IMG/VR virus record: IMGVR_UViG_3300030372_001589
Span: 6,524-70,523 of that record
Reading direction: 5' to 3' (one strand)
Length of the DNA: 64,000 nucleotides
Source: a virus
Taxonomy: Duplodnaviria > Caudoviricetes
The notes below the pieces were generated by a model. It saw nothing but the letters and a program-made list of their open reading frames with translations, made no database searches and was not told the origin of the DNA. The position numbers were made by a program, and so were the translations under genes. This document shows positions 1 through 64,000 of this stretch, in pieces (positions within the stretch are counted from its first letter, which is position 1; every line of letters starts with the position of its first letter).

Positions 1-1
1 T

Positions 2-310
2 GATATATTCAGATTGTTTGGAAAAGCAAATAAATACCCTGCACAAATAGCAGAGAACATTTCCAAGAAGAAAATTATAGATTATGGGGATATAGGACTT
101 GGTGTTCAAAAAACAGGCTATCACGAATACTTCTTGAGAGGCAACAAGTTTGAAACTAAACTACACTTTAGAGTAATAGAAGTGGATGGTAAAGAGATGT
201 GGCTGGCTTGGTCGGGGTATAAACAAGAGCCAGCAGACAAAGACACTGATGCTGGATTATGGAATATTTATGAAGATAGGTACAAAAAACTACCACTTCC
301 GCCAAAATGA
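2..310 (+). CDS. C-terminal fragment of a gene running off the left edge; weak resemblance to the LigD 3'-phosphoesterase-domain C-terminus
   Basis: Frame is open from position 2 (DIFRLFGKANKY...). IIDYG..(x)..EYFLRGNKFETKLHFR..WL resembles the LigD-PE 'WDxG...FxLxGxKLxGxF' pattern; family call is tentative. Confidence 0.5.
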   Translation, partial: DIFRLFGKANKYPAQIAENISKKKIIDYGDIGLGVQKTGYHEYFLRGNKFETKLHFRVIEVDGKEMWLAWSGYKQEPADKDTDAGLWNIYEDRYKKLPLPPK

Positions 311-331
311 ACCGTGTCTTTAATATAGTCA
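311..331 (+). promoter_or_regulatory. Putative archaeal TATA-type late promoter (ACCG-N-TTTAATATAGTCA)
   Basis: TATA-like TTTAATATA about 30 nt upstream of ATG 357, in a short intergenic gap; near-identical motif at 3961-3980. Confidence 0.55.
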
Positions 332-356
332 TTGGAATAACGAGGGGTTGAAGACT

Positions 357-1595
357 ATGAGCATTAGTGTCATGGCTACAAGGAATGATGATTTCACTAT
401 TCTAAAAAGCGATGAATTAATGATTGGGGGATATGCGAGCATTGAAATCGTTGACAAACAAAATGATTTAATCACATTAAATGCACTAAATACCGCAGTT
501 AAAAAGTTTATGGATGATAAAAAATTCAGAAATGTAATGACAAATCATTCTAATGTTCAAGTTGGAGAAGTAGTTGACTCTTATCGAGATAAAAACGGTA
601 AATTATGGAAATCAGAAGTTGATGATGTAGGATTTTTTGTAGTTATTAAATTAAGAGATGATATAGAAAAAGCCAAAGAAGTTGGGAGAGGTATTCGCAA
701 AGGAACATTAAGGTCTTTTAGCATAGGTGGACAAGCATTACAGAAAGTAAAGAAAAGCCACGATGAATTAGGAGAATATAACGAAATAAGTAAGTTAGAA
801 CTTCATGAAGTAACAATATGTGAAAAAGGCATTAATCCCGAAGCGAAATTTGACATTCTGAAACAAGATATTGGAGATGAAAAAATGAGTGATAAACTTG
901 AGAAAGCACTAAATGAATTAGATACTCTTCTAAAAGAAGTTGAGAGTCTAAAGGGCGATGAAGAGGAATCTATGGATTCTAATTCAGATATGAAAGAAAA
1001 TGCAGAATACATGGAAATGACTGATGATGCTGATGAAAAAGAAGCGGCAGACATGGAAATGACTGATGATGCTGATGAAGAAGAAGAAATGATGCACCCA
1101 GCATACAAAGATGGTGCAGAAAAAGCATATCTTCGTACTCTTGATGGTGCAGGTAATCAAATTGGAGAACCAGCAGACCGTATTGTAATTAACAACGGAA
1201 AGCCTACTTCAACCGATATGCCGGTTGTAAAAGCATTCGGCAACAATGAGTTTGATACACTAAACCTATCAAATGCAAACATTGAGAAAGCGTATGAAGC
1301 ATTCCGTCAAGAAAAACTTGAGGAATTAGCATACGATAACCTTCGTAAATCTTTTGAAGGCCGATTTGAAACTGAAATCTCAAGTCGTGAAAATGTTCTA
1401 GCAAAGGCTAGTTATGATGCACAGGCTGAAATTGCTTCTATTAAAGAAGAATTTAGCGAACTAAGAAAATCTCTTACTGCTGAAAAAGAAACAATTCTAA
1501 AGGCACAAGAAGATTCAGTAATTAAAATGCCAAGCATTGATGATATTGCATCAATGGATTGGAGCGATATTCACAAAATGGTGAACAATATTTGA
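357..1595 (+). CDS. HK97-type prohead serine protease fused to an acidic/coiled-coil scaffold-like C-terminal region
   Basis: GYASIEIVDKQND, NHSNVQVG (His), LRSFSIGG (Ser), LHEVTICEKGINPEAKF motifs; directly upstream of MCP; ATG 357 follows GAGGGG SD. Confidence 0.9.
   Translation: MSISVMATRNDDFTILKSDELMIGGYASIEIVDKQNDLITLNALNTAVKKFMDDKKFRNVMTNHSNVQVGEVVDSYRDKNGKLWKSEVDDVGFFVVIKLRDDIEKAKEVGRGIRKGTLRSFSIGGQALQKVKKSHDELGEYNEISKLELHEVTICEKGINPEAKFDILKQDIGDEKMSDKLEKALNELDTLLKEVESLKGDEEESMDSNSDMKENAEYMEMTDDADEKEAADMEMTDDADEEEEMMHPAYKDGAEKAYLRTLDGAGNQIGEPADRIVINNGKPTSTDMPVVKAFGNNEFDTLNLSNANIEKAYEAFRQEKLEELAYDNLRKSFEGRFETEISSRENVLAKASYDAQAEIASIKEEFSELRKSLTAEKETILKAQEDSVIKMPSIDDIASMDWSDIHKMVNNI
1009..1079 (+). 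repeat. 29-bp direct repeat, 42-bp period (MEMTDDADE x2)
   Basis: acatggaaatgactgatgatgctgatgaa at 1009-1037 and 1051-1079. Confidence 0.95.
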
Positions 1596-1604
1596 GGTGA
1601 TTAA

Positions 1605-2939
1605 ATGACAGGATATATTAACACAATAGCAGATTTAGAAGCACAAACATATGGAATGAACCTACCAGCCGGTAATGCACTATTAAAGCAAGCAGGTATG
1701 GTTGGTGGAATACACACAGGACATGACGGTTCTCCGTCATTTAGCGGTTCAGCCGTTTCTGATGTATCAGCACTATACAATGTAGTTTACGGACAAAAGG
1801 TTTGGTCTATGCTAAACCGTGAAGTTAACGCATTGTCTATGATTTCAAAGCGACCATACACTTCAAGTGGATGGAGAGTATTAAAGAGCAGACCTTCGGG
1901 TGGTAGCGGTAATCTATTTACTGTTGATAAAGCAGATGTTTCCCTAACATTGGGAGAATTGGGTTCAGATACTCCAAGAGCAGATTCTATCGGTGGTGTT
2001 CCTGAAAATGCAGGTCTTTCAACCGCACAAGATGGATTGGGGCCAATTGCACCTACTTATGCTCAATTGAACATGAGTCCAAAAGTCGTTGCTCATCAAT
2101 TTGATTTCAGCGAATTGGCTATGGAAATGGCTCAAATTGACGATGGTATCGGAGATATTAGAGCGCAAATGCGTGAAGACATGGGTAAACACCATGCAGA
2201 AGTACAAAACAAGATGCTTGTTATGCCACTACAATTTTATGGTGAAGCAACACTATTGCCTAACATTGGTAACAATTATACTTCTTTGCTAAAGGTAGTT
2301 ACTTCAAAGGCTGAATTAGACCTATTGGATGCACAATCTTCTCTAATGACAGATGGTGCTACTGCAACAAATGTAAGTCACATTTACGGTACAAACCGTG
2401 ATAGTGCTTCATTCCTTGATTCAGAAGTGGATGCGGGTACTTCTTATGCAGCAACAGATGTTAGGTCACTAACTCTAACTTTGCTAAATAACATGGTTCG
2501 CAACCTAAGACTTGCTGGTGGTTCACCAAAGGTTATTCTAACCGGATATGATACCATTCAAGCACTTGCAGACCTATTGCAAAGCCAAGAAAGATTCATG
2601 GATAGAAAAGAAATTGTACCAACAGTTAACGGTGTTCGTGGAACAAAGGGTCAAGAAGTCGGATTTAGAGTAGCAACATACTACGACATTCCGCTAATTC
2701 CTGTAAAGGACATGACTACTACCGGACTTGCTTCAACAAAACTATCCGACCTATTATTCCTTGACACTGACCATCTATGGTTGTCTGTCATGAAACCAAC
2801 TCAATACTTTGAGGATGGTATCGCTAATGGAAACCCATTTGGTGTAGGAACACTAGGAAACCGTGCATTGTACCGTACTATCGGTGAAGTCGGTTGTTCG
2901 TTCTTTAAGGGTCAAGGTAAAATAACCAACATACAGTGA
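1605..2939 (+). CDS. Major capsid protein (HK97 fold, halovirus/magrovirus type)
   Basis: 444 aa, follows protease; PKVVAHQFDFSELA, LRLAGGSPKVILTGYDT, YYDIPLIP and LLFLDTDHL segments are typical of archaeal HK97-like MCPs; GAGGTGA SD. Confidence 0.9.
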   Translation: MTGYINTIADLEAQTYGMNLPAGNALLKQAGMVGGIHTGHDGSPSFSGSAVSDVSALYNVVYGQKVWSMLNREVNALSMISKRPYTSSGWRVLKSRPSGGSGNLFTVDKADVSLTLGELGSDTPRADSIGGVPENAGLSTAQDGLGPIAPTYAQLNMSPKVVAHQFDFSELAMEMAQIDDGIGDIRAQMREDMGKHHAEVQNKMLVMPLQFYGEATLLPNIGNNYTSLLKVVTSKAELDLLDAQSSLMTDGATATNVSHIYGTNRDSASFLDSEVDAGTSYAATDVRSLTLTLLNNMVRNLRLAGGSPKVILTGYDTIQALADLLQSQERFMDRKEIVPTVNGVRGTKGQEVGFRVATYYDIPLIPVKDMTTTGLASTKLSDLLFLDTDHLWLSVMKPTQYFEDGIANGNPFGVGTLGNRALYRTIGEVGCSFFKGQGKITNIQ

Positions 2940-2959
2940 GGAAATAAGGAGAGGATAAT

Positions 2960-3223
2960 ATGGCATTTGCAACAGTTATACAATTAGAAATGAATTTAGA
3001 AGGTAACAGAACGCTAGTTTGCGGTCAAACAACCACAGACAGTACAGACGGAAATATAGAAACAGGGCTTTCAAGAGTCGATTCACTGCTATTTACCCAT
3101 AAGGGTTCAGCAGAAGAAGCGGCTGCGGCAGTAATTAACGCTGATTTGCCGGTTTCAACCGGAGATGTCCCTATTCACTGCGTTAGTGGTGATATAGTAT
3201 ATTTCTGGGCTATCGGTCAATGA
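2960..3223 (+). CDS. Small beta-rich putative virion (decoration) protein
   Basis: 87 aa directly after MCP, strong GGAGAGG SD; function inferred from position only. Confidence 0.6.
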   Translation: MAFATVIQLEMNLEGNRTLVCGQTTTDSTDGNIETGLSRVDSLLFTHKGSAEEAAAAVINADLPVSTGDVPIHCVSGDIVYFWAIGQ

Positions 3224-3232
3224 GGTGATTAA

Positions 3233-3592
3233 GTGGCTCTAGTTTATACAGTAACTCTTTTGGGCGACCATAAGGGTAATACTCGCCCTAAAGTTAGTGG
3301 TGATGAATATGTGGTTGATGCACTATTAGATGTGACTTCGCATGTAGCGGCAGGGGCAGAAATCCCTGCTTCTGCATTTGGTCTATCAACAGTGCATTGT
3401 GTATCAATTACCGGACATGAGGGTGCTAACGATGTTTACCCGCAGATTCTAACTTCAACAGGCGGTCTTTATGAATCAGACACTTCTTTCTTGATTATAT
3501 TTACTAATCTAGACGGAACAAACGCTACTGCGGCTTCTGATGATGGCGACCCTACTTGTGCAACAAGACTTAGAATTTGGGGCAATCTTTGA
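3233..3592 (+). CDS. Small putative virion protein
   Basis: 119 aa, GTG start with GAGGTGA SD, head-gene cluster. Confidence 0.6.
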   Translation: MALVYTVTLLGDHKGNTRPKVSGDEYVVDALLDVTSHVAAGAEIPASAFGLSTVHCVSITGHEGANDVYPQILTSTGGLYESDTSFLIIFTNLDGTNATAASDDGDPTCATRLRIWGNL

Positions 3593-3602
3593 GGTGAATT
3601 AA

Positions 3603-3956
3603 GTGGTTAAACTTAAATTAACCCCTAATTCAACAATGGGATTATTACAAGTTACACCAAACGATACTATCACAAGAGAAAAAGAAATAGAAGTTAGTGT
3701 TGCCTTTGCAATTAACCGCATAGGCGACCCTAACTTTCTATTTACTTTTGAAGAATGTGACCGTTTGGAATTAGAAAAGGCCGATGATAAACTATTGGCT
3801 AGTGCTGGTTCAGGATTAGGAAAAGAGGATTTAACCGCAGAAATGCTGGTAAAGACTCTATTACCGCCTAAAGTAGTACCTAAAAAATCAACTTCTAAGA
3901 CTACTAAAAAGGCTACTGCTACGAAATCATCTAGCAAGTCAAGTCTTAGCGAATGA
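3603..3956 (+). CDS. Hypothetical protein with Lys/Ser/Thr-rich basic tail
   Basis: 117 aa, GAGGTGA SD; C-terminus PKKSTSKTTKKATATKSSSKSS. Confidence 0.7.
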   Translation: MVKLKLTPNSTMGLLQVTPNDTITREKEIEVSVAFAINRIGDPNFLFTFEECDRLELEKADDKLLASAGSGLGKEDLTAEMLVKTLLPPKVVPKKSTSKTTKKATATKSSSKSSLSE

Positions 3957-3960
3957 TTTC

Positions 3961-3980
3961 ACCGACATATTAAATAGTCA
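3961..3980 (+). promoter_or_regulatory. Putative late promoter (ACCG-N-TATTAAATAGTCA)
   Basis: Second copy of the 311-331 motif, in the 3957-4015 gap, followed by a 6-bp hairpin (TCAGCG/CGCTGA, 3978-3996). Confidence 0.55.
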
Positions 3981-4015
3981 GCGTCATTGTCGCTGATACA
4001 GAAGAGGTGTGAAGT

Positions 4016-4315
4016 ATGAGTTATTCATGCAGGTCAAGCGGAGTTTTAGGTGCTAGTAAAGTAATCGTGACAGGGAGAACAAAATTAGTTAGCATTCATG
4101 CGGCTCTTTTTGTTACCGGCGGTGATGCAGTGACAATTAATGTATATGATGGTACGGATAATTCGGGTACTAAAATAGCCATGATTTCTCATTCAACCAA
4201 CGGTTATTACAACCTAGAATATGACATGCACGGAGTTTTGTGCAATACAGGTCTATATCTAGAGGTGGCAGAAGCCGGTTCATCCACCGTTAATGTTTCT
4301 ATCGAATTTAATTGA
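4016..4315 (+). CDS. Small beta-rich putative virion protein
   Basis: 99 aa, GAGGTG SD; alternating beta-strand pattern. Confidence 0.6.
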   Translation: MSYSCRSSGVLGASKVIVTGRTKLVSIHAALFVTGGDAVTINVYDGTDNSGTKIAMISHSTNGYYNLEYDMHGVLCNTGLYLEVAEAGSSTVNVSIEFN

Positions 4316-4324
4316 GGTGATTAT

Positions 4325-4714
4325 ATGGCGGCACTAAATCAAGATACAAGGTTAATTATGACTATTTTATTTGTTGGTACTGTTAGCGGTGCTAATGTAT
4401 ATTTTTATGCTAATTACGGAGTATCGTTCCCTTATACTACTTTATCCCATGCTGTATTATTTGGATTAATTACAGTCGGAGGAATTATGTGTTTAAAGGC
4501 TATCTTTGATTTATCATTAAATGATAAAATTGAGATAAGACTTTTAGATAGGCGCATTAATGCTTATTGGGAAAGAAGGGCTAGGGATGAGCAACAAAGA
4601 CAAAAACTCACAGAAACTATGAAACAGTATAATACTGTTACAATCGCACCAAGCACCCCAATGTATGAGTCAGAAAATACAATATCAAATGATTTCTTGG
4701 CTAAATTACAATGA
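4325..4714 (+). CDS. Membrane protein with two predicted TM helices and a charged coiled-coil tail (holin-like topology)
   Basis: Hydrophobic LIMTILFVGTVSGANVYFYA and AVLFGLITVGGIMCLKAIF, then RRARDEQQRQKL. Confidence 0.7.
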   Translation: MAALNQDTRLIMTILFVGTVSGANVYFYANYGVSFPYTTLSHAVLFGLITVGGIMCLKAIFDLSLNDKIEIRLLDRRINAYWERRARDEQQRQKLTETMKQYNTVTIAPSTPMYESENTISNDFLAKLQ

Positions 4715-4723
4715 GGTGTTTAG

Positions 4724-4942
4724 GTGGTTTTTGACTCCATAATGGGTTTTACTGAAACTGATTATGTCTATAATCAAAGTCGGGCGCATTCAGCCGACAT
4801 GTTTTTTACTAAAATGAGATATATTTTTTGGGGATTCTGTTCCTCATTATCTTGTTTTTTTATAGGGAACATATTAGGTGTGTTTGATATTAACATTATG
4901 GGTTGGATTATGGATAATTTGTGGCATTCATGGGAGATATAA
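4724..4942 (+). CDS. Small membrane protein
   Basis: 72 aa, GTG start after GAGGTG; hydrophobic YIFWGFCSSLSCFFIGNILGVF. Confidence 0.65.
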   Translation: MVFDSIMGFTETDYVYNQSRAHSADMFFTKMRYIFWGFCSSLSCFFIGNILGVFDINIMGWIMDNLWHSWEI

Positions 4943-4943
4943 T

Positions 4944-5606
4944 ATGTCAATGATTGCTGGTTTTGCGGTTGTAGTGACCGAAGCCTGTATATCTTTTTGG
5001 AAAAAAGTTCACGCTATTAATTTTGGAGTATATGGGGCGACAATGGTAGGAAAAACAACATTAAGTCACCAATTAAGAACAAGGGGAGAAGTACCGCAAA
5101 TTAATGAAAGAACGGTTGGATTACATAGACCTACAAGAAAAAGCATTAAATTACATGGTGATATGCACACTATTAGAAGTTCAGATATAGGGGGAGAAGC
5201 GATATATTGGAAAGAATGGGTTAAAGACATGAAATCTCGTAAACCTAAATATGTGATATTTATGATAGACCATAGACATTTAGATAGTGCGGCCAATTTA
5301 GACCATCAAGTAGCGTGGAAATTTTTAGTCGATATAATTACTAGTGATAGATGGCCTAATGGAAAAAGAAAAAAAGAAAAAGATTATCCTTTAGCAATAT
5401 CAATATGGGCTAATAAATATGATATTTGGGGAGAAAAACACAAATCTGAAAATCCAATAGATAAGCACCCAATCTTTGAACCTTTCAAATATGGTATGAG
5501 AAAATTAAATGATAAGGGAATACCTACTTTCAAATATATTGTATCTGCAAAATCTCAACCCGAAATGGTGTATAAAGGAATCACTACGATGATAAAAGAT
5601 TATTGA
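4944..5606 (+). CDS. Small Ras-superfamily GTPase, Arf/Sar1-like
   Basis: G1 GATMVGKT, G2 RTVG, G3 DIGGE, G4 ANKYD and G5 SAK all present with correct spacing; hydrophobic N-terminal helix; ATG 4944 (GGGAG SD) preferred over 4878. Confidence 0.9.
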   Translation: MSMIAGFAVVVTEACISFWKKVHAINFGVYGATMVGKTTLSHQLRTRGEVPQINERTVGLHRPTRKSIKLHGDMHTIRSSDIGGEAIYWKEWVKDMKSRKPKYVIFMIDHRHLDSAANLDHQVAWKFLVDIITSDRWPNGKRKKEKDYPLAISIWANKYDIWGEKHKSENPIDKHPIFEPFKYGMRKLNDKGIPTFKYIVSAKSQPEMVYKGITTMIKDY

Positions 5607-5615
5607 GGAATAAAT

Positions 5616-6296
5616 ATGGCATACCAACAACCAAACTTAATTGGAACTAATGCTCCAATAACAACAAATCCAACAAACCCAAATCAATTGAATACATATT
5701 CTTGGAATAAATTTTTACCTAAAACACAACAGTTTAGGGCGGCTGGAAATATAATAGAATATACATATGATAGTATTAAGCCTAAAAAGAAACTAAAAGA
5801 AATTAAAAAGGTATTATTGCCGGAGAAGAAATCATTCTTAAAACTAAAATACGGGCATAAATTTAATTTTAAAGACATTTGTGTAGTTTGTGGAACACAT
5901 CATGTATGGGAATCGGGAGATTTTTTACGGCCACCAATCCCATTAGATAAAGTTACTAAAGGCCGACCATTAAGAGGCACTTACTGTCCTAAACATGCAG
6001 GTATTCATAAGCAAATGGAAATGTTACAGCAACAGATTTTAGCCGAAGAAAATGGTTTAGATTTCAAAGCATTCATTCCTAAAATGCGAACCCCTCAACT
6101 TATGAAAAGAGGGCCACTTACTACACTATCAAAAGAAGAAGTCGCTAGTCTTGCTTCAACCGGATGGGTTATAAAGCCACCCGTTGTGACAGATAATGAA
6201 ACGGCTATGGCTGAAATAGTTAGATTAGTAGCCGAAATAGGATTATCAACAGAAAGATTGAATTATTTACTAGGTAATGAAAAGAAGGAGGAATAA
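5616..6296 (+). CDS. Zn-finger protein (CxxC...CxxH) with C-terminal helix
   Basis: CVVCGTHH and YCPKHA; GAGG SD. Confidence 0.7.
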   Translation: MAYQQPNLIGTNAPITTNPTNPNQLNTYSWNKFLPKTQQFRAAGNIIEYTYDSIKPKKKLKEIKKVLLPEKKSFLKLKYGHKFNFKDICVVCGTHHVWESGDFLRPPIPLDKVTKGRPLRGTYCPKHAGIHKQMEMLQQQILAEENGLDFKAFIPKMRTPQLMKRGPLTTLSKEEVASLASTGWVIKPPVVTDNETAMAEIVRLVAEIGLSTERLNYLLGNEKKEE

Positions 6297-6298
6297 TT

Positions 6299-6952
6299 AT
6301 GGGTTTATTTGGAACAAGTAACGGGGCAGTAATGGGTGCGGTAAATGCACAGACAGACCAGCAATTCAAAAATGTTAGCAATTTACTTTCATTACAAGAA
6401 AATCATGTCGAAGAGTTTTTTCAGTATCACGGACAGCAATTTTTTTCAGCATTAGAACAATTAATGGAAGATGTAGTAGCAAGGTCAGTTAGTCAGATGT
6501 TAACACAATTAGTATTTGTTCAAGATTCAACAACAGGGACTATGAAACTACAATCTGGTTCTTTGGCAGAATTTGAAAGAATTACAAAAGAAAACATTGA
6601 TTTGGATTTAACAAGACTACTAGATTCAGCAATCAACACTGAAATAATTAATCAAAGAAAAATGGCAAAACAACAATACCTAGAATCTCAAGGCTTCTCC
6701 ACACCAACAGGACAGGTTACTGCTGGTGCGGCTATTGCTGGTGTTACAGGTAATATGCAACAATACAATCAAATGAATGGTGCTATGAATAACGGTTCGG
6801 GCTATCCTGTTCCTCCAAATGGAACAGACGGATATGGCCGACCATATTGGATTGATGCACAGGGCCAAATGTCATATGAACCGCCACAAGCAGGTTTAGG
6901 ATTAGGTTCAGCAATACAAAAAGGTGCGGCTTGGGCTAAATGGTTAATGTGA
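6299..6952 (+). CDS. Helical protein with Gln/Gly/Pro-rich C-terminal region and amphipathic termini
   Basis: 217 aa, GGAGG SD; ends LGSAIQKGAAWAKWLM. Confidence 0.7.
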   Translation: MGLFGTSNGAVMGAVNAQTDQQFKNVSNLLSLQENHVEEFFQYHGQQFFSALEQLMEDVVARSVSQMLTQLVFVQDSTTGTMKLQSGSLAEFERITKENIDLDLTRLLDSAINTEIINQRKMAKQQYLESQGFSTPTGQVTAGAAIAGVTGNMQQYNQMNGAMNNGSGYPVPPNGTDGYGRPYWIDAQGQMSYEPPQAGLGLGSAIQKGAAWAKWLM

Positions 6953-6963
6953 GTTGATTCACA

Positions 6964-8775
6964 ATGGATATTATTTACAGTGGTGCAGGTGGTAGGTCTG
7001 TTGATTGGACTACCAAATACGCCACAAGCGAAATGAAGAAATTCATTTTTGGCAGTAAATATTTAGAAACTAGAAAAAAAGATTATAATAATATTGATGA
7101 TTATATCGAAGGTGTTCCTAAAATAAACGATACTTTAGATAAGGAAGAGTTTGACGGAATTAATAAGTCTGCAATTGACAAAATTAAAAGCACTAAGATT
7201 AAAGAAATGAATGTTGATTTTAAAGATGTTTATTTTTTAGATTTAATAGGAAATTATACCATAGAAATTTTAAACACTGATAGGGTGTTAGATGAAATTA
7301 CAGGTGAAACAAGCCGTGTTGATTTTGATAAAATAAGAATGGGTTGGCAAGGTAAATCAGATGATTATTATAACAATTTGTGGAAAAGCGGGAAAATATC
7401 TGAAAAAACACAAAAAAATAAAGAGATAAAAACTATTATTCTAAAAGAATCTGATTTAAATTCAGTTATTCCAAATGTAGGCAAACCTAAAACTAAAATA
7501 GAAAAACTTAATAGTTTAGGTTTTGAGTATATTTATGGTGATAAAATTAATACAACAATAAATTTAAAAGATAAACCTTTAGGAAAAGAAGGAAAAACAA
7601 GAAGTTCTAGAGGAAAAAGGTTCGGACTAAAAGGAAAGAAAGTTATTTCTGAAGATTTAATGCAATCTTATGATAAGTTTTACAATAAAGTAAAGTTAGA
7701 TAAAGAAGGTAATGCAAAAGAAGTCTTTGATACTCCTTATGTTTTCACAAGAAGTTTATATTTTGCAGAAGAGATGAAAGAGTCTTTAGAAAATAAAGTA
7801 TCTAATACTAAAGAATTAATTAATGACACTAAAGAGTTAATTAGCGATTTAAAATCTGTTTCTTCAGAAGAAGATAAAGAACGCCAGCAAAAAAAATTAG
7901 AGGACTCAACTAAATTATTTAAAAGTTTAAACGAATCGTTAGAAAGAGCAAAAAAATATTTGGTAATGACAGCAGGTTTAAGAAAGGAAATAGAAACCCA
8001 AATGAAAACTTTCAATGAAACTGATGATTTGTTAGATTCAGTTAGAGATAAAATAAACAATGCTGAACAGTTAACAGATAAGGAATTAGATTCAATTAGC
8101 AACATAGGTGAATTAAAAAGAATGAGAGGTAAACAAAAAGTAAAGATTAACTTCAAAGAAGAATACCTCAAATTTACTGATAAAGAGGCTATGCCTGATG
8201 ATGATTATTTGTTAGAACTCTTTGATGAATTAACCGATACTTACGATAATATGTTTAGAAAAAGAATAGTTGAGTGGTTGGAAAAATATGAACAATTAGG
8301 TATTAAACTCAATAAAGAATTTGAAAAAAAATTAGGTATAGGAGAACTACCTAAAACAAGACTAACTTCTAAAGAGGAACGAGAAGCGTTTAATAATCCT
8401 AAATTATTTATTAAAAACGAAAAAGATGTTATTCGGGCTTTGAATGATTTAAAAGTATTATACGAAATAAGACTACAAGTTTCAAAAATTACAAAGAAAA
8501 AGAAAGATAAAGAGGTAATTACCTACGCAGTTAACGAATTTAAGTTAATTTTAAAAGAAGAATTAATTCCTCCTATTGTTCCTAAAGGAACAGGTGGTGG
8601 TTCTCAACAAGCCCCATTCAGACAAAGAGGCGCAACAAAAAGAGCAGGGCCGCAAAAGGCGAGCGAAAGGCGTTTAGCAATAGGCGGTAAAGAACCTTAT
8701 CAAGTTAAAGGTGATATTACTTTATTTGCCAAAAGAATTAATAAAAAATTAAAAGAATTGGAGTTAGTGATATAA
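6964..8775 (+). CDS. Large Lys/Glu-rich hypothetical protein with coiled-coil segments
   Basis: 603-aa uninterrupted ORF; TAATG overlap with the next gene; no family recognised. Confidence 0.75.
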   Translation: MDIIYSGAGGRSVDWTTKYATSEMKKFIFGSKYLETRKKDYNNIDDYIEGVPKINDTLDKEEFDGINKSAIDKIKSTKIKEMNVDFKDVYFLDLIGNYTIEILNTDRVLDEITGETSRVDFDKIRMGWQGKSDDYYNNLWKSGKISEKTQKNKEIKTIILKESDLNSVIPNVGKPKTKIEKLNSLGFEYIYGDKINTTINLKDKPLGKEGKTRSSRGKRFGLKGKKVISEDLMQSYDKFYNKVKLDKEGNAKEVFDTPYVFTRSLYFAEEMKESLENKVSNTKELINDTKELISDLKSVSSEEDKERQQKKLEDSTKLFKSLNESLERAKKYLVMTAGLRKEIETQMKTFNETDDLLDSVRDKINNAEQLTDKELDSISNIGELKRMRGKQKVKINFKEEYLKFTDKEAMPDDDYLLELFDELTDTYDNMFRKRIVEWLEKYEQLGIKLNKEFEKKLGIGELPKTRLTSKEEREAFNNPKLFIKNEKDVIRALNDLKVLYEIRLQVSKITKKKKDKEVITYAVNEFKLILKEELIPPIVPKGTGGGSQQAPFRQRGATKRAGPQKASERRLAIGGKEPYQVKGDITLFAKRINKKLKELELVI

Positions 8776-9893
8776 TGCCGATAGCATCCTCCCCAAGCGA
8801 TTATACTGCAATTAATGTTGATTACTCAGCAGGTAATGGATTTTACACAGACAAGGGAGCAGTTTCAGATATGCTTCAAGTCCCAGCATTTTCTTCTTCC
8901 ACATTCCCTTCACAAGCACAAGTCGGTTCTATTATTAAAAACATAGAAGGTATTGTTGATGATAAAGTAAAGAGGTCATACAGACCGATTATCTATGAAA
9001 ACGAATTTCATAACTTTGAGTTTATTCGTCATCCTATGCAATCTTATTATGGTGGCTATGTTGGATTTATTCAGTTAGATACTTTGAAGGTTAAGAAGAT
9101 TATTTCTCTAAAGGTGTGGCAAGGAAACCAATATCAAGAGTTGGCATCTGCTTCTGCATCTATTACATTAGACAGTAGTGGATATAATAACCTAAGAAGC
9201 ATTACATTACAATTACCTAATAGTGGTGATTCGTGGGTATTGTATCATCATGCAGAAGGTTCTTTAGCGGCGCATAATACATTTCATAACGGCTTCGGTT
9301 CTAAAACAACTGCACAGGACATTTGCCATTTAATTAATGAAGAATTTCCTGCTAGCACTGCACAATTTACAGGTGCAACAAGAGATAAGATATTAACTTC
9401 ATCTCCTAATAACCTAAACATAAGTGATTTCTTTTATGCGAGTCCAGACCCCGATGATAGCAATAAAATAAACATTTCTAGCCTTTTAGCCGGAGAAGAT
9501 GGCTCCAATTGCACCATTACAGTCGCAGATAAAGCGGGTCAAACATCAGATACTACCACATCAGCGTTCACGGATATGCAAGATATGAAGCGTCTTGGTT
9601 CCTTTTGGTCTATTGGTGATGAAGGCCGAATATTTTTCCTTAGAGATTATCCATACCATACTCAAAATTCTATTATTGTAACTTATATTGCTGGCAGTAG
9701 CCGTGTTCCTTCTGCTATTCATAAAGCAACGACAATGTTAGTAGCGGCTGAGATATTAAGACATGACGACCAAACCATAATGATTGCTGAAACAGGTGGT
9801 AACATTGGTGCTAAAGAAAAATATGATATTTTAGTCAAAGAAGCATATGCTATATTAAAGGGTAAAGGGGATATAGTATTCCTAATTGATTAG
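8775..9893 (+). CDS. Head-tail adaptor (gp6/gp15-like) with large internal insertion
   Basis: C-terminal IVTYIAGSSRVPSAIHKATTMLVAAE matches the adaptor 'vtYxaG..vP..i..A...lva' pattern; located between head and tail genes. Confidence 0.7.
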   Translation: MPIASSPSDYTAINVDYSAGNGFYTDKGAVSDMLQVPAFSSSTFPSQAQVGSIIKNIEGIVDDKVKRSYRPIIYENEFHNFEFIRHPMQSYYGGYVGFIQLDTLKVKKIISLKVWQGNQYQELASASASITLDSSGYNNLRSITLQLPNSGDSWVLYHHAEGSLAAHNTFHNGFGSKTTAQDICHLINEEFPASTAQFTGATRDKILTSSPNNLNISDFFYASPDPDDSNKINISSLLAGEDGSNCTITVADKAGQTSDTTTSAFTDMQDMKRLGSFWSIGDEGRIFFLRDYPYHTQNSIIVTYIAGSSRVPSAIHKATTMLVAAEILRHDDQTIMIAETGGNIGAKEKYDILVKEAYAILKGKGDIVFLID

Positions 9894-9901
9894 GTGTTAG
9901 C

Positions 9902-10120
9902 ATGGCTAGAAATATGGATATTACAATAAAAGGTTTTCATAGGTTCTTAGCCATAGAAAAGGAAAGACAGTTAGCACTTGAGGAATTATCTGAAATATTA
10001 GGATTTGATGTTACCTTTAGTGAAGAAGAAATGGTAAATAATGCTAGTGAAAGTTTTTCTAAAGAAGTTACTAAACAAATGAAAAAGGAGGCGACTGAAT
10101 GGATGAAGTTTCGCTTTTGA
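9902..10120 (+). CDS. Hypothetical protein (neck region)
   Basis: 72 aa, AGGTG SD. Confidence 0.6.
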   Translation: MARNMDITIKGFHRFLAIEKERQLALEELSEILGFDVTFSEEEMVNNASESFSKEVTKQMKKEATEWMKFRF

Positions 10121-10608
10121 TTGATTTAGTTAGCAGTAAATGGGCTAGTTCTGCCACTACTTTACAAAGTGCTGGTACTATTTCAGCCGACCATGTGGGT
10201 ACTCCTAATTTTGTTGATGTAAGAACATTACAAAAAAATAAAGGAGTTCGGTATGATTTGACCGCTAAAGATGTAATTATCTTTTTTGAAGATGGTCAGA
10301 ATATAGAATACCCTACGGTTAACTTTGATATTAGAAATGAGACTTATACTTTCACAATGCACATACGCACGATTCACGATGAAAGAGCCGGAACGGATGC
10401 TGATTTTGGAAAAGATAGGCTAAGGGCTTTATACTTGATTGCCCGTCATGCACTTGAACGGGGTCGTACAGGTTACACTGCAAGCGACGGTTCTAACTTT
10501 AATCAAATATTTGTAGGTTCTAGAAATGAAAGTAATGACCGTTCAAAAAGATTATTCGGATATAAAATGAGCATAGAAGCAAAAAGATTCGCATTAACAC
10601 TCCCTTAG
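10099..10608 (+). CDS. Putative tail completion/terminator protein
   Basis: 169 aa directly before the tail tube gene; alpha/beta pattern (YTFTMHIRT...GYKMSIEA). Confidence 0.55.
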   Translation: MDEVSLLIDLVSSKWASSATTLQSAGTISADHVGTPNFVDVRTLQKNKGVRYDLTAKDVIIFFEDGQNIEYPTVNFDIRNETYTFTMHIRTIHDERAGTDADFGKDRLRALYLIARHALERGRTGYTASDGSNFNQIFVGSRNESNDRSKRLFGYKMSIEAKRFALTLP

Positions 10609-10639
10609 TAAGTTTGTAAAAGGAAAGGAGAGATTAAGT

Positions 10640-12235
10640 ATGGCAGTAGAAAACAGTAGTATATTTTTAGGTAGCGGCGCATCAATGACTTTTGTTCCAG
10701 AAGTGGACTTTTATTTTAAGGCACAAGGAGCGAGTACAACGCAAATTCAAATTGAAACAACCAATGCGGTTCAATTTCAATTAGTGGATAATATGTATGT
10801 AGGTTGTACTATTGATTTTTATAATGCTTCTGATAGTGGAAATTATACTTCTTCTCACACAGTTACTTCTAACGACCACGATACTTTTACTATAACTCCC
10901 GCCATTGGTGAAGCAGTAGCAAGCGGCGATGAATTTGTATTAAAAGGATATGGCGCACCCTGCCCTGCACCCGATTCAGATAATGACGGAACAGGAAGAG
11001 TAAGACTTCATGCCGACAATTGGCTTGGATTAGTTGAAACTGCGGCATTCCCTAACATTGAAGTTGAAATGAAACAATTAAATCTTTCTCTCGGTGGTAC
11101 AAGAAACTTTACTCATCAATACAAAGGTATTGAAACTTCATCTGGCGGTAACTTGGCTTTGATGTGTAATCATGTAACTTGGCTTTATTACGCATTAGGT
11201 TTATGCACTGAATTAAGTGTTGCTAATGCAGTTACTTCTGAACACCCTGCATCTTATCATGTAGGTACTCATGGAGGTATGTATTTTCATGGCACTTCCG
11301 CTACTTCTCATGTTGATGAGGGGCCGTTTATTTATCGAGCAAACAGTGTAAGTGGAACAACTCACTTGGTTCCTCCTTTGTTATTTACTGTTGATGATAC
11401 GGTAGGCGACTTAGATGCTATCCCTACTTCTAATGGAGATATAGTAGCATCCGGTGGACTAATAACATATAAGTTTGCAGAATCTAATACTGCTCATTTA
11501 CCTTCTTTTGCACTTGAATATTCTCTAAGTAAATTAGCAGGTGCGGCATCGGCGCACTATACAACTGATACTGATAGCGATGCAGAAGACTTAAACTTCG
11601 TTAGGGTAGCAAGAGGAAATAGAGTAAATACTCTAACAATGACCGCTAATGAAAATGAAGAATTAAAAATGACTATGGACTTGAATACAAGAGCCGTTTC
11701 AGAAATCCCGCAAGGCACTAATTATGACTCTAGAGGCGGATTAACTTCTGCTCAAAACTCAAGTCTATTTAATTTCACATCAGTAGCAAACCACTTAGAA
11801 CCGTTCTTCTTTTCAGATGGCTCAATAAGCATATTTGGAAATACATTCTTAAAGATTACTAACTTTACACTGACTATTAACAATAACTTACAAGATAAGA
11901 GATTTGTCGGTGTTGGTAATAAGTCCATTAAAGAAGGTATTCCAGCGCAAAGAACATATGAACTTGCTATTACTGCTATGGTTACTGACGACACATTATT
12001 TACTGAATTGTTAAACCAAACAGAAAACACAGGTAGCACTGAGAAAATAGCCTTAACATTTACTAAAGACAACACTGCGGAAGAAACCTTCACTTTAGAA
12101 TTTGAAGATTATTTCCTATCATCTAACACATGGACTGTTCCTGACGATAAAGGGCCAATTACAGTGGAAGCAACATTAATGCCAAGAACACTAGGTACTT
12201 GTACCACTTCAACTCATTGGGTATTGCAGGGGTGA
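10640..12235 (+). CDS. Major tail tube protein (long, with extra domains)
   Basis: C-terminal ITNFTLTINNNLQ...RTYELAITAMVTDD...FTLEFEDY...GPITVEATL is a tail-tube pattern; strong GGAAAGGAG SD; precedes TAC and TMP. Confidence 0.75.
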   Translation: MAVENSSIFLGSGASMTFVPEVDFYFKAQGASTTQIQIETTNAVQFQLVDNMYVGCTIDFYNASDSGNYTSSHTVTSNDHDTFTITPAIGEAVASGDEFVLKGYGAPCPAPDSDNDGTGRVRLHADNWLGLVETAAFPNIEVEMKQLNLSLGGTRNFTHQYKGIETSSGGNLALMCNHVTWLYYALGLCTELSVANAVTSEHPASYHVGTHGGMYFHGTSATSHVDEGPFIYRANSVSGTTHLVPPLLFTVDDTVGDLDAIPTSNGDIVASGGLITYKFAESNTAHLPSFALEYSLSKLAGAASAHYTTDTDSDAEDLNFVRVARGNRVNTLTMTANENEELKMTMDLNTRAVSEIPQGTNYDSRGGLTSAQNSSLFNFTSVANHLEPFFFSDGSISIFGNTFLKITNFTLTINNNLQDKRFVGVGNKSIKEGIPAQRTYELAITAMVTDDTLFTELLNQTENTGSTEKIALTFTKDNTAEETFTLEFEDYFLSSNTWTVPDDKGPITVEATLMPRTLGTCTTSTHWVLQG

Positions 12236-12239
12236 TTAA

Positions 12240-12377
12240 ATGGTATCATATCATGAAAAATATATGGCTAAACAGGCTAAGATTAAAGCCGCTAAAAAAG
12301 CCCCCAAGAAGACCCCTAAAAAAGAGACTACTACGGAGACTAAAAAAGAGGAACCAAAGAAGTCTAAATTAGAATAA
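12240..12377 (+). CDS. 45-aa Lys/Ala/Pro-rich basic peptide (not in ORF track)
   Basis: MVSYHEKYMAKQAKIKAAKKAPKKTPKKETTTETKKEEPKKSKLE*, preceded by GGGGTGA SD. Confidence 0.7.
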   Translation: MVSYHEKYMAKQAKIKAAKKAPKKTPKKETTTETKKEEPKKSKLE

Positions 12378-12380
12378 TAT

Positions 12381-12422
12381 TCCACCAACACCGTTTGTTT
12401 GTTTGTTGGTTTTGAAGGTGGA
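12381..12422 (+). promoter_or_regulatory. Nested hairpin with (GTTT)n tract; outer stem covers the SD of the next gene
   Basis: TCCACC (12381-86) pairs with GGTGGA (12417-22); inner CCAACA/TGTTGG. Confidence 0.4.
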
Positions 12423-12426
12423 TAAT

Positions 12427-12795
12427 ATGTTAGATAAAAAAGTTATAACAGATAAAAATGTGCTATTTGCACTAAGCGATACGACACTACATTATATTAA
12501 AGTGTCACCCGAATTAGATGAATACCTAAAGGTGTGGGTTAAAGAACCCACTTGGCTTGAAGCCGAAAAAGCCTTAAATTCAGTAATGAAAATTAATTCT
12601 CGAACTCAATCTTTTGACCTTGACCTAAACGCTATGTATAGGTATATGGTTGAAAATTTCATTGAAAAGACGGAACCTGTATTATCAACTATTGATATGT
12701 TGCGTCTTAGCCCTTATGTGGGTAATCAATTAAAAGAAGTTCTTCCTAATCCTATGAATCTGATGCAGGAGGATGAAGAAAAAAAGGATGATTAA
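12427..12795 (+). CDS. Tail assembly chaperone (lambda G-like)
   Basis: Between tail tube and tape measure genes; ATG 12427 after GAAGGTGGA; ends in an A7 run. Confidence 0.7.
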   Translation: MLDKKVITDKNVLFALSDTTLHYIKVSPELDEYLKVWVKEPTWLEAEKALNSVMKINSRTQSFDLDLNAMYRYMVENFIEKTEPVLSTIDMLRLSPYVGNQLKEVLPNPMNLMQEDEEKKDD

Positions 12796-13000
12796 AGGGG
12801 CATTTAAGGGAAAGGAAACTAACCCTCAAACTGCGTCTTTAATTACCGTTTATATGCTTTCTAAAGCCTTAGCGATAAGTCCTTTAGAAGTGTATAAAAT
12901 GCCTGTTAGTCTTGTAGTGGACTTATTGCAGGTTCATTCAGTTGTTGAAGAATACAAGGCAGAAGAATTAGATAAAGTACAAAAGAAAGCAAAGAGATGA
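12773..13000 (+). CDS. Downstream tail chaperone ORF (lambda T-like), probably reached by frameshift
   Basis: Overlaps the TAC 3' end in the +1/-2 frame; ISPLEVYKMPVSLVVDLL is typical of T-like segments. Confidence 0.65.
   Translation: MKKKRMIKGAFKGKETNPQTASLITVYMLSKALAISPLEVYKMPVSLVVDLLQVHSVVEEYKAEELDKVQKKAKR
12779..12786 (+). other. Candidate programmed ribosomal frameshift site AA_AAA_AAG
   Basis: A7 run at the end of the TAC gene with GGAGGA 5 nt upstream. Confidence 0.55.
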
Positions 13001-13004
13001 TAAT

Positions 13005-15119
13005 ATGGTTGATGGTGCAGATGCAATAGATAATGTATCACAATCAATTTCTTCTTTAACACAAAATCTTTCTGAAAATGCTAAAAGATTTAAATTAAGC
13101 AGTAGTGCTTTAGTTCAATGGGCTGGCGATACAGGCAAAGCAAGCAAACGATGGACTACATTTAGTCGTATAACTGCTGGAACAGGTATTTGGAAATTTC
13201 AAAATTATTTGCGTGGTGCTTTAGAAATTGTTGGTGCTTTTGGTGAAAGAACCGAAGAAGCAATAAAAGCCCAAACCCAACAAGAAAAGGCATTAGCCGA
13301 AACAATCCAAGGTGTTAGAAAAATTAATAAAGAGTATTCGGAATTAAATAAAGTAGTTAAAAATCAAAATAATCTTGATAAAAAAATGTTAGAATTAAAG
13401 AAAGACGAAGAAAAACAAATTAAAAAACTTAGGGGAACCCGAACAAAAGCACAAAATGAAATAAAAAAAGAACAAAAAGCATATCAAAAAATAGTAGAAG
13501 GACAGAAAAAACTCCAAGAGGACATTAGCAAAGTTGAAGAAGGTCGAGATTTTAAAGGTAAATTAAAGGAACTTAAAGGGCTACGAAAATTAGAAAAAGA
13601 AGGAAATGCTTTGTTAGAGGAATCAAAAGGGATTCTAGAAGAAAAACAAAAAACATACGATAGTATGGAAACAGTTAAATCTATTAAAGAAGAATTTGAA
13701 GCACAAAAACAAAATGTTAAGCAATTGGCAGAATTTAGTGATTCACAAATACAGGCTTTAGAATCAACTAGTGCTTTTAATAGAGCCATAATCCAAGGAA
13801 AAACAGATACAGAAGCCTATGCAGAAGCATTTAAACAGGTAACTGAAAATGTTAAACTAAATAGTGACGAATACAAAAAATTTCAAAAAGAACAACAAAA
13901 GGTCGCTGATTTTGAAGAAAAGATGAAAGGAGATTTTAAATCTTTAAGAGATGCGGGAAAAATTTTAAGAAAGGATGAAATAGCATTTGCAGACAAATTT
14001 AGAGGTGAAATAGCCGAAGGTGGATTGAAAAAGAGTATTCCTAAAGCATTCGGCAAAGCAAAAGAAGTGGCTGGAAAAGTCGGAGGTGGAATAAAGACTT
14101 TTTGGAAATTATCAACAAGTAAAAAATTCCACCAAGATTTCCAAAAATCAACTACAACAGGAATAAGATTTAGACAAAAGATATTAAAATTCCAAATGTT
14201 TGTAAAGCCTATAATGAATATGTTTTTCAAATTCTTAATATTTGGTATATTGGGAATGATTGCAGTCTTAGCGATTGCTAAAGTAGCCTATGATATTATG
14301 GGAATTATGGCTGATTTCGGAGTATTTGACGATATGAAAGAAATATTCTTAGCGGCGGTTGGTATATTAGGGGCGGTATTTGGAATAATAGGTTCATTTA
14401 TGGAGGGTGATTTTGCTTCTATGTTTGATTACTTAGGAACAATAATGTCGTCTTTAATGACAATAGGTTGGGAATTATTACAGATATTTGTTAAAGGTGT
14501 ATTTGCAGTTGCAGTGGGGCTGTTTTATTCTTTATTTGATTTAGTAGGATGGCTTCTTTCAGATAGTAATTGGAAAAAAGCAGGTGGCATTCTTCTTAAA
14601 ATAGGGGCGGCATTAATACTAATATACTTTGTGAAATATTTGCTATCTCAAGCACTATTATTAATAGGAATTTATGCCCTACCTATAATGATATTTGTAT
14701 TAATAGCGGCATTCATTACTGCTACTTTAATGGCATTATACAAACATATTGATAGGATTAAAGAACCCTTTGAAAAAAGGTTGAAACAAATTAAAGATGC
14801 TCTAACAGATGACCCCGATAAAGGTTTTTGGGATGAAAATAAACATATTTTAGGTTTGGCTAAAGGTGGTTTGACAACAGGGGCGATGAATCTTGTCGGT
14901 GAAAAAGGGCCAGAATTAGTCAGATTACCAGCAGGTTCAAGAGTTTATTCTAATTCACAAAGCAAGTCTATGAGTGGAGGTTCCACTACTAATAACTTTA
15001 ATATCACTATTAATGCAAAAGATACTTCTGATGCAGAATTAAGAAGAATCGCAGATAAAATAGGAACAATGGTTAATAATAAAATGAATAGAACTACTTC
15101 GTCTAGAACATTGGGGTGA
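13005..15119 (+). CDS. Tape measure protein
   Basis: 704 aa; coiled-coil N-half, hydrophobic helical middle, C-terminal AKGG...LVGEKGPELVRLPAGSRVYSN motif. Confidence 0.9.
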   Translation: MVDGADAIDNVSQSISSLTQNLSENAKRFKLSSSALVQWAGDTGKASKRWTTFSRITAGTGIWKFQNYLRGALEIVGAFGERTEEAIKAQTQQEKALAETIQGVRKINKEYSELNKVVKNQNNLDKKMLELKKDEEKQIKKLRGTRTKAQNEIKKEQKAYQKIVEGQKKLQEDISKVEEGRDFKGKLKELKGLRKLEKEGNALLEESKGILEEKQKTYDSMETVKSIKEEFEAQKQNVKQLAEFSDSQIQALESTSAFNRAIIQGKTDTEAYAEAFKQVTENVKLNSDEYKKFQKEQQKVADFEEKMKGDFKSLRDAGKILRKDEIAFADKFRGEIAEGGLKKSIPKAFGKAKEVAGKVGGGIKTFWKLSTSKKFHQDFQKSTTTGIRFRQKILKFQMFVKPIMNMFFKFLIFGILGMIAVLAIAKVAYDIMGIMADFGVFDDMKEIFLAAVGILGAVFGIIGSFMEGDFASMFDYLGTIMSSLMTIGWELLQIFVKGVFAVAVGLFYSLFDLVGWLLSDSNWKKAGGILLKIGAALILIYFVKYLLSQALLLIGIYALPIMIFVLIAAFITATLMALYKHIDRIKEPFEKRLKQIKDALTDDPDKGFWDENKHILGLAKGGLTTGAMNLVGEKGPELVRLPAGSRVYSNSQSKSMSGGSTTNNFNITINAKDTSDAELRRIADKIGTMVNNKMNRTTSSRTLG

Positions 15120-15123
15120 TTAA

Positions 15124-15765
15124 ATGAGTTATGTATATTTGAAATTTGGACAATACGCTGAACAGGAAACTAATGATTTAACAATTAATACTATTCCATT
15201 AAATGTCACTTCTGTCGGTGTTTCTGTAAGTAAAACTATCCCTGCTTTTCCTATTCCGTTTTCCGGTGTTGTAACGGGTGAATCTGTAACTGCCGCTTTA
15301 GATTTAGGAATGGCTACTAAACAAATAGACCTTAGTGGTTTTATTTCTGAAACCACTATTAGTAAAACAAGAACTGCTACTAGCACTTCAACAGAAGATG
15401 ATGAAACGGCTTTGACCTTTACTGCTCATGAAATAGCACAAATGATTGCATCAAGTGTTGATTCAACAGGATTACAAAATAATCAATCTATAAATGAATT
15501 AGTTATTCTTTATCCCTCTAACATAAGTAATGATTATGCGGCAAGAGCAACACAACCAACATTAGTACCATTTAATTTTGCTTCAAGAGGCGAGGCTGGC
15601 TTTGGAGATAACGAAGGAGTTTCATACAAAGGTTCTACTTTTCCAGATGCTTCTACTGCAACAGGATTATCGGGTTTTATTCGCAGTTTTTCTTTTAATA
15701 TGGAAGCCGAATCAGTCGATTTAAGTTTCAGTATGCAGTTTGAAGTAGCAATTGTTGGGCCGTGA
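15124..15765 (+). CDS. Putative distal tail (Dit-like) protein
   Basis: Immediately after TMP, GGGGTGA SD, beta-rich; positional inference. Confidence 0.55.
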   Translation: MSYVYLKFGQYAEQETNDLTINTIPLNVTSVGVSVSKTIPAFPIPFSGVVTGESVTAALDLGMATKQIDLSGFISETTISKTRTATSTSTEDDETALTFTAHEIAQMIASSVDSTGLQNNQSINELVILYPSNISNDYAARATQPTLVPFNFASRGEAGFGDNEGVSYKGSTFPDASTATGLSGFIRSFSFNMEAESVDLSFSMQFEVAIVGP

Positions 15766-15769
15766 TATA

Positions 15770-17035
15770 ATGTATGAAGTCTTAACAGGAAAACAACGCT
15801 CTTTGGTTTTTCCAATTATGTGTAATGCCTTTGTTAAGATGGATTATTCAGATAATGTACCTAATACCGGAGATACCGCAACCTACGATGATATAGGCTA
15901 TGGATTTTGGAGTCACAAAGGCTCTTTTTCTTTTGAAGCATTAGTTACTCCTTATGAGGTTAATGGAAATGGCCCTCATCAAGCGGCGGTTGGTTTAGGT
16001 GTAAATGCGTTAGGTGTAGGTAATGAAACTACTAATTTAAGTAAAAAGATAATGTCTGGCCTACCACAGTCAACTTACGCATTAAGTGATGGGGATGCTA
16101 ACGATGAAACGGAAATGCAAAATCACTTATATTTATCAAGAGCAAATAGACAAGCCCATGAGATGATGATTTTTAATAATGATAATTTTAATATATCTTT
16201 ACTAAATGCTACTAATCACACTCAAAACCAACCTGCTCAATATAAAATAAAGGCTGAGGTTAAATTAGGGCCATCTTTATTCACTAAAACAGTTACTTCT
16301 GATGTTGTAATTGTACCAAGTCAAGGCCATGCTTTTAGATATAATGCTACTAATGGTTCTGACTTATTTGATGGATTTAATAAAAACGGGAGAGTAATGT
16401 ATGCTAAAGTGGCTACAACTCATAGTAGTTCAAGTGGTGCTATGGCAGAAGGTGGCAATACCTTCACACTTGCTAGTGCTACTCATCCTATACATGGAAA
16501 TCATCAAGACATTTATGTTCGTAATGGTTTTACATTTACTTCTTTAGGTCAACTCAATAGCGTTAGCGGTGCAGACATACAATTAAACACGGATAGCACA
16601 AGGCCAGCAGTGGCAAGCGGTACAGATATATATTTACCAACTTACAAGCACCCATCGTATATAGACCAAATGTTTCATGTGGGTTGTGTTTTTGATGATA
16701 AGACTAAAAAAATAGGACTATACCTTAATGGGTTACTAATCAAAGAAGATACCCACCAAGTTAGCACTACTATTCCCTTTGAGTTTTCTAAAACAGATAC
16801 TTATATTGGTTCTAATGGATTAAATGACCTTAGTGTTAGTGGCATTACTTGGGCGGGAGATAGTAGCGGAACGGCTACCGGCCCACAATCCGCTAATACA
16901 TGCAAACAATTTATGGGTGAATTTCACGAAATAGCGATTACTAACAAATTAAGCAGGTTTAATGAAATAGATAATTTGATGCCTAATTTTGATAATACAT
17001 TACTGTATCTTAGATTTGAAGAGGTGGATTTATGA
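15770..17035 (+). CDS. Tail protein with LamG/concanavalin-A-like domain
   Basis: FSFEALV...HVGCVFD...IGLYLNG...YIGSNG...FMGEFHEIAI LamG motifs; ATG 15770. Confidence 0.7.
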   Translation: MYEVLTGKQRSLVFPIMCNAFVKMDYSDNVPNTGDTATYDDIGYGFWSHKGSFSFEALVTPYEVNGNGPHQAAVGLGVNALGVGNETTNLSKKIMSGLPQSTYALSDGDANDETEMQNHLYLSRANRQAHEMMIFNNDNFNISLLNATNHTQNQPAQYKIKAEVKLGPSLFTKTVTSDVVIVPSQGHAFRYNATNGSDLFDGFNKNGRVMYAKVATTHSSSSGAMAEGGNTFTLASATHPIHGNHQDIYVRNGFTFTSLGQLNSVSGADIQLNTDSTRPAVASGTDIYLPTYKHPSYIDQMFHVGCVFDDKTKKIGLYLNGLLIKEDTHQVSTTIPFEFSKTDTYIGSNGLNDLSVSGITWAGDSSGTATGPQSANTCKQFMGEFHEIAITNKLSRFNEIDNLMPNFDNTLLYLRFEEVDL

Positions 17036-20000
17036 CCCGTATTTTTGCCGAATCTCTTGAAAATATTGAAGTTAGCACTGTTGCTACAAACGCTTCTTCT
17101 AATCAGATAACTAATATACAAAATGCTACTGCTGGAACAACTAATACTGCTTTTTATGCAGGTATGGGCGTTTCATATAAAACAGGGGCTTCTAGTAGTA
17201 CGATTGCAGATAACTCATACACTACAAGTATTACTCATAGTGGCAGTGGATATGCAGTTATGAATCAAAATGCTGCTTTAACAGATGCAGACCATACGGT
17301 TATTTTTAATAAAAGTAATTACAATGTTCCTACTAACCCCAAATTTAGAACCTTTGGAGCATATTCTAGCAGTGAAAGATTATACACTATTGTTTATGAC
17401 AAGAATCCTTTGTCTTTTACTGATGCTACTTGTGATTTAACTAATAGCGATGCGACAGTTACTTGTGATGCAAGCGCAACAATAAAAGTAGGAATGATAG
17501 TCACTTACGGTTCTTCTGGTATTGCAGATGGCACTTATGTTAAATCTATCAATACAGGTACAGAAGGAAGTAATGTCAGTTCATTTGAATTAAGTGCTAA
17601 TTTTACAGGCACAGGAGCCAATAACCAAACTTTAACTTTTACTTCAGGTGGTCTATTTAAGCAACAATTAGCAACAGGAGATAGTGCAGATACAGAATAT
17701 TCTAATTTAGAAACTACGGAAGGATTTAAAATAATTAGTTTTGATTTTAATTCTAGAGCAGGTGTAAAATTAGATATGAATTTAACTACTCACAATTATT
17801 TTGTTCTAGTTCATTCAGACGATTATCTAAAACATCATTTCGCAAAAATAACTTCAAAAATTACAGAAAATAACTTTCACACAGAAGGAGTTTCTATTGA
17901 AAATACCGTCATAGGATTTGAGTTTGAACCAAAATTAGGTGATGAATTACTAAGAGATTCTAAATTTATGGTATTCAAAGGGCCATCTATTAGCGATACT
18001 GATAGAGATTGTAATATATTAGCAGTATCAGCAGGTATTAAAAAAGACCTTCAAGATAATTTAGTGTGTTCTCAACCTTTGTTTTATTTCTTTAATGATA
18101 AGTTAGATAAAGATAATCAATTAGACCATAATACTAAATGTTTTACTAAATTTTTAGGAGGTAATACTACCACTATTGCTCCAATTATAACAAATACCTT
18201 TGTAACATGTCAAGATAATAGAAAGGTAATTAAAGATTATAGCAAATTTACGCACAATTTAACTATGGTTGATAATTTAAAGAAGTTAGATGCGCCAGAT
18301 TTTGATAACACTGCATTTTCACAGTATAATATATTAAATGAATATGATGGAGGAACTGTTACTACTTGGAATAGAGCATTAAATTTTACAAACTACGATA
18401 AATGTTTTACTAATGCTAGAAGAGATACAGACAATGATATTTTTAACCCCGACTCTCAATCATTTAGAGGGCCGATAAGATACATTCATTATGATTTTTC
18501 TCCTAACAGAACTAATAAAACTTATAATGTAATTGACTTAACAATGGAAGATTCTGTCGGTAATAGAGGAAGTTTTATTGAAACTAAAATAGTGGATAGT
18601 AAAAGAATAATGCCTACTAAAATATTTACTAATGATAAAATAAGAATTAGACATAGACTTCATAAAGGAAAGTTTAATGATTGGTTTGCACTAAAAGCAA
18701 AAATAAAATCTTCTTTAGGTTCAAATGAATATAGATTTACTACTGAATATGATTTAAGCACTATGTTCAATGTAGGAGATGAAGTTAAAATAGGAACAGA
18801 CGCAAGTTCACCTATTCTAATTATTGAAACAATAGATGCAATTAATAATTTTGGTACTACCGGAAAAGAACAAGACATCACCTTTAGAGCAGAAAGCCGA
18901 ATAGAAAACGGAAGTATATTTGCTAGTACAGGATATACTTTATCAGAAGGTGCTGTTATTTACAGAAGGGCTTGGAATACCACAGATAAGACCTTGTTAA
19001 CTACATTTGATATATTAGAAAATAGAAATAATAATTTATATGTTAAATTAATATCAAACCATTTTGGTTTCTTAGAAGCAACTGTTACTGCGTCTGATAA
19101 AAACAAACAGATGTTAACTTTAGATTTTACTACCACCAATAGGTCAATTTCTTCTTTAGATTACATGTATGGTTCTTATTACATAGAAGTTGAAAAATTC
19201 ACAGGGTCGATTGAAAAAACTTCTTATTATAAACAAGATGGACAAACTATTTTACAATTGGCTGGGAGGTCTGATTCTAGAAAATTATTAGGCCCAATTA
19301 TTAATAAAAATTTATTACATTCAGAAGATATTGTTTATTCTAGTTCAAGTCCTTATAATAGATTAGGTTATGTCGATGCTTATTCTCAAACAGATAGAGT
19401 AGTGGTTTGTTCTTTTGATAGTAAACATGTTGTGTTTAGCGGAACACACCGTTTATCAGTTGGCGATAATATTTATCTTTTACATGATTCTCATAATACT
19501 ATATCATATATTGGAGAAGTTGACGGATTAGGAGGCGTTGATGGTGACGGAGATTTTGACGGAAGTAACCCTACTACTGAAGTATATTTAGTGGATTATT
19601 CATTAGCAGAAAGCAGCACAAACCCTTCTGATGAAGATATAGGTTTATTTGCTAGAACTAAACATTATATTTTTAATAAAGCATTATCATCAAATAGAGT
19701 TTTAAACACTTCTACTGATTTAACAGGAACCGCAACTAAAGGATTATATTTTACCGGCGGGAAAAAAATATCGTCTAATGGTGCAGAGAGTACAAACTTG
19801 ATAGGTACAGGTGTAGGTACTGATTCAAGAGGGCTTGGTTATCATATCAGTGATTGTATTTCTATGTCAAATGATTCTAAATTTCAAATAAGATTAGATG
19901 ATGACGCTAGCGGAACAACAACTGAAACAGATAAAACCTATGAAACTTTTGATACCATAAATACTTTGATAGATTTTAATATATTGACTAATACTTACGA

Positions 20001-23000
20001 TGAAGATACAAATACTAGCATTATAGAAATAGCACCTCATTTACCTTTAACTTTAGGAAGAGTTGATATTAACTATGCTAATACTACCGATACTACTTTT
20101 AACGCTACTACATTAGGAGTGGGAACGGGAACTATCGGAAATAGATATTTTACTTTACCCGACACTGCAACTAACGCATTATCGTCAATAGCAAGCCCTA
20201 GAAAATATCATAATGAACCTATTTATGCTGATGGAGTTTTTATTGGTATTTTACTAAAGGTTGATAATAATTTTCCATTTACTTCAGTTACCGTGTATCT
20301 TGATAGGCCATTGAGTATTACTCTTAGCGGTCAAACTATACAAACCATTACACCAACAGGTAATTTCGGTGAAACAAGTAAACTAACTCACGAATTAAAT
20401 CTATTAAATGGCGCACATCTTCATGGAGGTAAAATGATAGGATTACTTAGTCCATATACTAGAACCGGCTCTGTCCCCGCAGGTTCGGGAGTAAGTTTAT
20501 TTATGAATTATCCTCTGTATTATAATTCTATGACTACTGCTAATTCTGTGGAAGCCAAGACTTATTCTGAAAAATATGGTGCGCCTATGTATAGAATATA
20601 TAATTTAGAAAAAGGAAATTATAATACAATAGTTAATGAAGCAGGTTCAACTTATAATAACATAGGTGACGGGGATGGGAATAACTATTATTACGCTGAA
20701 ACTTTAAGCAAGATACCTTACTATGCTTCTGCATATAGATTTAATTTTGGGCATTCTTTAGATGTTACATCAAGTTATACTAATCCTACATTTAAAAACC
20801 ATGTAACCGGAGTAGGTAAAACAGATAAAGGAGTCAATAAACACCTTTTGCCAGAATCTAGAGGATTAACTAATGTTGCTGGCTCAAGGTATTTTGATAC
20901 AAGAATACACGCTAAAAATGCTTCTGAAAGAACAGTGGCCTTTAATTACGGCCATAATTGGTTTCAACTATTTGAACATTCTCAAGCCAATGGTACTAGT
21001 CCATATGTGGCTAAAGACCACATGAACCACATAGACCCCAAAGTAACAAGAATGTTTTTATTCGCTAATTGTGATTTGCACCCTTATTCTTCTAAAAGAG
21101 CAGATAGTTTAATGCAAGGTAGTCAGACTAGAACAATAAGTGATTATGGTCTATTTGCTTTGAATAAACCTGCTTCTTCTAGTAATTCTGATACTAAATC
21201 TATGTCAATAGGAAGTTCTTCTAGTGTTAACTTACTTGATTCTAGTTACTCTTTTTCAAATATAATTTCATCAGATAAAACTATCAATACCCTAAAGAGA
21301 TTTTCAATGATGAGATTAACAGAAGTTGTCATTGATTGGGCTTTTAATCAATTTGACCCCGAAAACATAGTTAGTAAAAAGAGAACAATTCCTCCATTTT
21401 TATATGCGTCTTATGATTGGTTTTCACTACAAAGTTTTTGGTCGGGTAATGAGGTTCAAACTGCTGATTATAATAACACTAATAAGACAATAACTGCGGA
21501 TAGTGATATTAGCGGTTCATTGGCGGCAAATGACATCTTAGTGGATTCAGCAGGGAGATTTATAGGAGTAGTTGCTAGTGTCAGCACCACTACAATAACT
21601 TTAGACGATTACCCCAAAAAAACAGATGGTACTAATTATTATTCTGGTATTTTGTATAAGATAGAGGCTTTAACTAAAGATGGTACTAATCATACTTATA
21701 ATGCCGCTAACATAGAAGGTCACGGAGGAAGAGATACTTTTACTCAATTTACAGACAGTATTCACATGCTACAATCAATAGTAATACATGATACTCCTGA
21801 TTACGGCTCAAGCGGTTCTGCTTGGCATGATGCTTTTAGTAGTGATTTAGATGAAAGCACGGGTGACCCTGCAAGGTCAGCAAATACTTATTTACCAATT
21901 TCAATAGAACAATACGCCACTGATTTAGCGGGTGGAGTTGAAATATCAGATTTAGCCAATTCAGCCCATACTGCCAAAGCATACCACCCTTCGCAAGTAT
22001 TGAAAATATTTGATAGTTTAGATGGTATAGGTAATGTAACTACTCCTTCTGGAGTTGATACTTTAATGGGTGGCTTTTTGCCTTTATTTTTAGATAGATT
22101 TTCTGTTGAAAATGATGGGGGTTCTAGAGTTACAAAGGGAACAGTAGGTGGGCCTGTTAAATGTTGGAGCGTAAAAGATTCAAGACATGATACTGCTGAC
22201 CCCGATACATCAGATATAAGCATAATTGGATTAGGGCTATATACTGATTTTGCATTATATGATAATGCTAGCGGAAGTTCAAGAACCTATGATAAAGACG
22301 CAGATGGCGTAATGATGGGATTCAAACCAAGACTATACATTGATACTATTTCAGGAGTGAGTACAAATAAAGCCGCAGGTAATCAAACAATATACACATA
22401 CATAATTGACCCCGATGGTTCAGATATTACTAATGTTGAAACGAGAGATTACTCAGAAAGCGATGATACAGGCACATTTACAGGAGTAAATAAAAAATCA
22501 TTACACCATATGAATGATTTAACAGGTACTTATTTAGTTTCAGAAATAGGAAAATATTATAATAGTAGTGATGTGAAAACCACTAGTAATGAAACATTTG
22601 CTAATCCAATTTCGTTAAATAACTACTATCCTAAAGACATCTGCTATGTAATATCTCATGAAATTGATACTACTAATACTAGTAAAAGACATATTATTAG
22701 AACAGATAAGGCATTAGCGGTGGGGTGGTATAGAATAATGCAACCGAATCACACATGTTTTTATGATTTTAGCCCACAAGAAATAAGAATAAACGAACTT
22801 TCTTCTTCTTATACTAAAGTATCGGGAGAAAATAAATGCTATACAGACATAACAGACTACTTAATTAGTAATAAAGCAGGGCCAAGAGGACAGGTAGGAA
22901 ATTATAATAATACAGGAGGCCAAGAAGCGGCATTGTCTATGTATGTTGTTATTGATGTTGACGGGCAATCTGGAGAAAATTATGTAGTGCTAAGAGAACC

Positions 23001-24159
23001 GGATTCAATGGCTAATCTATTGGGTATTTCTCAAGAATATGACATATGTATTTCTGATGGAGATAATGTTCATAAATCTTCTTTGGTCTATAAAGACAGG
23101 GGAGATACAGAAATAGGCCATTCTTTACAATTTTCTGATATGCAAGAAAAATTAGGTGTTGTTTCTATATCAGAAACAATTAATTTAACAATAACAGATG
23201 AAGTCGATAGCGATGCTAAAAGATGTATGATAGGTGCTACTGCAATAATAGGTGAAGAAGCAGAAAATGTAATAAATGATTTACTTTTAGAACATGACAT
23301 ACCTAATACTATGGATTCTTCGGAGTATTCTTATATGCTGGCTCCTAATTTCCAAGGAATTAATTTATTCGATGCCATTTACTATCTATTAAATAGAAAG
23401 GATAAGATTGCCTATTTTGAAGATGAAACATATAAGGTAATAAAAGCGGCTGATGATTCATTTTTAACAGGTGTTTTTATTCAAGACGCAGGTTCTAGTG
23501 ATATTGAATTATATGAATATGAGAAAGAAGAAAACTTATTTGATTTAAAAAATGACATTACAGTTTATGGCGGTTCTAAAAAAGCAAATAGAAAGGATTT
23601 CAAAAGTATAAAAATTCATGGCACTAAATCTTTAGAAGTTCATGAATATAATTTAATCGGGCAAGAAGAAATTGATAAAAGGGCTACTGAATTATTAGAA
23701 CTTCATACTAAATTAAATCAAAAAATTACTATTACAGTAGGTCATAAAGGAGTTTCTCAATTAAAAGCAGGGGATATAATAGAATTAGAAATACGAAGAG
23801 AAAATATTCCTAGAAATCAATATATGATTTTACAGATTGAACACCTACTAACAGGTAATATGAAATTACAATTAGGTAGGTACAGTAAACAATTACAAGA
23901 CCGTTTTTCAGAAATATCCATAGACATTAACCAAATAAAAACTAATACAAGAAAAAAGAGTTATTCAGATGCTTTTGTCGGATTAGTTAATACTGATACT
24001 TTTAAAATTAAACCAATTAGACTAGTAATTAGAGAAAGAAAAAGCAGTGGAGGCGCAGTGATTGGTTTTGGGACACCCCTAAATACTAGCACTAGGCCAT
24101 TAGGACATGAGGATGGAAGCGGCGTTACCCACACAACATTATTGGAGGAAGACTATTGA
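17032..24159 (+). CDS. Giant (2375 aa) tail-tip/baseplate hub protein
   Basis: Uninterrupted ORF, Thr/Ser/Asn/Gly-rich; C-terminal ITITVG..QLKAGDIIEL...YMILQIEH..MKLQLG resembles Tal/central-fibre C-termini. Confidence 0.7.
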   Translation: MTRIFAESLENIEVSTVATNASSNQITNIQNATAGTTNTAFYAGMGVSYKTGASSSTIADNSYTTSITHSGSGYAVMNQNAALTDADHTVIFNKSNYNVPTNPKFRTFGAYSSSERLYTIVYDKNPLSFTDATCDLTNSDATVTCDASATIKVGMIVTYGSSGIADGTYVKSINTGTEGSNVSSFELSANFTGTGANNQTLTFTSGGLFKQQLATGDSADTEYSNLETTEGFKIISFDFNSRAGVKLDMNLTTHNYFVLVHSDDYLKHHFAKITSKITENNFHTEGVSIENTVIGFEFEPKLGDELLRDSKFMVFKGPSISDTDRDCNILAVSAGIKKDLQDNLVCSQPLFYFFNDKLDKDNQLDHNTKCFTKFLGGNTTTIAPIITNTFVTCQDNRKVIKDYSKFTHNLTMVDNLKKLDAPDFDNTAFSQYNILNEYDGGTVTTWNRALNFTNYDKCFTNARRDTDNDIFNPDSQSFRGPIRYIHYDFSPNRTNKTYNVIDLTMEDSVGNRGSFIETKIVDSKRIMPTKIFTNDKIRIRHRLHKGKFNDWFALKAKIKSSLGSNEYRFTTEYDLSTMFNVGDEVKIGTDASSPILIIETIDAINNFGTTGKEQDITFRAESRIENGSIFASTGYTLSEGAVIYRRAWNTTDKTLLTTFDILENRNNNLYVKLISNHFGFLEATVTASDKNKQMLTLDFTTTNRSISSLDYMYGSYYIEVEKFTGSIEKTSYYKQDGQTILQLAGRSDSRKLLGPIINKNLLHSEDIVYSSSSPYNRLGYVDAYSQTDRVVVCSFDSKHVVFSGTHRLSVGDNIYLLHDSHNTISYIGEVDGLGGVDGDGDFDGSNPTTEVYLVDYSLAESSTNPSDEDIGLFARTKHYIFNKALSSNRVLNTSTDLTGTATKGLYFTGGKKISSNGAESTNLIGTGVGTDSRGLGYHISDCISMSNDSKFQIRLDDDASGTTTETDKTYETFDTINTLIDFNILTNTYDEDTNTSIIEIAPHLPLTLGRVDINYANTTDTTFNATTLGVGTGTIGNRYFTLPDTATNALSSIASPRKYHNEPIYADGVFIGILLKVDNNFPFTSVTVYLDRPLSITLSGQTIQTITPTGNFGETSKLTHELNLLNGAHLHGGKMIGLLSPYTRTGSVPAGSGVSLFMNYPLYYNSMTTANSVEAKTYSEKYGAPMYRIYNLEKGNYNTIVNEAGSTYNNIGDGDGNNYYYAETLSKIPYYASAYRFNFGHSLDVTSSYTNPTFKNHVTGVGKTDKGVNKHLLPESRGLTNVAGSRYFDTRIHAKNASERTVAFNYGHNWFQLFEHSQANGTSPYVAKDHMNHIDPKVTRMFLFANCDLHPYSSKRADSLMQGSQTRTISDYGLFALNKPASSSNSDTKSMSIGSSSSVNLLDSSYSFSNIISSDKTINTLKRFSMMRLTEVVIDWAFNQFDPENIVSKKRTIPPFLYASYDWFSLQSFWSGNEVQTADYNNTNKTITADSDISGSLAANDILVDSAGRFIGVVASVSTTTITLDDYPKKTDGTNYYSGILYKIEALTKDGTNHTYNAANIEGHGGRDTFTQFTDSIHMLQSIVIHDTPDYGSSGSAWHDAFSSDLDESTGDPARSANTYLPISIEQYATDLAGGVEISDLANSAHTAKAYHPSQVLKIFDSLDGIGNVTTPSGVDTLMGGFLPLFLDRFSVENDGGSRVTKGTVGGPVKCWSVKDSRHDTADPDTSDISIIGLGLYTDFALYDNASGSSRTYDKDADGVMMGFKPRLYIDTISGVSTNKAAGNQTIYTYIIDPDGSDITNVETRDYSESDDTGTFTGVNKKSLHHMNDLTGTYLVSEIGKYYNSSDVKTTSNETFANPISLNNYYPKDICYVISHEIDTTNTSKRHIIRTDKALAVGWYRIMQPNHTCFYDFSPQEIRINELSSSYTKVSGENKCYTDITDYLISNKAGPRGQVGNYNNTGGQEAALSMYVVIDVDGQSGENYVVLREPDSMANLLGISQEYDICISDGDNVHKSSLVYKDRGDTEIGHSLQFSDMQEKLGVVSISETINLTITDEVDSDAKRCMIGATAIIGEEAENVINDLLLEHDIPNTMDSSEYSYMLAPNFQGINLFDAIYYLLNRKDKIAYFEDETYKVIKAADDSFLTGVFIQDAGSSDIELYEYEKEENLFDLKNDITVYGGSKKANRKDFKSIKIHGTKSLEVHEYNLIGQEEIDKRATELLELHTKLNQKITITVGHKGVSQLKAGDIIELEIRRENIPRNQYMILQIEHLLTGNMKLQLGRYSKQLQDRFSEISIDINQIKTNTRKKSYSDAFVGLVNTDTFKIKPIRLVIRERKSSGGAVIGFGTPLNTSTRPLGHEDGSGVTHTTLLEEDY

Positions 24160-24518
24160 TAACTGATAAATTAAAAGCCCTTATTGCAGACCAATTAGTT
24201 ACTCTAATTACAAGTAGCGGGTATGCTAAAGTAGGACAGGGAGGCAATTCAACAAGTCCCGCTTCGACTGATTTAGATGTTGATATTGGGGCCGGTACTG
24301 CCGCCTATAATGCTACTGCTATTAAGTCCGGTGAAAATACTGTTGAATACAGTCTTAAAATAGCAGGTTCTAATACTAACTTAAATGGTAAAGTAATTAG
24401 AGAAGCAGGTTTCTTTGATTCTTCGGGTAATATGTTATCTAGGTTTAATTTTACAGGAATAGGGCCGGTAGCAACAACAAGCGATTTAGAAATATTTTTT
24501 ATATTAGAGGTGGAATAA
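24156..24518 (+). CDS. Baseplate/tail-collar-like protein
   Basis: KVGQGG, IREAGFFDSSGNMLSR motifs are typical of tail-collar/upper baseplate proteins. Confidence 0.6.
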   Translation: MITDKLKALIADQLVTLITSSGYAKVGQGGNSTSPASTDLDVDIGAGTAAYNATAIKSGENTVEYSLKIAGSNTNLNGKVIREAGFFDSSGNMLSRFNFTGIGPVATTSDLEIFFILEVE

Positions 24519-24519
24519 C

Positions 24520-26694
24520 ATGGGAGCAATAAACAATCCGCATATTTACAGCACTACATCAGGAACAACTCCGACTACTTGGATAACAGACGATATAGAT
24601 TATCCGCATTCGGGATTAATCAAAGCATTATCACAAGGCATTAGAGGAAATTATGCTATTAAAGGAAGTGCTACTGATTTTGATATTACTTTAGCCTCTT
24701 CAACCTATACTACTATTGCAGTAACAACAGGAAAGGCATTTAGGGATGGTAAATTAGTAACAATTACTGCTTTAAGTGCTACTAATTTAACAGGGATTCA
24801 TGCAACAGAAGATGTTTACCAATTGTTAGTGGCCCAAGCAAATAATACAATGACATTAAGAGGTTCTAATTCAGTTACTAATAGAATACCAGATTTAACA
24901 GATGGTGATATTCCTATTGCAGTAATTAAATTAGCCGCAGGTTCGGCCCAAGGTTCAGCAGGTACTTCTGATAGATTAGTACAATTCTTAACTACAAGTA
25001 AAGTTAGTAATGATTTAAGCATTGGATATGATAATTCGGGATATACTGAAACTGCTAACATTGTTGGTGCAAGTGGAGTAACGACTATTACTGCGGCAAG
25101 CAGTACCGATGTTAAAGTTAAATTAGCCGGTACTGCCGCAGGTGACACATTTGAAGTTATTGACAGTGCGGCAGAAGTTCAATTTAAAGTTCAAGGAGAT
25201 GGAGAAGTTTCAACACAAGGAAACATTACTGTTGGTGGTAATATAATTAAAGCGTCTGATGGCGGTTCAGCAATTACTTTAGATACATCAGACAATGTAA
25301 CTATTGGTAATAATCTAAAAGTCGGAGGAAATATAATACAGGCTTCTGATGGAGGAAATACTATTACTTTAGATACATCAGATAATGTAACTATTGCCGG
25401 TGATTTAACAGTAGGCGGAGGTGATGTTTCATTTCCTAATGGGGCTAATGCAACATTAAGTGTGGCTACTACGGGTGGTGGAACAGATGGAAGAGATTTA
25501 ACTATTTCAGCAGGTTCAGCACCAACAGGTTCAACAGACCAAAATGGCGGAGATTTAATTCTTAATGCAGGTGGTGGAGATGGAACAGGAACTTCAATAA
25601 TAACCTTTAATACAAAAAAAGGAGATGCAGATACAGTTGCAGAAAGAATGAGAATACATACTGATGGTAAAGTTGGTATTGGTGAAAATGCTCCTTCTGC
25701 ACCTTTACATGTAAAATACACAGGAACAGGAAGCGGTATAATTCTAGAATCAACCGACACAGGTACTTCTGGCGCACCCGATTTGGTACTATTAAGAAAT
25801 AGTGCTTCACCGCTTGATGATGATGTAATAGGTAATATACAATTTAAAGGAATAGATGACGGAGATGATGAAGAAACTTTTGTTTCAATAGTAGGGCAAA
25901 TAGCAGATGTTACCGATGCTTCTATTGATGGAAGATTAAAAATATATATTAAAGAAGCCGGTAGTTCATCTAATCATGTATTGGAAATAGCAGAAGGTAC
26001 TTTAGGATTAGAAGAAAGAGCCGCAGTAGGTAGTCTGCAAAGTAACGGGTCATATGGCAGAATATGGATTAAAAACGATAATCCTAATAATCTATATTTT
26101 ACTAATGGTGATGATAATAACATACAATTAACTAATGGAACCACAGGCCCGCTATTAACAGGAAAGCATTCTATTTGGATTCCAGCAGAAGCAATTAGTC
26201 CTAGAAGTAATGCCGGTTGTGCTGATTTAACAACTTTAGCCGCAGCAACAAGTGGTAGGCCGGATATTAGACATTTAGCATTTGATAAAGATTCAGACGA
26301 ACATGCACAATTTACAATCGCTATGCCTAAAATGTGGGATGAGGGAACAATAACTGCTCAATTCTATTGGACTTCAACTTCTTCAACAACTTCACATGAT
26401 GTTACTTGGGGTATTCAAGGAGTTTCATTAAGTAATGATGATGTGATAGATACGGCTTTTGGAACGGCAGTAACTATTCACGATACAGTGATTGCGGCTA
26501 AAGACCTTCATATTTCATCTGCAACAGGTAATATAACAATAGGTGGTTCGCCAGCCGCAGGTGATTTAACTTGTTTTCAAGTTTATAGAGATGTTGACGG
26601 TGCTGGTACTGCCGCTAATGATGATTTAAATGTTGATGCTCTATTAATGGGTGTTAAATTGTTTTATACAATAAATGCGCCTAATGATGAGTGA
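24520..26694 (+). CDS. Tail fibre / receptor-binding protein
   Basis: 724 aa, Gly/Thr-rich beta repeats, ERMRI..DGKVGIG fibre motif, C-terminal jelly-roll-like domain. Confidence 0.75.
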   Translation: MGAINNPHIYSTTSGTTPTTWITDDIDYPHSGLIKALSQGIRGNYAIKGSATDFDITLASSTYTTIAVTTGKAFRDGKLVTITALSATNLTGIHATEDVYQLLVAQANNTMTLRGSNSVTNRIPDLTDGDIPIAVIKLAAGSAQGSAGTSDRLVQFLTTSKVSNDLSIGYDNSGYTETANIVGASGVTTITAASSTDVKVKLAGTAAGDTFEVIDSAAEVQFKVQGDGEVSTQGNITVGGNIIKASDGGSAITLDTSDNVTIGNNLKVGGNIIQASDGGNTITLDTSDNVTIAGDLTVGGGDVSFPNGANATLSVATTGGGTDGRDLTISAGSAPTGSTDQNGGDLILNAGGGDGTGTSIITFNTKKGDADTVAERMRIHTDGKVGIGENAPSAPLHVKYTGTGSGIILESTDTGTSGAPDLVLLRNSASPLDDDVIGNIQFKGIDDGDDEETFVSIVGQIADVTDASIDGRLKIYIKEAGSSSNHVLEIAEGTLGLEERAAVGSLQSNGSYGRIWIKNDNPNNLYFTNGDDNNIQLTNGTTGPLLTGKHSIWIPAEAISPRSNAGCADLTTLAAATSGRPDIRHLAFDKDSDEHAQFTIAMPKMWDEGTITAQFYWTSTSSTTSHDVTWGIQGVSLSNDDVIDTAFGTAVTIHDTVIAAKDLHISSATGNITIGGSPAAGDLTCFQVYRDVDGAGTAANDDLNVDALLMGVKLFYTINAPNDE
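25231..25410 (+). repeat. Two 90-bp (30-aa) tandem repeats within the fibre gene
   Basis: VGGNII(K/Q)ASDGG..ITLDTSDNVTI twice; DNA attactttagatacatcaga repeated at a 90-bp period. Confidence 0.9.
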
Positions 26695-26699
26695 TAATT

Positions 26700-27125
26700 A
26701 TGTTTGGCCGTACAGTTTCAGGATTTGGTTCAAGAGCAAAAAGAGGTTCACCTTTAGGAATTACAATAGACGCAGGTGGTACTGAAAATTTAGATGTCCC
26801 TGCAACGGCTGGTTCAGGAACAATTTCAACGGGTGCTGGTCAAATTGATTTATCGGCTACTGCAACAGGCGGAGATGGGAGTTATTCATATGCTTGGACT
26901 GTTACTGAAACTGACGACCCAACAAATTCTTTTTCTGTTAATTCCGCAGGTACTCAAAATGCAGCCCGATATAATGATTTAACCCTTAATGTTGCTATTC
27001 CTGCAAGTGTGCATGACCCTCCTAATGCCGGTATTTACACACTAAGATGCACAGTTACAGATGGTACAAGTGCTACTGCTTTTGTTGAACAAGTTATTCC
27101 TGTAACGGGTATTCCAACACCGTGA
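26700..27125 (+). CDS. Ig-like/PKD-type beta-sandwich virion protein
   Basis: ATGGDGSYSYAWTV...YTLRCTVTDG pattern; last gene of the + strand block. Confidence 0.6.
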   Translation: MFGRTVSGFGSRAKRGSPLGITIDAGGTENLDVPATAGSGTISTGAGQIDLSATATGGDGSYSYAWTVTETDDPTNSFSVNSAGTQNAARYNDLTLNVAIPASVHDPPNAGIYTLRCTVTDGTSATAFVEQVIPVTGIPTP

Positions 27126-27174
27126 ATACTCCAAATTGAAGTATATTTTTCTATAAAAAAATGCTAAAAAAAAT

Positions 27175-27207
27175 GGAGGAAGTAGCCCGTTAAAGACTAC
27201 TTCCTCC
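27175..27207. terminator. Hairpin terminator at the junction of the two convergent blocks
   Basis: Perfect 11-bp stem GGAGGAAGTAG/CTACTTCCTCC with an 11-nt loop; long T-runs follow on the - strand and TTT on the + strand. Confidence 0.7.
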
Positions 27208-27348
27208 TTTAGTTTGGTTAGACCAAATACCGCCGCATTCACGGCATTCCCATAATTTGACCCTTTCATTAGACCCGATGTAAAATCCTAATATACGCTT
27301 CGCTAAGGTAGGCGCATTACAATATTTACAAGTCTGCTTTAGGCTCAT
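27190..27348 (-). CDS. 52-aa Zn-ribbon protein, TFIIS/TFS-C-terminal-like spacing (not in ORF track)
   Basis: MSLKQTCKYC-x24-CRECGGIW; ATGA overlap with the upstream ORF. Confidence 0.75.
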   Translation of the reverse strand: MSLKQTCKYCNAPTLAKRILGFYIGSNERVKLWECRECGGIWSNQTKGGSSL

Positions 27349-27500
27349 TTATTATTTTCACCCTCTTTTTCTCCTACTAGTCTTCGCATGTATTCTTCCA
27401 CGCTTTGGTCGGTAATATTATTACCACCAAAAGCGGCGAAAAATAGCAGTGTTATAACTACTAGGAAAATAAGTAGGCCAATCCATTCTGTTGTTGACAT
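27345..27500 (-). CDS. 51-aa single-TM membrane protein (not in ORF track)
   Basis: MSTTEWIGLLIFLVVITLLFFAAFGG...; TAATG and ATGA overlaps at the two ends. Confidence 0.7.
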   Translation of the reverse strand: MSTTEWIGLLIFLVVITLLFFAAFGGNNITDQSVEEYMRRLVGEKEGENNK

Positions 27501-28093
27501 TACCATTTCACCCCTAATTCCACAAATTTTTCTTTTTCAATAGAGAACGCTTTTACAATTCCGTTATCCTGTCCGTATTTCCAAAGGTCATAAACTAATT
27601 GAGTATCTTTCATACAATACTCAACTACCTCATCATATTTTCCCATTTTCCATAGTTTAGGTGCATCAGCACTTTCCATTAATTTAGCATCATTTAAAGA
27701 ACATTTTACAAGATTCTTTAATTGTATTCTTTCACCGTGTTCTTTGAGAATATACTTGCTTGTATCAATATACTTTTGTTCTTTTAAATATTTATGAATG
27801 CAATAAATATCCATAGAATCTCTAAGAATAGGCAAATCAAAGGCCACTATATTATGACCTAATACAGTTCCCCCTTTCTGTAAGTGATTATCTAAATCAT
27901 ATTTTAGTTCAGAAAGCGGTTTAATTATATGTCCCGACTTAGCAAAAGTATCAACAGGTTCATCAACATAAACTGTTCCTGTATTACCATCCCAAGTAGC
28001 AACTGTTGATACTTGAAACATATGAGTATTACTGAAACCACCTATGTCATGCGACATATTTTTAGTTTCAATATCTAATGCTAGTACGCTCAT
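27500..28093 (-). CDS. DEDD (DnaQ/RNase H-like, YprB-type) 3'-5' exonuclease
   Basis: LDIET (ExoI), GHNIVAFDLPIL (ExoII), YCMKDT (ExoIII). Confidence 0.85.
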   Translation of the reverse strand: MSVLALDIETKNMSHDIGGFSNTHMFQVSTVATWDGNTGTVYVDEPVDTFAKSGHIIKPLSELKYDLDNHLQKGGTVLGHNIVAFDLPILRDSMDIYCIHKYLKEQKYIDTSKYILKEHGERIQLKNLVKCSLNDAKLMESADAPKLWKMGKYDEVVEYCMKDTQLVYDLWKYGQDNGIVKAFSIEKEKFVELGVKW

Positions 28094-28098
28094 TTTAA

Positions 28099-28329
28099 TC
28101 ACTCAGAACCATTAGACCACAGTTTAGAGATTTTCTTTGCTTCTGCATCTTCAACAGGTTCGTTGTCGCCAATTCTTCTTTTTAGAAAAGCAACAATGTT
28201 TGTTCCTGCAATACTTAGCATAGAACAACATTCCCAACCTTCATCTCCAAATGTGTCTAAAGTTTCAATAATTACCTTTGGCCCTTTTGTTACATCAAAC
28301 ACTACATATTGGTTTTCCCATTTTGTCAT
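28099..28329 (-). CDS. DUF4177-like small protein
   Basis: WENQYV...LDTFGDEGWE pattern. Confidence 0.55.
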   Translation of the reverse strand: MTKWENQYVVFDVTKGPKVIIETLDTFGDEGWECCSMLSIAGTNIVAFLKRRIGDNEPVEDAEAKKISKLWSNGSE

Positions 28330-29864
28330 TTTTTATCCTCCTTCAATCTAATAAATACAGACCTTCCCATTTTATCTGTTTCAAAATGATGTTCATTTTG
28401 ATTCCACAGTTCATATATTCTGGCCTTTTTGAGTCCAACTTTATTCATAAGAGTATCTAAAAATAGTTTTTTACTAACATAGCCTTCTTCATCTTTATTC
28501 ATTTCAGTGAATACTTTGATAAATTGAGGTTCTTGAGCCTTTTCAGCCATGTCCCTACGCCTTACTCTTAGGCTTCGTTCCAACCAATCCACCAATGTCA
28601 TATAACATTGTCGCACGATAGTAGCCGCTTGTCGGACATTGTAGCCCGTCACAAGAAAGCGGTCTTCTTCTTTGGCGATAGAACGGCTTTGTGCAACGCT
28701 ACAAAGAACAGACATTTTAATGAGAATTTTCAACAAACGGGTAGTAAAATTAGATGCAATCTTTCTAACTTGGGGTGAAGCGGATTGAATGTATGCCTCC
28801 ATACCTTCATATTCTAATTCCAATACATCGTTAAATTCCGGTGAAAATTTCATAACTTCTAAACCTTTTTTATCCACAGATTCCCAACGCTCTTTAACCA
28901 TACAATATATTTTAAATAAAGCATTAGCATGTTTTTCGATTGGCATTTCGATATTCTTAATTTTACCAGCATAAGAGATTTGTTTTCTTCTCATTTTATC
29001 TTGAATAAAATGCGGAACATCCCAAATAAACAATAGCATTCTTTGAAGAACACCCTTTTCTGTCATAACAGATTCTAATTGATATGGTGGATATGTCATG
29101 GCTAATACAGAACGCTCACAAAAACACTTCATAGTGTCGCCTTCTTTTAATTTCTTAGATATTTGCCAATTCTCACCATGTAAAGTATTCATTAATGTAT
29201 TTAGCATAACAATAGCATCTTCTTTATGTTGGCTTTGTTTAAAGACACCTGAATATTCAAATTCATCCCAATGTGCTAATCCGCTACCTTCTAATTCACC
29301 AGCAACTCTCTTTTGCCTAAACTTACCTTTTGTTTCGCTATCTTCTTTCATGTCTAACTCTTCTTTGTAGTGGCCGATTAAAGCAGCATCAGTATAAAGA
29401 GTAGTTGAAAATATATTAAACTGTTTAGGTTTCTTAGGAAGAAATTCTCCTTCATATTCAGCAGGAATTAATTCTGCTATTGGGTGGCTAGATGTATCAT
29501 TAATTTTCTTAAATACTCCCTCAGCAACAGGCCCAACAAAGTTGTATAATGTTGATTTACCTGTTCCCGAAGTCTGTATTTGGCAGAAATGTACTCTTGA
29601 ATCTTCAATGCTGAATCCATTAGGAATGCTAATATAATCTTTACATATCTGTCCTAAGATTACAAAATAACAAATCGCCGCAGGTATTTCATTATAATGC
29701 GCTACATTCGTGGCATCTTTTTGAAACTCTTGAACAATTGCAGGTAATTGACCCGTAAAAAATTCTGTATTCTCTTCGTACTGTTCCATGTATTTTTCTT
29801 CATCTTCACCTTCATACATCATGGAGGTTTTCAAATTTTCAATTTTATTTAATTCTTCACTCAT
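28326..29864 (-). CDS. MCM-like AAA+ ATPase, probable replicative helicase (N-terminal domain absent)
   Basis: Walker A SGTGKS, Walker B HWDEF, LQRM (Arg finger), TTRLL (sensor 2), C-terminal wHTH-like region. Confidence 0.65.
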   Translation of the reverse strand: MSEELNKIENLKTSMMYEGEDEEKYMEQYEENTEFFTGQLPAIVQEFQKDATNVAHYNEIPAAICYFVILGQICKDYISIPNGFSIEDSRVHFCQIQTSGTGKSTLYNFVGPVAEGVFKKINDTSSHPIAELIPAEYEGEFLPKKPKQFNIFSTTLYTDAALIGHYKEELDMKEDSETKGKFRQKRVAGELEGSGLAHWDEFEYSGVFKQSQHKEDAIVMLNTLMNTLHGENWQISKKLKEGDTMKCFCERSVLAMTYPPYQLESVMTEKGVLQRMLLFIWDVPHFIQDKMRRKQISYAGKIKNIEMPIEKHANALFKIYCMVKERWESVDKKGLEVMKFSPEFNDVLELEYEGMEAYIQSASPQVRKIASNFTTRLLKILIKMSVLCSVAQSRSIAKEEDRFLVTGYNVRQAATIVRQCYMTLVDWLERSLRVRRRDMAEKAQEPQFIKVFTEMNKDEEGYVSKKLFLDTLMNKVGLKKARIYELWNQNEHHFETDKMGRSVFIRLKEDKK

Positions 29865-30556
29865 ATTTTCACCTTGTCCTCACTATTTAATGTGTCTAAT
29901 ATTCTTTTGGCAGTCTTTTCGCCTATTCCATCCATGTGACACAATTCATGAACTTTTTGTTCTCCTATTTCCATAATACAACCATACTCTTTAATTAGAG
30001 CCTTTGCCTTTTTTAACGATACACCTTTAATGCTAGTTAAAACATCTAAACGCAAATCGTCTGTTGTAATTCTTTTGAATATTTCTGGCCTTATTACATC
30101 TCTAACAATAGGTTTCATTTTACAAATAGAAGTTATAATCAAGGAGGCTTCTTCTTCAGAAGGAACCCAAAATGCCTTTACATCAGTATCTAATGTAATT
30201 CTTCCTATTGCACCTAGAAACTTATTGTTTAGCATTATCGTTCTTGCTGGCTCTTTAATATTAGACTTACCATGCTTTTTAACATTATAAATCGCTTCAT
30301 CTAAAGAACCATATATAATTACTATGTTTGTTTTATAATGCCTATCCATATTATCAATTTGTGTCCATAATCTTTTACTCATTACGGAACCCAAAAAGTC
30401 TGTTGATGATTTTGCTTCAAAACAAACATCATCAAATACATAATCTCCTATTTCAAGCCATTTCTTTTCTGTTTTGATTCTCAGATTTTTACACTTAGTT
30501 TCAACTAAATGTACTAATTTAGAACCTTGTTTTTCTCTGCTATCTATTACTAACAT
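29861..30556 (-). CDS. ERCC4/XPF (Hef/Mus81-like) structure-specific nuclease with HhH motifs
   Basis: VIDSRE, GDY..FEAK, GIGEKTA. Confidence 0.9.
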   Translation of the reverse strand: MLVIDSREKQGSKLVHLVETKCKNLRIKTEKKWLEIGDYVFDDVCFEAKSSTDFLGSVMSKRLWTQIDNMDRHYKTNIVIIYGSLDEAIYNVKKHGKSNIKEPARTIMLNNKFLGAIGRITLDTDVKAFWVPSEEEASLIITSICKMKPIVRDVIRPEIFKRITTDDLRLDVLTSIKGVSLKKAKALIKEYGCIMEIGEQKVHELCHMDGIGEKTAKRILDTLNSEDKVKI

Positions 30557-31602
30557 TATTCATCCTCCTTTAAATAATCTGGATAACGCCAACACTTACC
30601 AACGCAGTAACCTTCACTAATTAACTTATTACAGAAAGGAGTTTTATAATTACCAAATACTGTAAACTTAGCATGTTTTCTAGTTGTTTGTTCATCCCAA
30701 TCTAACCACACTTCATCATTAGATTCAACCAATTGTTTTATTTCTTTTACAATTAAGTCTAATATTTCTTGTTTTTCCTTTAATGAATTTAATGGTCGCC
30801 TACCTGTTAATAAATCTCTATACCAAGAAACTAGGTATGCTCTAGCAATATGCGAGGGATTCTCCGTCATTATAGCATTATGTAAACAAGGTAATATTGG
30901 GAGTTTTCCTGTATATTTTGGGACAGAAATTTCACCTTCAACGGCTTCGATAGGGGGTACATCGGGAAAAGTGACCTCTATATTACCACCCATTTCAAAG
31001 CGTAAATGCCTTGGTTTGGTTGCTAACTCTAGTATAGTATCTAAACTATGGCTAAGGTCTTCCTTCTGTAATGGGATGCAGTATAGCGGATTGCCATAAT
31101 AATTAGAAGACATATTCACGGTATTAGGTACTCTTCTCAATCTAGTGGTTTGACCCACTCTATCATCAAGCGTCATTTTACCAGCAACATTCGCTCTCAT
31201 GTATGCTTTAATTTCTCTAAAGAAGGTCTGAATGCTTCTGATATTTTTAGCAGGTTTACCGAATAAAAACAGATGAAATCCTCTCCCAGAAAAGAACATA
31301 GTATATCTCCAATCCCTTTCTAAGACTCTTTGCATTACCATTTTTAAATCCCTCCATGCGTATTCTAAATCTTTATCATGTCCGTCAAAGTCTAGAAAGA
31401 TTCTATCAAGAATAACTGATGATTCTATTTTTGCCGTTTCTGAAAAATGTTCAAAATCGTAAACGGTTGTGTAAACATTTGTCCTATTATTTTGAGCATT
31501 AATAAACTCAACATATTCATTCCTCGATAAGACTACTTTTCTTTTCATTTGCGGTGCGTTCTTTATGTGGCTCCCCGCCCATACTTCCCTCGGATATTTC
31601 AT
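30556..31602 (-). CDS. Archaeo-eukaryotic primase, PriS fused to a PriL-like Fe-S domain
   Basis: FLDFD, SGRGFH, DRVG..RLRRVPNT; C-terminal LPCL...PFC...C..KC. Confidence 0.85.
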   Translation of the reverse strand: MKYPREVWAGSHIKNAPQMKRKVVLSRNEYVEFINAQNNRTNVYTTVYDFEHFSETAKIESSVILDRIFLDFDGHDKDLEYAWRDLKMVMQRVLERDWRYTMFFSGRGFHLFLFGKPAKNIRSIQTFFREIKAYMRANVAGKMTLDDRVGQTTRLRRVPNTVNMSSNYYGNPLYCIPLQKEDLSHSLDTILELATKPRHLRFEMGGNIEVTFPDVPPIEAVEGEISVPKYTGKLPILPCLHNAIMTENPSHIARAYLVSWYRDLLTGRRPLNSLKEKQEILDLIVKEIKQLVESNDEVWLDWDEQTTRKHAKFTVFGNYKTPFCNKLISEGYCVGKCWRYPDYLKEDE

Positions 31603-31891
31603 TATTTTTACCTCCAAAATTTACTGTTGCTGTATTCAGCATATTTCTAATTACTCCTGCTATTTCACCGGATAGTTTAGTATTGATTGCTTCTCTCATT
31701 ACATCTTCAAATGTATGGCCTACGAAGTTTTCATTTATTCTAATATCTCTAATTAACTCAAACCTTTCAGACAATTTAGATTCTGAATAGATTTCATTAC
31801 ATAAAGCATCTATTGTTTGTTTTAGATTAGATATTTCTGTAAAAGTCCAATCTCTCGCAAGTACCTTTTCTTTTATCATTTCTTCATTCAT
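31517..31891 (-). CDS. Hypothetical protein
   Basis: ORF in operon context; 3' end overlaps the primase start. Confidence 0.55.
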   Translation of the reverse strand: MNEEMIKEKVLARDWTFTEISNLKQTIDALCNEIYSESKLSERFELIRDIRINENFVGHTFEDVMREAINTKLSGEIAGVIRNMLNTATVNFGGKNNEISEGSMGGEPHKERTANEKKSSLIEE

Positions 31892-31895
31892 TTAA

Positions 31896-32801
31896 TCACA
31901 ACCATGTATCAGTTTGTGCCGCATCGCAAATACCAAAGAACGAACAATGTGAACAAGTCTTATAGAAAAACTTCGCTGGGAAGTGTGAATTTTCATAAGA
32001 CCAAATCAATTTAGCAATATTATTCATTACCGATGTCATAGTTCTTGTTTTTACTTCTTGAGAAAAGACATAATTAGATACAGGATAATACCAACCCCAA
32101 TGAGTTACTCTCTTATTGGGGTCTAATCCGTTTTTAATTAACACTTCATCTTCTGCGTTTTCAATAAGTAATTGATAGAAAGCCATTTCCTTTCTCATAC
32201 TTGTTCCTTTGTAATCTTTCCAAGGCCCTGTTTTGTATTCAAAAGGAATATAGCCTCCGTTTTCCTCAAAGATTCTATCAATAATACCTTGAATGTGTAT
32301 CTTGTAATCTCTTTTTAGAGGAAACTTAGGGTTTGTATCTTTGTCAATTGTTATATTAGCATCGAATTTTCCTTCGTTACAAACAGGCAAGTATTCATTT
32401 ATCTTGTCAGCATCTCTCGCTTCAATGAACCGTTCTGCTTCAAAGGCAGATTGAGTAATTGAAATATCTAAGTATTCATCAATCGGATGAAGACTTTGAC
32501 AGTATTCATATAACTCATCGGGAGTCATTGATTCTGCTTTCTTTACATCAAAGGTATTGAAAAAATTCTCTCTTGTTGTATGACAGATTGTTCCCTTCAA
32601 CATAGCGTCTGTTTGGTCTTGAGGCAAACGCTGGATATAAGAAAAATCGTACTTTTTAGGACACCAATCGAATGAACCTAAAGAAGATTTAGTTATTTTT
32701 AATATCGGTTTGCTAGGGTCGTCATAATTTTCATGTTTCCAATCATAAGTAAAATCCTGCATAGCAGAAATTACCGCATTATATTTTTCATCGTTATTCA
32801 T
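31896..32801 (-). CDS. Cas4/RecB-like PD-(D/E)XK exonuclease with Fe-S cysteines
   Basis: WCPKKY, GTICH, GIIDRI, EYKTG, CSHCSFFGIC. Confidence 0.85.
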   Translation of the reverse strand: MNNDEKYNAVISAMQDFTYDWKHENYDDPSKPILKITKSSLGSFDWCPKKYDFSYIQRLPQDQTDAMLKGTICHTTRENFFNTFDVKKAESMTPDELYEYCQSLHPIDEYLDISITQSAFEAERFIEARDADKINEYLPVCNEGKFDANITIDKDTNPKFPLKRDYKIHIQGIIDRIFEENGGYIPFEYKTGPWKDYKGTSMRKEMAFYQLLIENAEDEVLIKNGLDPNKRVTHWGWYYPVSNYVFSQEVKTRTMTSVMNNIAKLIWSYENSHFPAKFFYKTCSHCSFFGICDAAQTDTWL

Positions 32802-32802
32802 A

Positions 32803-33684
32803 TTACCACCAATCATCTAATTTCTTTTGTATTTTACCTGTTCTGATACTTGATATATCCCAATCCATAGCCTTGTAAATAGGCTTTGCCTTCTCTATTA
32901 CCTGTTCTGCGTAGTGTTTCCAATCGGGTACATAACCCTTGAAATCTGCGTAGGTTGTACCGGAAACATATTCCGCCTGTCTTTTCTCTCCTGTTAATGG
33001 ATGAGTATATGTTTTATGCAAGTGCTTTACTTTTAGAAATAAATAAGAATCGTCAAACTCCATATTAGTATGTTCCCAAGCATAAAGAATACCTGCAATA
33101 CCCTCACCAAAAGAAGGTTTTTTGTTTTCTAAGGTAACAAATAATTTACCTTTTACTCCACATTTTTTGCACCATTTTATAGGTTCTTTAATGTGATGTT
33201 TAAGCCCACAATCGGGACACTTTACATTGAAGCGATTGCTTCTTAGTCTTGCTCTTTTGATAAAAGATTCAGTATCTATTTTACCTTCTAATACAGAAAC
33301 ATAAGTGTCGTATAGATACTTATTGATTTCTTCTTTAGACTTCTGCTGAACCCACATTTTCAAAGCAGTAGTTTGCACATCTTTTGCTAATTTAGTTTCA
33401 CTAACTCTTTTAGCAGTAAACCCTGTCATAGTGAACTTTTGTTCATCTAACCATTCTCCATCATCCCATGATACTAAACCTGCATTACGGTTTTTTACAG
33501 TCCCTACTCCTAAAGCAGAAAAATACTTTTCAAACTCTAATTGAACAGGGTGTTCATCTAAACCTAAAACATTAGGGAAATGTTCTCTAACACTTGCTTC
33601 TATTTCTTTGATAGCAGTTTGAGCCTTTTCAACTGAATCAATCTGAACATAGATTGAATCTGTATGCCCATAAACTACTTTCAT
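32803..33684 (-). CDS. polB: Family B DNA polymerase, C-terminal subunit (motif C, thumb, Zn finger, PIP box)
   Basis: Starts MKVVYGHTDS; LEFEK, KNR; CPDC...CKKC; ends QKKLDDWW. Confidence 0.9.
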   Translation of the reverse strand: MKVVYGHTDSIYVQIDSVEKAQTAIKEIEASVREHFPNVLGLDEHPVQLEFEKYFSALGVGTVKNRNAGLVSWDDGEWLDEQKFTMTGFTAKRVSETKLAKDVQTTALKMWVQQKSKEEINKYLYDTYVSVLEGKIDTESFIKRARLRSNRFNVKCPDCGLKHHIKEPIKWCKKCGVKGKLFVTLENKKPSFGEGIAGILYAWEHTNMEFDDSYLFLKVKHLHKTYTHPLTGEKRQAEYVSGTTYADFKGYVPDWKHYAEQVIEKAKPIYKAMDWDISSIRTGKIQKKLDDWW

Positions 33685-33884
33685 TCTTCTTCCCCCGAAG
33701 CCAGCCACATATCAAAAGCATTAGGTAATTCCTCTATTATGATAGCCCTAATTTCATCTCTCAGATTTATTTGTCCTTCTATCAAAATATCGCTTAATCT
33801 CCAAGACATAGATTTTTTAATGCTATTAAATGCTTTTTTATCCTTAATTATCGCTTGTGCTATTTTATCTGCAATAACCATCAA
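33681..33884 (-). CDS. Hypothetical protein (between polB halves)
   Basis: 67 aa, ATGA overlaps. Confidence 0.6.
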   Translation of the reverse strand: MMVIADKIAQAIIKDKKAFNSIKKSMSWRLSDILIEGQINLRDEIRAIIIEELPNAFDMWLASGEEE

Positions 33885-34165
33885 ACGCCACCCACCTTAT
33901 CGGGTGCATATATTAGATTATTGAATGTTAATTCAGGATGCAACTTTTGTAGGTCATTTTGTAATTCATGCACTGCTTTTGCTACATTGTATGTTTGCGA
34001 ATCTTCGTTAAGCACACTATCCCATTCAATTTCCAATCTTTCGATTTTGTTTTCCAAATCTCTGATTCTTTCGTCTAATTCTTCTATTCTATTAACAAGA
34101 CCTTCATTTTCCATTGTTAGTCTTTTAACTTCTTTATTTAATTTATCTATTTCGTATTGATTCAT
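33881..34165 (-). CDS. Coiled-coil protein (between polB halves)
   Basis: Heptad pattern LNKEVKRLTMENEGLVNRIEELDERIRDLENKIERLE. Confidence 0.7.
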   Translation of the reverse strand: MNQYEIDKLNKEVKRLTMENEGLVNRIEELDERIRDLENKIERLEIEWDSVLNEDSQTYNVAKAVHELQNDLQKLHPELTFNNLIYAPDKVGGV

Positions 34166-34290
34166 ATTACCACCGTAATTATTGTTATAATGGTTGCTAT
34201 GTTTACGATATTTACCATCATTAATATCTTGTTACTTCTTGCTATCATAGCCAGCAATTCTTCTAATAACTCATTCGTTCTGTCCATCAT
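34162..34290 (-). CDS. 42-aa peptide with C-terminal hydrophobic anchor (not in ORF track)
   Basis: MMDRTNELLEELLAMIARSNKILMMVNIVNIATIITIITVVI*; ATGA overlap. Confidence 0.55.
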   Translation of the reverse strand: MMDRTNELLEELLAMIARSNKILMMVNIVNIATIITIITVVI

Positions 34291-34441
34291 CAAGATTAAC
34301 ACCTTGTTCTATATCTATAATGATAGCATTACGCTTCAAATTATTCATCATTTGAAATAATTCCTTTACTTCTTCTAAAGTAATATTCCAAGTTTCTTCT
34401 GTATCATACGATACTTTAACTGTTACATATTTAGTTTGCAT
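34271..34441 (-). CDS. 56-aa hypothetical protein (not in ORF track)
   Basis: MQTKYVTVKVSYDTEETW...DDGQNE*, GGAGTG SD. Confidence 0.55.
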   Translation of the reverse strand: MQTKYVTVKVSYDTEETWNITLEEVKELFQMMNNLKRNAIIIDIEQGVNLDDGQNE

Positions 34442-34446
34442 TTAAT

Positions 34447-34656
34447 TCACTCCAAGGGGTGTTCTATATCTTTATCTCCAAGAACCCAACGAAGAGATTT
34501 AACTACACCTTCTAATGCTTTATAATTTCGCATATGGTATATTCTCTCTTTCTTTGAAGATTTTTGCATTTTAGTATAGTGCATATTTTGTTTTCTTTCT
34601 GCTTTATCTAACATATCTTCTATTTCAACCCAAGTCCTATTGTATTTAAACACCAT
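34447..34656 (-). CDS. Hypothetical protein (helical hairpin)
   Basis: ATG 34656 after GGAGG SD. Confidence 0.6.
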   Translation of the reverse strand: MVFKYNRTWVEIEDMLDKAERKQNMHYTKMQKSSKKERIYHMRNYKALEGVVKSLRWVLGDKDIEHPLE

Positions 34657-34870
34657 TAGTATTCCTCCTACGATATAAATACCTACCATCGTGTTTTCCT
34701 ACCACATTACAATTTCTTTTTAAGAAACTAGCAATTGCGCTAGCACAAGGAATACAAGTAGTTCCGTGTTTATCGACTAATCTTTCTCGCAAATAAATTG
34801 CAGTAAAAGGTTCATCCCATAGTTCTATCATATTTATAGCCCATTCCATATATCTTTTTTTCGTATTCAT
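34646..34870 (-). CDS. Possible winged-helix protein
   Basis: FTAIYLRERL...CASAIASFLK...YLYRR; GGAG SD. Confidence 0.5.
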   Translation of the reverse strand: MNTKKRYMEWAINMIELWDEPFTAIYLRERLVDKHGTTCIPCASAIASFLKRNCNVVGKHDGRYLYRRRNTNGV

Positions 34871-35004
34871 ACAAATCTCTCCTTATGTCCACAAGTGCTA
34901 CAAGTTAATATAGCCTTTTCACGAACATAATACATGTTCTTTTTTGTTTTGGGATAATATGTGGTTAATTTCATCTCCCCGTCTTTACATTGTAAACACT
35001 TCAT
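34867..35004 (-). CDS. 45-aa Zn-ribbon protein (not in ORF track)
   Basis: MKCLQC-x28-CSTCGH; ATGA overlaps on both sides. Confidence 0.7.
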   Translation of the reverse strand: MKCLQCKDGEMKLTTYYPKTKKNMYYVREKAILTCSTCGHKERFV

Positions 35005-36653
35005 ATTCCCATCTCCTTCGCCTTAAATGCCGCTAATCTAATTGCTTCTCTTGCACTTGCAGTAATAGAAGCCGCTAATTTAGGGTTAGCCCAACTAAAG
35101 CCGGTATATCCGATAATGCCATAAAAAGATGCAGATAGCCGTTTGACCGCCATTTGGTTATTATACCATTTTCTAAATTCATCTTCGGTTTCAGCATTCT
35201 TCATATTCTTCTTGTAAGAGTTTCTTAACTCCTTCAATTCTAATACTGCTCTTGGTAAAACACCTAATTTATCAGTCTTGAAATAAACCATATCTTCTGC
35301 CACCGACTCGCTGAAATCTCTCGGCGTTAATATATTTACTGCAAAGTCTGTTGGTTCGTCTGAAATAGTTTCCCAACTGATATTCCTTGCAATCATCATT
35401 GAAGGATATAGACCTGCAAAATCAAACGCCGCTACATTAAGATGTAATCCGTTAGTATTTTCACTTAACGGGTCATAAATCATAGCCCCTTGATATGGTT
35501 GCTTCTTCTCTTTTTTATTTCCTGTTGGTGCTTTCCAATAGGCATTTCTCATAAAGTAAATACTACCCATATGTGAAGCATAGAAACAAGCATCAAATGG
35601 TGCTTTCAATAATCTTTGTAGTGCTATAATCGCTTCACTACAATAATTAGTTTCGTCTATCTCAACAATCAATTCAACATCTTTTAGAGCATACTGTAAA
35701 TAAGTTTCAGTATCTTCTAGCCAAGCCCTACGGTAAAACTCGTTAGGGTCGGAAAACTTTTCTGAAACTAACTTCTTCTTGTTAAGTAAAGATTCAGATA
35801 CATAATCCAAAGATAGAGAAGGTAATGTTCCTCTTTGCGAGTCATTCCATTGTCTTTCAAAAGCCATGTCTAATGAGAGGGTTATGCGACCCCCTATGGG
35901 CTGTTCTATTGGCGAGAATCCTTTTTCACCTTTAGTGTATTTGAAGCCATTCTTGGTCTTTTTAAGACCATCTATGCGGTTAATCGGTGACATTCTATTA
36001 GGGTTAATTCCTAATGCACAGCACCTTTCAAGCAATTTAGGTATATCTGCAAAGTGACCGAACCAAGCAATTAGCATATCGGGGTCTTTGACTATCATTG
36101 TAGTAATAAAATGTTCAAGCATCGCTTTTTCATTAGCAAATACATGAAGATTAATTTCATCAGAACCTAATTTCGTTTCTTCTGTTATATTAGGAAACCA
36201 CACCCATTGGGTATATTCCAAATCATAATTATCATACATTACAATAGTAGTAATTTCATTATGATGTTCACCGCCTTGTTGCCATTCCATATCCCAATAC
36301 CATTTACGCATGTTATACTCCGGCATTTCTGAAATAGAATCAACGGCATATCTAAATGTATAGGGTACATCTGCTTCGTATGTTTGCTTAAACATTTTTC
36401 TAGCAGAAAATATATCAAAAGAGTTTTCCACATAAACTTTCTTTAAGCGTTCACCATCTATATTTACCCAATCCCCCCTTTCATATTCAAACTCTCGTTT
36501 GATATACTTAGAAGGAGAATATGTTGTTTGTTCCTTTTCGTTTTCCTTTACATAGAAGTAGGGTCTAAATCTTTCCAATTCGAATTTCTTTTCATTATTC
36601 TCTCTCCAAGATTTGTATATGTGTTTTCCATCTAAACACCTACTAATTATCAT
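35001..36653 (-). CDS. polB: Family B DNA polymerase, N-terminal subunit (exonuclease + motifs A, B)
   Basis: WDME (ExoI), YALKD (ExoIII), DFAGLYPS (motif A), KRLSASFYG (motif B); ends just before motif C. Confidence 0.9.
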   Translation of the reverse strand: MIISRCLDGKHIYKSWRENNEKKFELERFRPYFYVKENEKEQTTYSPSKYIKREFEYERGDWVNIDGERLKKVYVENSFDIFSARKMFKQTYEADVPYTFRYAVDSISEMPEYNMRKWYWDMEWQQGGEHHNEITTIVMYDNYDLEYTQWVWFPNITEETKLGSDEINLHVFANEKAMLEHFITTMIVKDPDMLIAWFGHFADIPKLLERCCALGINPNRMSPINRIDGLKKTKNGFKYTKGEKGFSPIEQPIGGRITLSLDMAFERQWNDSQRGTLPSLSLDYVSESLLNKKKLVSEKFSDPNEFYRRAWLEDTETYLQYALKDVELIVEIDETNYCSEAIIALQRLLKAPFDACFYASHMGSIYFMRNAYWKAPTGNKKEKKQPYQGAMIYDPLSENTNGLHLNVAAFDFAGLYPSMMIARNISWETISDEPTDFAVNILTPRDFSESVAEDMVYFKTDKLGVLPRAVLELKELRNSYKKNMKNAETEDEFRKWYNNQMAVKRLSASFYGIIGYTGFSWANPKLAASITASAREAIRLAAFKAKEMGI

Positions 36654-37448
36654 TCAGTTACCCCCTGTAAAGGGGGCTTTAACAACCATTTTATTCGGGC
36701 CAACAATCAAAAGAGGAAACTCATCTTTTACATAAAAGTTAAGCAATCCCTGTCCTTTCAAAAACTTATGAAGTGGGCCAGAATACTGTAATGTAGCGGC
36801 ATCTCCTATTGATTGGGTCGGGTGTAATACTTGCTCATACCTATTGGCTATCCCATTTTCACTGCTAATTTGAAGTGTTGAATGAACATTTACTTCATTA
36901 TCAGTAGGTAAATAATTCAAAAGATAAACACCGCTTTTAACCAATTCACAGCCACTTACTGCTTCATCGAATAAAGTATCGGGTACTTGAAAAGCCCCTT
37001 CAAAATTAGAAGAACCGAATTTCCATAGATTATTGATAACAGGCTCAAAAGCCACACCATCAACCATCTGCTTGATTCTTTCAATAGCGTCAATGTTAGG
37101 ATGATTAACTGCGGCTGGAATAGAAGCAGATTTATTTCCGCTACTAACTGCCAAAAAGTCAGTATAGTTAAGAGTAACAATACCGTTAAACTTTTTCAAG
37201 TAAGGAATAATTGTTGCCGCACTGCCGATGAATGTTCCCTCTTCTATTGTTTCTTCAACAGGTAAAGTTAGAGTCAATCCAAAAGTAGTGTCACCATTCC
37301 ATAAAGTTAAGGTATCGTTCTCTAATTGCATTAGAACATATTCTCCTAATCTTGAATTAGATAATCCACCATCACCTAAATACATTCCTTTGCCTTGTAT
37401 ATCTTCTAATGCCTTTGTTATTAATTTTGATTCTATTCTAAATATCAT
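36654..37448 (-). CDS. PCNA-like sliding clamp
   Basis: 264 aa; clamp-like alternating pattern; C-terminal LNFYVKDEFPLLI...KAP; adjacent to polB, near RFC genes. Confidence 0.65.
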   Translation of the reverse strand: MIFRIESKLITKALEDIQGKGMYLGDGGLSNSRLGEYVLMQLENDTLTLWNGDTTFGLTLTLPVEETIEEGTFIGSAATIIPYLKKFNGIVTLNYTDFLAVSSGNKSASIPAAVNHPNIDAIERIKQMVDGVAFEPVINNLWKFGSSNFEGAFQVPDTLFDEAVSGCELVKSGVYLLNYLPTDNEVNVHSTLQISSENGIANRYEQVLHPTQSIGDAATLQYSGPLHKFLKGQGLLNFYVKDEFPLLIVGPNKMVVKAPFTGGN

Positions 37449-37878
37449 TTAATTCCCTCTTTACACTTTGTATTTCTTTTCCTAATTCTATTAATCTAGA
37501 ATGTAATTTTGCCACTTTATTTTTATTTCGATAAATTTCTTTTGTCCTATTATAAAAAGGATGAAGTGGTTGTTTTTCACTTATTGCTTGAAGCAAACAC
37601 TGTAATTTAACTATATCCTTCTCTTTCCAAAGAAAATCTGGTGATTCTAATTTTTTAGGAGAATACCTTTTTCCTCTATTTTTAGTTGGAGCAAATTTAC
37701 TTGAACAGTAGTCGCAATCACAGTGCATATAACACATATCTTTGTTTTCATTTTGACAAAGATTGTATCTTTCGCTGTTGTTATCATACATTCTGCATCT
37801 ATCGCCCGCTTTTACGCCATGTCCGTCATTTACTATACCGTGACATTGGCCTCTTTCCGACGAAACAGACTTGCTCAA
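37438..37878 (-). CDS. Cys/His-rich Zn-binding protein with C-terminal helix
   Basis: QCHG...RC...LC...CYMHCDCDYC. Confidence 0.6.
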   Translation of the reverse strand: MSKSVSSERGQCHGIVNDGHGVKAGDRCRMYDNNSERYNLCQNENKDMCYMHCDCDYCSSKFAPTKNRGKRYSPKKLESPDFLWKEKDIVKLQCLLQAISEKQPLHPFYNRTKEIYRNKNKVAKLHSRLIELGKEIQSVKRELNDI

Positions 37879-38684
37879 ACTTTACCCTCCCTTAATTCGG
37901 GAATGCCATTCCAAGTAATGTTAGGCGGAGTACCTTGTCTAATAGTCCAAGTAGTGCCAACTAAATTACCATTAGTGCGACTACCGACTAATTCAGCCAA
38001 ATAGTGCATTTCACCCTTTACCTTCTTTCTTGAGCAGTGAATCTCTTGTTCCAATTTACCGCCCCAATCTTTCCAATTAGCAATCATGCCAATAGGAGAG
38101 CCGTCTTGATACTTTTCTGTTTCGTGAGTAATATAGATTACATCACAATCAAGAAGATATATCGAATCTAATAGGTGATAGAAAGTCTTGTTTCTTGCAC
38201 CGTATTGATATGGCATAACCTTTGTAACTAAAGTCGGGTTAGGATTAATCTTCAAGATACAAGAGTCAAGCCAAGTATCAACGCCGTCAAGAACAAATAC
38301 AGGTCTTTCGCCTTCTTCAATCTTAGACCTAACATATTTGATAAACATATGCGAATTGTCTTCGCTCTTTTGTATATCAATTACATTGTCTTTGTTCATT
38401 TCAATAGGACAATACACTTGTATTCTCTCAGTCGCTTCGTGATGTTCACGCCATGTTGATTCAACGCCTTTATCCCAATCTAAAACATAAATTGGTCTAT
38501 CGGCAAAATCTAAAGCGATACCTGTCTTTCCTGTTTTTGGATGGCCCCAAATACCTAACACTAATCTAGAATTAACCTTCTTTCTTTTATTAGCCATTAG
38601 TTCTTGAAACTTATTATTAAACTCTTCTTGTTTCTTTCCAAAATCCATATTACTTGCTGTTCCTTGTTTACTCGTCAAACTCAT
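37875..38684 (-). CDS. RecA-fold ATPase (AAA_24/Sak4-like recombination protein)
   Basis: GHPKTGKT, VLDWDKG, FVLDGVD; next to the SSB gene. Confidence 0.7.
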   Translation of the reverse strand: MSLTSKQGTASNMDFGKKQEEFNNKFQELMANKRKKVNSRLVLGIWGHPKTGKTGIALDFADRPIYVLDWDKGVESTWREHHEATERIQVYCPIEMNKDNVIDIQKSEDNSHMFIKYVRSKIEEGERPVFVLDGVDTWLDSCILKINPNPTLVTKVMPYQYGARNKTFYHLLDSIYLLDCDVIYITHETEKYQDGSPIGMIANWKDWGGKLEQEIHCSRKKVKGEMHYLAELVGSRTNGNLVGTTWTIRQGTPPNITWNGIPELREGKV

Positions 38685-38934
38685 CGTCTTCACCTAATTC
38701 ATCTATTTCTATTTCTATTTTATTTCCATGAACCTTAGTCCATTCTTCTATAATCATTTTTAATTCTTCTTTGGAACAGATGTACCTAGCCTCTTTAGAG
38801 CCAATGTGCATCTTCAACCAATAAGTACCGTATTCCGTTGCATTTTCCTTCCAAGTCAAAAAGTCAACATTAATCAAATCAATAATGTAACTATTGCCTT
38901 TTAGTAGGAACCTGCCTTCTAATATTCTATTCAT
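38668..38934 (-). CDS. Hypothetical protein (PH-like beta pattern)
   Basis: ATG 38934 after GAGG SD. Confidence 0.55.
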   Translation of the reverse strand: MNRILEGRFLLKGNSYIIDLINVDFLTWKENATEYGTYWLKMHIGSKEARYICSKEELKMIIEEWTKVHGNKIEIEIDELGEDDEFDE

Positions 38935-39036
38935 TCTAATTCCTCTTAAATTTAAATAGGGCTTCGCACCCATTTGAGCATCTATTTCTCCACAAGTTTA
39001 TGCTTACACTTGTATGCCTTCATTTGGAGTTAAACT

Positions 39037-40245
39037 TCAAAACCAATCAAAATCAGTTTCAACGGGTTGGTTCACTTCAACAGGTGAACCTCTCTTTTCA
39101 GTTACATAAAGTCCTGAAACATTAATGGTTACAGGCTCCGGCCCTTCATCTGTAATTCGTTGAGATGTTTTTCCTACAATGATAACAGAAGAACCGATAC
39201 CAAAGTCTAATTCGATATTAGATGGAACCCAACAAGTAGTCATGTTGTTATCATTATCATAATCAAATTCAGCGTTTAGGTCAGTCACATTCAAAATGCG
39301 ATTACCGTTCTTTGTTGGCATCATATTCATATTACATACTGTACCGTCTGTAATAATGAAACGCTCATTATTAGGCAAAGTTTGTCTAGTAATGTGCGCT
39401 CTATCTATTTCAACAAGTGGTGTCAAATGACTGCCAAAGTTATTAGCAAGACATTCTTCAAAGTCATAACTATCCATATTTCTATAATCAGAATTGTCTG
39501 GGTTTAATTCAGCATTTCTAATTAGACTAGCCAATGTGGTTTCAGTCATACCATACAAGTTATTGCCGTCTTCACTTGGTATTGCTACAAAGTGAACAAA
39601 ATCATAGGTATTAGGAGTAAAGTTAACTCCACCTTGATTCTTATATGAGAAATTATATTTCTTCATTTCTCCACCTTCGACACTACCAAAGAATACTCCT
39701 GTTCTCCTAAATTGCTCAAGAGGAAGTGGTTTCCCAAAGTTACGGTTTTCACCGCCATTTTGGTATCTTTCGGTACTATCCAAAGGAATAATCCATACTC
39801 CATCATCCATTTCTTCGGCAGTAGCAGGTCTTTCTGTTACTGTCTTTTGTTGCATTTCACCCTTGAAATATCGGGTAATTTGCCATCCGGTAGCAGTTTC
39901 TTCTGCATTAGCGATAATACCTTCTTGTAAAGCATTATCAGCATCCCTTCTATATTCGTCTTTAGCCTTGTTTCTATTCCAAGACATCATATCCCTTGGT
40001 TCTTCAAGACCAACAAAGAACCCGAATACCTTCTTTACAAGTGAATTACTTGTTGTTCCGGTATTTGGCTTATTAGCCCTGCGACTTTGAGCAACATAAT
40101 TACGCCAAAGCCCCTTTGCTAACGGGTCTGTTGTTTCTATTCCGTTCTCTGAACAAATCTCCTTAAATTTGCTAATTGCATCTTCAAGGCTCATATCAAT
40201 ATATTGCACAGATTTTTCTATTTCGTTTTTCATTTCTTCGTTCAT
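39037..40245 (-). CDS. RPA-like single-stranded DNA-binding protein (OB folds)
   Basis: GTVCNM...NVTDL...TCWV...FGIGSSVIIVG...INVSGL OB pattern; acidic-aromatic tail ETDFDWF. Confidence 0.7.
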   Translation of the reverse strand: MNEEMKNEIEKSVQYIDMSLEDAISKFKEICSENGIETTDPLAKGLWRNYVAQSRRANKPNTGTTSNSLVKKVFGFFVGLEEPRDMMSWNRNKAKDEYRRDADNALQEGIIANAEETATGWQITRYFKGEMQQKTVTERPATAEEMDDGVWIIPLDSTERYQNGGENRNFGKPLPLEQFRRTGVFFGSVEGGEMKKYNFSYKNQGGVNFTPNTYDFVHFVAIPSEDGNNLYGMTETTLASLIRNAELNPDNSDYRNMDSYDFEECLANNFGSHLTPLVEIDRAHITRQTLPNNERFIITDGTVCNMNMMPTKNGNRILNVTDLNAEFDYDNDNNMTTCWVPSNIELDFGIGSSVIIVGKTSQRITDEGPEPVTINVSGLYVTEKRGSPVEVNQPVETDFDWF

Positions 40246-40266
40246 ATTTTTCCCTCATTTTTTTTC

Positions 40267-41181
40267 TTAAATTAATTGTCCTACCATCCAAGATAGTAAT
40301 ACCTTTGGTGTCATGGTAGTGGAACGCCATTCGCTTTCTCCTATTGTTCTTAGTAGTTTGAATTTTAACAGATTATCTAATCCTTCTGAATTAATTACTG
40401 CATCGTGAAGTCCTAAACAAATCTCTTTTACATTACGACCTTCATAAATTATATTATGAAGTTGGTTAAGAGATTCATTCGGTTTTTTATCTAGTATTAG
40501 CATTAGTATTTTATTATATTCTTGTAGTGAATTTTCGATTTGCTTTGTTAATGAAAAGCCAGATGATTTTGCGGCTTGTAGTTCCGTAATCGCCCTACGC
40601 ATGTCACCATCTAAGGAGGCTATAAAGGGAGTCAACTCATCATCCCTAAAATTAGATACCTGTTCCTTTTGAAGTATTTCTTTGATAACTTCTAAAACGG
40701 TTTCATTAGACAATGGCTTAAAATGATAGTTAGCACACCGACTTTGTAGTGGGTGAATAATCTTGCTCTTATCATTACAAGTAATAATAAAGCGTATATT
40801 AGCGGCATATCTTTCCATGATTCTTTTCAAAGCATTTTGAGCATCCTTTGTCATGCCATCCATTTCATCTAATAGACAGATTCTAAAAGGAACATCACCA
40901 ATAGTACCGCTTTGTGCGACATTCTTAATTGTGGTTCTTATCACTTCTAATCTTCTATCATCAGAAGCATTTACTTCAACAAAATTATCTTTAGCATGTT
41001 CTCCTAAAATACTCTTTGCTAATGCCAAACCTGCACCTGTTTTACCTGTACCTGCATTACCATAAAGTAATACATTAGGCATGTTCTTTTCTTCAACCCA
41101 TACTTCGGCATCTAAAACAAAATGTTCTTGCCCTTTGATATTTCGTAAAGTCTTAGGTCTATATTTTTCAGTCCATAACAT
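40267..41181 (-). CDS. rfcS: Replication factor C small subunit (clamp loader)
   Basis: LWTEKYRP, GNAGTGKT, NASDDR, LDEMD, AQNALKR, LQSRC. Confidence 0.95.
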   Translation of the reverse strand: MLWTEKYRPKTLRNIKGQEHFVLDAEVWVEEKNMPNVLLYGNAGTGKTGAGLALAKSILGEHAKDNFVEVNASDDRRLEVIRTTIKNVAQSGTIGDVPFRICLLDEMDGMTKDAQNALKRIMERYAANIRFIITCNDKSKIIHPLQSRCANYHFKPLSNETVLEVIKEILQKEQVSNFRDDELTPFIASLDGDMRRAITELQAAKSSGFSLTKQIENSLQEYNKILMLILDKKPNESLNQLHNIIYEGRNVKEICLGLHDAVINSEGLDNLLKFKLLRTIGESEWRSTTMTPKVLLSWMVGQLI

Positions 41182-41462
41182 TATACTCTCTCCCAATTAC
41201 TAGGTACTTCTCCGCCATTCTTTCTTTTCCTTTCTATGTATTTATAGTCAGGATTTGCTTTCCAAAGCGTAGTCTTTGCTTGTTTTCTTGTTTTAACAAA
41301 GAGTTTATTCTTTGCTAAAATACCAGCAATTTGCTGTCGTGTGAAAGACCTACCTCTTAAAGCATGTCCGTTTTCTTTCAATCTATGTTGTATTTCTCCT
41401 ACACCCATTTCTGTATCTTGTAATATAGAAAACAGTGTATTAACTAAATTTTTATTTTTCAA
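41181..41462 (-). CDS. Winged-helix DNA-binding protein
   Basis: MGVGEIQHRL...TRQQIAGIL...LW wHTH pattern. Confidence 0.55.
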   Translation of the reverse strand: MKNKNLVNTLFSILQDTEMGVGEIQHRLKENGHALRGRSFTRQQIAGILAKNKLFVKTRKQAKTTLWKANPDYKYIERKRKNGGEVPSNWERV

Positions 41463-42310
41463 AAATATTCCTCCAATGTATTCACTTTTATTTTTATTTT
41501 TTCAGTTCTTTTTCTTCTTTTCTTTTCGCCCAAATTAAGAATCCTACAATCACCATTATTGAATTTGGACTTGGCGTATTTTACGAAATCCTCATCCTTT
41601 ATCATTTGAGCAAAGATTCTTTTATCTCCGTTCTTAATACCCAACCTTTTAATCAGTTTAGGTATCTTAGAAAATGTGCCTCTTTTTGGCATGTTGATTC
41701 TCCCACGAATGTTACCACTATGACAATAGGCTAACATCTCGTAAAAGTATTTTTGACTCCATCTTCGTTTAACCACACCATCAATAAATAATATTTTATT
41801 GGGATGAATGTTTTCAACAATCCATGATAGAATCTGCGTATCGGGTGGTTTATTATGCTTCAAAACTTCTGAAACAATATCTCTATCTGTTTCTTTTAGA
41901 TAGAACATTACTAAAGAATAGGTGTCCTTATCCAAAGCAAACGGTTCTTGACTATGGGGTGCTAATTCTTTGATTGAATCTGTTAAATAATTATGAGAAC
42001 CTGCTCGTTTAATCTGGCACTTGGCCTTGATTTCCTTTGGAACATCTTTCTCATTAATAGATGTCAAAACTATATCTCCCCTATACCTTCTAATAACATT
42101 AAGAATCGACTCTTTATTAGGTTTATAATGCACATCTTCAATGATGATTCCATTCTCTTTAGGCAACGAACCTAAGTCTTGGATATTCATTTCATTTGCA
42201 TACACAACTAAAGCATTAGGTAACATACCCTTTGCCTTTGTTGTTTTTCCTGTTCCTGTTTTTCCTGTTATTAGTATTGGTCTATTGTTATTTAAATTAC
42301 TCATACCCAT
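41459..42310 (-). CDS. RFC large-subunit-like AAA+ protein (shortened)
   Basis: GKTGTGKT, IIIEDVH; C-terminal PIP-like NTLEEYF; two genes from rfcS. Confidence 0.7.
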   Translation of the reverse strand: MGMSNLNNNRPILITGKTGTGKTTKAKGMLPNALVVYANEMNIQDLGSLPKENGIIIEDVHYKPNKESILNVIRRYRGDIVLTSINEKDVPKEIKAKCQIKRAGSHNYLTDSIKELAPHSQEPFALDKDTYSLVMFYLKETDRDIVSEVLKHNKPPDTQILSWIVENIHPNKILFIDGVVKRRWSQKYFYEMLAYCHSGNIRGRINMPKRGTFSKIPKLIKRLGIKNGDKRIFAQMIKDEDFVKYAKSKFNNGDCRILNLGEKKRRKRTEKIKIKVNTLEEYF

Positions 42311-42714
42311 TATATCAATCCCTTTATACGGAATAATTCTTCTAATCCTTCTAGTGTTAAGTGTTTATTATCTGCTACTATATTCACCGCTTCTCTAAAC
42401 GGAGGCCATAGTTCATTCTTATCAATAAGGTGAGGATGAATTAATACCATCAACTTATAGATATTTTTAATGCCTCCAATTTTTAATATTGGTGCTGGTC
42501 TTGATTTAGACTCTTGTTTAGAAATAGAGCAAGTTATTTCATGTTGAAGAAGGGTTCTTGAAACCGCTTCAACAAATTGTTCTCTCCCTCTTAGTTTTAC
42601 CATCAGCCTAACTCTATAACCTATGTTAGAGTTATCATCTCTTATGATTTGTATTTCTGGTTTTCCTACACTTAACAAAATTCCTATTAACATATCTTTA
42701 CTATACATATTCAT
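42310..42714 (-). CDS. Degenerate single-motif LAGLIDADG endonuclease-like protein
   Basis: YRVRLMVKL, LKIGG, IHPHLIDK, KHLTLEGLEEL pattern; first helix LIGILLSVG lacks the acidic residue. Confidence 0.65.
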   Translation of the reverse strand: MNMYSKDMLIGILLSVGKPEIQIIRDDNSNIGYRVRLMVKLRGREQFVEAVSRTLLQHEITCSISKQESKSRPAPILKIGGIKNIYKLMVLIHPHLIDKNELWPPFREAVNIVADNKHLTLEGLEELFRIKGLI

Positions 42715-43057
42715 TTGCCCCCATCATTCCAATGAAGTCATGTTTTAATCTTAAATATTCGAGTCCTTCGGAAATAGTTGAAGTTATTAACTCTTCAATA
42801 TCTGAATTATCTCCACGGAAAACTATGTTTATTTGTGTTCCCCTATAATGACCTAAAGCATTTGCTAATTCCTCATCAATTATTTCTTCAATAATTAACA
42901 TCATATGGTCGTGTCCTTTATGGAGTAACCTAAGAGTTAATCCTTGCTGAATCATCAACAAATCTCTATTATCTATTTCTCCATAAACAAGATAAGTATA
43001 AGAAGTAACCCCTCCATACTCATTTATCCATTCTTGGATATGTTCATCTTGAAGCAC
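42701..43057 (-). CDS. Hypothetical protein
   Basis: GTG start with AGGTGA SD. Confidence 0.6.
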   Translation of the reverse strand: MLQDEHIQEWINEYGGVTSYTYLVYGEIDNRDLLMIQQGLTLRLLHKGHDHMMLIIEEIIDEELANALGHYRGTQINIVFRGDNSDIEELITSTISEGLEYLRLKHDFIGMMGANEYV

Positions 43058-43061
43058 AAAA

Positions 43062-43508
43062 TCACCTTTCTTTTACATAATCTTCCTGTGAAGGCCAATG
43101 CCCGTTAGGTTCTTGGGTATGGCTTAACTCCCACCAATACAAATGTTGTGCTGAAATCCTTTGATGGTTTTTAGCATTAGCATTGTTTTCAGCCCACACT
43201 ACCATATCAGTAACAGCACCCTCAAGCCATTCGGATAATAGACTTACAAAAGACCTACTAACAGGCATTTCCGTGCTATTGTTAATCAGTTGTTTAAGAC
43301 TGACTCTTGAAGAATATTTCTTCTTCACCGGCTGTTTAGGTTCAATAAACTCACCTTCTTCTGTAAAGTATGGAACAAGGTGTTGAAGCATCTTTCTTGG
43401 CCTACCCTGTTCGTGTAGGACATTCTTCAAATAAGCATAGCCTTCTTTCACTTCAATACAAGTATAGGTTTCTAAATCAATAACTGTCAATTGTCCTTTT
43501 TGTATCAT
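43062..43508 (-). CDS. Protein with C-terminal archaeal histone-fold-like domain
   Basis: aa ~67-125 (VSLKQLI...PVSRSFVSLLSEWLEG...AENNA...QRISAQHL) aligns by eye with HMf-type histones. Confidence 0.65.
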   Translation of the reverse strand: MIQKGQLTVIDLETYTCIEVKEGYAYLKNVLHEQGRPRKMLQHLVPYFTEEGEFIEPKQPVKKKYSSRVSLKQLINNSTEMPVSRSFVSLLSEWLEGAVTDMVVWAENNANAKNHQRISAQHLYWWELSHTQEPNGHWPSQEDYVKER

Positions 43509-44008
43509 TCTGGTTCCTCCATCTGTGTTTGTTTTAACAAATTCAAAATCATTTTAGGGTCTGCACCGTTTTCTAATTGAATAATTGCCATGTTTACAAA
43601 TGTTTTATGGCGAACAACTTCAGCGTATTCCTTTTCTGTTTCTTTCATTTTTTTATGAAATGCTTGCAAATCTTGGTTCAAAACAAATCCCGCTTCTTTA
43701 CTGATTTTTTTATCAATATGGATTCTTGAAGCCTCTGAAAGTCTTGGTAATTTAAGTGTTTGAATATCATATAATCTATGATGTAACAAACGCAGTTTTT
43801 TAATAGAAATTATCATACGCTTTTTGTATAATTCTAACATTCTTTCTGTTTGCTTTTGGTTCAGATTTTTTATCAAAAAGACATTACCCTTTTCATCTGC
43901 AATCAATTGCTCGATAGGCATAGCGTGATTTCTTTTTTTTGCTATCCTTTCTTCTTCTTCGGCTGTTTCCTTAATTTCATTATCATCATATACTATTGGA
44001 CTTTTCAT
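43505..44008 (-). CDS. Hypothetical helical protein
   Basis: 167 aa, ATGA overlaps. Confidence 0.6.
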   Translation of the reverse strand: MKSPIVYDDNEIKETAEEEERIAKKRNHAMPIEQLIADEKGNVFLIKNLNQKQTERMLELYKKRMIISIKKLRLLHHRLYDIQTLKLPRLSEASRIHIDKKISKEAGFVLNQDLQAFHKKMKETEKEYAEVVRHKTFVNMAIIQLENGADPKMILNLLKQTQMEEPE

Positions 44009-45543
44009 ATTATCATCTCTATCATATCATCTAAGGTATTAATATCCGCAACAAATTTATCATCACGAATACGGACACATCTAGGAAATCTTAATCCATA
44101 GTTACCTTCTGCATCTTGTGTTATTAAATCAGCAGTTACTTCTAAAACCACTCTAGGTAAGAAGTGATAAGTACCGTTTTCGTGATTATCAACTTGTCTT
44201 CTTAATTCATTAGTTAACCTAACTAATTGACTATCGCTAAAACCTGTACCGACAGAACCTAAATTAACATAGCCATCATTTTCAGTCCTTACACCTATTC
44301 CAAAAGTACCGAATACATTCGCTCTTTTGCCTTCGCCATATTTAGCAGTTAGAACAACCACATCTAAATTAATTCTAGGTGGCTTATATTTAGCCCAACC
44401 TACGCTTCTTTTACCTGCTTCATAAGGTAAAGAAGCATCCTTAACTATAATACCTTCAAAGCCGTCATTAATTGCTCTGCTGTAAAAGGCAAGAGCATCA
44501 ACGCATTCATCCGGCATTCTATGTGCTTGATTAGGTAATCCTTTGAATTTGTCAAGTCTATCTCTATAAGATAATTCCATGATAGTTTCACCATTAAACT
44601 TTAGACAATCAAAAATCACCCATTCAACAGGAACCTTTTCTATCGCTTCTGCATGGTTTTTAGAATGAACTCTTGTACCCATCTTCTTGTGTTCTGCTGG
44701 CGTACCATCTTCATTAATAGGATATATTTCACCATCTAGTATAACATTAGGTACATCATATTCTCTAACAATATCCGCTACATCAGAAAACTGCGGAGTA
44801 ACTACATTACCTTTACGATTAAAGATAATCACACTATCTCCTTCTTTATGGATTTGATAACGATTACCGTCATACTTGTAGTCCACTATTTTATCAAGAG
44901 GCCATTTATTCATAGGCAGGTCTTTTGCTAACATAGGTGCTACAAAAGAACCATGTTCAAGATTCATAGGTGGTTCACTGTTAGATTCATAATACCGTGC
45001 AACATTGGAAATAGAATTAAAGTTACAATGCTTTTTAACATCTGATAATTTCTTATTGTAATGTTTCGCTAATATCTTCTTAACTACTCCACTATTAATC
45101 CCGTTGCGTGGTGTTTTTAACCAATAGCGAATAAACCATCGGCATTCTAAGGCACTCATGTTTATCATGGCCTGTTGTATTGTCTTAAATGAATCAGTGT
45201 TAATCCCGTTACAGTCCATAGAAAGTAGCCGCAAGACGCTTGCAAGCGGCGTTTCTTCTCTAGTTTGTGCTGATATATCTAAATAATAAATAGCATCTCC
45301 TAAATCATCATGCGCTTTGTATTCGCTTTCTATCTCATCTTCAAAAACATTGTATATTTTAGCCATCCACTTCTTAGCCCTTGAAAGCCCTATGTTATTA
45401 TTAGGATATTCTTTGGCTAGGATAGAAAATAATGCTTGTTTATTCTTGAAGGTTCCCACTTGTTCCGTAATCATAGATACCTGTTTCGTTGGTGTTTCCC
45501 TGTCGGTGCTTTCTAATAATCTCGCTAATCTGCTCATTGTCAT
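44005..45543 (-). CDS. lig: ATP-dependent DNA ligase
   Basis: KYDG, LDGE, FDCL, EGIIVK, WAKYKP motifs plus N-terminal DBD and OB domain. Confidence 0.95.
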   Translation of the reverse strand: MTMSRLARLLESTDRETPTKQVSMITEQVGTFKNKQALFSILAKEYPNNNIGLSRAKKWMAKIYNVFEDEIESEYKAHDDLGDAIYYLDISAQTREETPLASVLRLLSMDCNGINTDSFKTIQQAMINMSALECRWFIRYWLKTPRNGINSGVVKKILAKHYNKKLSDVKKHCNFNSISNVARYYESNSEPPMNLEHGSFVAPMLAKDLPMNKWPLDKIVDYKYDGNRYQIHKEGDSVIIFNRKGNVVTPQFSDVADIVREYDVPNVILDGEIYPINEDGTPAEHKKMGTRVHSKNHAEAIEKVPVEWVIFDCLKFNGETIMELSYRDRLDKFKGLPNQAHRMPDECVDALAFYSRAINDGFEGIIVKDASLPYEAGKRSVGWAKYKPPRINLDVVVLTAKYGEGKRANVFGTFGIGVRTENDGYVNLGSVGTGFSDSQLVRLTNELRRQVDNHENGTYHFLPRVVLEVTADLITQDAEGNYGLRFPRCVRIRDDKFVADINTLDDMIEMII

Positions 45544-45673
45544 TTAAAATCATCTCTATATTTGTATTTACTGTAATAACCAATTCTTTTAGAAGGTGGC
45601 TAAGTTTACCTTCATGCTTTTCAGCATATTTCCACATGGCTTTTGATAAATAAATCCATTCACTCTTCTTCAT
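45440..45673 (-). CDS. Hypothetical protein
   Basis: Operon context; long 3' overlap with ligase. Confidence 0.45.
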   Translation of the reverse strand: MKKSEWIYLSKAMWKYAEKHEGKLSHLLKELVITVNTNIEMILNDNEQISEIIRKHRQGNTNETGIYDYGTSGNLQE

Positions 45674-46028
45674 CAGAAGCCGCCCCTTGGTCTATGCTAT
45701 TCATCAGCCTAACATAATTAATCATCATAGTCTGCATTACTGCTGACTCTTCGTTTTTATTCTGTTCCATCAAACGATGTAGCATGTGAATCATAGAGGC
45801 TTGGCTAATAGCAGGTGCTAATCTAGCCAAGTTATCTGAATGAAACATTTCCCAATACATCACAAAAGACGCTCTTGGTAAAAACATTCCATTTCTAACT
45901 ACTGCATAATTATCCTCAAAGTGGGATAATGCCGCAGGGTTTTTCTTAATCTTCTTCTTCATGGCTTTCGCCCATTCCACAAATCTTTTATCGTTTGTTA
46001 CATCTAAAAATATTTTATTCATATTCAT
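45660..46028 (-). CDS. Hypothetical protein
   Basis: 122 aa, ATGA overlap. Confidence 0.6.
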   Translation of the reverse strand: MNMNKIFLDVTNDKRFVEWAKAMKKKIKKNPAALSHFEDNYAVVRNGMFLPRASFVMYWEMFHSDNLARLAPAISQASMIHMLHRLMEQNKNEESAVMQTMMINYVRLMNSIDQGAASDEEE

Positions 46029-46306
46029 TCTTCTTCATCTCCAAATAATTTATTCAAAAATAATAATTTTAACATATGTCCTGAAAACTTACTCCAAGAT
46101 TTATCAATATGTTCTTTTGTCACTCTTGAACCTCTCCCTTCTCCTGCGCCCACCGGCATTTCTAATTCTATAAAAGCAGACCATAAATCAATCAATTCAG
46201 CAGTATATCTCCTATGGCGGTCTAAAGCCCCCATTTCAAATTGTCTATGTGGGTTTGCCCTTCTAACGCTAGCCTTTGTTTGTACTTCACTAGTTCTAAA
46301 TCTCAT
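46025..46306 (-). CDS. Hypothetical protein
   Basis: 93 aa, ATGA overlap. Confidence 0.55.
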   Translation of the reverse strand: MRFRTSEVQTKASVRRANPHRQFEMGALDRHRRYTAELIDLWSAFIELEMPVGAGEGRGSRVTKEHIDKSWSKFSGHMLKLLFLNKLFGDEEE

Positions 46307-46497
46307 TCTAATTCCCTCTTTAATATATTTAATAATGTCTTTGCTTCGTCTATATTTAGACGAATGCCTTTTGTTGGCTTGTTGTTTTTATGCCATCTAA
46401 TATCCATGACTTCTATATTCCAATAGATGCCTCTTTTAACAAGGACTTCATCGTTAGCATTTCTAACGATTCTTCCTTTTATTTCCATTTCACTCAC
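46303..46497 (-). CDS. PC4/p15-like ssDNA-binding protein
   Basis: VMDIRW...PTKGIRL..DEAKTL matches PC4 DIR...KGIsL. Confidence 0.75.
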   Translation of the reverse strand: MSEMEIKGRIVRNANDEVLVKRGIYWNIEVMDIRWHKNNKPTKGIRLNIDEAKTLLNILKRELE

Positions 46498-46894
46498 TAA
46501 ACCACCCCTGTTTGAATTTATCTAATTCCTTTCTAGAAGTATAATACTTAGGTGTATCTAATTCATCTAAACGATTCACTACCCAGCAAGCCCCACCTAA
46601 AGATGAAACTTGAACAATCTCATACTGCCCTTCATTTACATTAATGACCTCAACAGTATTAATTTCTGGAACTAAACCGTAAGTCTTAGTTATCTCATTA
46701 GCAACATCATGTATATTTTCAACAACATACTTGATGATATGCGCTCTTTGTATTGGTATTTTAGGTGCTACTTGAATAGATAATTTACCTGTCATTTTAC
46801 AAACAATACATTTGTTTCCTTCACAAATAGGGCATTTAACTTCTGCCGCATGAGGGGCAGGTAAAGTTACAGTTACGGCTCTTTTCTTAGACAT
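46490..46894 (-). CDS. Zn-finger protein (CxxCxG..CxxC..G)
   Basis: CPICEGNKCIVCKMTG. Confidence 0.6.
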   Translation of the reverse strand: MSKKRAVTVTLPAPHAAEVKCPICEGNKCIVCKMTGKLSIQVAPKIPIQRAHIIKYVVENIHDVANEITKTYGLVPEINTVEVINVNEGQYEIVQVSSLGGACWVVNRLDELDTPKYYTSRKELDKFKQGWFSE

Positions 46895-46895
46895 A

Positions 46896-48416
46896 TTATT
46901 CCTCCACTAATACTGCTACTTCAGTAGTTAGGAAAAGTTTTGCTATTGACATAGCCGCAAGGAAACTGTTTCTTGTTACCTTTACAGGGTCAACAATTCC
47001 TAATTCGAACATATCTCCTACAACTCCCGTCATGGCATTAAGGGATTCGTTCTCCTTTAGGATTCTAAACATAATTTCCCCTTCAACGCTACTATTTTCA
47101 CATAGAGTTACAAATGGGGAAAACAATGATTCATAAACAATATGATGTCCCTTCTTTGCTACATCTAAATAGTTTCTCGCATTAAGAAGTGCTTTACCAC
47201 CACCAATAACAACTCCTTCATCAAGTGCCGCTTTAGTAGCATTAAGCGCATCATCTAATCTTTCTTTAGTTTCACGCATTTCCATTTGCGAAGATGCACC
47301 AACTTGAATAGTGGCAATACCGCCATTCAATCTTGCAACACGCTTTTTGTAGCGCATCTTGTCAAACTTGTCATCTGTCGATTCATACAGTTCTTTCAGT
47401 GAAAACACTTTATGTTTCTTAGAATCAGAATCAGAATTACCTCCACCGATAATAACTGTGCTGTCTTTAGAAATAATTACTCTATCAGCAGTACCTAACT
47501 CATCCAATGTAGTCATTGATGGGTCGTCTTTACTTTCTTCGTTAAACATCTTTCCACCACAAATAGTTACAATATCGTCTAACTCATCTAATTGAGCATC
47601 ACCGAAGTTTGGTGCTTTTACTACTGCTACTTCAATTGTCTTTTGAAGCACATTCATAATTACATTACTTAAAGCGGAACCCTCCATTCCTCGACAAATG
47701 ATTACTAGCGGTTTCTTATTCTTAGCACATAATTCTAATAGCGGAAGTATTTCTTGGAAATTTCTAATATTCAGATTAGATGAAAAGATAACAGGATTAT
47801 CAAATGTTACTTTGCTATCATCACCATTACACATCATATGACTTAGATAACCTTCGTCAAACTCTAAACCATCTCTTGTAATTATTTGAGTTTTATGCGT
47901 CTTAGATTCTTCAACGGTAATGATACCATCTCGACCTACTGCGCTAATAGCCTCTTGAATCAATCCTCCTAAATAAGAATCATTATTTGCCGCAATAGTG
48001 GCAACATCTTGAATATCATCATCGTGAATAGCGGTCTTGCTAGATTTTAGATATGCCACAATAATTTCTTGAGCCTCTTCTAATTCATTTTGAAGGACTC
48101 TTATATTGTAATTCTCTTGTTTTTGAATATTATCAACAAGTGCTTGAGCAATAATACAAGCCGTTGTTGTACCATCGCCGGAATTGTCTTGTGCTTTACT
48201 TGCTAAGTTTTGAACCATTTGAACGCCCATTTGAACATAAGGGTCATTACTTGATACATACTTAGTGATAGTAACTCCGTCATTAATTACAACAGGTGGA
48301 TTACCTTGCAGAATTACTGTCTTTGCCTGTGGCCCCAATGTGGGTTTAACAGTATTTGCTACTAAATCAATTCCTTCTTTCAATTTTGTTTTTACTTCTT
48401 CTCCATTAATTATCAT
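46896..48416 (-). CDS. groEL: Group I chaperonin (GroEL-like)
   Basis: TLGP, NDGVTI, GDGTTTA, VKAPNFGD, RLNGGIA, ERLDDALNATKAA, GIVDPVKVTR. Confidence 0.95.
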   Translation of the reverse strand: MIINGEEVKTKLKEGIDLVANTVKPTLGPQAKTVILQGNPPVVINDGVTITKYVSSNDPYVQMGVQMVQNLASKAQDNSGDGTTTACIIAQALVDNIQKQENYNIRVLQNELEEAQEIIVAYLKSSKTAIHDDDIQDVATIAANNDSYLGGLIQEAISAVGRDGIITVEESKTHKTQIITRDGLEFDEGYLSHMMCNGDDSKVTFDNPVIFSSNLNIRNFQEILPLLELCAKNKKPLVIICRGMEGSALSNVIMNVLQKTIEVAVVKAPNFGDAQLDELDDIVTICGGKMFNEESKDDPSMTTLDELGTADRVIISKDSTVIIGGGNSDSDSKKHKVFSLKELYESTDDKFDKMRYKKRVARLNGGIATIQVGASSQMEMRETKERLDDALNATKAALDEGVVIGGGKALLNARNYLDVAKKGHHIVYESLFSPFVTLCENSSVEGEIMFRILKENESLNAMTGVVGDMFELGIVDPVKVTRNSFLAAMSIAKLFLTTEVAVLVEE

Positions 48417-48586
48417 TCTATCATCTCCACATCATTAATATTGTATTTATTCAAGCCGTAATATCCTTCACCATGATAAGGAATACCAACATATAGAGTA
48501 TAGCATTCTTCACTACAAAAGGCTCTTTGCCCTATTGGTGTCATAACTAGATACTCCATCGTTTCTTCACCGCAATTAGCACACAA
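48413..48586 (-). CDS. 57-aa TRASH/YHS-like Zn finger between groES and groEL (not in ORF track)
   Basis: TTG start right after the groES stop; CANC-x18-FCSEEC; ATGA overlap with groEL. Confidence 0.65.
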   Translation of the reverse strand: MCANCGEETMEYLVMTPIGQRAFCSEECYTLYVGIPYHGEGYYGLNKYNINDVEMIE

Positions 48587-48802
48587 TCATACCACCGCCA
48601 AAATGAACTCATAAGGAATAAAAAGAAGGTCATTTTGCTTTGTATATTCTCTCTTATCATTAAAGAGAACAGTCTTATCTCTAAGACTTGTATCGACCTT
48701 ACAATCTATTACCTTTCCTTCATTAGCGGCTTTGGTTAATATACCGCTTTCGCTCTTTTTTTCTTCTATTTTTACAATAACATATTCGCCTACTGCTCTC
48801 AT
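48587..48802 (-). CDS. groES: GroES-like co-chaperonin (short)
   Basis: AVGEYVIVK..KSESGIL...GKVI...VLF...ILAVV. Confidence 0.8.
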   Translation of the reverse strand: MRAVGEYVIVKIEEKKSESGILTKAANEGKVIDCKVDTSLRDKTVLFNDKREYTKQNDLLFIPYEFILAVV

Positions 48803-48981
48803 TCTGCATCACCTAATGGCGTTATTTCAAATGGCAATTGCCAAATTGTTTCCGTTCTGTTATTTAGCAAAAATTGAATAGCATCATATTCATCTTGATG
48901 ATGCTGACTATTTTCTCTCATAATATCTAAATAACTTATTATTTCATCTAACACTTCTGCTTTTAATTTTACTTCATTCAT
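48799..48981 (-). CDS. Hypothetical protein
   Basis: 60 aa, overlaps at both ends. Confidence 0.5.
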   Translation of the reverse strand: MNEVKLKAEVLDEIISYLDIMRENSQHHQDEYDAIQFLLNNRTETIWQLPFEITPLGDAE

Positions 48982-49246
48982 TTTTTTTCACCTTAAATTT
49001 ATTTTCTCTTGCTATTTGGCAACACACTCTAATTTTTTGGGTGGAGTGTAAATTCCAAAATTCATCATTTTCCCAACCAAACTTTACTTCAACATATCTG
49101 CAAAGTTCTCTTCTCGACATTTTTTCAAAATCATCGTCAATCTCTATTCCAAGAATAGGGCCACCTTCGTTCTTTAGAAAAGAATCTAAAATAACATAGA
49201 CCCTTCCCATTAAACCAATTGTTTTTCTAAGCATCCATTGTATCAT
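48974..49246 (-). CDS. Hypothetical protein
   Basis: 90 aa, GAGGTG SD. Confidence 0.55.
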   Translation of the reverse strand: MIQWMLRKTIGLMGRVYVILDSFLKNEGGPILGIEIDDDFEKMSRRELCRYVEVKFGWENDEFWNLHSTQKIRVCCQIARENKFKVKKNE

Positions 49247-49333
49247 CTATATACACCTCTTCAACATAGTCCATAAAATGTCCCTTGTATTTTACTAATC
49301 CTAATCTGTATAGAATTGCTCTAATAAACTTCC

Positions 49334-49675
49334 TCATTCTTCTTCACCACCAATGCAAACCCAACCTTTATTCATATCAGCATCAATATAAGTATAAACA
49401 TGAGTTTCAAAGAACTCTTTTAGTTTCTTATCCTTATGGCCTTTCTTTCCCCAAAAGACACCTTTAGTTTTCTTTTGGTTCTTATCATTAGGATGCCTTA
49501 ACTGATGGTTAGCCTGTCTTTCTCTAAGAGTCATAGGTTTAACATAACCCGAAGACATAACCATTACAGTTTCACCATTCCTTCTTACCTTTGTATAAAC
49601 TGTTTGAGTATTCGCTGGCCTACCCTTATATTGTCTAACTGCATTATTTCCGCTTTTTAGTTTTGAAAATCTCAT
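49334..49675 (-). CDS. Basic hypothetical protein
   Basis: 113 aa, ATGA overlap with the JAB gene. Confidence 0.55.
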   Translation of the reverse strand: MRFSKLKSGNNAVRQYKGRPANTQTVYTKVRRNGETVMVMSSGYVKPMTLRERQANHQLRHPNDKNQKKTKGVFWGKKGHKDKKLKEFFETHVYTYIDADMNKGWVCIGGEEE

Positions 49676-50145
49676 TCTTCTTCATCTCCTTTTTTAGTCC
49701 AAGTTTGTGTTCTTTCGTATTCATGGTTACGGTATATATCCAATAGATAAGGTAATTCTTGATTCCAAGAACCATAATGCCCATCTCCACCTAACACATA
49801 AGCCGTTTTCATTAATGGTTGCCAAATACTAACTGTTCTAATATCAGTTCCACTGAAATAAGCACTACCAAATGGGTGTGTATGAATCCAACATTTAATC
49901 GGTAACTTCATTCCAACAGGGTCAATTTGAAAATCAACATAACCTGCTGAACCCGATGAAATGTGAATAGCATCATTAGAGTCAATAACAACTTGAACCT
50001 CTAAACCATTCAGTATTTTAGTTGAAGCATACCATATATGCTCAAATAATTCATCTATTTTCATTCCTTGTTCATAATAAGCATCAATATGTTGTTCTGC
50101 TTCTATTCTGGCTATATTTAATTCAGTTTCAAAATCTTCATTCAT
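49672..50145 (-). CDS. JAB/MPN+ (JAMM) metalloprotease
   Basis: Upstream EVQ Glu plus WIHTHP...FSGTD (HxH-x7-SxxD). Confidence 0.9.
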   Translation of the reverse strand: MNEDFETELNIARIEAEQHIDAYYEQGMKIDELFEHIWYASTKILNGLEVQVVIDSNDAIHISSGSAGYVDFQIDPVGMKLPIKCWIHTHPFGSAYFSGTDIRTVSIWQPLMKTAYVLGGDGHYGSWNQELPYLLDIYRNHEYERTQTWTKKGDEEE

Positions 50146-51205
50146 TTATTTCAACTCCCATTTTCTTCAATTTTCTTTGGGCCTTTGCTAGTTTCTTCTC
50201 TAGCCGCCCTTGCTTTTTAGCGTTTCTCTTAGCCTTCCAACGCTTGAGTAGCGAAGGTTTCTTCTCCGGCTTCATATTATCCTCTAACTGATTCTTAATC
50301 TCGGTGGCCTTCATAAGCAACGATTTACTTTCAGCATATGTAAAATCAAAGTGCTTTTCGACATGCTTTGCAATCACCCAATACGGGCGACCAAACATAT
50401 TCCTTGCATCATCAATTGTCAAAGAATGCCACATTACCAAAGCATTTAATGATTCATCATAAGTCCACGCTTTATGTGTATTAGGATAATCAGTGCTTTC
50501 GTTGTTTAGGCGATTTAATGGTGTTCGCTTATCAATCACTTTTTCCACAACAGGGCTTTTGTCTTCTTTAAGAGTATATGTACCATCCTTTCTAACTGTC
50601 TTAATAGACGGTGTTAGTTCTTTTAAGTTTCTTATCCATCTTTCACGACACGCTCTAGGAGTTCTATTCAGATTAGGAGGAAAACCTTGTTCTCCGTCTT
50701 TATGCTCATTCATCCATTCAACCAAAATATAATCCTCTTTACTCGACCAACGGATTGAATTACCTTGATATAGCAAATTATTTTGTTTGTCTGGCTTTTT
50801 AATTTCTGCAAGGGATTGTTTTTCTAACAAATTAATCTGTTCCGCCGCAGTTTGTTTATTAAACTCTCCACGCTTAGAAGAATCAACTAATTCTTGAGTT
50901 AACTTTCTAATTCCTTCAACAGTACCATTAGGTAAAGTCATAGCGGCAATATATCTGCATTGTTTTCTTGTAGCAGGGTCAGACCTCCAATCAGTTTTCT
51001 TTGTTTCTTTGACATCTTCTGAATCACCAAACGATAATTCATATTCTTTAATGTACTTTCTAATCGTTTGTCCGTAATTATCAGCACTTCTAACAGGATG
51101 CCCTTCTTTCTCCATTTGTTTCTTAATACTAGGCCACGACATTTTTTCCTGTAATCGCAAATATGCGGCTCTCATTATTTGTTCTGTTGTCCATTTCATT
51201 TTCAT
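50138..51205 (-). CDS. Multi-domain protein with Myb/SANT-like repeats
   Basis: WTTEQ, WSSKEDYIL...RTPRACRERW, WTYDE; PAT-x-KQ helical module. Confidence 0.65.
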   Translation of the reverse strand: MKMKWTTEQIMRAAYLRLQEKMSWPSIKKQMEKEGHPVRSADNYGQTIRKYIKEYELSFGDSEDVKETKKTDWRSDPATRKQCRYIAAMTLPNGTVEGIRKLTQELVDSSKRGEFNKQTAAEQINLLEKQSLAEIKKPDKQNNLLYQGNSIRWSSKEDYILVEWMNEHKDGEQGFPPNLNRTPRACRERWIRNLKELTPSIKTVRKDGTYTLKEDKSPVVEKVIDKRTPLNRLNNESTDYPNTHKAWTYDESLNALVMWHSLTIDDARNMFGRPYWVIAKHVEKHFDFTYAESKSLLMKATEIKNQLEDNMKPEKKPSLLKRWKAKRNAKKQGRLEKKLAKAQRKLKKMGVEINE

Positions 51206-51771
51206 ACATTCACCACCATAAAGGATTTTACTTCTTCTTCATTAAACCATCTTTGAATCCATTGTGCGCCAATACCTGCAATAACAACTTGCATGAAATG
51301 AACGCCACTATTGCTACCATCCCAAGAATCGCCTTGGCAACTGAATGAGCCTTCCGGCCCTGCTAACAATGTATCATACATTTTAGGGTCAGCGTCATAA
51401 GTCACAAAAGCACCATTACGGCCTTGCGCTCTTAAATCCAACCACTTAACATTTGAATTGTATAATGTTCTTCTAACTGATAAGTTATCAACACAACATA
51501 CAACTAAATCATATCCTTGCATCTGTTTAGCAGTTAGGATAGGATATTGGGAACCGCCTTTAATACTGCGATACCTATTTCCCATAACCGATGCTTTGTT
51601 TTCTCCTACATCTTCTTTAGTAAAATTCTGATATGTTAGATTCTTAGTTTCGACCTTATCGGGGTCTGCCACTGAAATATCATACATCTTCACTTTATCT
51701 AATAGGGGTACTAGGAAACTCCCAATACCACCTACGCCTATAATCAATACTTTTCTCTTCATTTTATTCAC
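51202..51771 (-). CDS. ThiF/MoeB/E1-like adenylating enzyme
   Basis: IIGVGGIG, DPDKVETKNL, DVGENKA, CCVDN..VR, LDLR; SCQ in the crossover loop. Confidence 0.9.
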   Translation of the reverse strand: MNKMKRKVLIIGVGGIGSFLVPLLDKVKMYDISVADPDKVETKNLTYQNFTKEDVGENKASVMGNRYRSIKGGSQYPILTAKQMQGYDLVVCCVDNLSVRRTLYNSNVKWLDLRAQGRNGAFVTYDADPKMYDTLLAGPEGSFSCQGDSWDGSNSGVHFMQVVIAGIGAQWIQRWFNEEEVKSFMVVNV

Positions 51772-51991
51772 CTCTATTAATAATTTTTTTATCTAACAGT
51801 TCATCGTAATTTTCCATCCAATTACTCAAAACCTTAATTGCTTTTCTTCGGCCTAAACCAAATACTGATTCTAAATATGGAGAAGCACCAAACATATTGG
51901 TTTCTCCACTTTGTCGTAATTCTTCTAAATACACATAGTATTCAATCCATTCTTCATTTATCATTCTAATCTCTCCAAATTTGCATTCCAT
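51764..51991 (-). CDS. Conserved viral hypothetical protein (SGxTNMF motif)
   Basis: LEELRQSGETNMFGASPYL; family identity (DUF5049-like) is tentative. Confidence 0.6.
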   Translation of the reverse strand: MECKFGEIRMINEEWIEYYVYLEELRQSGETNMFGASPYLESVFGLGRRKAIKVLSNWMENYDELLDKKIINRGE

Positions 51992-52602
51992 TTCTTATTG
52001 TACGAATCTATTTCTTCGTTGTATTTTATCTTGTAATGGTCTTTAGGCCACCATTCGGGCATTCTGTTTTTTCTCCATTCAGCAAACTTCCATTTGCCTT
52101 CAAGATAATAATGTCTGTAAGATTTGATTACAAAGTCCCAAGCATTGTCGTGCATAACTTTTCCTCTATCTAATCTATACTTATCATCCATAGCGATAGT
52201 TACCGGCGTAGCCTTTTTCCAATTAGTGCTGGTTGTTATCTTATGTGCTACATCTAATATCCTCTCTCTTGAGCCATGCGTCTTTTCGTAGCGATGTGTA
52301 TATTCATCACAAAGAGCGATTCCATGCCTGTATAACCATTGAGAATTATGAGGGGTTTGTCTAGCCCATATTGTCGAAGGATGATTTAACATAGCAGGTT
52401 TCATTAGGTTTGAACCAATATCTCGATGAAATTCTTTTAATTGAGCAAGAGTCGGTTCTTCGCCGTAATGCTCAATATAATCAAAAAATAAAGCATTTGT
52501 ATGTAACATCTGACAAGTTTCTGTTGGCATTTTAACTACATGTTTATCTAACATTTGTTGTGCCGCTTCTCTTGGGCATTCTGATAATGCAAATATATTC
52601 AT
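51961..52602 (-). CDS. Pyrimidine-dimer DNA glycosylase (T4 endonuclease V)-related protein
   Basis: MNIF.L...AA...DKHVVKM..E..QML; NHPSTIWARQ. Confidence 0.75.
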   Translation of the reverse strand: MNIFALSECPREAAQQMLDKHVVKMPTETCQMLHTNALFFDYIEHYGEEPTLAQLKEFHRDIGSNLMKPAMLNHPSTIWARQTPHNSQWLYRHGIALCDEYTHRYEKTHGSRERILDVAHKITTSTNWKKATPVTIAMDDKYRLDRGKVMHDNAWDFVIKSYRHYYLEGKWKFAEWRKNRMPEWWPKDHYKIKYNEEIDSYNKKWNANLERLE

Positions 52603-52721
52603 TTTTCTGCCTCCGTTAAACCTAATCCTAGTTGTTTATACAACCAATCAATGAAATTTTCATCATTCATGTTTTGCTGTACGCATTCTATACATTCTAT
52701 TGCTTTGTTATAATGATTCAT
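52599..52721 (-). CDS. 40-aa hypothetical protein (not in ORF track)
   Basis: GGAGGA SD; MNHYNKAIECIEC...; ATGA overlap. Confidence 0.5.
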   Translation of the reverse strand: MNHYNKAIECIECVQQNMNDENFIDWLYKQLGLGLTEAEK

Positions 52722-52859
52722 TGAAATTTCCTCCTTGCTTCTTCATATATCTTGTATGTGTCTTTACGACCCAAAAGAGTCTGCTGTTTACAATACTCCT
52801 TTCTTTTGTTATTTGTACTAACATAGGTATTCAGAAAATCCTTTTTCCAATATCTATGT

Positions 52860-53753
52860 TCACTCGTTGGTATTACTTCTCTCATTCTTACTGTCATTTA
52901 TATCACCATATTCTATTACATCTCGGCCTTTAATTTCGGACATTTTATTATATCCTAACATTTGAATTAATTTTTTACTTGTCTTTCCTATTGCTGATAA
53001 GGAAATACCTGTGCTTTCAGAAATATCATTTCTTGTTACACCATAATATCTAAACATATTTGTTGCTACCCAGCATACACTTGCGTAATATGCCTTTGAT
53101 TTATGATAACAATTATGTTCTATAATAGGTTCTAATTTCAACAGCAAATCCATAGCATTAGAATAGAACATTACCTCATCAGTAATCTTAGAGCAAGTTT
53201 GCTTGAGCATAAATGAAGGGTCTGCACCATAAAGAATATTTTTATTCTTAAAATGATGAATCATTTTTTGCACTAATCTATTTACTATCCTTGTTGAACA
53301 AGAGTATTGCGAACACAATTTCTTCATAGGAATAGGGGTTCTATTCTCTTTAAGTACATAAAAGACAGTAGCAGTACATCTAGCCTCTAACTTTATTTTA
53401 CCAAAAAGACCTTTCTTCTGTGCTTCTAAATAGCATTCCTTAACTCTATCTTTAAGAGGGTGGTCTATTTGAATAGAGGATAAAATCATATTACAGGTAC
53501 GGAGTCCTGCTGAAATATGTTTAGGGATAGTGTTATTCATCCCTCTTTTATTAAACTTGTAAGAACCCTTTCCTGTTATAATGGAACCTAATTCTCCCCT
53601 TTCGGCAGAATGAACAATGTTTCCATCATTTACCATTCTAACAGTTTCTTCAAACAATTCAGTAACGACTACTAAGCCACAATCGCTACATTCTGTTTCT
53701 CCTAATCTTTCATTATAGTTAAATACTAAACAACCACATTCACTGCATTTCAT
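52860..53753 (-). CDS. tfb: Transcription initiation factor B (TFB/TFIIB) homolog
   Basis: CxxC-x15-CxxC ribbon, two cyclin-fold repeats, C-terminal HTH TRNDISESTGIS. Confidence 0.85.
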   Translation of the reverse strand: MKCSECGCLVFNYNERLGETECSDCGLVVVTELFEETVRMVNDGNIVHSAERGELGSIITGKGSYKFNKRGMNNTIPKHISAGLRTCNMILSSIQIDHPLKDRVKECYLEAQKKGLFGKIKLEARCTATVFYVLKENRTPIPMKKLCSQYSCSTRIVNRLVQKMIHHFKNKNILYGADPSFMLKQTCSKITDEVMFYSNAMDLLLKLEPIIEHNCYHKSKAYYASVCWVATNMFRYYGVTRNDISESTGISLSAIGKTSKKLIQMLGYNKMSEIKGRDVIEYGDINDSKNERSNTNE

Positions 53754-55005
53754 TAAAATCAACTCTTATCGTATTTTTATCATTACAAATATATCTATTA
53801 ATCGTGCTAACTATCTGCACGGTCATTACATCATTAAAAAGTGCTAACGCCCTTGCTACAAATTGGTCGCCTAAAGAAGAACCGCTTGACATATTATCAA
53901 TACATATTGGGCCTTTCCATTTAGGTTCATTAGTTGGTTTTGGTGGCATTTTGATTTCATCTTCATTACTATTGTCAATAGCCCCTACATCGGGAGGAAG
54001 ACTTCTTAATATTTCTTCACATTCTTCATGCCACTTTTGCATTCGTGCGGCGAAGTGTATTTCATTATCGGGTGTTGAATAAACAAATGTTGAAACCATC
54101 TGAATATCTGATTTATATTTGTTATTCGTAAGTTTCCAATCCCAACCTTTACCACGAACATACATAGTAACAGGTTCATCCTCTTCATAGATTACTTTTA
54201 GCCTATCAGGATATTTTGCCGCCATTTCTCTAACTAATTGTTTAGCCCTATCTTCGACAATATCCTGTTGCCTGTTTTGTTTCAGAAATTCAATCATTAA
54301 TTTACTATCTGAAACCTTTGGTTTAACTCCCACTGTTCTTTCATAAAGAGTTTCGGGAGGGCAAAACATCCATTTTTTACTTCGCTTTTTACCATGAAGA
54401 TAATAAGCACAAAACGATTCTAACTCTTTATTAGTCATAGTACCCCAAATACCATCACTAACTTCAATTGCTATTTCATTATTGCTAATCTGTTGACAAT
54501 TCAGCCTAACATTAGTTCGTTTGAAATCATCAAAGAAATGAAATGGTACTCTATTTTCTAGACAATACTTTACATCTTCGGGAATACTTAGAGAGGCATA
54601 CAATCCTTTCATAAGTTTATTCACATCTTTTTCAAAACAAGATTTGAAAGTAACTCTAGCCAAAGCAGAGGAAATAGTATGCAAAGTTTCGGTTTTACCA
54701 TTTAGTGTATATCTATTTCCTTTTTTTCCTAGTGCTATTAAACAACCGCCAATATCAATCACTTCATTAAAATCTATCGAGGGTATATCTAAATACAAAC
54801 CATACCTACGATAATGACCTCTTCTTTGGCTTCTAAGATTAGAAGCGAAGAAGGAAGTTATTGCCGAATGTATAGGGTCTTTCGCATTTCTATCGGATTG
54901 TATCGGTACTTCTCTAGTTGACATAACTAGATTGCTTCTAATTTCCGTAGTCCAATAGTTTCTTGAATCGTCTGGCCTCTTTATTCTTATTGTTAATTTA
55001 TTCAT
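53740..55005 (-). CDS. Hypothetical protein with candidate E2-like C-terminal domain
   Basis: VSTFVY...KGPICIDNM...ALALFND resembles the E2 GxICLD active-site region. Confidence 0.5.
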   Translation of the reverse strand: MNKLTIRIKRPDDSRNYWTTEIRSNLVMSTREVPIQSDRNAKDPIHSAITSFFASNLRSQRRGHYRRYGLYLDIPSIDFNEVIDIGGCLIALGKKGNRYTLNGKTETLHTISSALARVTFKSCFEKDVNKLMKGLYASLSIPEDVKYCLENRVPFHFFDDFKRTNVRLNCQQISNNEIAIEVSDGIWGTMTNKELESFCAYYLHGKKRSKKWMFCPPETLYERTVGVKPKVSDSKLMIEFLKQNRQQDIVEDRAKQLVREMAAKYPDRLKVIYEEDEPVTMYVRGKGWDWKLTNNKYKSDIQMVSTFVYSTPDNEIHFAARMQKWHEECEEILRSLPPDVGAIDNSNEDEIKMPPKPTNEPKWKGPICIDNMSSGSSLGDQFVARALALFNDVMTVQIVSTINRYICNDKNTIRVDFNEMQ

Positions 55006-55009
55006 TGTA

Positions 55010-55177
55010 TCACATCATGTAACTATTATCATTTATATTATTAGCACATTCTTTATGTATTTCTTTTTTCATGTCTTCCGGTAAAAGTAATTGCCCTCCA
55101 CAAACCCTACATTTTGTGGCTACTCGCTTTTTATACGACCAAGGGCTTTTTGTGTATTCGGGATTTTTTTCTTTCAT
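55010..55177 (-). CDS. 55-aa Zn-finger protein (not in ORF track)
   Basis: CRVCGG...HKEC; ATGA overlap upstream. Confidence 0.6.
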   Translation of the reverse strand: MKEKNPEYTKSPWSYKKRVATKCRVCGGQLLLPEDMKKEIHKECANNINDNSYMM

Positions 55178-55518
55178 TCAAACCACCTTTTCATTATATC
55201 ACAAATATTACAGTTATAGAAATCAGTACAGTTTTTATCATGGTATTGTAGGGCTTCGTGTCTTTCTGTAAAGGCTTTTCTCGCATAATCAGTAAAGCCT
55301 ATTTCCACCGCTTCGGGTATTTCCCATAATACTATTTTAACTGTCTGCCACAGCCTGTATTTTTTTTCTATTTCAGTTTCTAAACCGGCACAAGCGTCAA
55401 GTGCTAATTTAATTTTCTTTTTAGCAGAATCAGACCACGCATTATCATAAGAGATTATGACTCTTGAAAAGTCAATAAAACTCATATGGCGAATGGGCCT
55501 AATTCTGCGTGATTTCAT
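55174..55518 (-). CDS. Hypothetical protein
   Basis: 114 aa, AGGTGA SD; C-terminal H..C..C..C. Confidence 0.55.
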   Translation of the reverse strand: MKSRRIRPIRHMSFIDFSRVIISYDNAWSDSAKKKIKLALDACAGLETEIEKKYRLWQTVKIVLWEIPEAVEIGFTDYARKAFTERHEALQYHDKNCTDFYNCNICDIMKRWFE

Positions 55519-55526
55519 TTAATCAC

Positions 55527-57389
55527 CTAAATTTCACAAGCACCACCGGCACAGGCTAATTCACCTGTTAGGTTAGTATCATCTTGTTCTTCTTTGATTT
55601 TTGTTAAATCAATTTTTGTTAGAGTTAACATCATTTCATTATATGTTTCCTCATCAATCGTTTCAAACGGTGCTTGTTTGTAAGTGCCACCATCATAAGG
55701 CAATACAGATAGACCGTTGTAATAATGCCTATTCATCCAAAGCCAATCTCCTACATCATCCCATTCATCTTCTTTTACAGAAATGGTTGCAGAAACATTA
55801 TGGCTATTTAGTCCATCAATATGTCCTGTTCTAACCCAACGAATACTAAAGTTTTTCACTCTTTCTAATAAATCAAATACTGATTCATGTCGAGTTATTG
55901 CATCTTCGGGTGATTTTTGAGGAATAGAAATAACAGCCTGTTCTTCGGGATTGAAATATTCATCCTCAACTAATTCGGGATGATTATTCAATAGATAAGA
56001 ATAGATTGCTTCATTCTTGCCTACTCTAATTCTTCTCATGTAGTAGTTATCGTGCCAAGCATGAATACCACTACTTGTACCTAATACAAGAGAAGTGGTT
56101 CCGGCGGGTTTTACACAAGTAATTCTAGCCGCAGGTTTTACTCCAATGATTTTAGCAATACGCTTGTTTTCCTGTTTAGCGGCAAATGAAGCCATTTCTA
56201 AATCTAAACCTTCAACAACATTAGAAGCAATACCTGTCATAGATACACCAAGCAAAGAATCCTTTTCGGTATTCTTTCTCCATATCTCTCTTAGATAATG
56301 AAAATCAGTATATCCGGCTTGAAGCGTTCCTAAGAATGCCGCCGCTTTTACTCTTGATTCTAAATCTGCTTGGTCTTCAACATCAGAAGCATTTACTTCT
56401 GTTAAATTACAAAACTGATATGGTCGCAAAGCGATTTCACAACAAGGATTAGTTCCCCAATCTTTATCATTACTGAAATAAACTGCTGGTTCACCACTAC
56501 CACTATGTTGTATTCTTTCCCATAGACCCATGAAAAACTCTCTAGTTACTCTATGTCTAAGAATAACTGCTGAATTGTTAGCACGGCCTCTTTGTGGGTT
56601 ATTCTCCCACCAATTACCGGACTTACAACTAATCATCTTTGAATCATCAGCACTGAATAAACTAATCATAGCGGCCCTACGAATACCACCGGCTAACACT
56701 GCATCTGCTAAATAACACATAATATCATGTGCTTCAATAGATTCTAATTTAGAACCATTAGTTTTATTTTGAAGTATTCCTTCTATTTTAACTAAACATT
56801 CCCTTAATGGCTGAAAACCGGGTGCTTTTCCGCCACTAGTCTTTAATAAAGTTCCTTTTGGTCTAATATCAGAATAATCAAAAATAGGGCTACTACTCCT
56901 AGTTCCGGTATAACATTCCAAAAGGATTCTAATTGAATCAGCCCATCCCTCAATAGAATCGCTAATAAGATACCTGCGTTTTCTTTCGGGATTAGGTTGC
57001 TGAATCTCCGGTAATTGCTCAATATGGTGTCGTTGGACTGAATATCCAACCCCCGTTCCACCGAGAAGCAAGAACATAGCCTCGCTAAAAGATAAAAGGG
57101 AATCAATAGGCATATAAGCACAATTATAAACCCTATTTGGACTAATCTCAATAGGCTTACCCCCAAATTGCATAGACCGCATAGAAGGGAGGACTTTTTT
57201 TGTTTTAACGAATTTTTCATATATTTCACCTATTTCTTTTGTTAATTCTGGATATTTCTTAATGTGCATGTTACGGTTTCTTTCAACTATTTCGTTCCAT
57301 GTTTCTCTTCTTTTCTTTGCTGGTAAATACCTTGCATATTTCATATGCACTGTAATATCAGACAATGTTTCAATTGCTGTATTTGTCAT
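55527..57389 (-). CDS. nrdJ: Class II (B12-dependent, monomeric-type) ribonucleotide reductase
   Basis: YNCAY, TNPCCEI, TCVKPAGT, C-terminal CAGGAC; no nrdB in the window. Confidence 0.85.
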   Translation of the reverse strand: MTNTAIETLSDITVHMKYARYLPAKKRRETWNEIVERNRNMHIKKYPELTKEIGEIYEKFVKTKKVLPSMRSMQFGGKPIEISPNRVYNCAYMPIDSLLSFSEAMFLLLGGTGVGYSVQRHHIEQLPEIQQPNPERKRRYLISDSIEGWADSIRILLECYTGTRSSSPIFDYSDIRPKGTLLKTSGGKAPGFQPLRECLVKIEGILQNKTNGSKLESIEAHDIMCYLADAVLAGGIRRAAMISLFSADDSKMISCKSGNWWENNPQRGRANNSAVILRHRVTREFFMGLWERIQHSGSGEPAVYFSNDKDWGTNPCCEIALRPYQFCNLTEVNASDVEDQADLESRVKAAAFLGTLQAGYTDFHYLREIWRKNTEKDSLLGVSMTGIASNVVEGLDLEMASFAAKQENKRIAKIIGVKPAARITCVKPAGTTSLVLGTSSGIHAWHDNYYMRRIRVGKNEAIYSYLLNNHPELVEDEYFNPEEQAVISIPQKSPEDAITRHESVFDLLERVKNFSIRWVRTGHIDGLNSHNVSATISVKEDEWDDVGDWLWMNRHYYNGLSVLPYDGGTYKQAPFETIDEETYNEMMLTLTKIDLTKIKEEQDDTNLTGELACAGGACEI

Positions 57390-57391
57390 GT

Positions 57392-57763
57392 TTAACACCT
57401 ATATTTGCTGGCTTTAGGTAATTGGAATAGAGTTGAAAAGGAAGAGAGCCACTCTCCTTTTTTGCTAATTACCCACTCTTTCTCTATGACGAACTCCCAT
57501 TCGTCAAAACTATTAATTGCAAAAGGGCATTCTTCTAGTAAAACACTAACAGAAGAATACTCCTTTTTATTGAATAAGATTTTTGTTTCACCGGAGGCAT
57601 ATATTACACCGTATTTTCCACGACCTATAATATATCCTTCGGGATAGAAGTCTGGCGTAAAAACCGCCACTTCATTTTGAATTATCGGCTCTGTTAGATT
57701 CCAACCGTTTAACTCAAATAATATTTTTAATGCTTCGGGTGACATAAAATGTTTAAGATTCAT
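57392..57763 (-). CDS. Hypothetical protein
   Basis: ORF in operon context upstream of RNR. Confidence 0.55.
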   Translation of the reverse strand: MNLKHFMSPEALKILFELNGWNLTEPIIQNEVAVFTPDFYPEGYIIGRGKYGVIYASGETKILFNKKEYSSVSVLLEECPFAINSFDEWEFVIEKEWVISKKGEWLSSFSTLFQLPKASKYRC

Positions 57764-57777
57764 ACTTACCACACTAC

Positions 57778-57820
57778 AAAAAGGGGAAGGAACAAGGCCG
57801 ATAAGACCTCATTCCTCCCC
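57778..57820 (-). terminator. Hairpin + T5 terminator downstream of the Ubl gene
   Basis: Minus strand GGGGAGGAA...TTCCTTCCCC followed by TTTTT. Confidence 0.6.
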
Positions 57821-57852
57821 CAATGTAGCAAAGTATAGTTTGGTTTATGAAT

Positions 57853-58053
57853 CTAACCGCCAACTATTGCTGGCGTTAAATCGACTGATTCAACAGTGTC
57901 CCAATTAATCTCTCCAATAGTTTCTCTAGACATCATTTCGCCATTGATAAACACCCAATGTGTCGGGTGCGTATCAATCTGCTCAATTACTTCATCAGAA
58001 GCCATTATCAATTCGGTGTGTCCTGTTTCATTCAAAATTGTCAACTTAATCAT
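57853..58053 (-). CDS. Ubiquitin-like (ThiS/SAMP-type beta-grasp) protein ending in GG
   Basis: 66 aa; VFINGEMMSRE...VDLTPAIVGG-stop; GGAG SD. Confidence 0.85.
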   Translation of the reverse strand: MIKLTILNETGHTELIMASDEVIEQIDTHPTHWVFINGEMMSRETIGEINWDTVESVDLTPAIVGG

Positions 58054-58217
58054 TCTATCATCTCCGTTCTATTCTTTCCATGTTCTGTCTGCCTATAAAG
58101 GGAGTCATTTGTCATCCTCATTTCCCCCGATGGCTAAAGCGGCCAAAGGCCAAATCATTGTTGAAGCCGCTACTACGGCTACTGTTCCTACTATTAATTC
58201 CTTCATTATTCCCATAT

Positions 58218-59495
58218 TTATTCCTCTTTCATTCTTTCTATTTCATTACTTGCCTGTTTTCGGGTTAAACCCTCTCTCCATTCCGAATTTTCTTCGGGGC
58301 AATAGCCCAAATCTTCTAAATATTTAATTTGGGCTGGAGTAATCATTTTACTACAAATGTCTTTTAGTTTACTTAATTGACTACTCGTCAATTCTCTCTT
58401 CTCAGACAATTGATTTTTAATACCGGATAGGAATTTATATTCCCAATCACTCGTTGCTAAAGATATATCAAAGGGTCTTAAACCATAATACATACACATT
58501 TGTATAAACAAATTATTACTTGGCCGTGCTAAGTTTATTTTAGCAGAATCAACCTTTTGCTTGTCAAATTCACGCTGTCGCCTTTCTCTTTCTTCTCTAG
58601 CAATTCTGGCTTTACGCTCTCTTTCGGGCCTACCTGCTTCCCAAGCGGCTTGTCTTTCTAAAGCGGCGATACGGTTTCTTTCTTGTCTTTCTATCCTTAA
58701 TTGCATTTGTTTAAGATAATGTTCAGTTCTATCTTCGGCACTTTTCATTAGAGAATCACACCTTTCTTTGTGTTTAATATCAAAGAAGGCATCAAAAATA
58801 ATCATATCTTGCCATAACTTATCTGTTGGATAACCTCTTGTTCTCGATTGCGCCCTTGAATTACTTGGGTGTTCCCATCTCCAAACAATAGAAGCCATTC
58901 GATACCAAGTATCTGTGGGTGAACCATCACCCTTTTTTCTAAGGCGAGAATGATATTTATATCGGTTTTCTCCACTATTCCAAACTAATTGAGGCTGTCC
59001 TTTTACATTAATTAAAACATCAGCATCCTTAATTTTTTCATATATTCTATTGAATTGTTCACCGTTTTGGTGCATCCATGCTTTAGCCATCATAGTCTTA
59101 GTCCTTTCTTGAATCCATGAATCAATTTCACCTTCTGTAATATCAGAAACATCTCTCCCTGTTCTATTAGAGATTTCTTTCATAATTAGATAGGTATTGA
59201 TGTGGTCTGAACCAACACATTCGACTACTCCATTTTCAGTATTAACTATTTCAAAATGATATACAACCGAATGACCGCAAAGACATTTACCACGACCCAT
59301 TTGTGAATTAGCCACCCAATCGGGAGGTGTATTAGTGGTATAATTACCCCACCAAACCCTACCTGTGGCTATCCATTCTTCTTTCGCTTCTTCGTAATTA
59401 TCAGCATTAGATAGTTCAACCATCCTCTCCATCAGTTTTCTATCCCAACGACCATTACCTAAACTTCTTTTTGCTACAATAGTTTCAACCATCAT
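58218..59495 (-). CDS. Hypothetical protein: CxC..H Zn site, coiled coil, C-terminal helical module
   Basis: CLCGH..VGSDH; ERERRQRE stretch; TPAQIKYL...LTRKQAS. Confidence 0.7.
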   Translation of the reverse strand: MMVETIVAKRSLGNGRWDRKLMERMVELSNADNYEEAKEEWIATGRVWWGNYTTNTPPDWVANSQMGRGKCLCGHSVVYHFEIVNTENGVVECVGSDHINTYLIMKEISNRTGRDVSDITEGEIDSWIQERTKTMMAKAWMHQNGEQFNRIYEKIKDADVLINVKGQPQLVWNSGENRYKYHSRLRKKGDGSPTDTWYRMASIVWRWEHPSNSRAQSRTRGYPTDKLWQDMIIFDAFFDIKHKERCDSLMKSAEDRTEHYLKQMQLRIERQERNRIAALERQAAWEAGRPERERKARIAREERERRQREFDKQKVDSAKINLARPSNNLFIQMCMYYGLRPFDISLATSDWEYKFLSGIKNQLSEKRELTSSQLSKLKDICSKMITPAQIKYLEDLGYCPEENSEWREGLTRKQASNEIERMKEE

Positions 59496-59748
59496 TCATC
59501 ATCTCCAAATCATCTATCTCAAACCTTCGCTGTTCTTGCAGATAACCCGTCAAAATCATATCAATCTTTTCCGGCAAATTATCCACTATTCCAGCAATTA
59601 GTTTTCTATTCAGACTTATCCATATACGGTGATAAGTATTTAGCACCACTTTAGGTTCGTCATTTTCATTCTGCGATATTACAATTGGCGGTAAATCCGC
59701 CGTATTTACTACTCTAAATTCCACATTCGTTTTTGGTTCTCTAGTCAT
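59485..59748 (-). CDS. Hypothetical protein
   Basis: 87 aa, operon context. Confidence 0.55.
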   Translation of the reverse strand: MTREPKTNVEFRVVNTADLPPIVISQNENDEPKVVLNTYHRIWISLNRKLIAGIVDNLPEKIDMILTGYLQEQRRFEIDDLEMMNDG

Positions 59749-60054
59749 TCAAATTCCCCCTGCTAAAGCAAACAAGTTTCTTACATTCTTATGAGCAATA
59801 TAATTCTCAATATCATGTAGGAAATCTTGTGGGTTACTAATATATTTGCTGTGATTAACCAATAGACTAGCAACTGTCTGTGCTAGTTTCTGATTGCTTA
59901 AACCACTAATTAACTTTGCCATTTCAAAGGCCAAGTGTTCTCTATAATTATCATCCAACATACAAGTTATGCACTCTCGCTTAATCATACAATCATGTTG
60001 GTGGTCGGGTTCAATAACATACCCTTTACCTTTACATTCTAAACATTCACTCAT
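59749..60054 (-). CDS. Zn-finger protein
   Basis: CLECKGKG...CITC. Confidence 0.6.
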   Translation of the reverse strand: MSECLECKGKGYVIEPDHQHDCMIKRECITCMLDDNYREHLAFEMAKLISGLSNQKLAQTVASLLVNHSKYISNPQDFLHDIENYIAHKNVRNLFALAGGI

Positions 60055-60269
60055 TCTTCTTCACTCTCCGCAAAAAATTCATCTGAATGAATCCATGTTT
60101 GATGAGTAATGTGTAGGTTATCTAAATTTGCTTTCCAATCACCATCTTCTTCGGTTCTTGCTTCCCAAAACTCTTTCAAAAGTCCCAATGTAACAAAAGT
60201 ATATTTTACATATTTCGCCATTTTATTATTATTGTATATCGTACTGCCATATTTTATTTCTATATTCAT
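60051..60269 (-). CDS. Hypothetical protein
   Basis: ATG 60269 after GGAGG SD. Confidence 0.5.
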   Translation of the reverse strand: MNIEIKYGSTIYNNNKMAKYVKYTFVTLGLLKEFWEARTEEDGDWKANLDNLHITHQTWIHSDEFFAESEEE

Positions 60270-60271
60270 AT

Positions 60272-60493
60272 TTATTCCTCCTTTTTTACGGGTGGTGGAA
60301 TCCACCGTGAATTATACATGGCATTATATTCTGCCATACAATCCTCGCATAGTCTAAATTCAATAACTTCAATCCTATGCTTGAAAGAAGTTACCATTTC
60401 ACAAGATGCTTTTAATCCACATCTAGTACATTTAGGAACAGGTATTACCGGCTCCTTTTTCCATCTATTTCTAAAAAATTCTATTATCTTCAT
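60272..60493 (-). CDS. Zn-finger protein
   Basis: CTRC..C..LCEDC; AGGTGA SD before ATG 60493. Confidence 0.55.
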   Translation of the reverse strand: MKIIEFFRNRWKKEPVIPVPKCTRCGLKASCEMVTSFKHRIEVIEFRLCEDCMAEYNAMYNSRWIPPPVKKEE

Positions 60494-60774
60494 ATTATCA
60501 CCTAAAGGCGCAGGAAAATAACTCATAGGAAGTACGCCTATTATCTATACTAAGAGTAAAATTGTTATTTTTAACTAGAAAACCTGCTTTAATGGGAAAA
60601 GAGAATTATGTCATATTTACGGGCTAGAAGCACCTACTCAGTAAGTAGTATTCACATGAAATGTGCTTAAACTCCCCTCAACGACCTATCAATGAAATCG
60701 CTATAATATTGTTCTCTTTTTATTAGCAAACCCTTTTTCCACATTAGGTCGATGCCGACCAGAGCATTATCTCC

Positions 60775-60930
60775 CTAATTGTGTGGAATCAATTTCTGAT
60801 AGGCAATAATACCTACCTTTCTATTATTTACTGTCAAATACAGTATATCTCCTTCTTCGACTAACAAAGTAACATCATCAAGATATTTACTCGCCCATCT
60901 TTCAAGATTAATTTTTTGAATTGCATTCAT
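60775..60930 (-). CDS. 51-aa hypothetical protein (not in ORF track)
   Basis: MNAIQKINLERWASKYLDD...IPHN*, GAGGCG SD. Confidence 0.55.
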   Translation of the reverse strand: MNAIQKINLERWASKYLDDVTLLVEEGDILYLTVNNRKVGIIAYQKLIPHN

Positions 60931-60939
60931 ATTTTCGCC

Positions 60940-61266
60940 TCAAAAGGTTTTACCGTGCATAAACTCACGGCTTTCGTTATATTCCATCTTAGCCACAACA
61001 GCACCGGCAACATCTAAATCTTTACCAAAGGCATAATCCATAATACGGATTACTGCATCTGCTAATTCCTCTTCAAGATTACTAAACTCCATAATCTTAT
61101 TAGAAGTAGGATTGCCTTCTCTAAGTGCTTCTAGTGCTTCGGAAATCTCCGCATGAATTAGAGCCATACGCTCACCATCATTAACTTCTCCTTTCCAAAA
61201 ACCGTGATTAACTGCATTCTTGTAAATCTTTTTCGCCTTCTTATTCCATTCTTTTTCAAAACTCAT
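60940..61266 (-). CDS. MazG-like nucleotide pyrophosphohydrolase
   Basis: IHAEISEALE...EEELAD..IR..D...KMEYNESR. Confidence 0.85.
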   Translation of the reverse strand: MSFEKEWNKKAKKIYKNAVNHGFWKGEVNDGERMALIHAEISEALEALREGNPTSNKIMEFSNLEEELADAVIRIMDYAFGKDLDVAGAVVAKMEYNESREFMHGKTF

Positions 61267-61480
61267 AATTTTCACCTCTGCTTAATGATGCTTCAATGCA
61301 CTTACCTATATGTTTCTTTGGTGCATGTTTCTTCGCTATTATTTGAATAAGCGAATCGCTTACACTTGGGGAAACAGGCACTACCGTTGAACACTTAGAA
61401 CAAACAGGTTTACCTGTTTTGTCGCAATAAGTATCTGCTTGTATATTACAAAAAGCACAATCTGGCTTTTTACTTTCCAT
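61256..61480 (-). CDS. Small Zn-finger protein
   Basis: CAFC...YC...VCSKC. Confidence 0.55.
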   Translation of the reverse strand: MESKKPDCAFCNIQADTYCDKTGKPVCSKCSTVVPVSPSVSDSLIQIIAKKHAPKKHIGKCIEASLSRGENYEF

Positions 61481-61500
61481 TTTCCATAATCCTACCATAT

Positions 61501-61944
61501 TTATTCCTCCTTATTATTTACAGGACAATCAACATTTAGTGTCTGATGGTCTAAGTTATTACATTCACAAATTTCTTCATCTGTTAGAAATCTTGCAGTA
61601 GTTGTAACATATCTTTCTAAACTCAAACCATAATCATAAGGATAACCAAATGATTCTATATCATTCCATTCCTCGCCTATTCTGATAAATCCATAAGATT
61701 CATTATCTTCAATGCGGTGCATGGCATCCATGATTTGTCTAACACTAGGATAACTTTCATACCATTTAACATCACTGACTTTAGCAAGTAGTATTTTCAC
61801 CTTATTACCGTTATACATCTTAATAGTGCCTAGTTCAAATTCATCCCATAATTCATCTTTCGCATCATCTTTCAGAATATTAACTAATTCTGTGTTTTCT
61901 ATTCTTGTTATTATCCAAACATCACTTCTATATCCCATATTCAT
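61501..61944 (-). CDS. Conserved viral hypothetical protein (MGYRSxV)
   Basis: MGYRSDV...KWYESY...FIRIGEE..D motif. Confidence 0.6.
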   Translation of the reverse strand: MNMGYRSDVWIITRIENTELVNILKDDAKDELWDEFELGTIKMYNGNKVKILLAKVSDVKWYESYPSVRQIMDAMHRIEDNESYGFIRIGEEWNDIESFGYPYDYGLSLERYVTTTARFLTDEEICECNNLDHQTLNVDCPVNNKEE

Positions 61945-62057
61945 TCCTCCACACAAGTACATCTTGCATTCAAAGCACGACTAGCATCAACAAAAGATAC
62001 ACTACTATGTATGTTGTATTCTGCCGTTGCTTCGCATCCTTTACAAGTCATAAGCAT
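61941..62057 (-). CDS. 38-aa Cys-rich peptide (not in ORF track)
   Basis: MLMTCKGC...RCTCVEE*; ATGA overlap. Confidence 0.45.
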   Translation of the reverse strand: MLMTCKGCEATAEYNIHSSVSFVDASRALNARCTCVEE

Positions 62058-62081
62058 TATTCTTACTTCCTTTCCATTCAT

Positions 62082-62303
62082 TCAAATGCACCCCATAAAC
62101 ATTCTAGCCCATTCGCTATACCTGCTGTAATAAATTACATTATCTGCATTTATCTTAGATAAGTCCAAAGAATCATCTGTTAGGAACACTACTCTTTTAG
62201 TGCCTTTATCCCACGCTACTTCTTTAGTTATCTCCCATTCATTTAGTGCTTTTATCATTATATTATATTTATTCATATTTTCAACTCCTTGGTTTTGGCC
62301 CAC
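62082..62303 (-). CDS. Hypothetical protein
   Basis: Operon context after UvrD. Confidence 0.45.
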   Translation of the reverse strand: MGQNQGVENMNKYNIMIKALNEWEITKEVAWDKGTKRVVFLTDDSLDLSKINADNVIYYSRYSEWARMFMGCI

Positions 62304-63714
62304 AGTAAAATAGATTTCTCTTTGCTCTTGTAATTGCTACATAGCAAATGTTTCTCTCTTCTCTAGGATTTGTTGCTTTTGGATGAGGCATCCTCTCGGT
62401 TGCCAAGATATATACATTATCCGCTTCAAGACCCTTAGCCTTGTGAACAGTGGATAGCATAATCTCTCCTTCATCGTTATTATCGAATACTCTCTTGATT
62501 TCATTTACAATTCCACCAACAGTAGTAGCCATACTAGCAAAAATCTTCAAGCATTCATACTTGTCTTCAAGGTTGTTTGCTTGATTAACCTTATCAGCCG
62601 CAATCAACTTATCATAAGTAAACTTGAAGTCCTGTGCTAGCAATTCAGAAAACTCTTCTGAACCCATATTATCATTCTTAGTGATTTTTCTAACTGAATT
62701 AATCAGCCCTTTTGTCATATCTCGACCTAGAACATATGCAGATTTACCTTGTAAAATCAAATCGTAAAACGCTGAAACCAAAGGTGCGTTATATCTACAT
62801 AGAACCATATCACCTGCTTGTGGATTAAACGGTGCATTCTCAACAACCATTCCATCTGCCGCATCAGAACGGCAAGAAAAGTTCTTGACATATCTATTTG
62901 CTTCTGAAACAACAGTCTTAGGACATCTCCAAGTTAAACTCAAGGAAAAACGCTTGATTTCTCTATCACCCTTTTCCAATCTCTTAACAAACATATCCAT
63001 TGAATTTGAGTCTGCGCCTCTGAATCCATAAATTGCTTGATTTGGGTCGCCCACAATAATACATCTGCCATTTGCAACACATCTAGAAATCAACTCTCTT
63101 TGCATTTCATTGAAGTCTTGTGCTTCATCAACATATAGTGTATCAAAGGTTGGTAATGGCATGTTTAATACCAAAGGTAGCCAAATCATATCATCAAAAT
63201 CAATCATAGCAGTATTCTGCTTGCATTGGGTAAGAATGGCTGGAATAGCATCAATAGCGATTAACTCTTCACGGTCTGACTTAAATTCAATGTTGTATTC
63301 ATCAATTAAACTGTAAATACCTGCATTGTCATTTTCTTTAAGCATTGAACCTTTAATCAAACTAATTAGTTTAATCAATGGTTGAGCATAGAAATCACGA
63401 CCTAACATATCATCAATAATATTCTTTACTTTGAAGTTATTTACTTTAGTTCTAATTCCAGCACTTCTTAATGCAGCAAACCCTAAAGCGTGAAAAGTCT
63501 TTGCTTCAACACCTTCTGGTAATCTATCTGCTAATTCTGTCTGAATAGATTTATTAAAACATAAAAAAGCCTTCTTATGTCCGTCATCTCTATTTGCTCC
63601 TTCAACTATTGTGAATGTTTTACCAACACCTGCACCTGCGTCAACAATAATGTGACTAGTGCCGTTTGCTATTTCATTCCAAATTGCGTCTTGTTCTTGC
63701 GTTCCTGTTATCAT
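62281..63714 (-). CDS. UvrD/Rep-like superfamily 1 helicase
   Basis: AGAGVGKT, FNK, TFHALG, DEAQD, GDPNQAIYGFRGA, STVHKAKGLE, YVAITRAK. Confidence 0.95.
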   Translation of the reverse strand: MITGTQEQDAIWNEIANGTSHIIVDAGAGVGKTFTIVEGANRDDGHKKAFLCFNKSIQTELADRLPEGVEAKTFHALGFAALRSAGIRTKVNNFKVKNIIDDMLGRDFYAQPLIKLISLIKGSMLKENDNAGIYSLIDEYNIEFKSDREELIAIDAIPAILTQCKQNTAMIDFDDMIWLPLVLNMPLPTFDTLYVDEAQDFNEMQRELISRCVANGRCIIVGDPNQAIYGFRGADSNSMDMFVKRLEKGDREIKRFSLSLTWRCPKTVVSEANRYVKNFSCRSDAADGMVVENAPFNPQAGDMVLCRYNAPLVSAFYDLILQGKSAYVLGRDMTKGLINSVRKITKNDNMGSEEFSELLAQDFKFTYDKLIAADKVNQANNLEDKYECLKIFASMATTVGGIVNEIKRVFDNNDEGEIMLSTVHKAKGLEADNVYILATERMPHPKATNPREERNICYVAITRAKRNLFYCGPKPRS

Positions 63715-63753
63715 TTTTATTTCCTCCTATTTTTATTATTAGGGAATGTGAAT

Positions 63754-63770
63754 GTCTGAATAATTCAGAC
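63754..63770. promoter_or_regulatory. Palindrome GTCTGAATAATTCAGAC between tRNA and UvrD
   Basis: 8-bp arms, 1-nt centre; related copy at 63982-63996. Confidence 0.5.
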
Positions 63771-63799
63771 GGTGAAATGTGTATTAACACTTGAATAAG

Positions 63800-63960
63800 C
63801 GGGCTATGTCGGGTTCGAACCGACGACCAACGGGTATCTTTTGAGGAAAACGAGTTATGTAAAGAAGAAACACTTAACCATTGATAAGCAAGTTCTCGTT
63901 TATTACTTTGGTAAAACCTCATTAAAAGCCCGTTGCGCTACCTGACTGCGCCAATAGCCC
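63800..63960 (-). tRNA. trnK: tRNA-Lys(UUU) with an 87-nt intron at 37/38 (exons 63923-63960 and 63800-63835)
   Basis: Acceptor GGGCTAT/ATAGCCC, D arm GCGC/GCGC, anticodon stem ACGGG/CCCGT, T arm GTCGG-TTCGAAC-CCGAC, discriminator G, no CCA; perfect BHB motif. Confidence 0.95.
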
Positions 63961-63981
63961 AAGAGGAAGAAGGAGGGACAA

Positions 63982-63996
63982 TCCGATTAAATCGGA
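63982..63996. promoter_or_regulatory. Palindrome TCCGATTAAATCGGA upstream of the tRNA
   Basis: 7-bp arms, 1-nt centre. Confidence 0.45.
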
Positions 63997-64000
63997 CATA

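Follow-up and report, generated by a model that had tools for sequence, protein, structure and literature searches.

The intron of a viral tRNA-Lys(UUU) gene is a member of a previously undescribed family of structured RNA elements of about 80 nt. The gene was found in a stretch of 64,000 nucleotides of viral DNA (hereafter the window), which makes up the final 64 kb of a linear IMG/VR record of 70.5 kb with a CheckV completeness of 76%. Positions are those of the window, and its features lie on the minus strand unless the plus strand is named. Taking the evidence as a whole, we consider it likely that the virus has a functional tRNA-Lys(UUU), that the tRNA is spliced by the host and that the intron is a conserved element that has probably retained a function.

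The tRNA gene with its intron covers 161 nt (63800-63960). It was recognized by the Rfam tRNA model RF00005 at 52.3 bits (E 2.3e-8), compared with a gathering score of 29, in an alignment that spans model positions 1-71 and leaves out 88 nt after the anticodon loop. The 5' exon (63923-63960; 38 nt, ending in ...ACGGG CUUUUA) holds tRNA positions 1-37 and one extra D-loop base, and the 3' exon (63800-63835; 36 nt, starting with A CCCGU) holds positions 38-73, with CCA not encoded. Between them, at the canonical position 37/38, lies an intron of 87 nt (63836-63922) that reads AUGAGG...CCUCAAAAGAU. When the exons are joined they make a 74-nt tRNA with the anticodon UUU and a restored 7-nt anticodon loop, CUUUUAA. 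In this tRNA, U8, A14, G18G19, U33, the T-loop UUCGAAC, G53:C61 and the discriminator G can all be read as invariant residues. The splice motif is an archaeal hBHBh' structure, in which a helix of 4 bp lies between two 3-nt bulges on opposite strands, with a further helix on either side. Its 5' strand (63917-63933) consists of ACGGG (63933-63929), CUUU (63928-63925), the bulge UAA (63924-63922) and UGAGG (63921-63917), and its 3' strand (63830-63846) of CCUCA (63846-63842), AAAG (63841-63838), the bulge AUA (63837-63835) and CCCGU (63834-63830). The anticodon stem is ACGGG/CCCGU, the central helix CUUU/AAAG and the outer helix UGAGG/CCUCA, with predicted cuts at 63923/63922 in the 5' bulge and at 63836/63835 in the 3' bulge. 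The original prediction had given the limits and position of this intron, its central and outer helices, its bulges and an inner stem AAACGAG/CUCGUUU, and all of these were correct by direct reading.

Some of the usual indicators were silent at this locus. ARAGORN called no tRNA, because long introns exceed the limits of the tool, and this miss does not count against the gene. The minimum-free-energy fold has 2x2 internal loops in place of the BHB register, which is expected because energy models disfavour 3-nt bulges. The folding z-score of the intron alone was -0.95, which is unremarkable, so folding energy by itself does not flag the intron. The tRNA-Trp intron of Haloferax has about 105 nt, and the 87 nt found here are long but inside the known archaeal range. 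An ORF of 82 aa starting from the AUG of the intron (63674-63922) was rejected as spurious, as its frame stops after 6-22 codons in the related loci L009 and L002. Neither a C box (RUGAUGA) nor a D box (CUGA) was found in the intron, which agrees with the earlier reading that it has no C/D boxes and excludes a guide RNA in the C/D sense.

Homologues of the gene were recovered from IMG/VR, Tara Oceans assemblies and other ocean metagenomes by three routes: identity to a 20-mer of the 5' exon, a pattern search for the junctions and a single metagenome scan. Including that of the window, there were 12 distinct intron-bearing tRNA-Lys sequences, with five intron types of 85-108 nt. In these sequences, the 30 pairs of the cloverleaf and the BHB were formed in 99.4% of the cells, compared with 35-50% when the partners were slid by 1-3 columns. 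The acceptor, D, anticodon and T stems were paired throughout (100%), the central helix of the BHB was invariant and the outer helix was 96.6% paired. Six pairs had changed on both sides: two in the acceptor stem, three in the T stem and one in the outer helix, which occurs as AU, GC and GU. This conservation of pairs indicates that the gene is under selection as a tRNA that needs splicing. For most of the junction-pattern matches (67 of 73), identity as tRNA-Lys introns was not established; they do not fit the element model, and the five that were read were chance matches. L004 and L008 were likewise discarded as chance 20-mer matches within coding DNA. The failure of ARAGORN to make a call might suggest that the match is a tRNA gene in decay or resembles a tRNA by chance, but the score stands 23 bits over the gathering score, every universal tRNA residue is present, the four stems are complete in the whole set of 12 homologues, and compensatory changes are seen in the acceptor and T stems. 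We therefore see almost no probability in that explanation, which is already refuted by the pattern of conservation.

The first sign of the element was an intron-like sequence without a surrounding tRNA in L031, where the helicase gene is preceded by two copies in tandem, and a motif search then yielded more copies. A covariance model (R1) was built from 9 copies, with those of the window excluded. It matched the intron at 63842-63921 (38.9 bits, E about 1e-6), where the helices H1, H2 and H3 and a candidate pseudoknot, ACCA/UGGU, are present. A second copy, which stands free at 60510-60587, scored 31.1 bits (E about 1e-4); there are 16 nt between its end and the ATG at 60493. No match at E<0.01 was obtained in 575 kb of unrelated viral loci. 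On the plus strand of the window, opposite to the genes, there was another match at 53193-53272 (19.5 bits, E 0.12), which is probably a false positive. Most of the loci containing the 17-mer GGTTTATCCAGTAATAA were confirmed as true copies of the element.

We aligned 40 distinct copies, and they have one common architecture. A basal helix H1 of 4-5 bp (GAGG/CCUC, GGGG/CCCC, CAGG/CCUG or GUGG/CCAC) is followed by a conserved 5' joiner of 13-15 nt that ends in GUAAUAA, and then by the 5' strand of H2, a helix of 6 bp of which four pairs covary freely. After this strand come a variable A-rich strand, GAUA, the hairpin H3, a conserved GAA and the returning strands of H2 and H1. Pairing was found in 97.6% of the cells of the 40 copies. 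Both sides had changed in 129 cells, compared with 40 in shuffles, and the covariation score was 0.634, compared with 0.217 in shuffles and 0.09-0.15 with slid partners; the alignments had been fitted to the structure of the model, and these values are biased in favour of that structure. Across the copies there were 40 G.U pairs and no A.C pairs, which implies that the fold exists on the sense strand, in RNA and not in duplex DNA. The joiner probably forms a pseudoknot with the strand that directly precedes H3 on its 5' side. The pseudoknot partners differ from copy to copy (UCC/GGA, UUC/GAA, GCCG/CGGU, ACCA/UGGU and AUCGAA/UUCGAU), and in a duplex test that is free of register the mean energy was -3.98 kcal/mol for partners of the same copy and -1.93 for non-self partners, while in fixed alignment columns only 60.7% of the cells were paired.

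Within the tRNA genes the same architecture is held by different sequences. H1 is the outer BHB helix in every intron-bearing gene, and H1, H2, H3 and the pseudoknot partners were retained in every intron type, with H2 formed as ACGAG/CUCGU, AUGAG/CUCAU, AAUAAC/GUUAUU, CAAAC/GUUUG or GAAG/CUUC. The intron type of L066 fits the architecture by eye and gave no R1 match at E<0.005. The original prediction had called for a check of intron covariation in related viruses, and in that check the interior helices, beyond the BHB, proved to be kept by compensatory change. Searches of the copies in the window, L023, L024 and L031 with Rfam 15, covering riboswitches, ribozymes and leaders, returned no family over any copy at E<=5. 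Neither by eye nor in Rfam did the element fit a k-turn, C/D, H/ACA, hammerhead or pistol architecture. In the case of archaeal H/ACA RNAs, the internal loop of the element is one-sided (13-15 nt compared with 1-2 nt) and the only ACA is inside the apex.

Outside the tRNA genes, the element is mostly found in the leaders of early genes that encode proteins. The end of most free copies lies 15-40 nt upstream of an ATG, with a Shine-Dalgarno-like sequence following after a few bases, and all copies are oriented like the downstream gene. At least six gene families follow them, including a zinc-ribbon protein, the helicase, several small ORFs and a protein of 253 aa that weakly matches a sliding clamp. 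The commonest partner is the zinc-ribbon protein of 66-92 aa, which follows 13 of the 40 aligned copies. In the window it is a 73-aa ORF with a CxxC...CxxC pattern (60272-60493), directly downstream of the free element, and this ORF had no family match over the curated cut-off. The free copy of the window is at the same position as those in L002 and L003, and the pair of element and zinc-ribbon gene is kept in many relatives. Five whole related viral records (80-96 kb) have 1-3 copies each, with copies beside the helicase in the three for which the position of the helicase is known, and the 70.5-kb record has two, both beside the helicase gene. No BHB was seen by eye around free copies in the window, L024 and L031. 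Tandem pairs of elements lie upstream of one gene at L031:56-229, L123:2146-2311 and L129:3562-3729. The L024 element upstream of the helicase is absent in the close relative L023 and resembles the second-site copy of L024 itself, suggesting a recent duplication. In more distant relatives, at L006:3010-3170 and L011:8290-8540 (minus strand), an element heads an ORF-free stretch of about 250 nt that leads into a tRNA-Leu, and this stretch may be a further non-coding RNA.

The helicase is of the UvrD-type SF1 class (62281-63714; PF00580, PF13361; phrog_1967, 3e-91) and is the first gene of a leftward early/replication block. It begins 85 nt downstream of the tRNA, and 40 nt lie between the tRNA and the record's end. 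Immediately upstream of the tRNA is a putative early promoter (63961-63996) that consists of the palindrome tccgaTTTAATcgga (63996-63982) with a TATA-like box and the pyrimidine box CTCCTTCT (63975-63968), and the module ends at tRNA +1. The TATA-like palindrome and the CTCCTTCT box are kept upstream of the helicase in the virus group (L020, L021, L024, L031 and L032). In relatives, the box is followed by a bare leader, by a single element or a pair of them, or by a tRNA-Lys gene that has the element as intron. With its place directly downstream of the putative early promoter and ahead of the helicase, the tRNA would probably be made at the start of infection. The idea of a promoter at a constant distance before every copy was abandoned, since some copies are only about 20 nt after an upstream stop codon. 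In the 5' leader of the helicase (63715-63799) there are two hairpins, GUGUUAAUACAC and GUCUGAAUUAUUCAGAC, the stems of which change compensatorily in L002, L009 and L032, with ATTCAC-like repeats nearby.

This arrangement might also be read as a sign that the element acts as DNA, such as an operator, a part of a promoter or a replication-origin hairpin, and that the intron merely contains a copy of it. The copies do cluster near the helicase after TATA-like and pyrimidine-rich boxes, and the helices are by nature inverted repeats. On the other hand, the excess of G.U over A.C pairs makes the fold strand-specific (single-stranded DNA of the same strand remains compatible with it), the free covariation of the helices is ill-suited to a palindrome bound by protein, every copy is oriented like its downstream gene, and the basal helix of one copy completes an RNA splice motif. 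We regard a role as DNA as very improbable, and the element is treated as RNA in the following.

The original prediction took the BHB intron as evidence for an archaeal host, and other genes of the virus point the same way. An S78 prohead protease and an HK97-type capsid gene are encoded, and the nearest GenBank relatives of the major capsid protein are those of the haloarchaeal tailed viruses HVTV-1 and HCTV-1. The replication genes are of archaeal type, with a split PolB, an RFC-like clamp loader and an ATP-dependent ligase, and the record also has a GroEL-type chaperonin (phrog_5725) and an RNR (phrog_367) besides the UvrD-type helicase. The PolB domain PF00136 is divided between two ORFs (profile positions 35-193 and 221-370), and small ORFs lie between the two halves in this region (32803-36653), as described for group B1 magroviruses. 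With group B magroviruses (Philosof et al. 2017, PMC5434244) the virus has in common the HK97-type, halovirus-like capsid module, the split PolB, the RNR and the bacterial-type GroEL, as well as the ATP-dependent ligase, a tRNA-Leu in relatives and an origin in the ocean water column. The genomes of the record and its relatives that were compared with the group are 70-97 kb long. Judged by gene content alone, with no tree, the virus resembles group B magroviruses, for which Marine Group II archaea have been proposed as hosts and which are said to carry tRNA-Leu (PMC5434244). That publication lists tRNA-Leu and tRNA-Arg, with no mention of an intron-bearing tRNA-Lys or of the leader element. 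The matches in the phage collection included no reference magrovirus genome. Because of its gene content, the virus probably has a Marine Group II (Poseidoniales) archaeon as host; on the genes compared, the host appears archaeal and most probably belongs to the Poseidoniales.

The tRNA itself had first led us to suspect an Asgard host. The exact 20-mer of the 5' exon was matched in six Promethearchaeota (Asgard) MAGs with no Poseidoniales genome among the matches, and over positions 8-43 of the spliced tRNA (36 contiguous bases) there is no difference from the tRNA-Lys of four Promethearchaeota MAGs. However, a scan of 400 Promethearchaeota genomes with 44001-64000 of the window gave only 40-nt matches to tRNA halves and one RNR homologue, and no spacer-like matches. 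The contig of this homologue, of 5.3 kb and in an Asgard MAG bin (L149, G061:C239:4230-5261), ends in the RNR gene, with 68% protein identity to the viral RNR, and nothing else on it matches the window. We prefer a host of the magrovirus type because of the gene content and the water-column origin of the homologues. A protein-atlas look-up of the chaperonin returned viral clusters only and gave no clue to the host. The 20-mer search also brought up dense arrays of 15-30 tRNA genes per 2-7 kb (L012:600-2120, L014:6300-7800 and L017:300-6900), on two Promethearchaeota MAG contigs and a Paucibacter soli contig, which were retrieved only because they have the tRNA-Lys 20-mer in common.

Neither EndA nor RtcB was found in the 70.5-kb record. 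Splicing must therefore depend on the enzymes of the host, as had been proposed from the motif. In the established archaeal pathway, the EndA of the host would cut the pre-tRNA at both 3-nt bulges, and its RtcB would join the exons and probably circularise the intron. Archaeal tRNA introns are known to be circularised at the BHB (PMC12558985).

The tRNA is, on comparison with relatives, an accessory and dispensable gene. In L032 and L022, in which the helicases are 89% and 81% identical to that of the window, the tRNA is cleanly missing and the promoter is joined straight to the same downstream leader. Intron-less tRNA-Lys(UUU) genes also exist in related viruses, and the closest one agrees with the spliced product at 70 of 74 bases. 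In some relatives the place of tRNA-Lys is occupied by tRNA-Leu(UAA). We observed such a gene of 84-85 nt upstream of the helicase promoter in L023-L025 and L028-L030 (at about 2200-2380), where the helicase is 68-75% identical. The codon AAA makes up 5.45% of the codons in the ORFs of the window, being the second most frequent codon and accounting for 71% of the Lys codons, and TTA, the codon of the tRNA-Leu(UAA) of the relatives, ranks fifth. From this usage, the tRNA most likely supplements the decoding of AAA in an AT-rich virus.

A different purpose had been suggested earlier, namely that the tRNA replaces host tRNA-Lys(UUU) cut by a PrrC-type anticodon nuclease while the intron shields the precursor. 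Its only attractions are the identity of the UUU anticodon and the interruption of the anticodon loop by the intron, and no other pointer to it was found in the window or in the relatives. The presence of tRNA-Leu(UAA) or of nothing at the same locus in relatives speaks against it, and so do the intron-less tRNA-Lys genes of related viruses. The record has no RNA ligase of the RtcB type, which was the only repair family looked for, and PrrC systems are known from bacteria. Moreover, AAA and UUA are among the most used codons of the virus, so that both tRNAs are more simply explained by an ordinary supply for these codons. We think that defence against such a nuclease is a far-fetched purpose for the gene and keep to codon supply.

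What the intron does is a separate question. Between L009 and L066, the exons are 99% identical, the introns 64% and the flanking DNA about 77%, so the primary sequence of the intron diverges faster than the neighbouring coding DNA. An exchange of introns between the two was considered, and it is not needed to explain the difference because the flanking DNA itself is only about 77% identical. This rapid divergence could mean that the intron is a passenger: a duplicating RNA or DNA module that got into the anticodon loop and has been kept there without benefit since EndA removes it cleanly. A selfish duplicating module is a serious rival to our account. It would fit the presence and absence of the element among close relatives, as upstream of the helicase in L024 but not in L023, the tandem duplications in L031, L123 and L129, the copies before unrelated genes, and the absence of the whole unit of tRNA and intron from close relatives. 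Transposition of tRNA introns is also documented in Thermoproteales (PMC4090602). A mere spacer, however, would require only H1 for the splice motif, and in the intron lineage H2, H3 and the pseudoknot were kept by compensatory changes and the single-stranded motifs were kept as well. Besides, a selfish function of the element would still be a function. We consider a passenger without benefit to be unlikely, and a conserved element that probably retains its function is the explanation that we prefer.

Because the fold is kept by compensatory change within introns, its function is probably independent of the proximity of a ribosome binding site. Selection on the fold away from a start codon disfavours a purely translational role that depends on position and favours an RNA that binds a factor. 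Such an element could act as an RNA of its own, whether free or circular, on the transcript while it is being made, or through a factor bound to the pre-tRNA. Possible modes are an action in cis on the nascent transcript, in trans after excision, or as a gate for splicing. The original prediction suggested that the intron might work as a functional small RNA once excised, and this idea is strengthened by the finding of a conserved, covarying family that also occurs outside tRNA genes. More specifically, the element may represent a new class of regulatory RNA of marine archaeal viruses that binds a ligand or protein, with the folding of the element gating EndA cleavage through its basal helix in response to the same signal as the early replication genes, which is a speculative and rather doubtful model; a related speculation is that the element is active in trans as the excised, circular intron.

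The closest precedent for the intron is the box C/D intron in the tRNA-Trp of Haloferax and its relatives (PMC4090602), which is likewise a long BHB intron at 37/38 housing a discrete structured RNA. Its family members are otherwise free-standing, as they are here, and it is excised by EndA and circularised (PMC12558985). In contrast to it, the viral intron lacks C, D, C' and D' boxes as well as a k-turn signature, the element folds into three helices and probably a pseudoknot and is without a relative in Rfam, the gene is viral and the tRNA is that for Lys. HGTV-1 is also a tailed archaeal virus with an intron-bearing tRNA gene (PMC13532342), and that intron, too, must need the splicing enzymes of the host; nothing is reported there on its content or conservation. 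HGTV-1 encodes RtcB and Rnl2 ligases (PMC8651126), whereas the present record has no RtcB. In Thermoproteales, homologous tRNA introns are found at several places as a result of transposition (Fujishima 2010, as related in PMC4090602), as are the copies in our viruses, which implies that the intron is a movable module bounded by the BHB. The Thermoproteales copies are all in tRNA genes, while most of the viral copies are outside of them, without a BHB, in the leaders of protein genes.

Precedents thus exist singly: a tRNA intron in a virus (HGTV-1), an intron that contains a functional RNA (tRNA-Trp) and homologous introns at multiple loci (Thermoproteales). What is new is their combination, in an undescribed and probably pseudoknotted RNA family of ocean archaeal viruses whose members serve as gene leaders and also as tRNA introns. 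To our knowledge, tRNA genes are known in few archaeal viruses, and an intron in such a gene has been noted for HGTV-1 alone, and there only briefly (PMC13532342). The intron-bearing tRNA is a handy marker by which viruses of this group can be assigned to an archaeal host. The family offers a concrete RNA with strong covariation, common in abundant ocean viruses of uncultured archaea, to be characterised, and the use of one RNA module as both leader and tRNA intron bears on the origin and retention of archaeal tRNA introns. If the basal helix does gate the cleavage by EndA, the maturation of the viral tRNA would be switched by the signal that controls the early replication genes.
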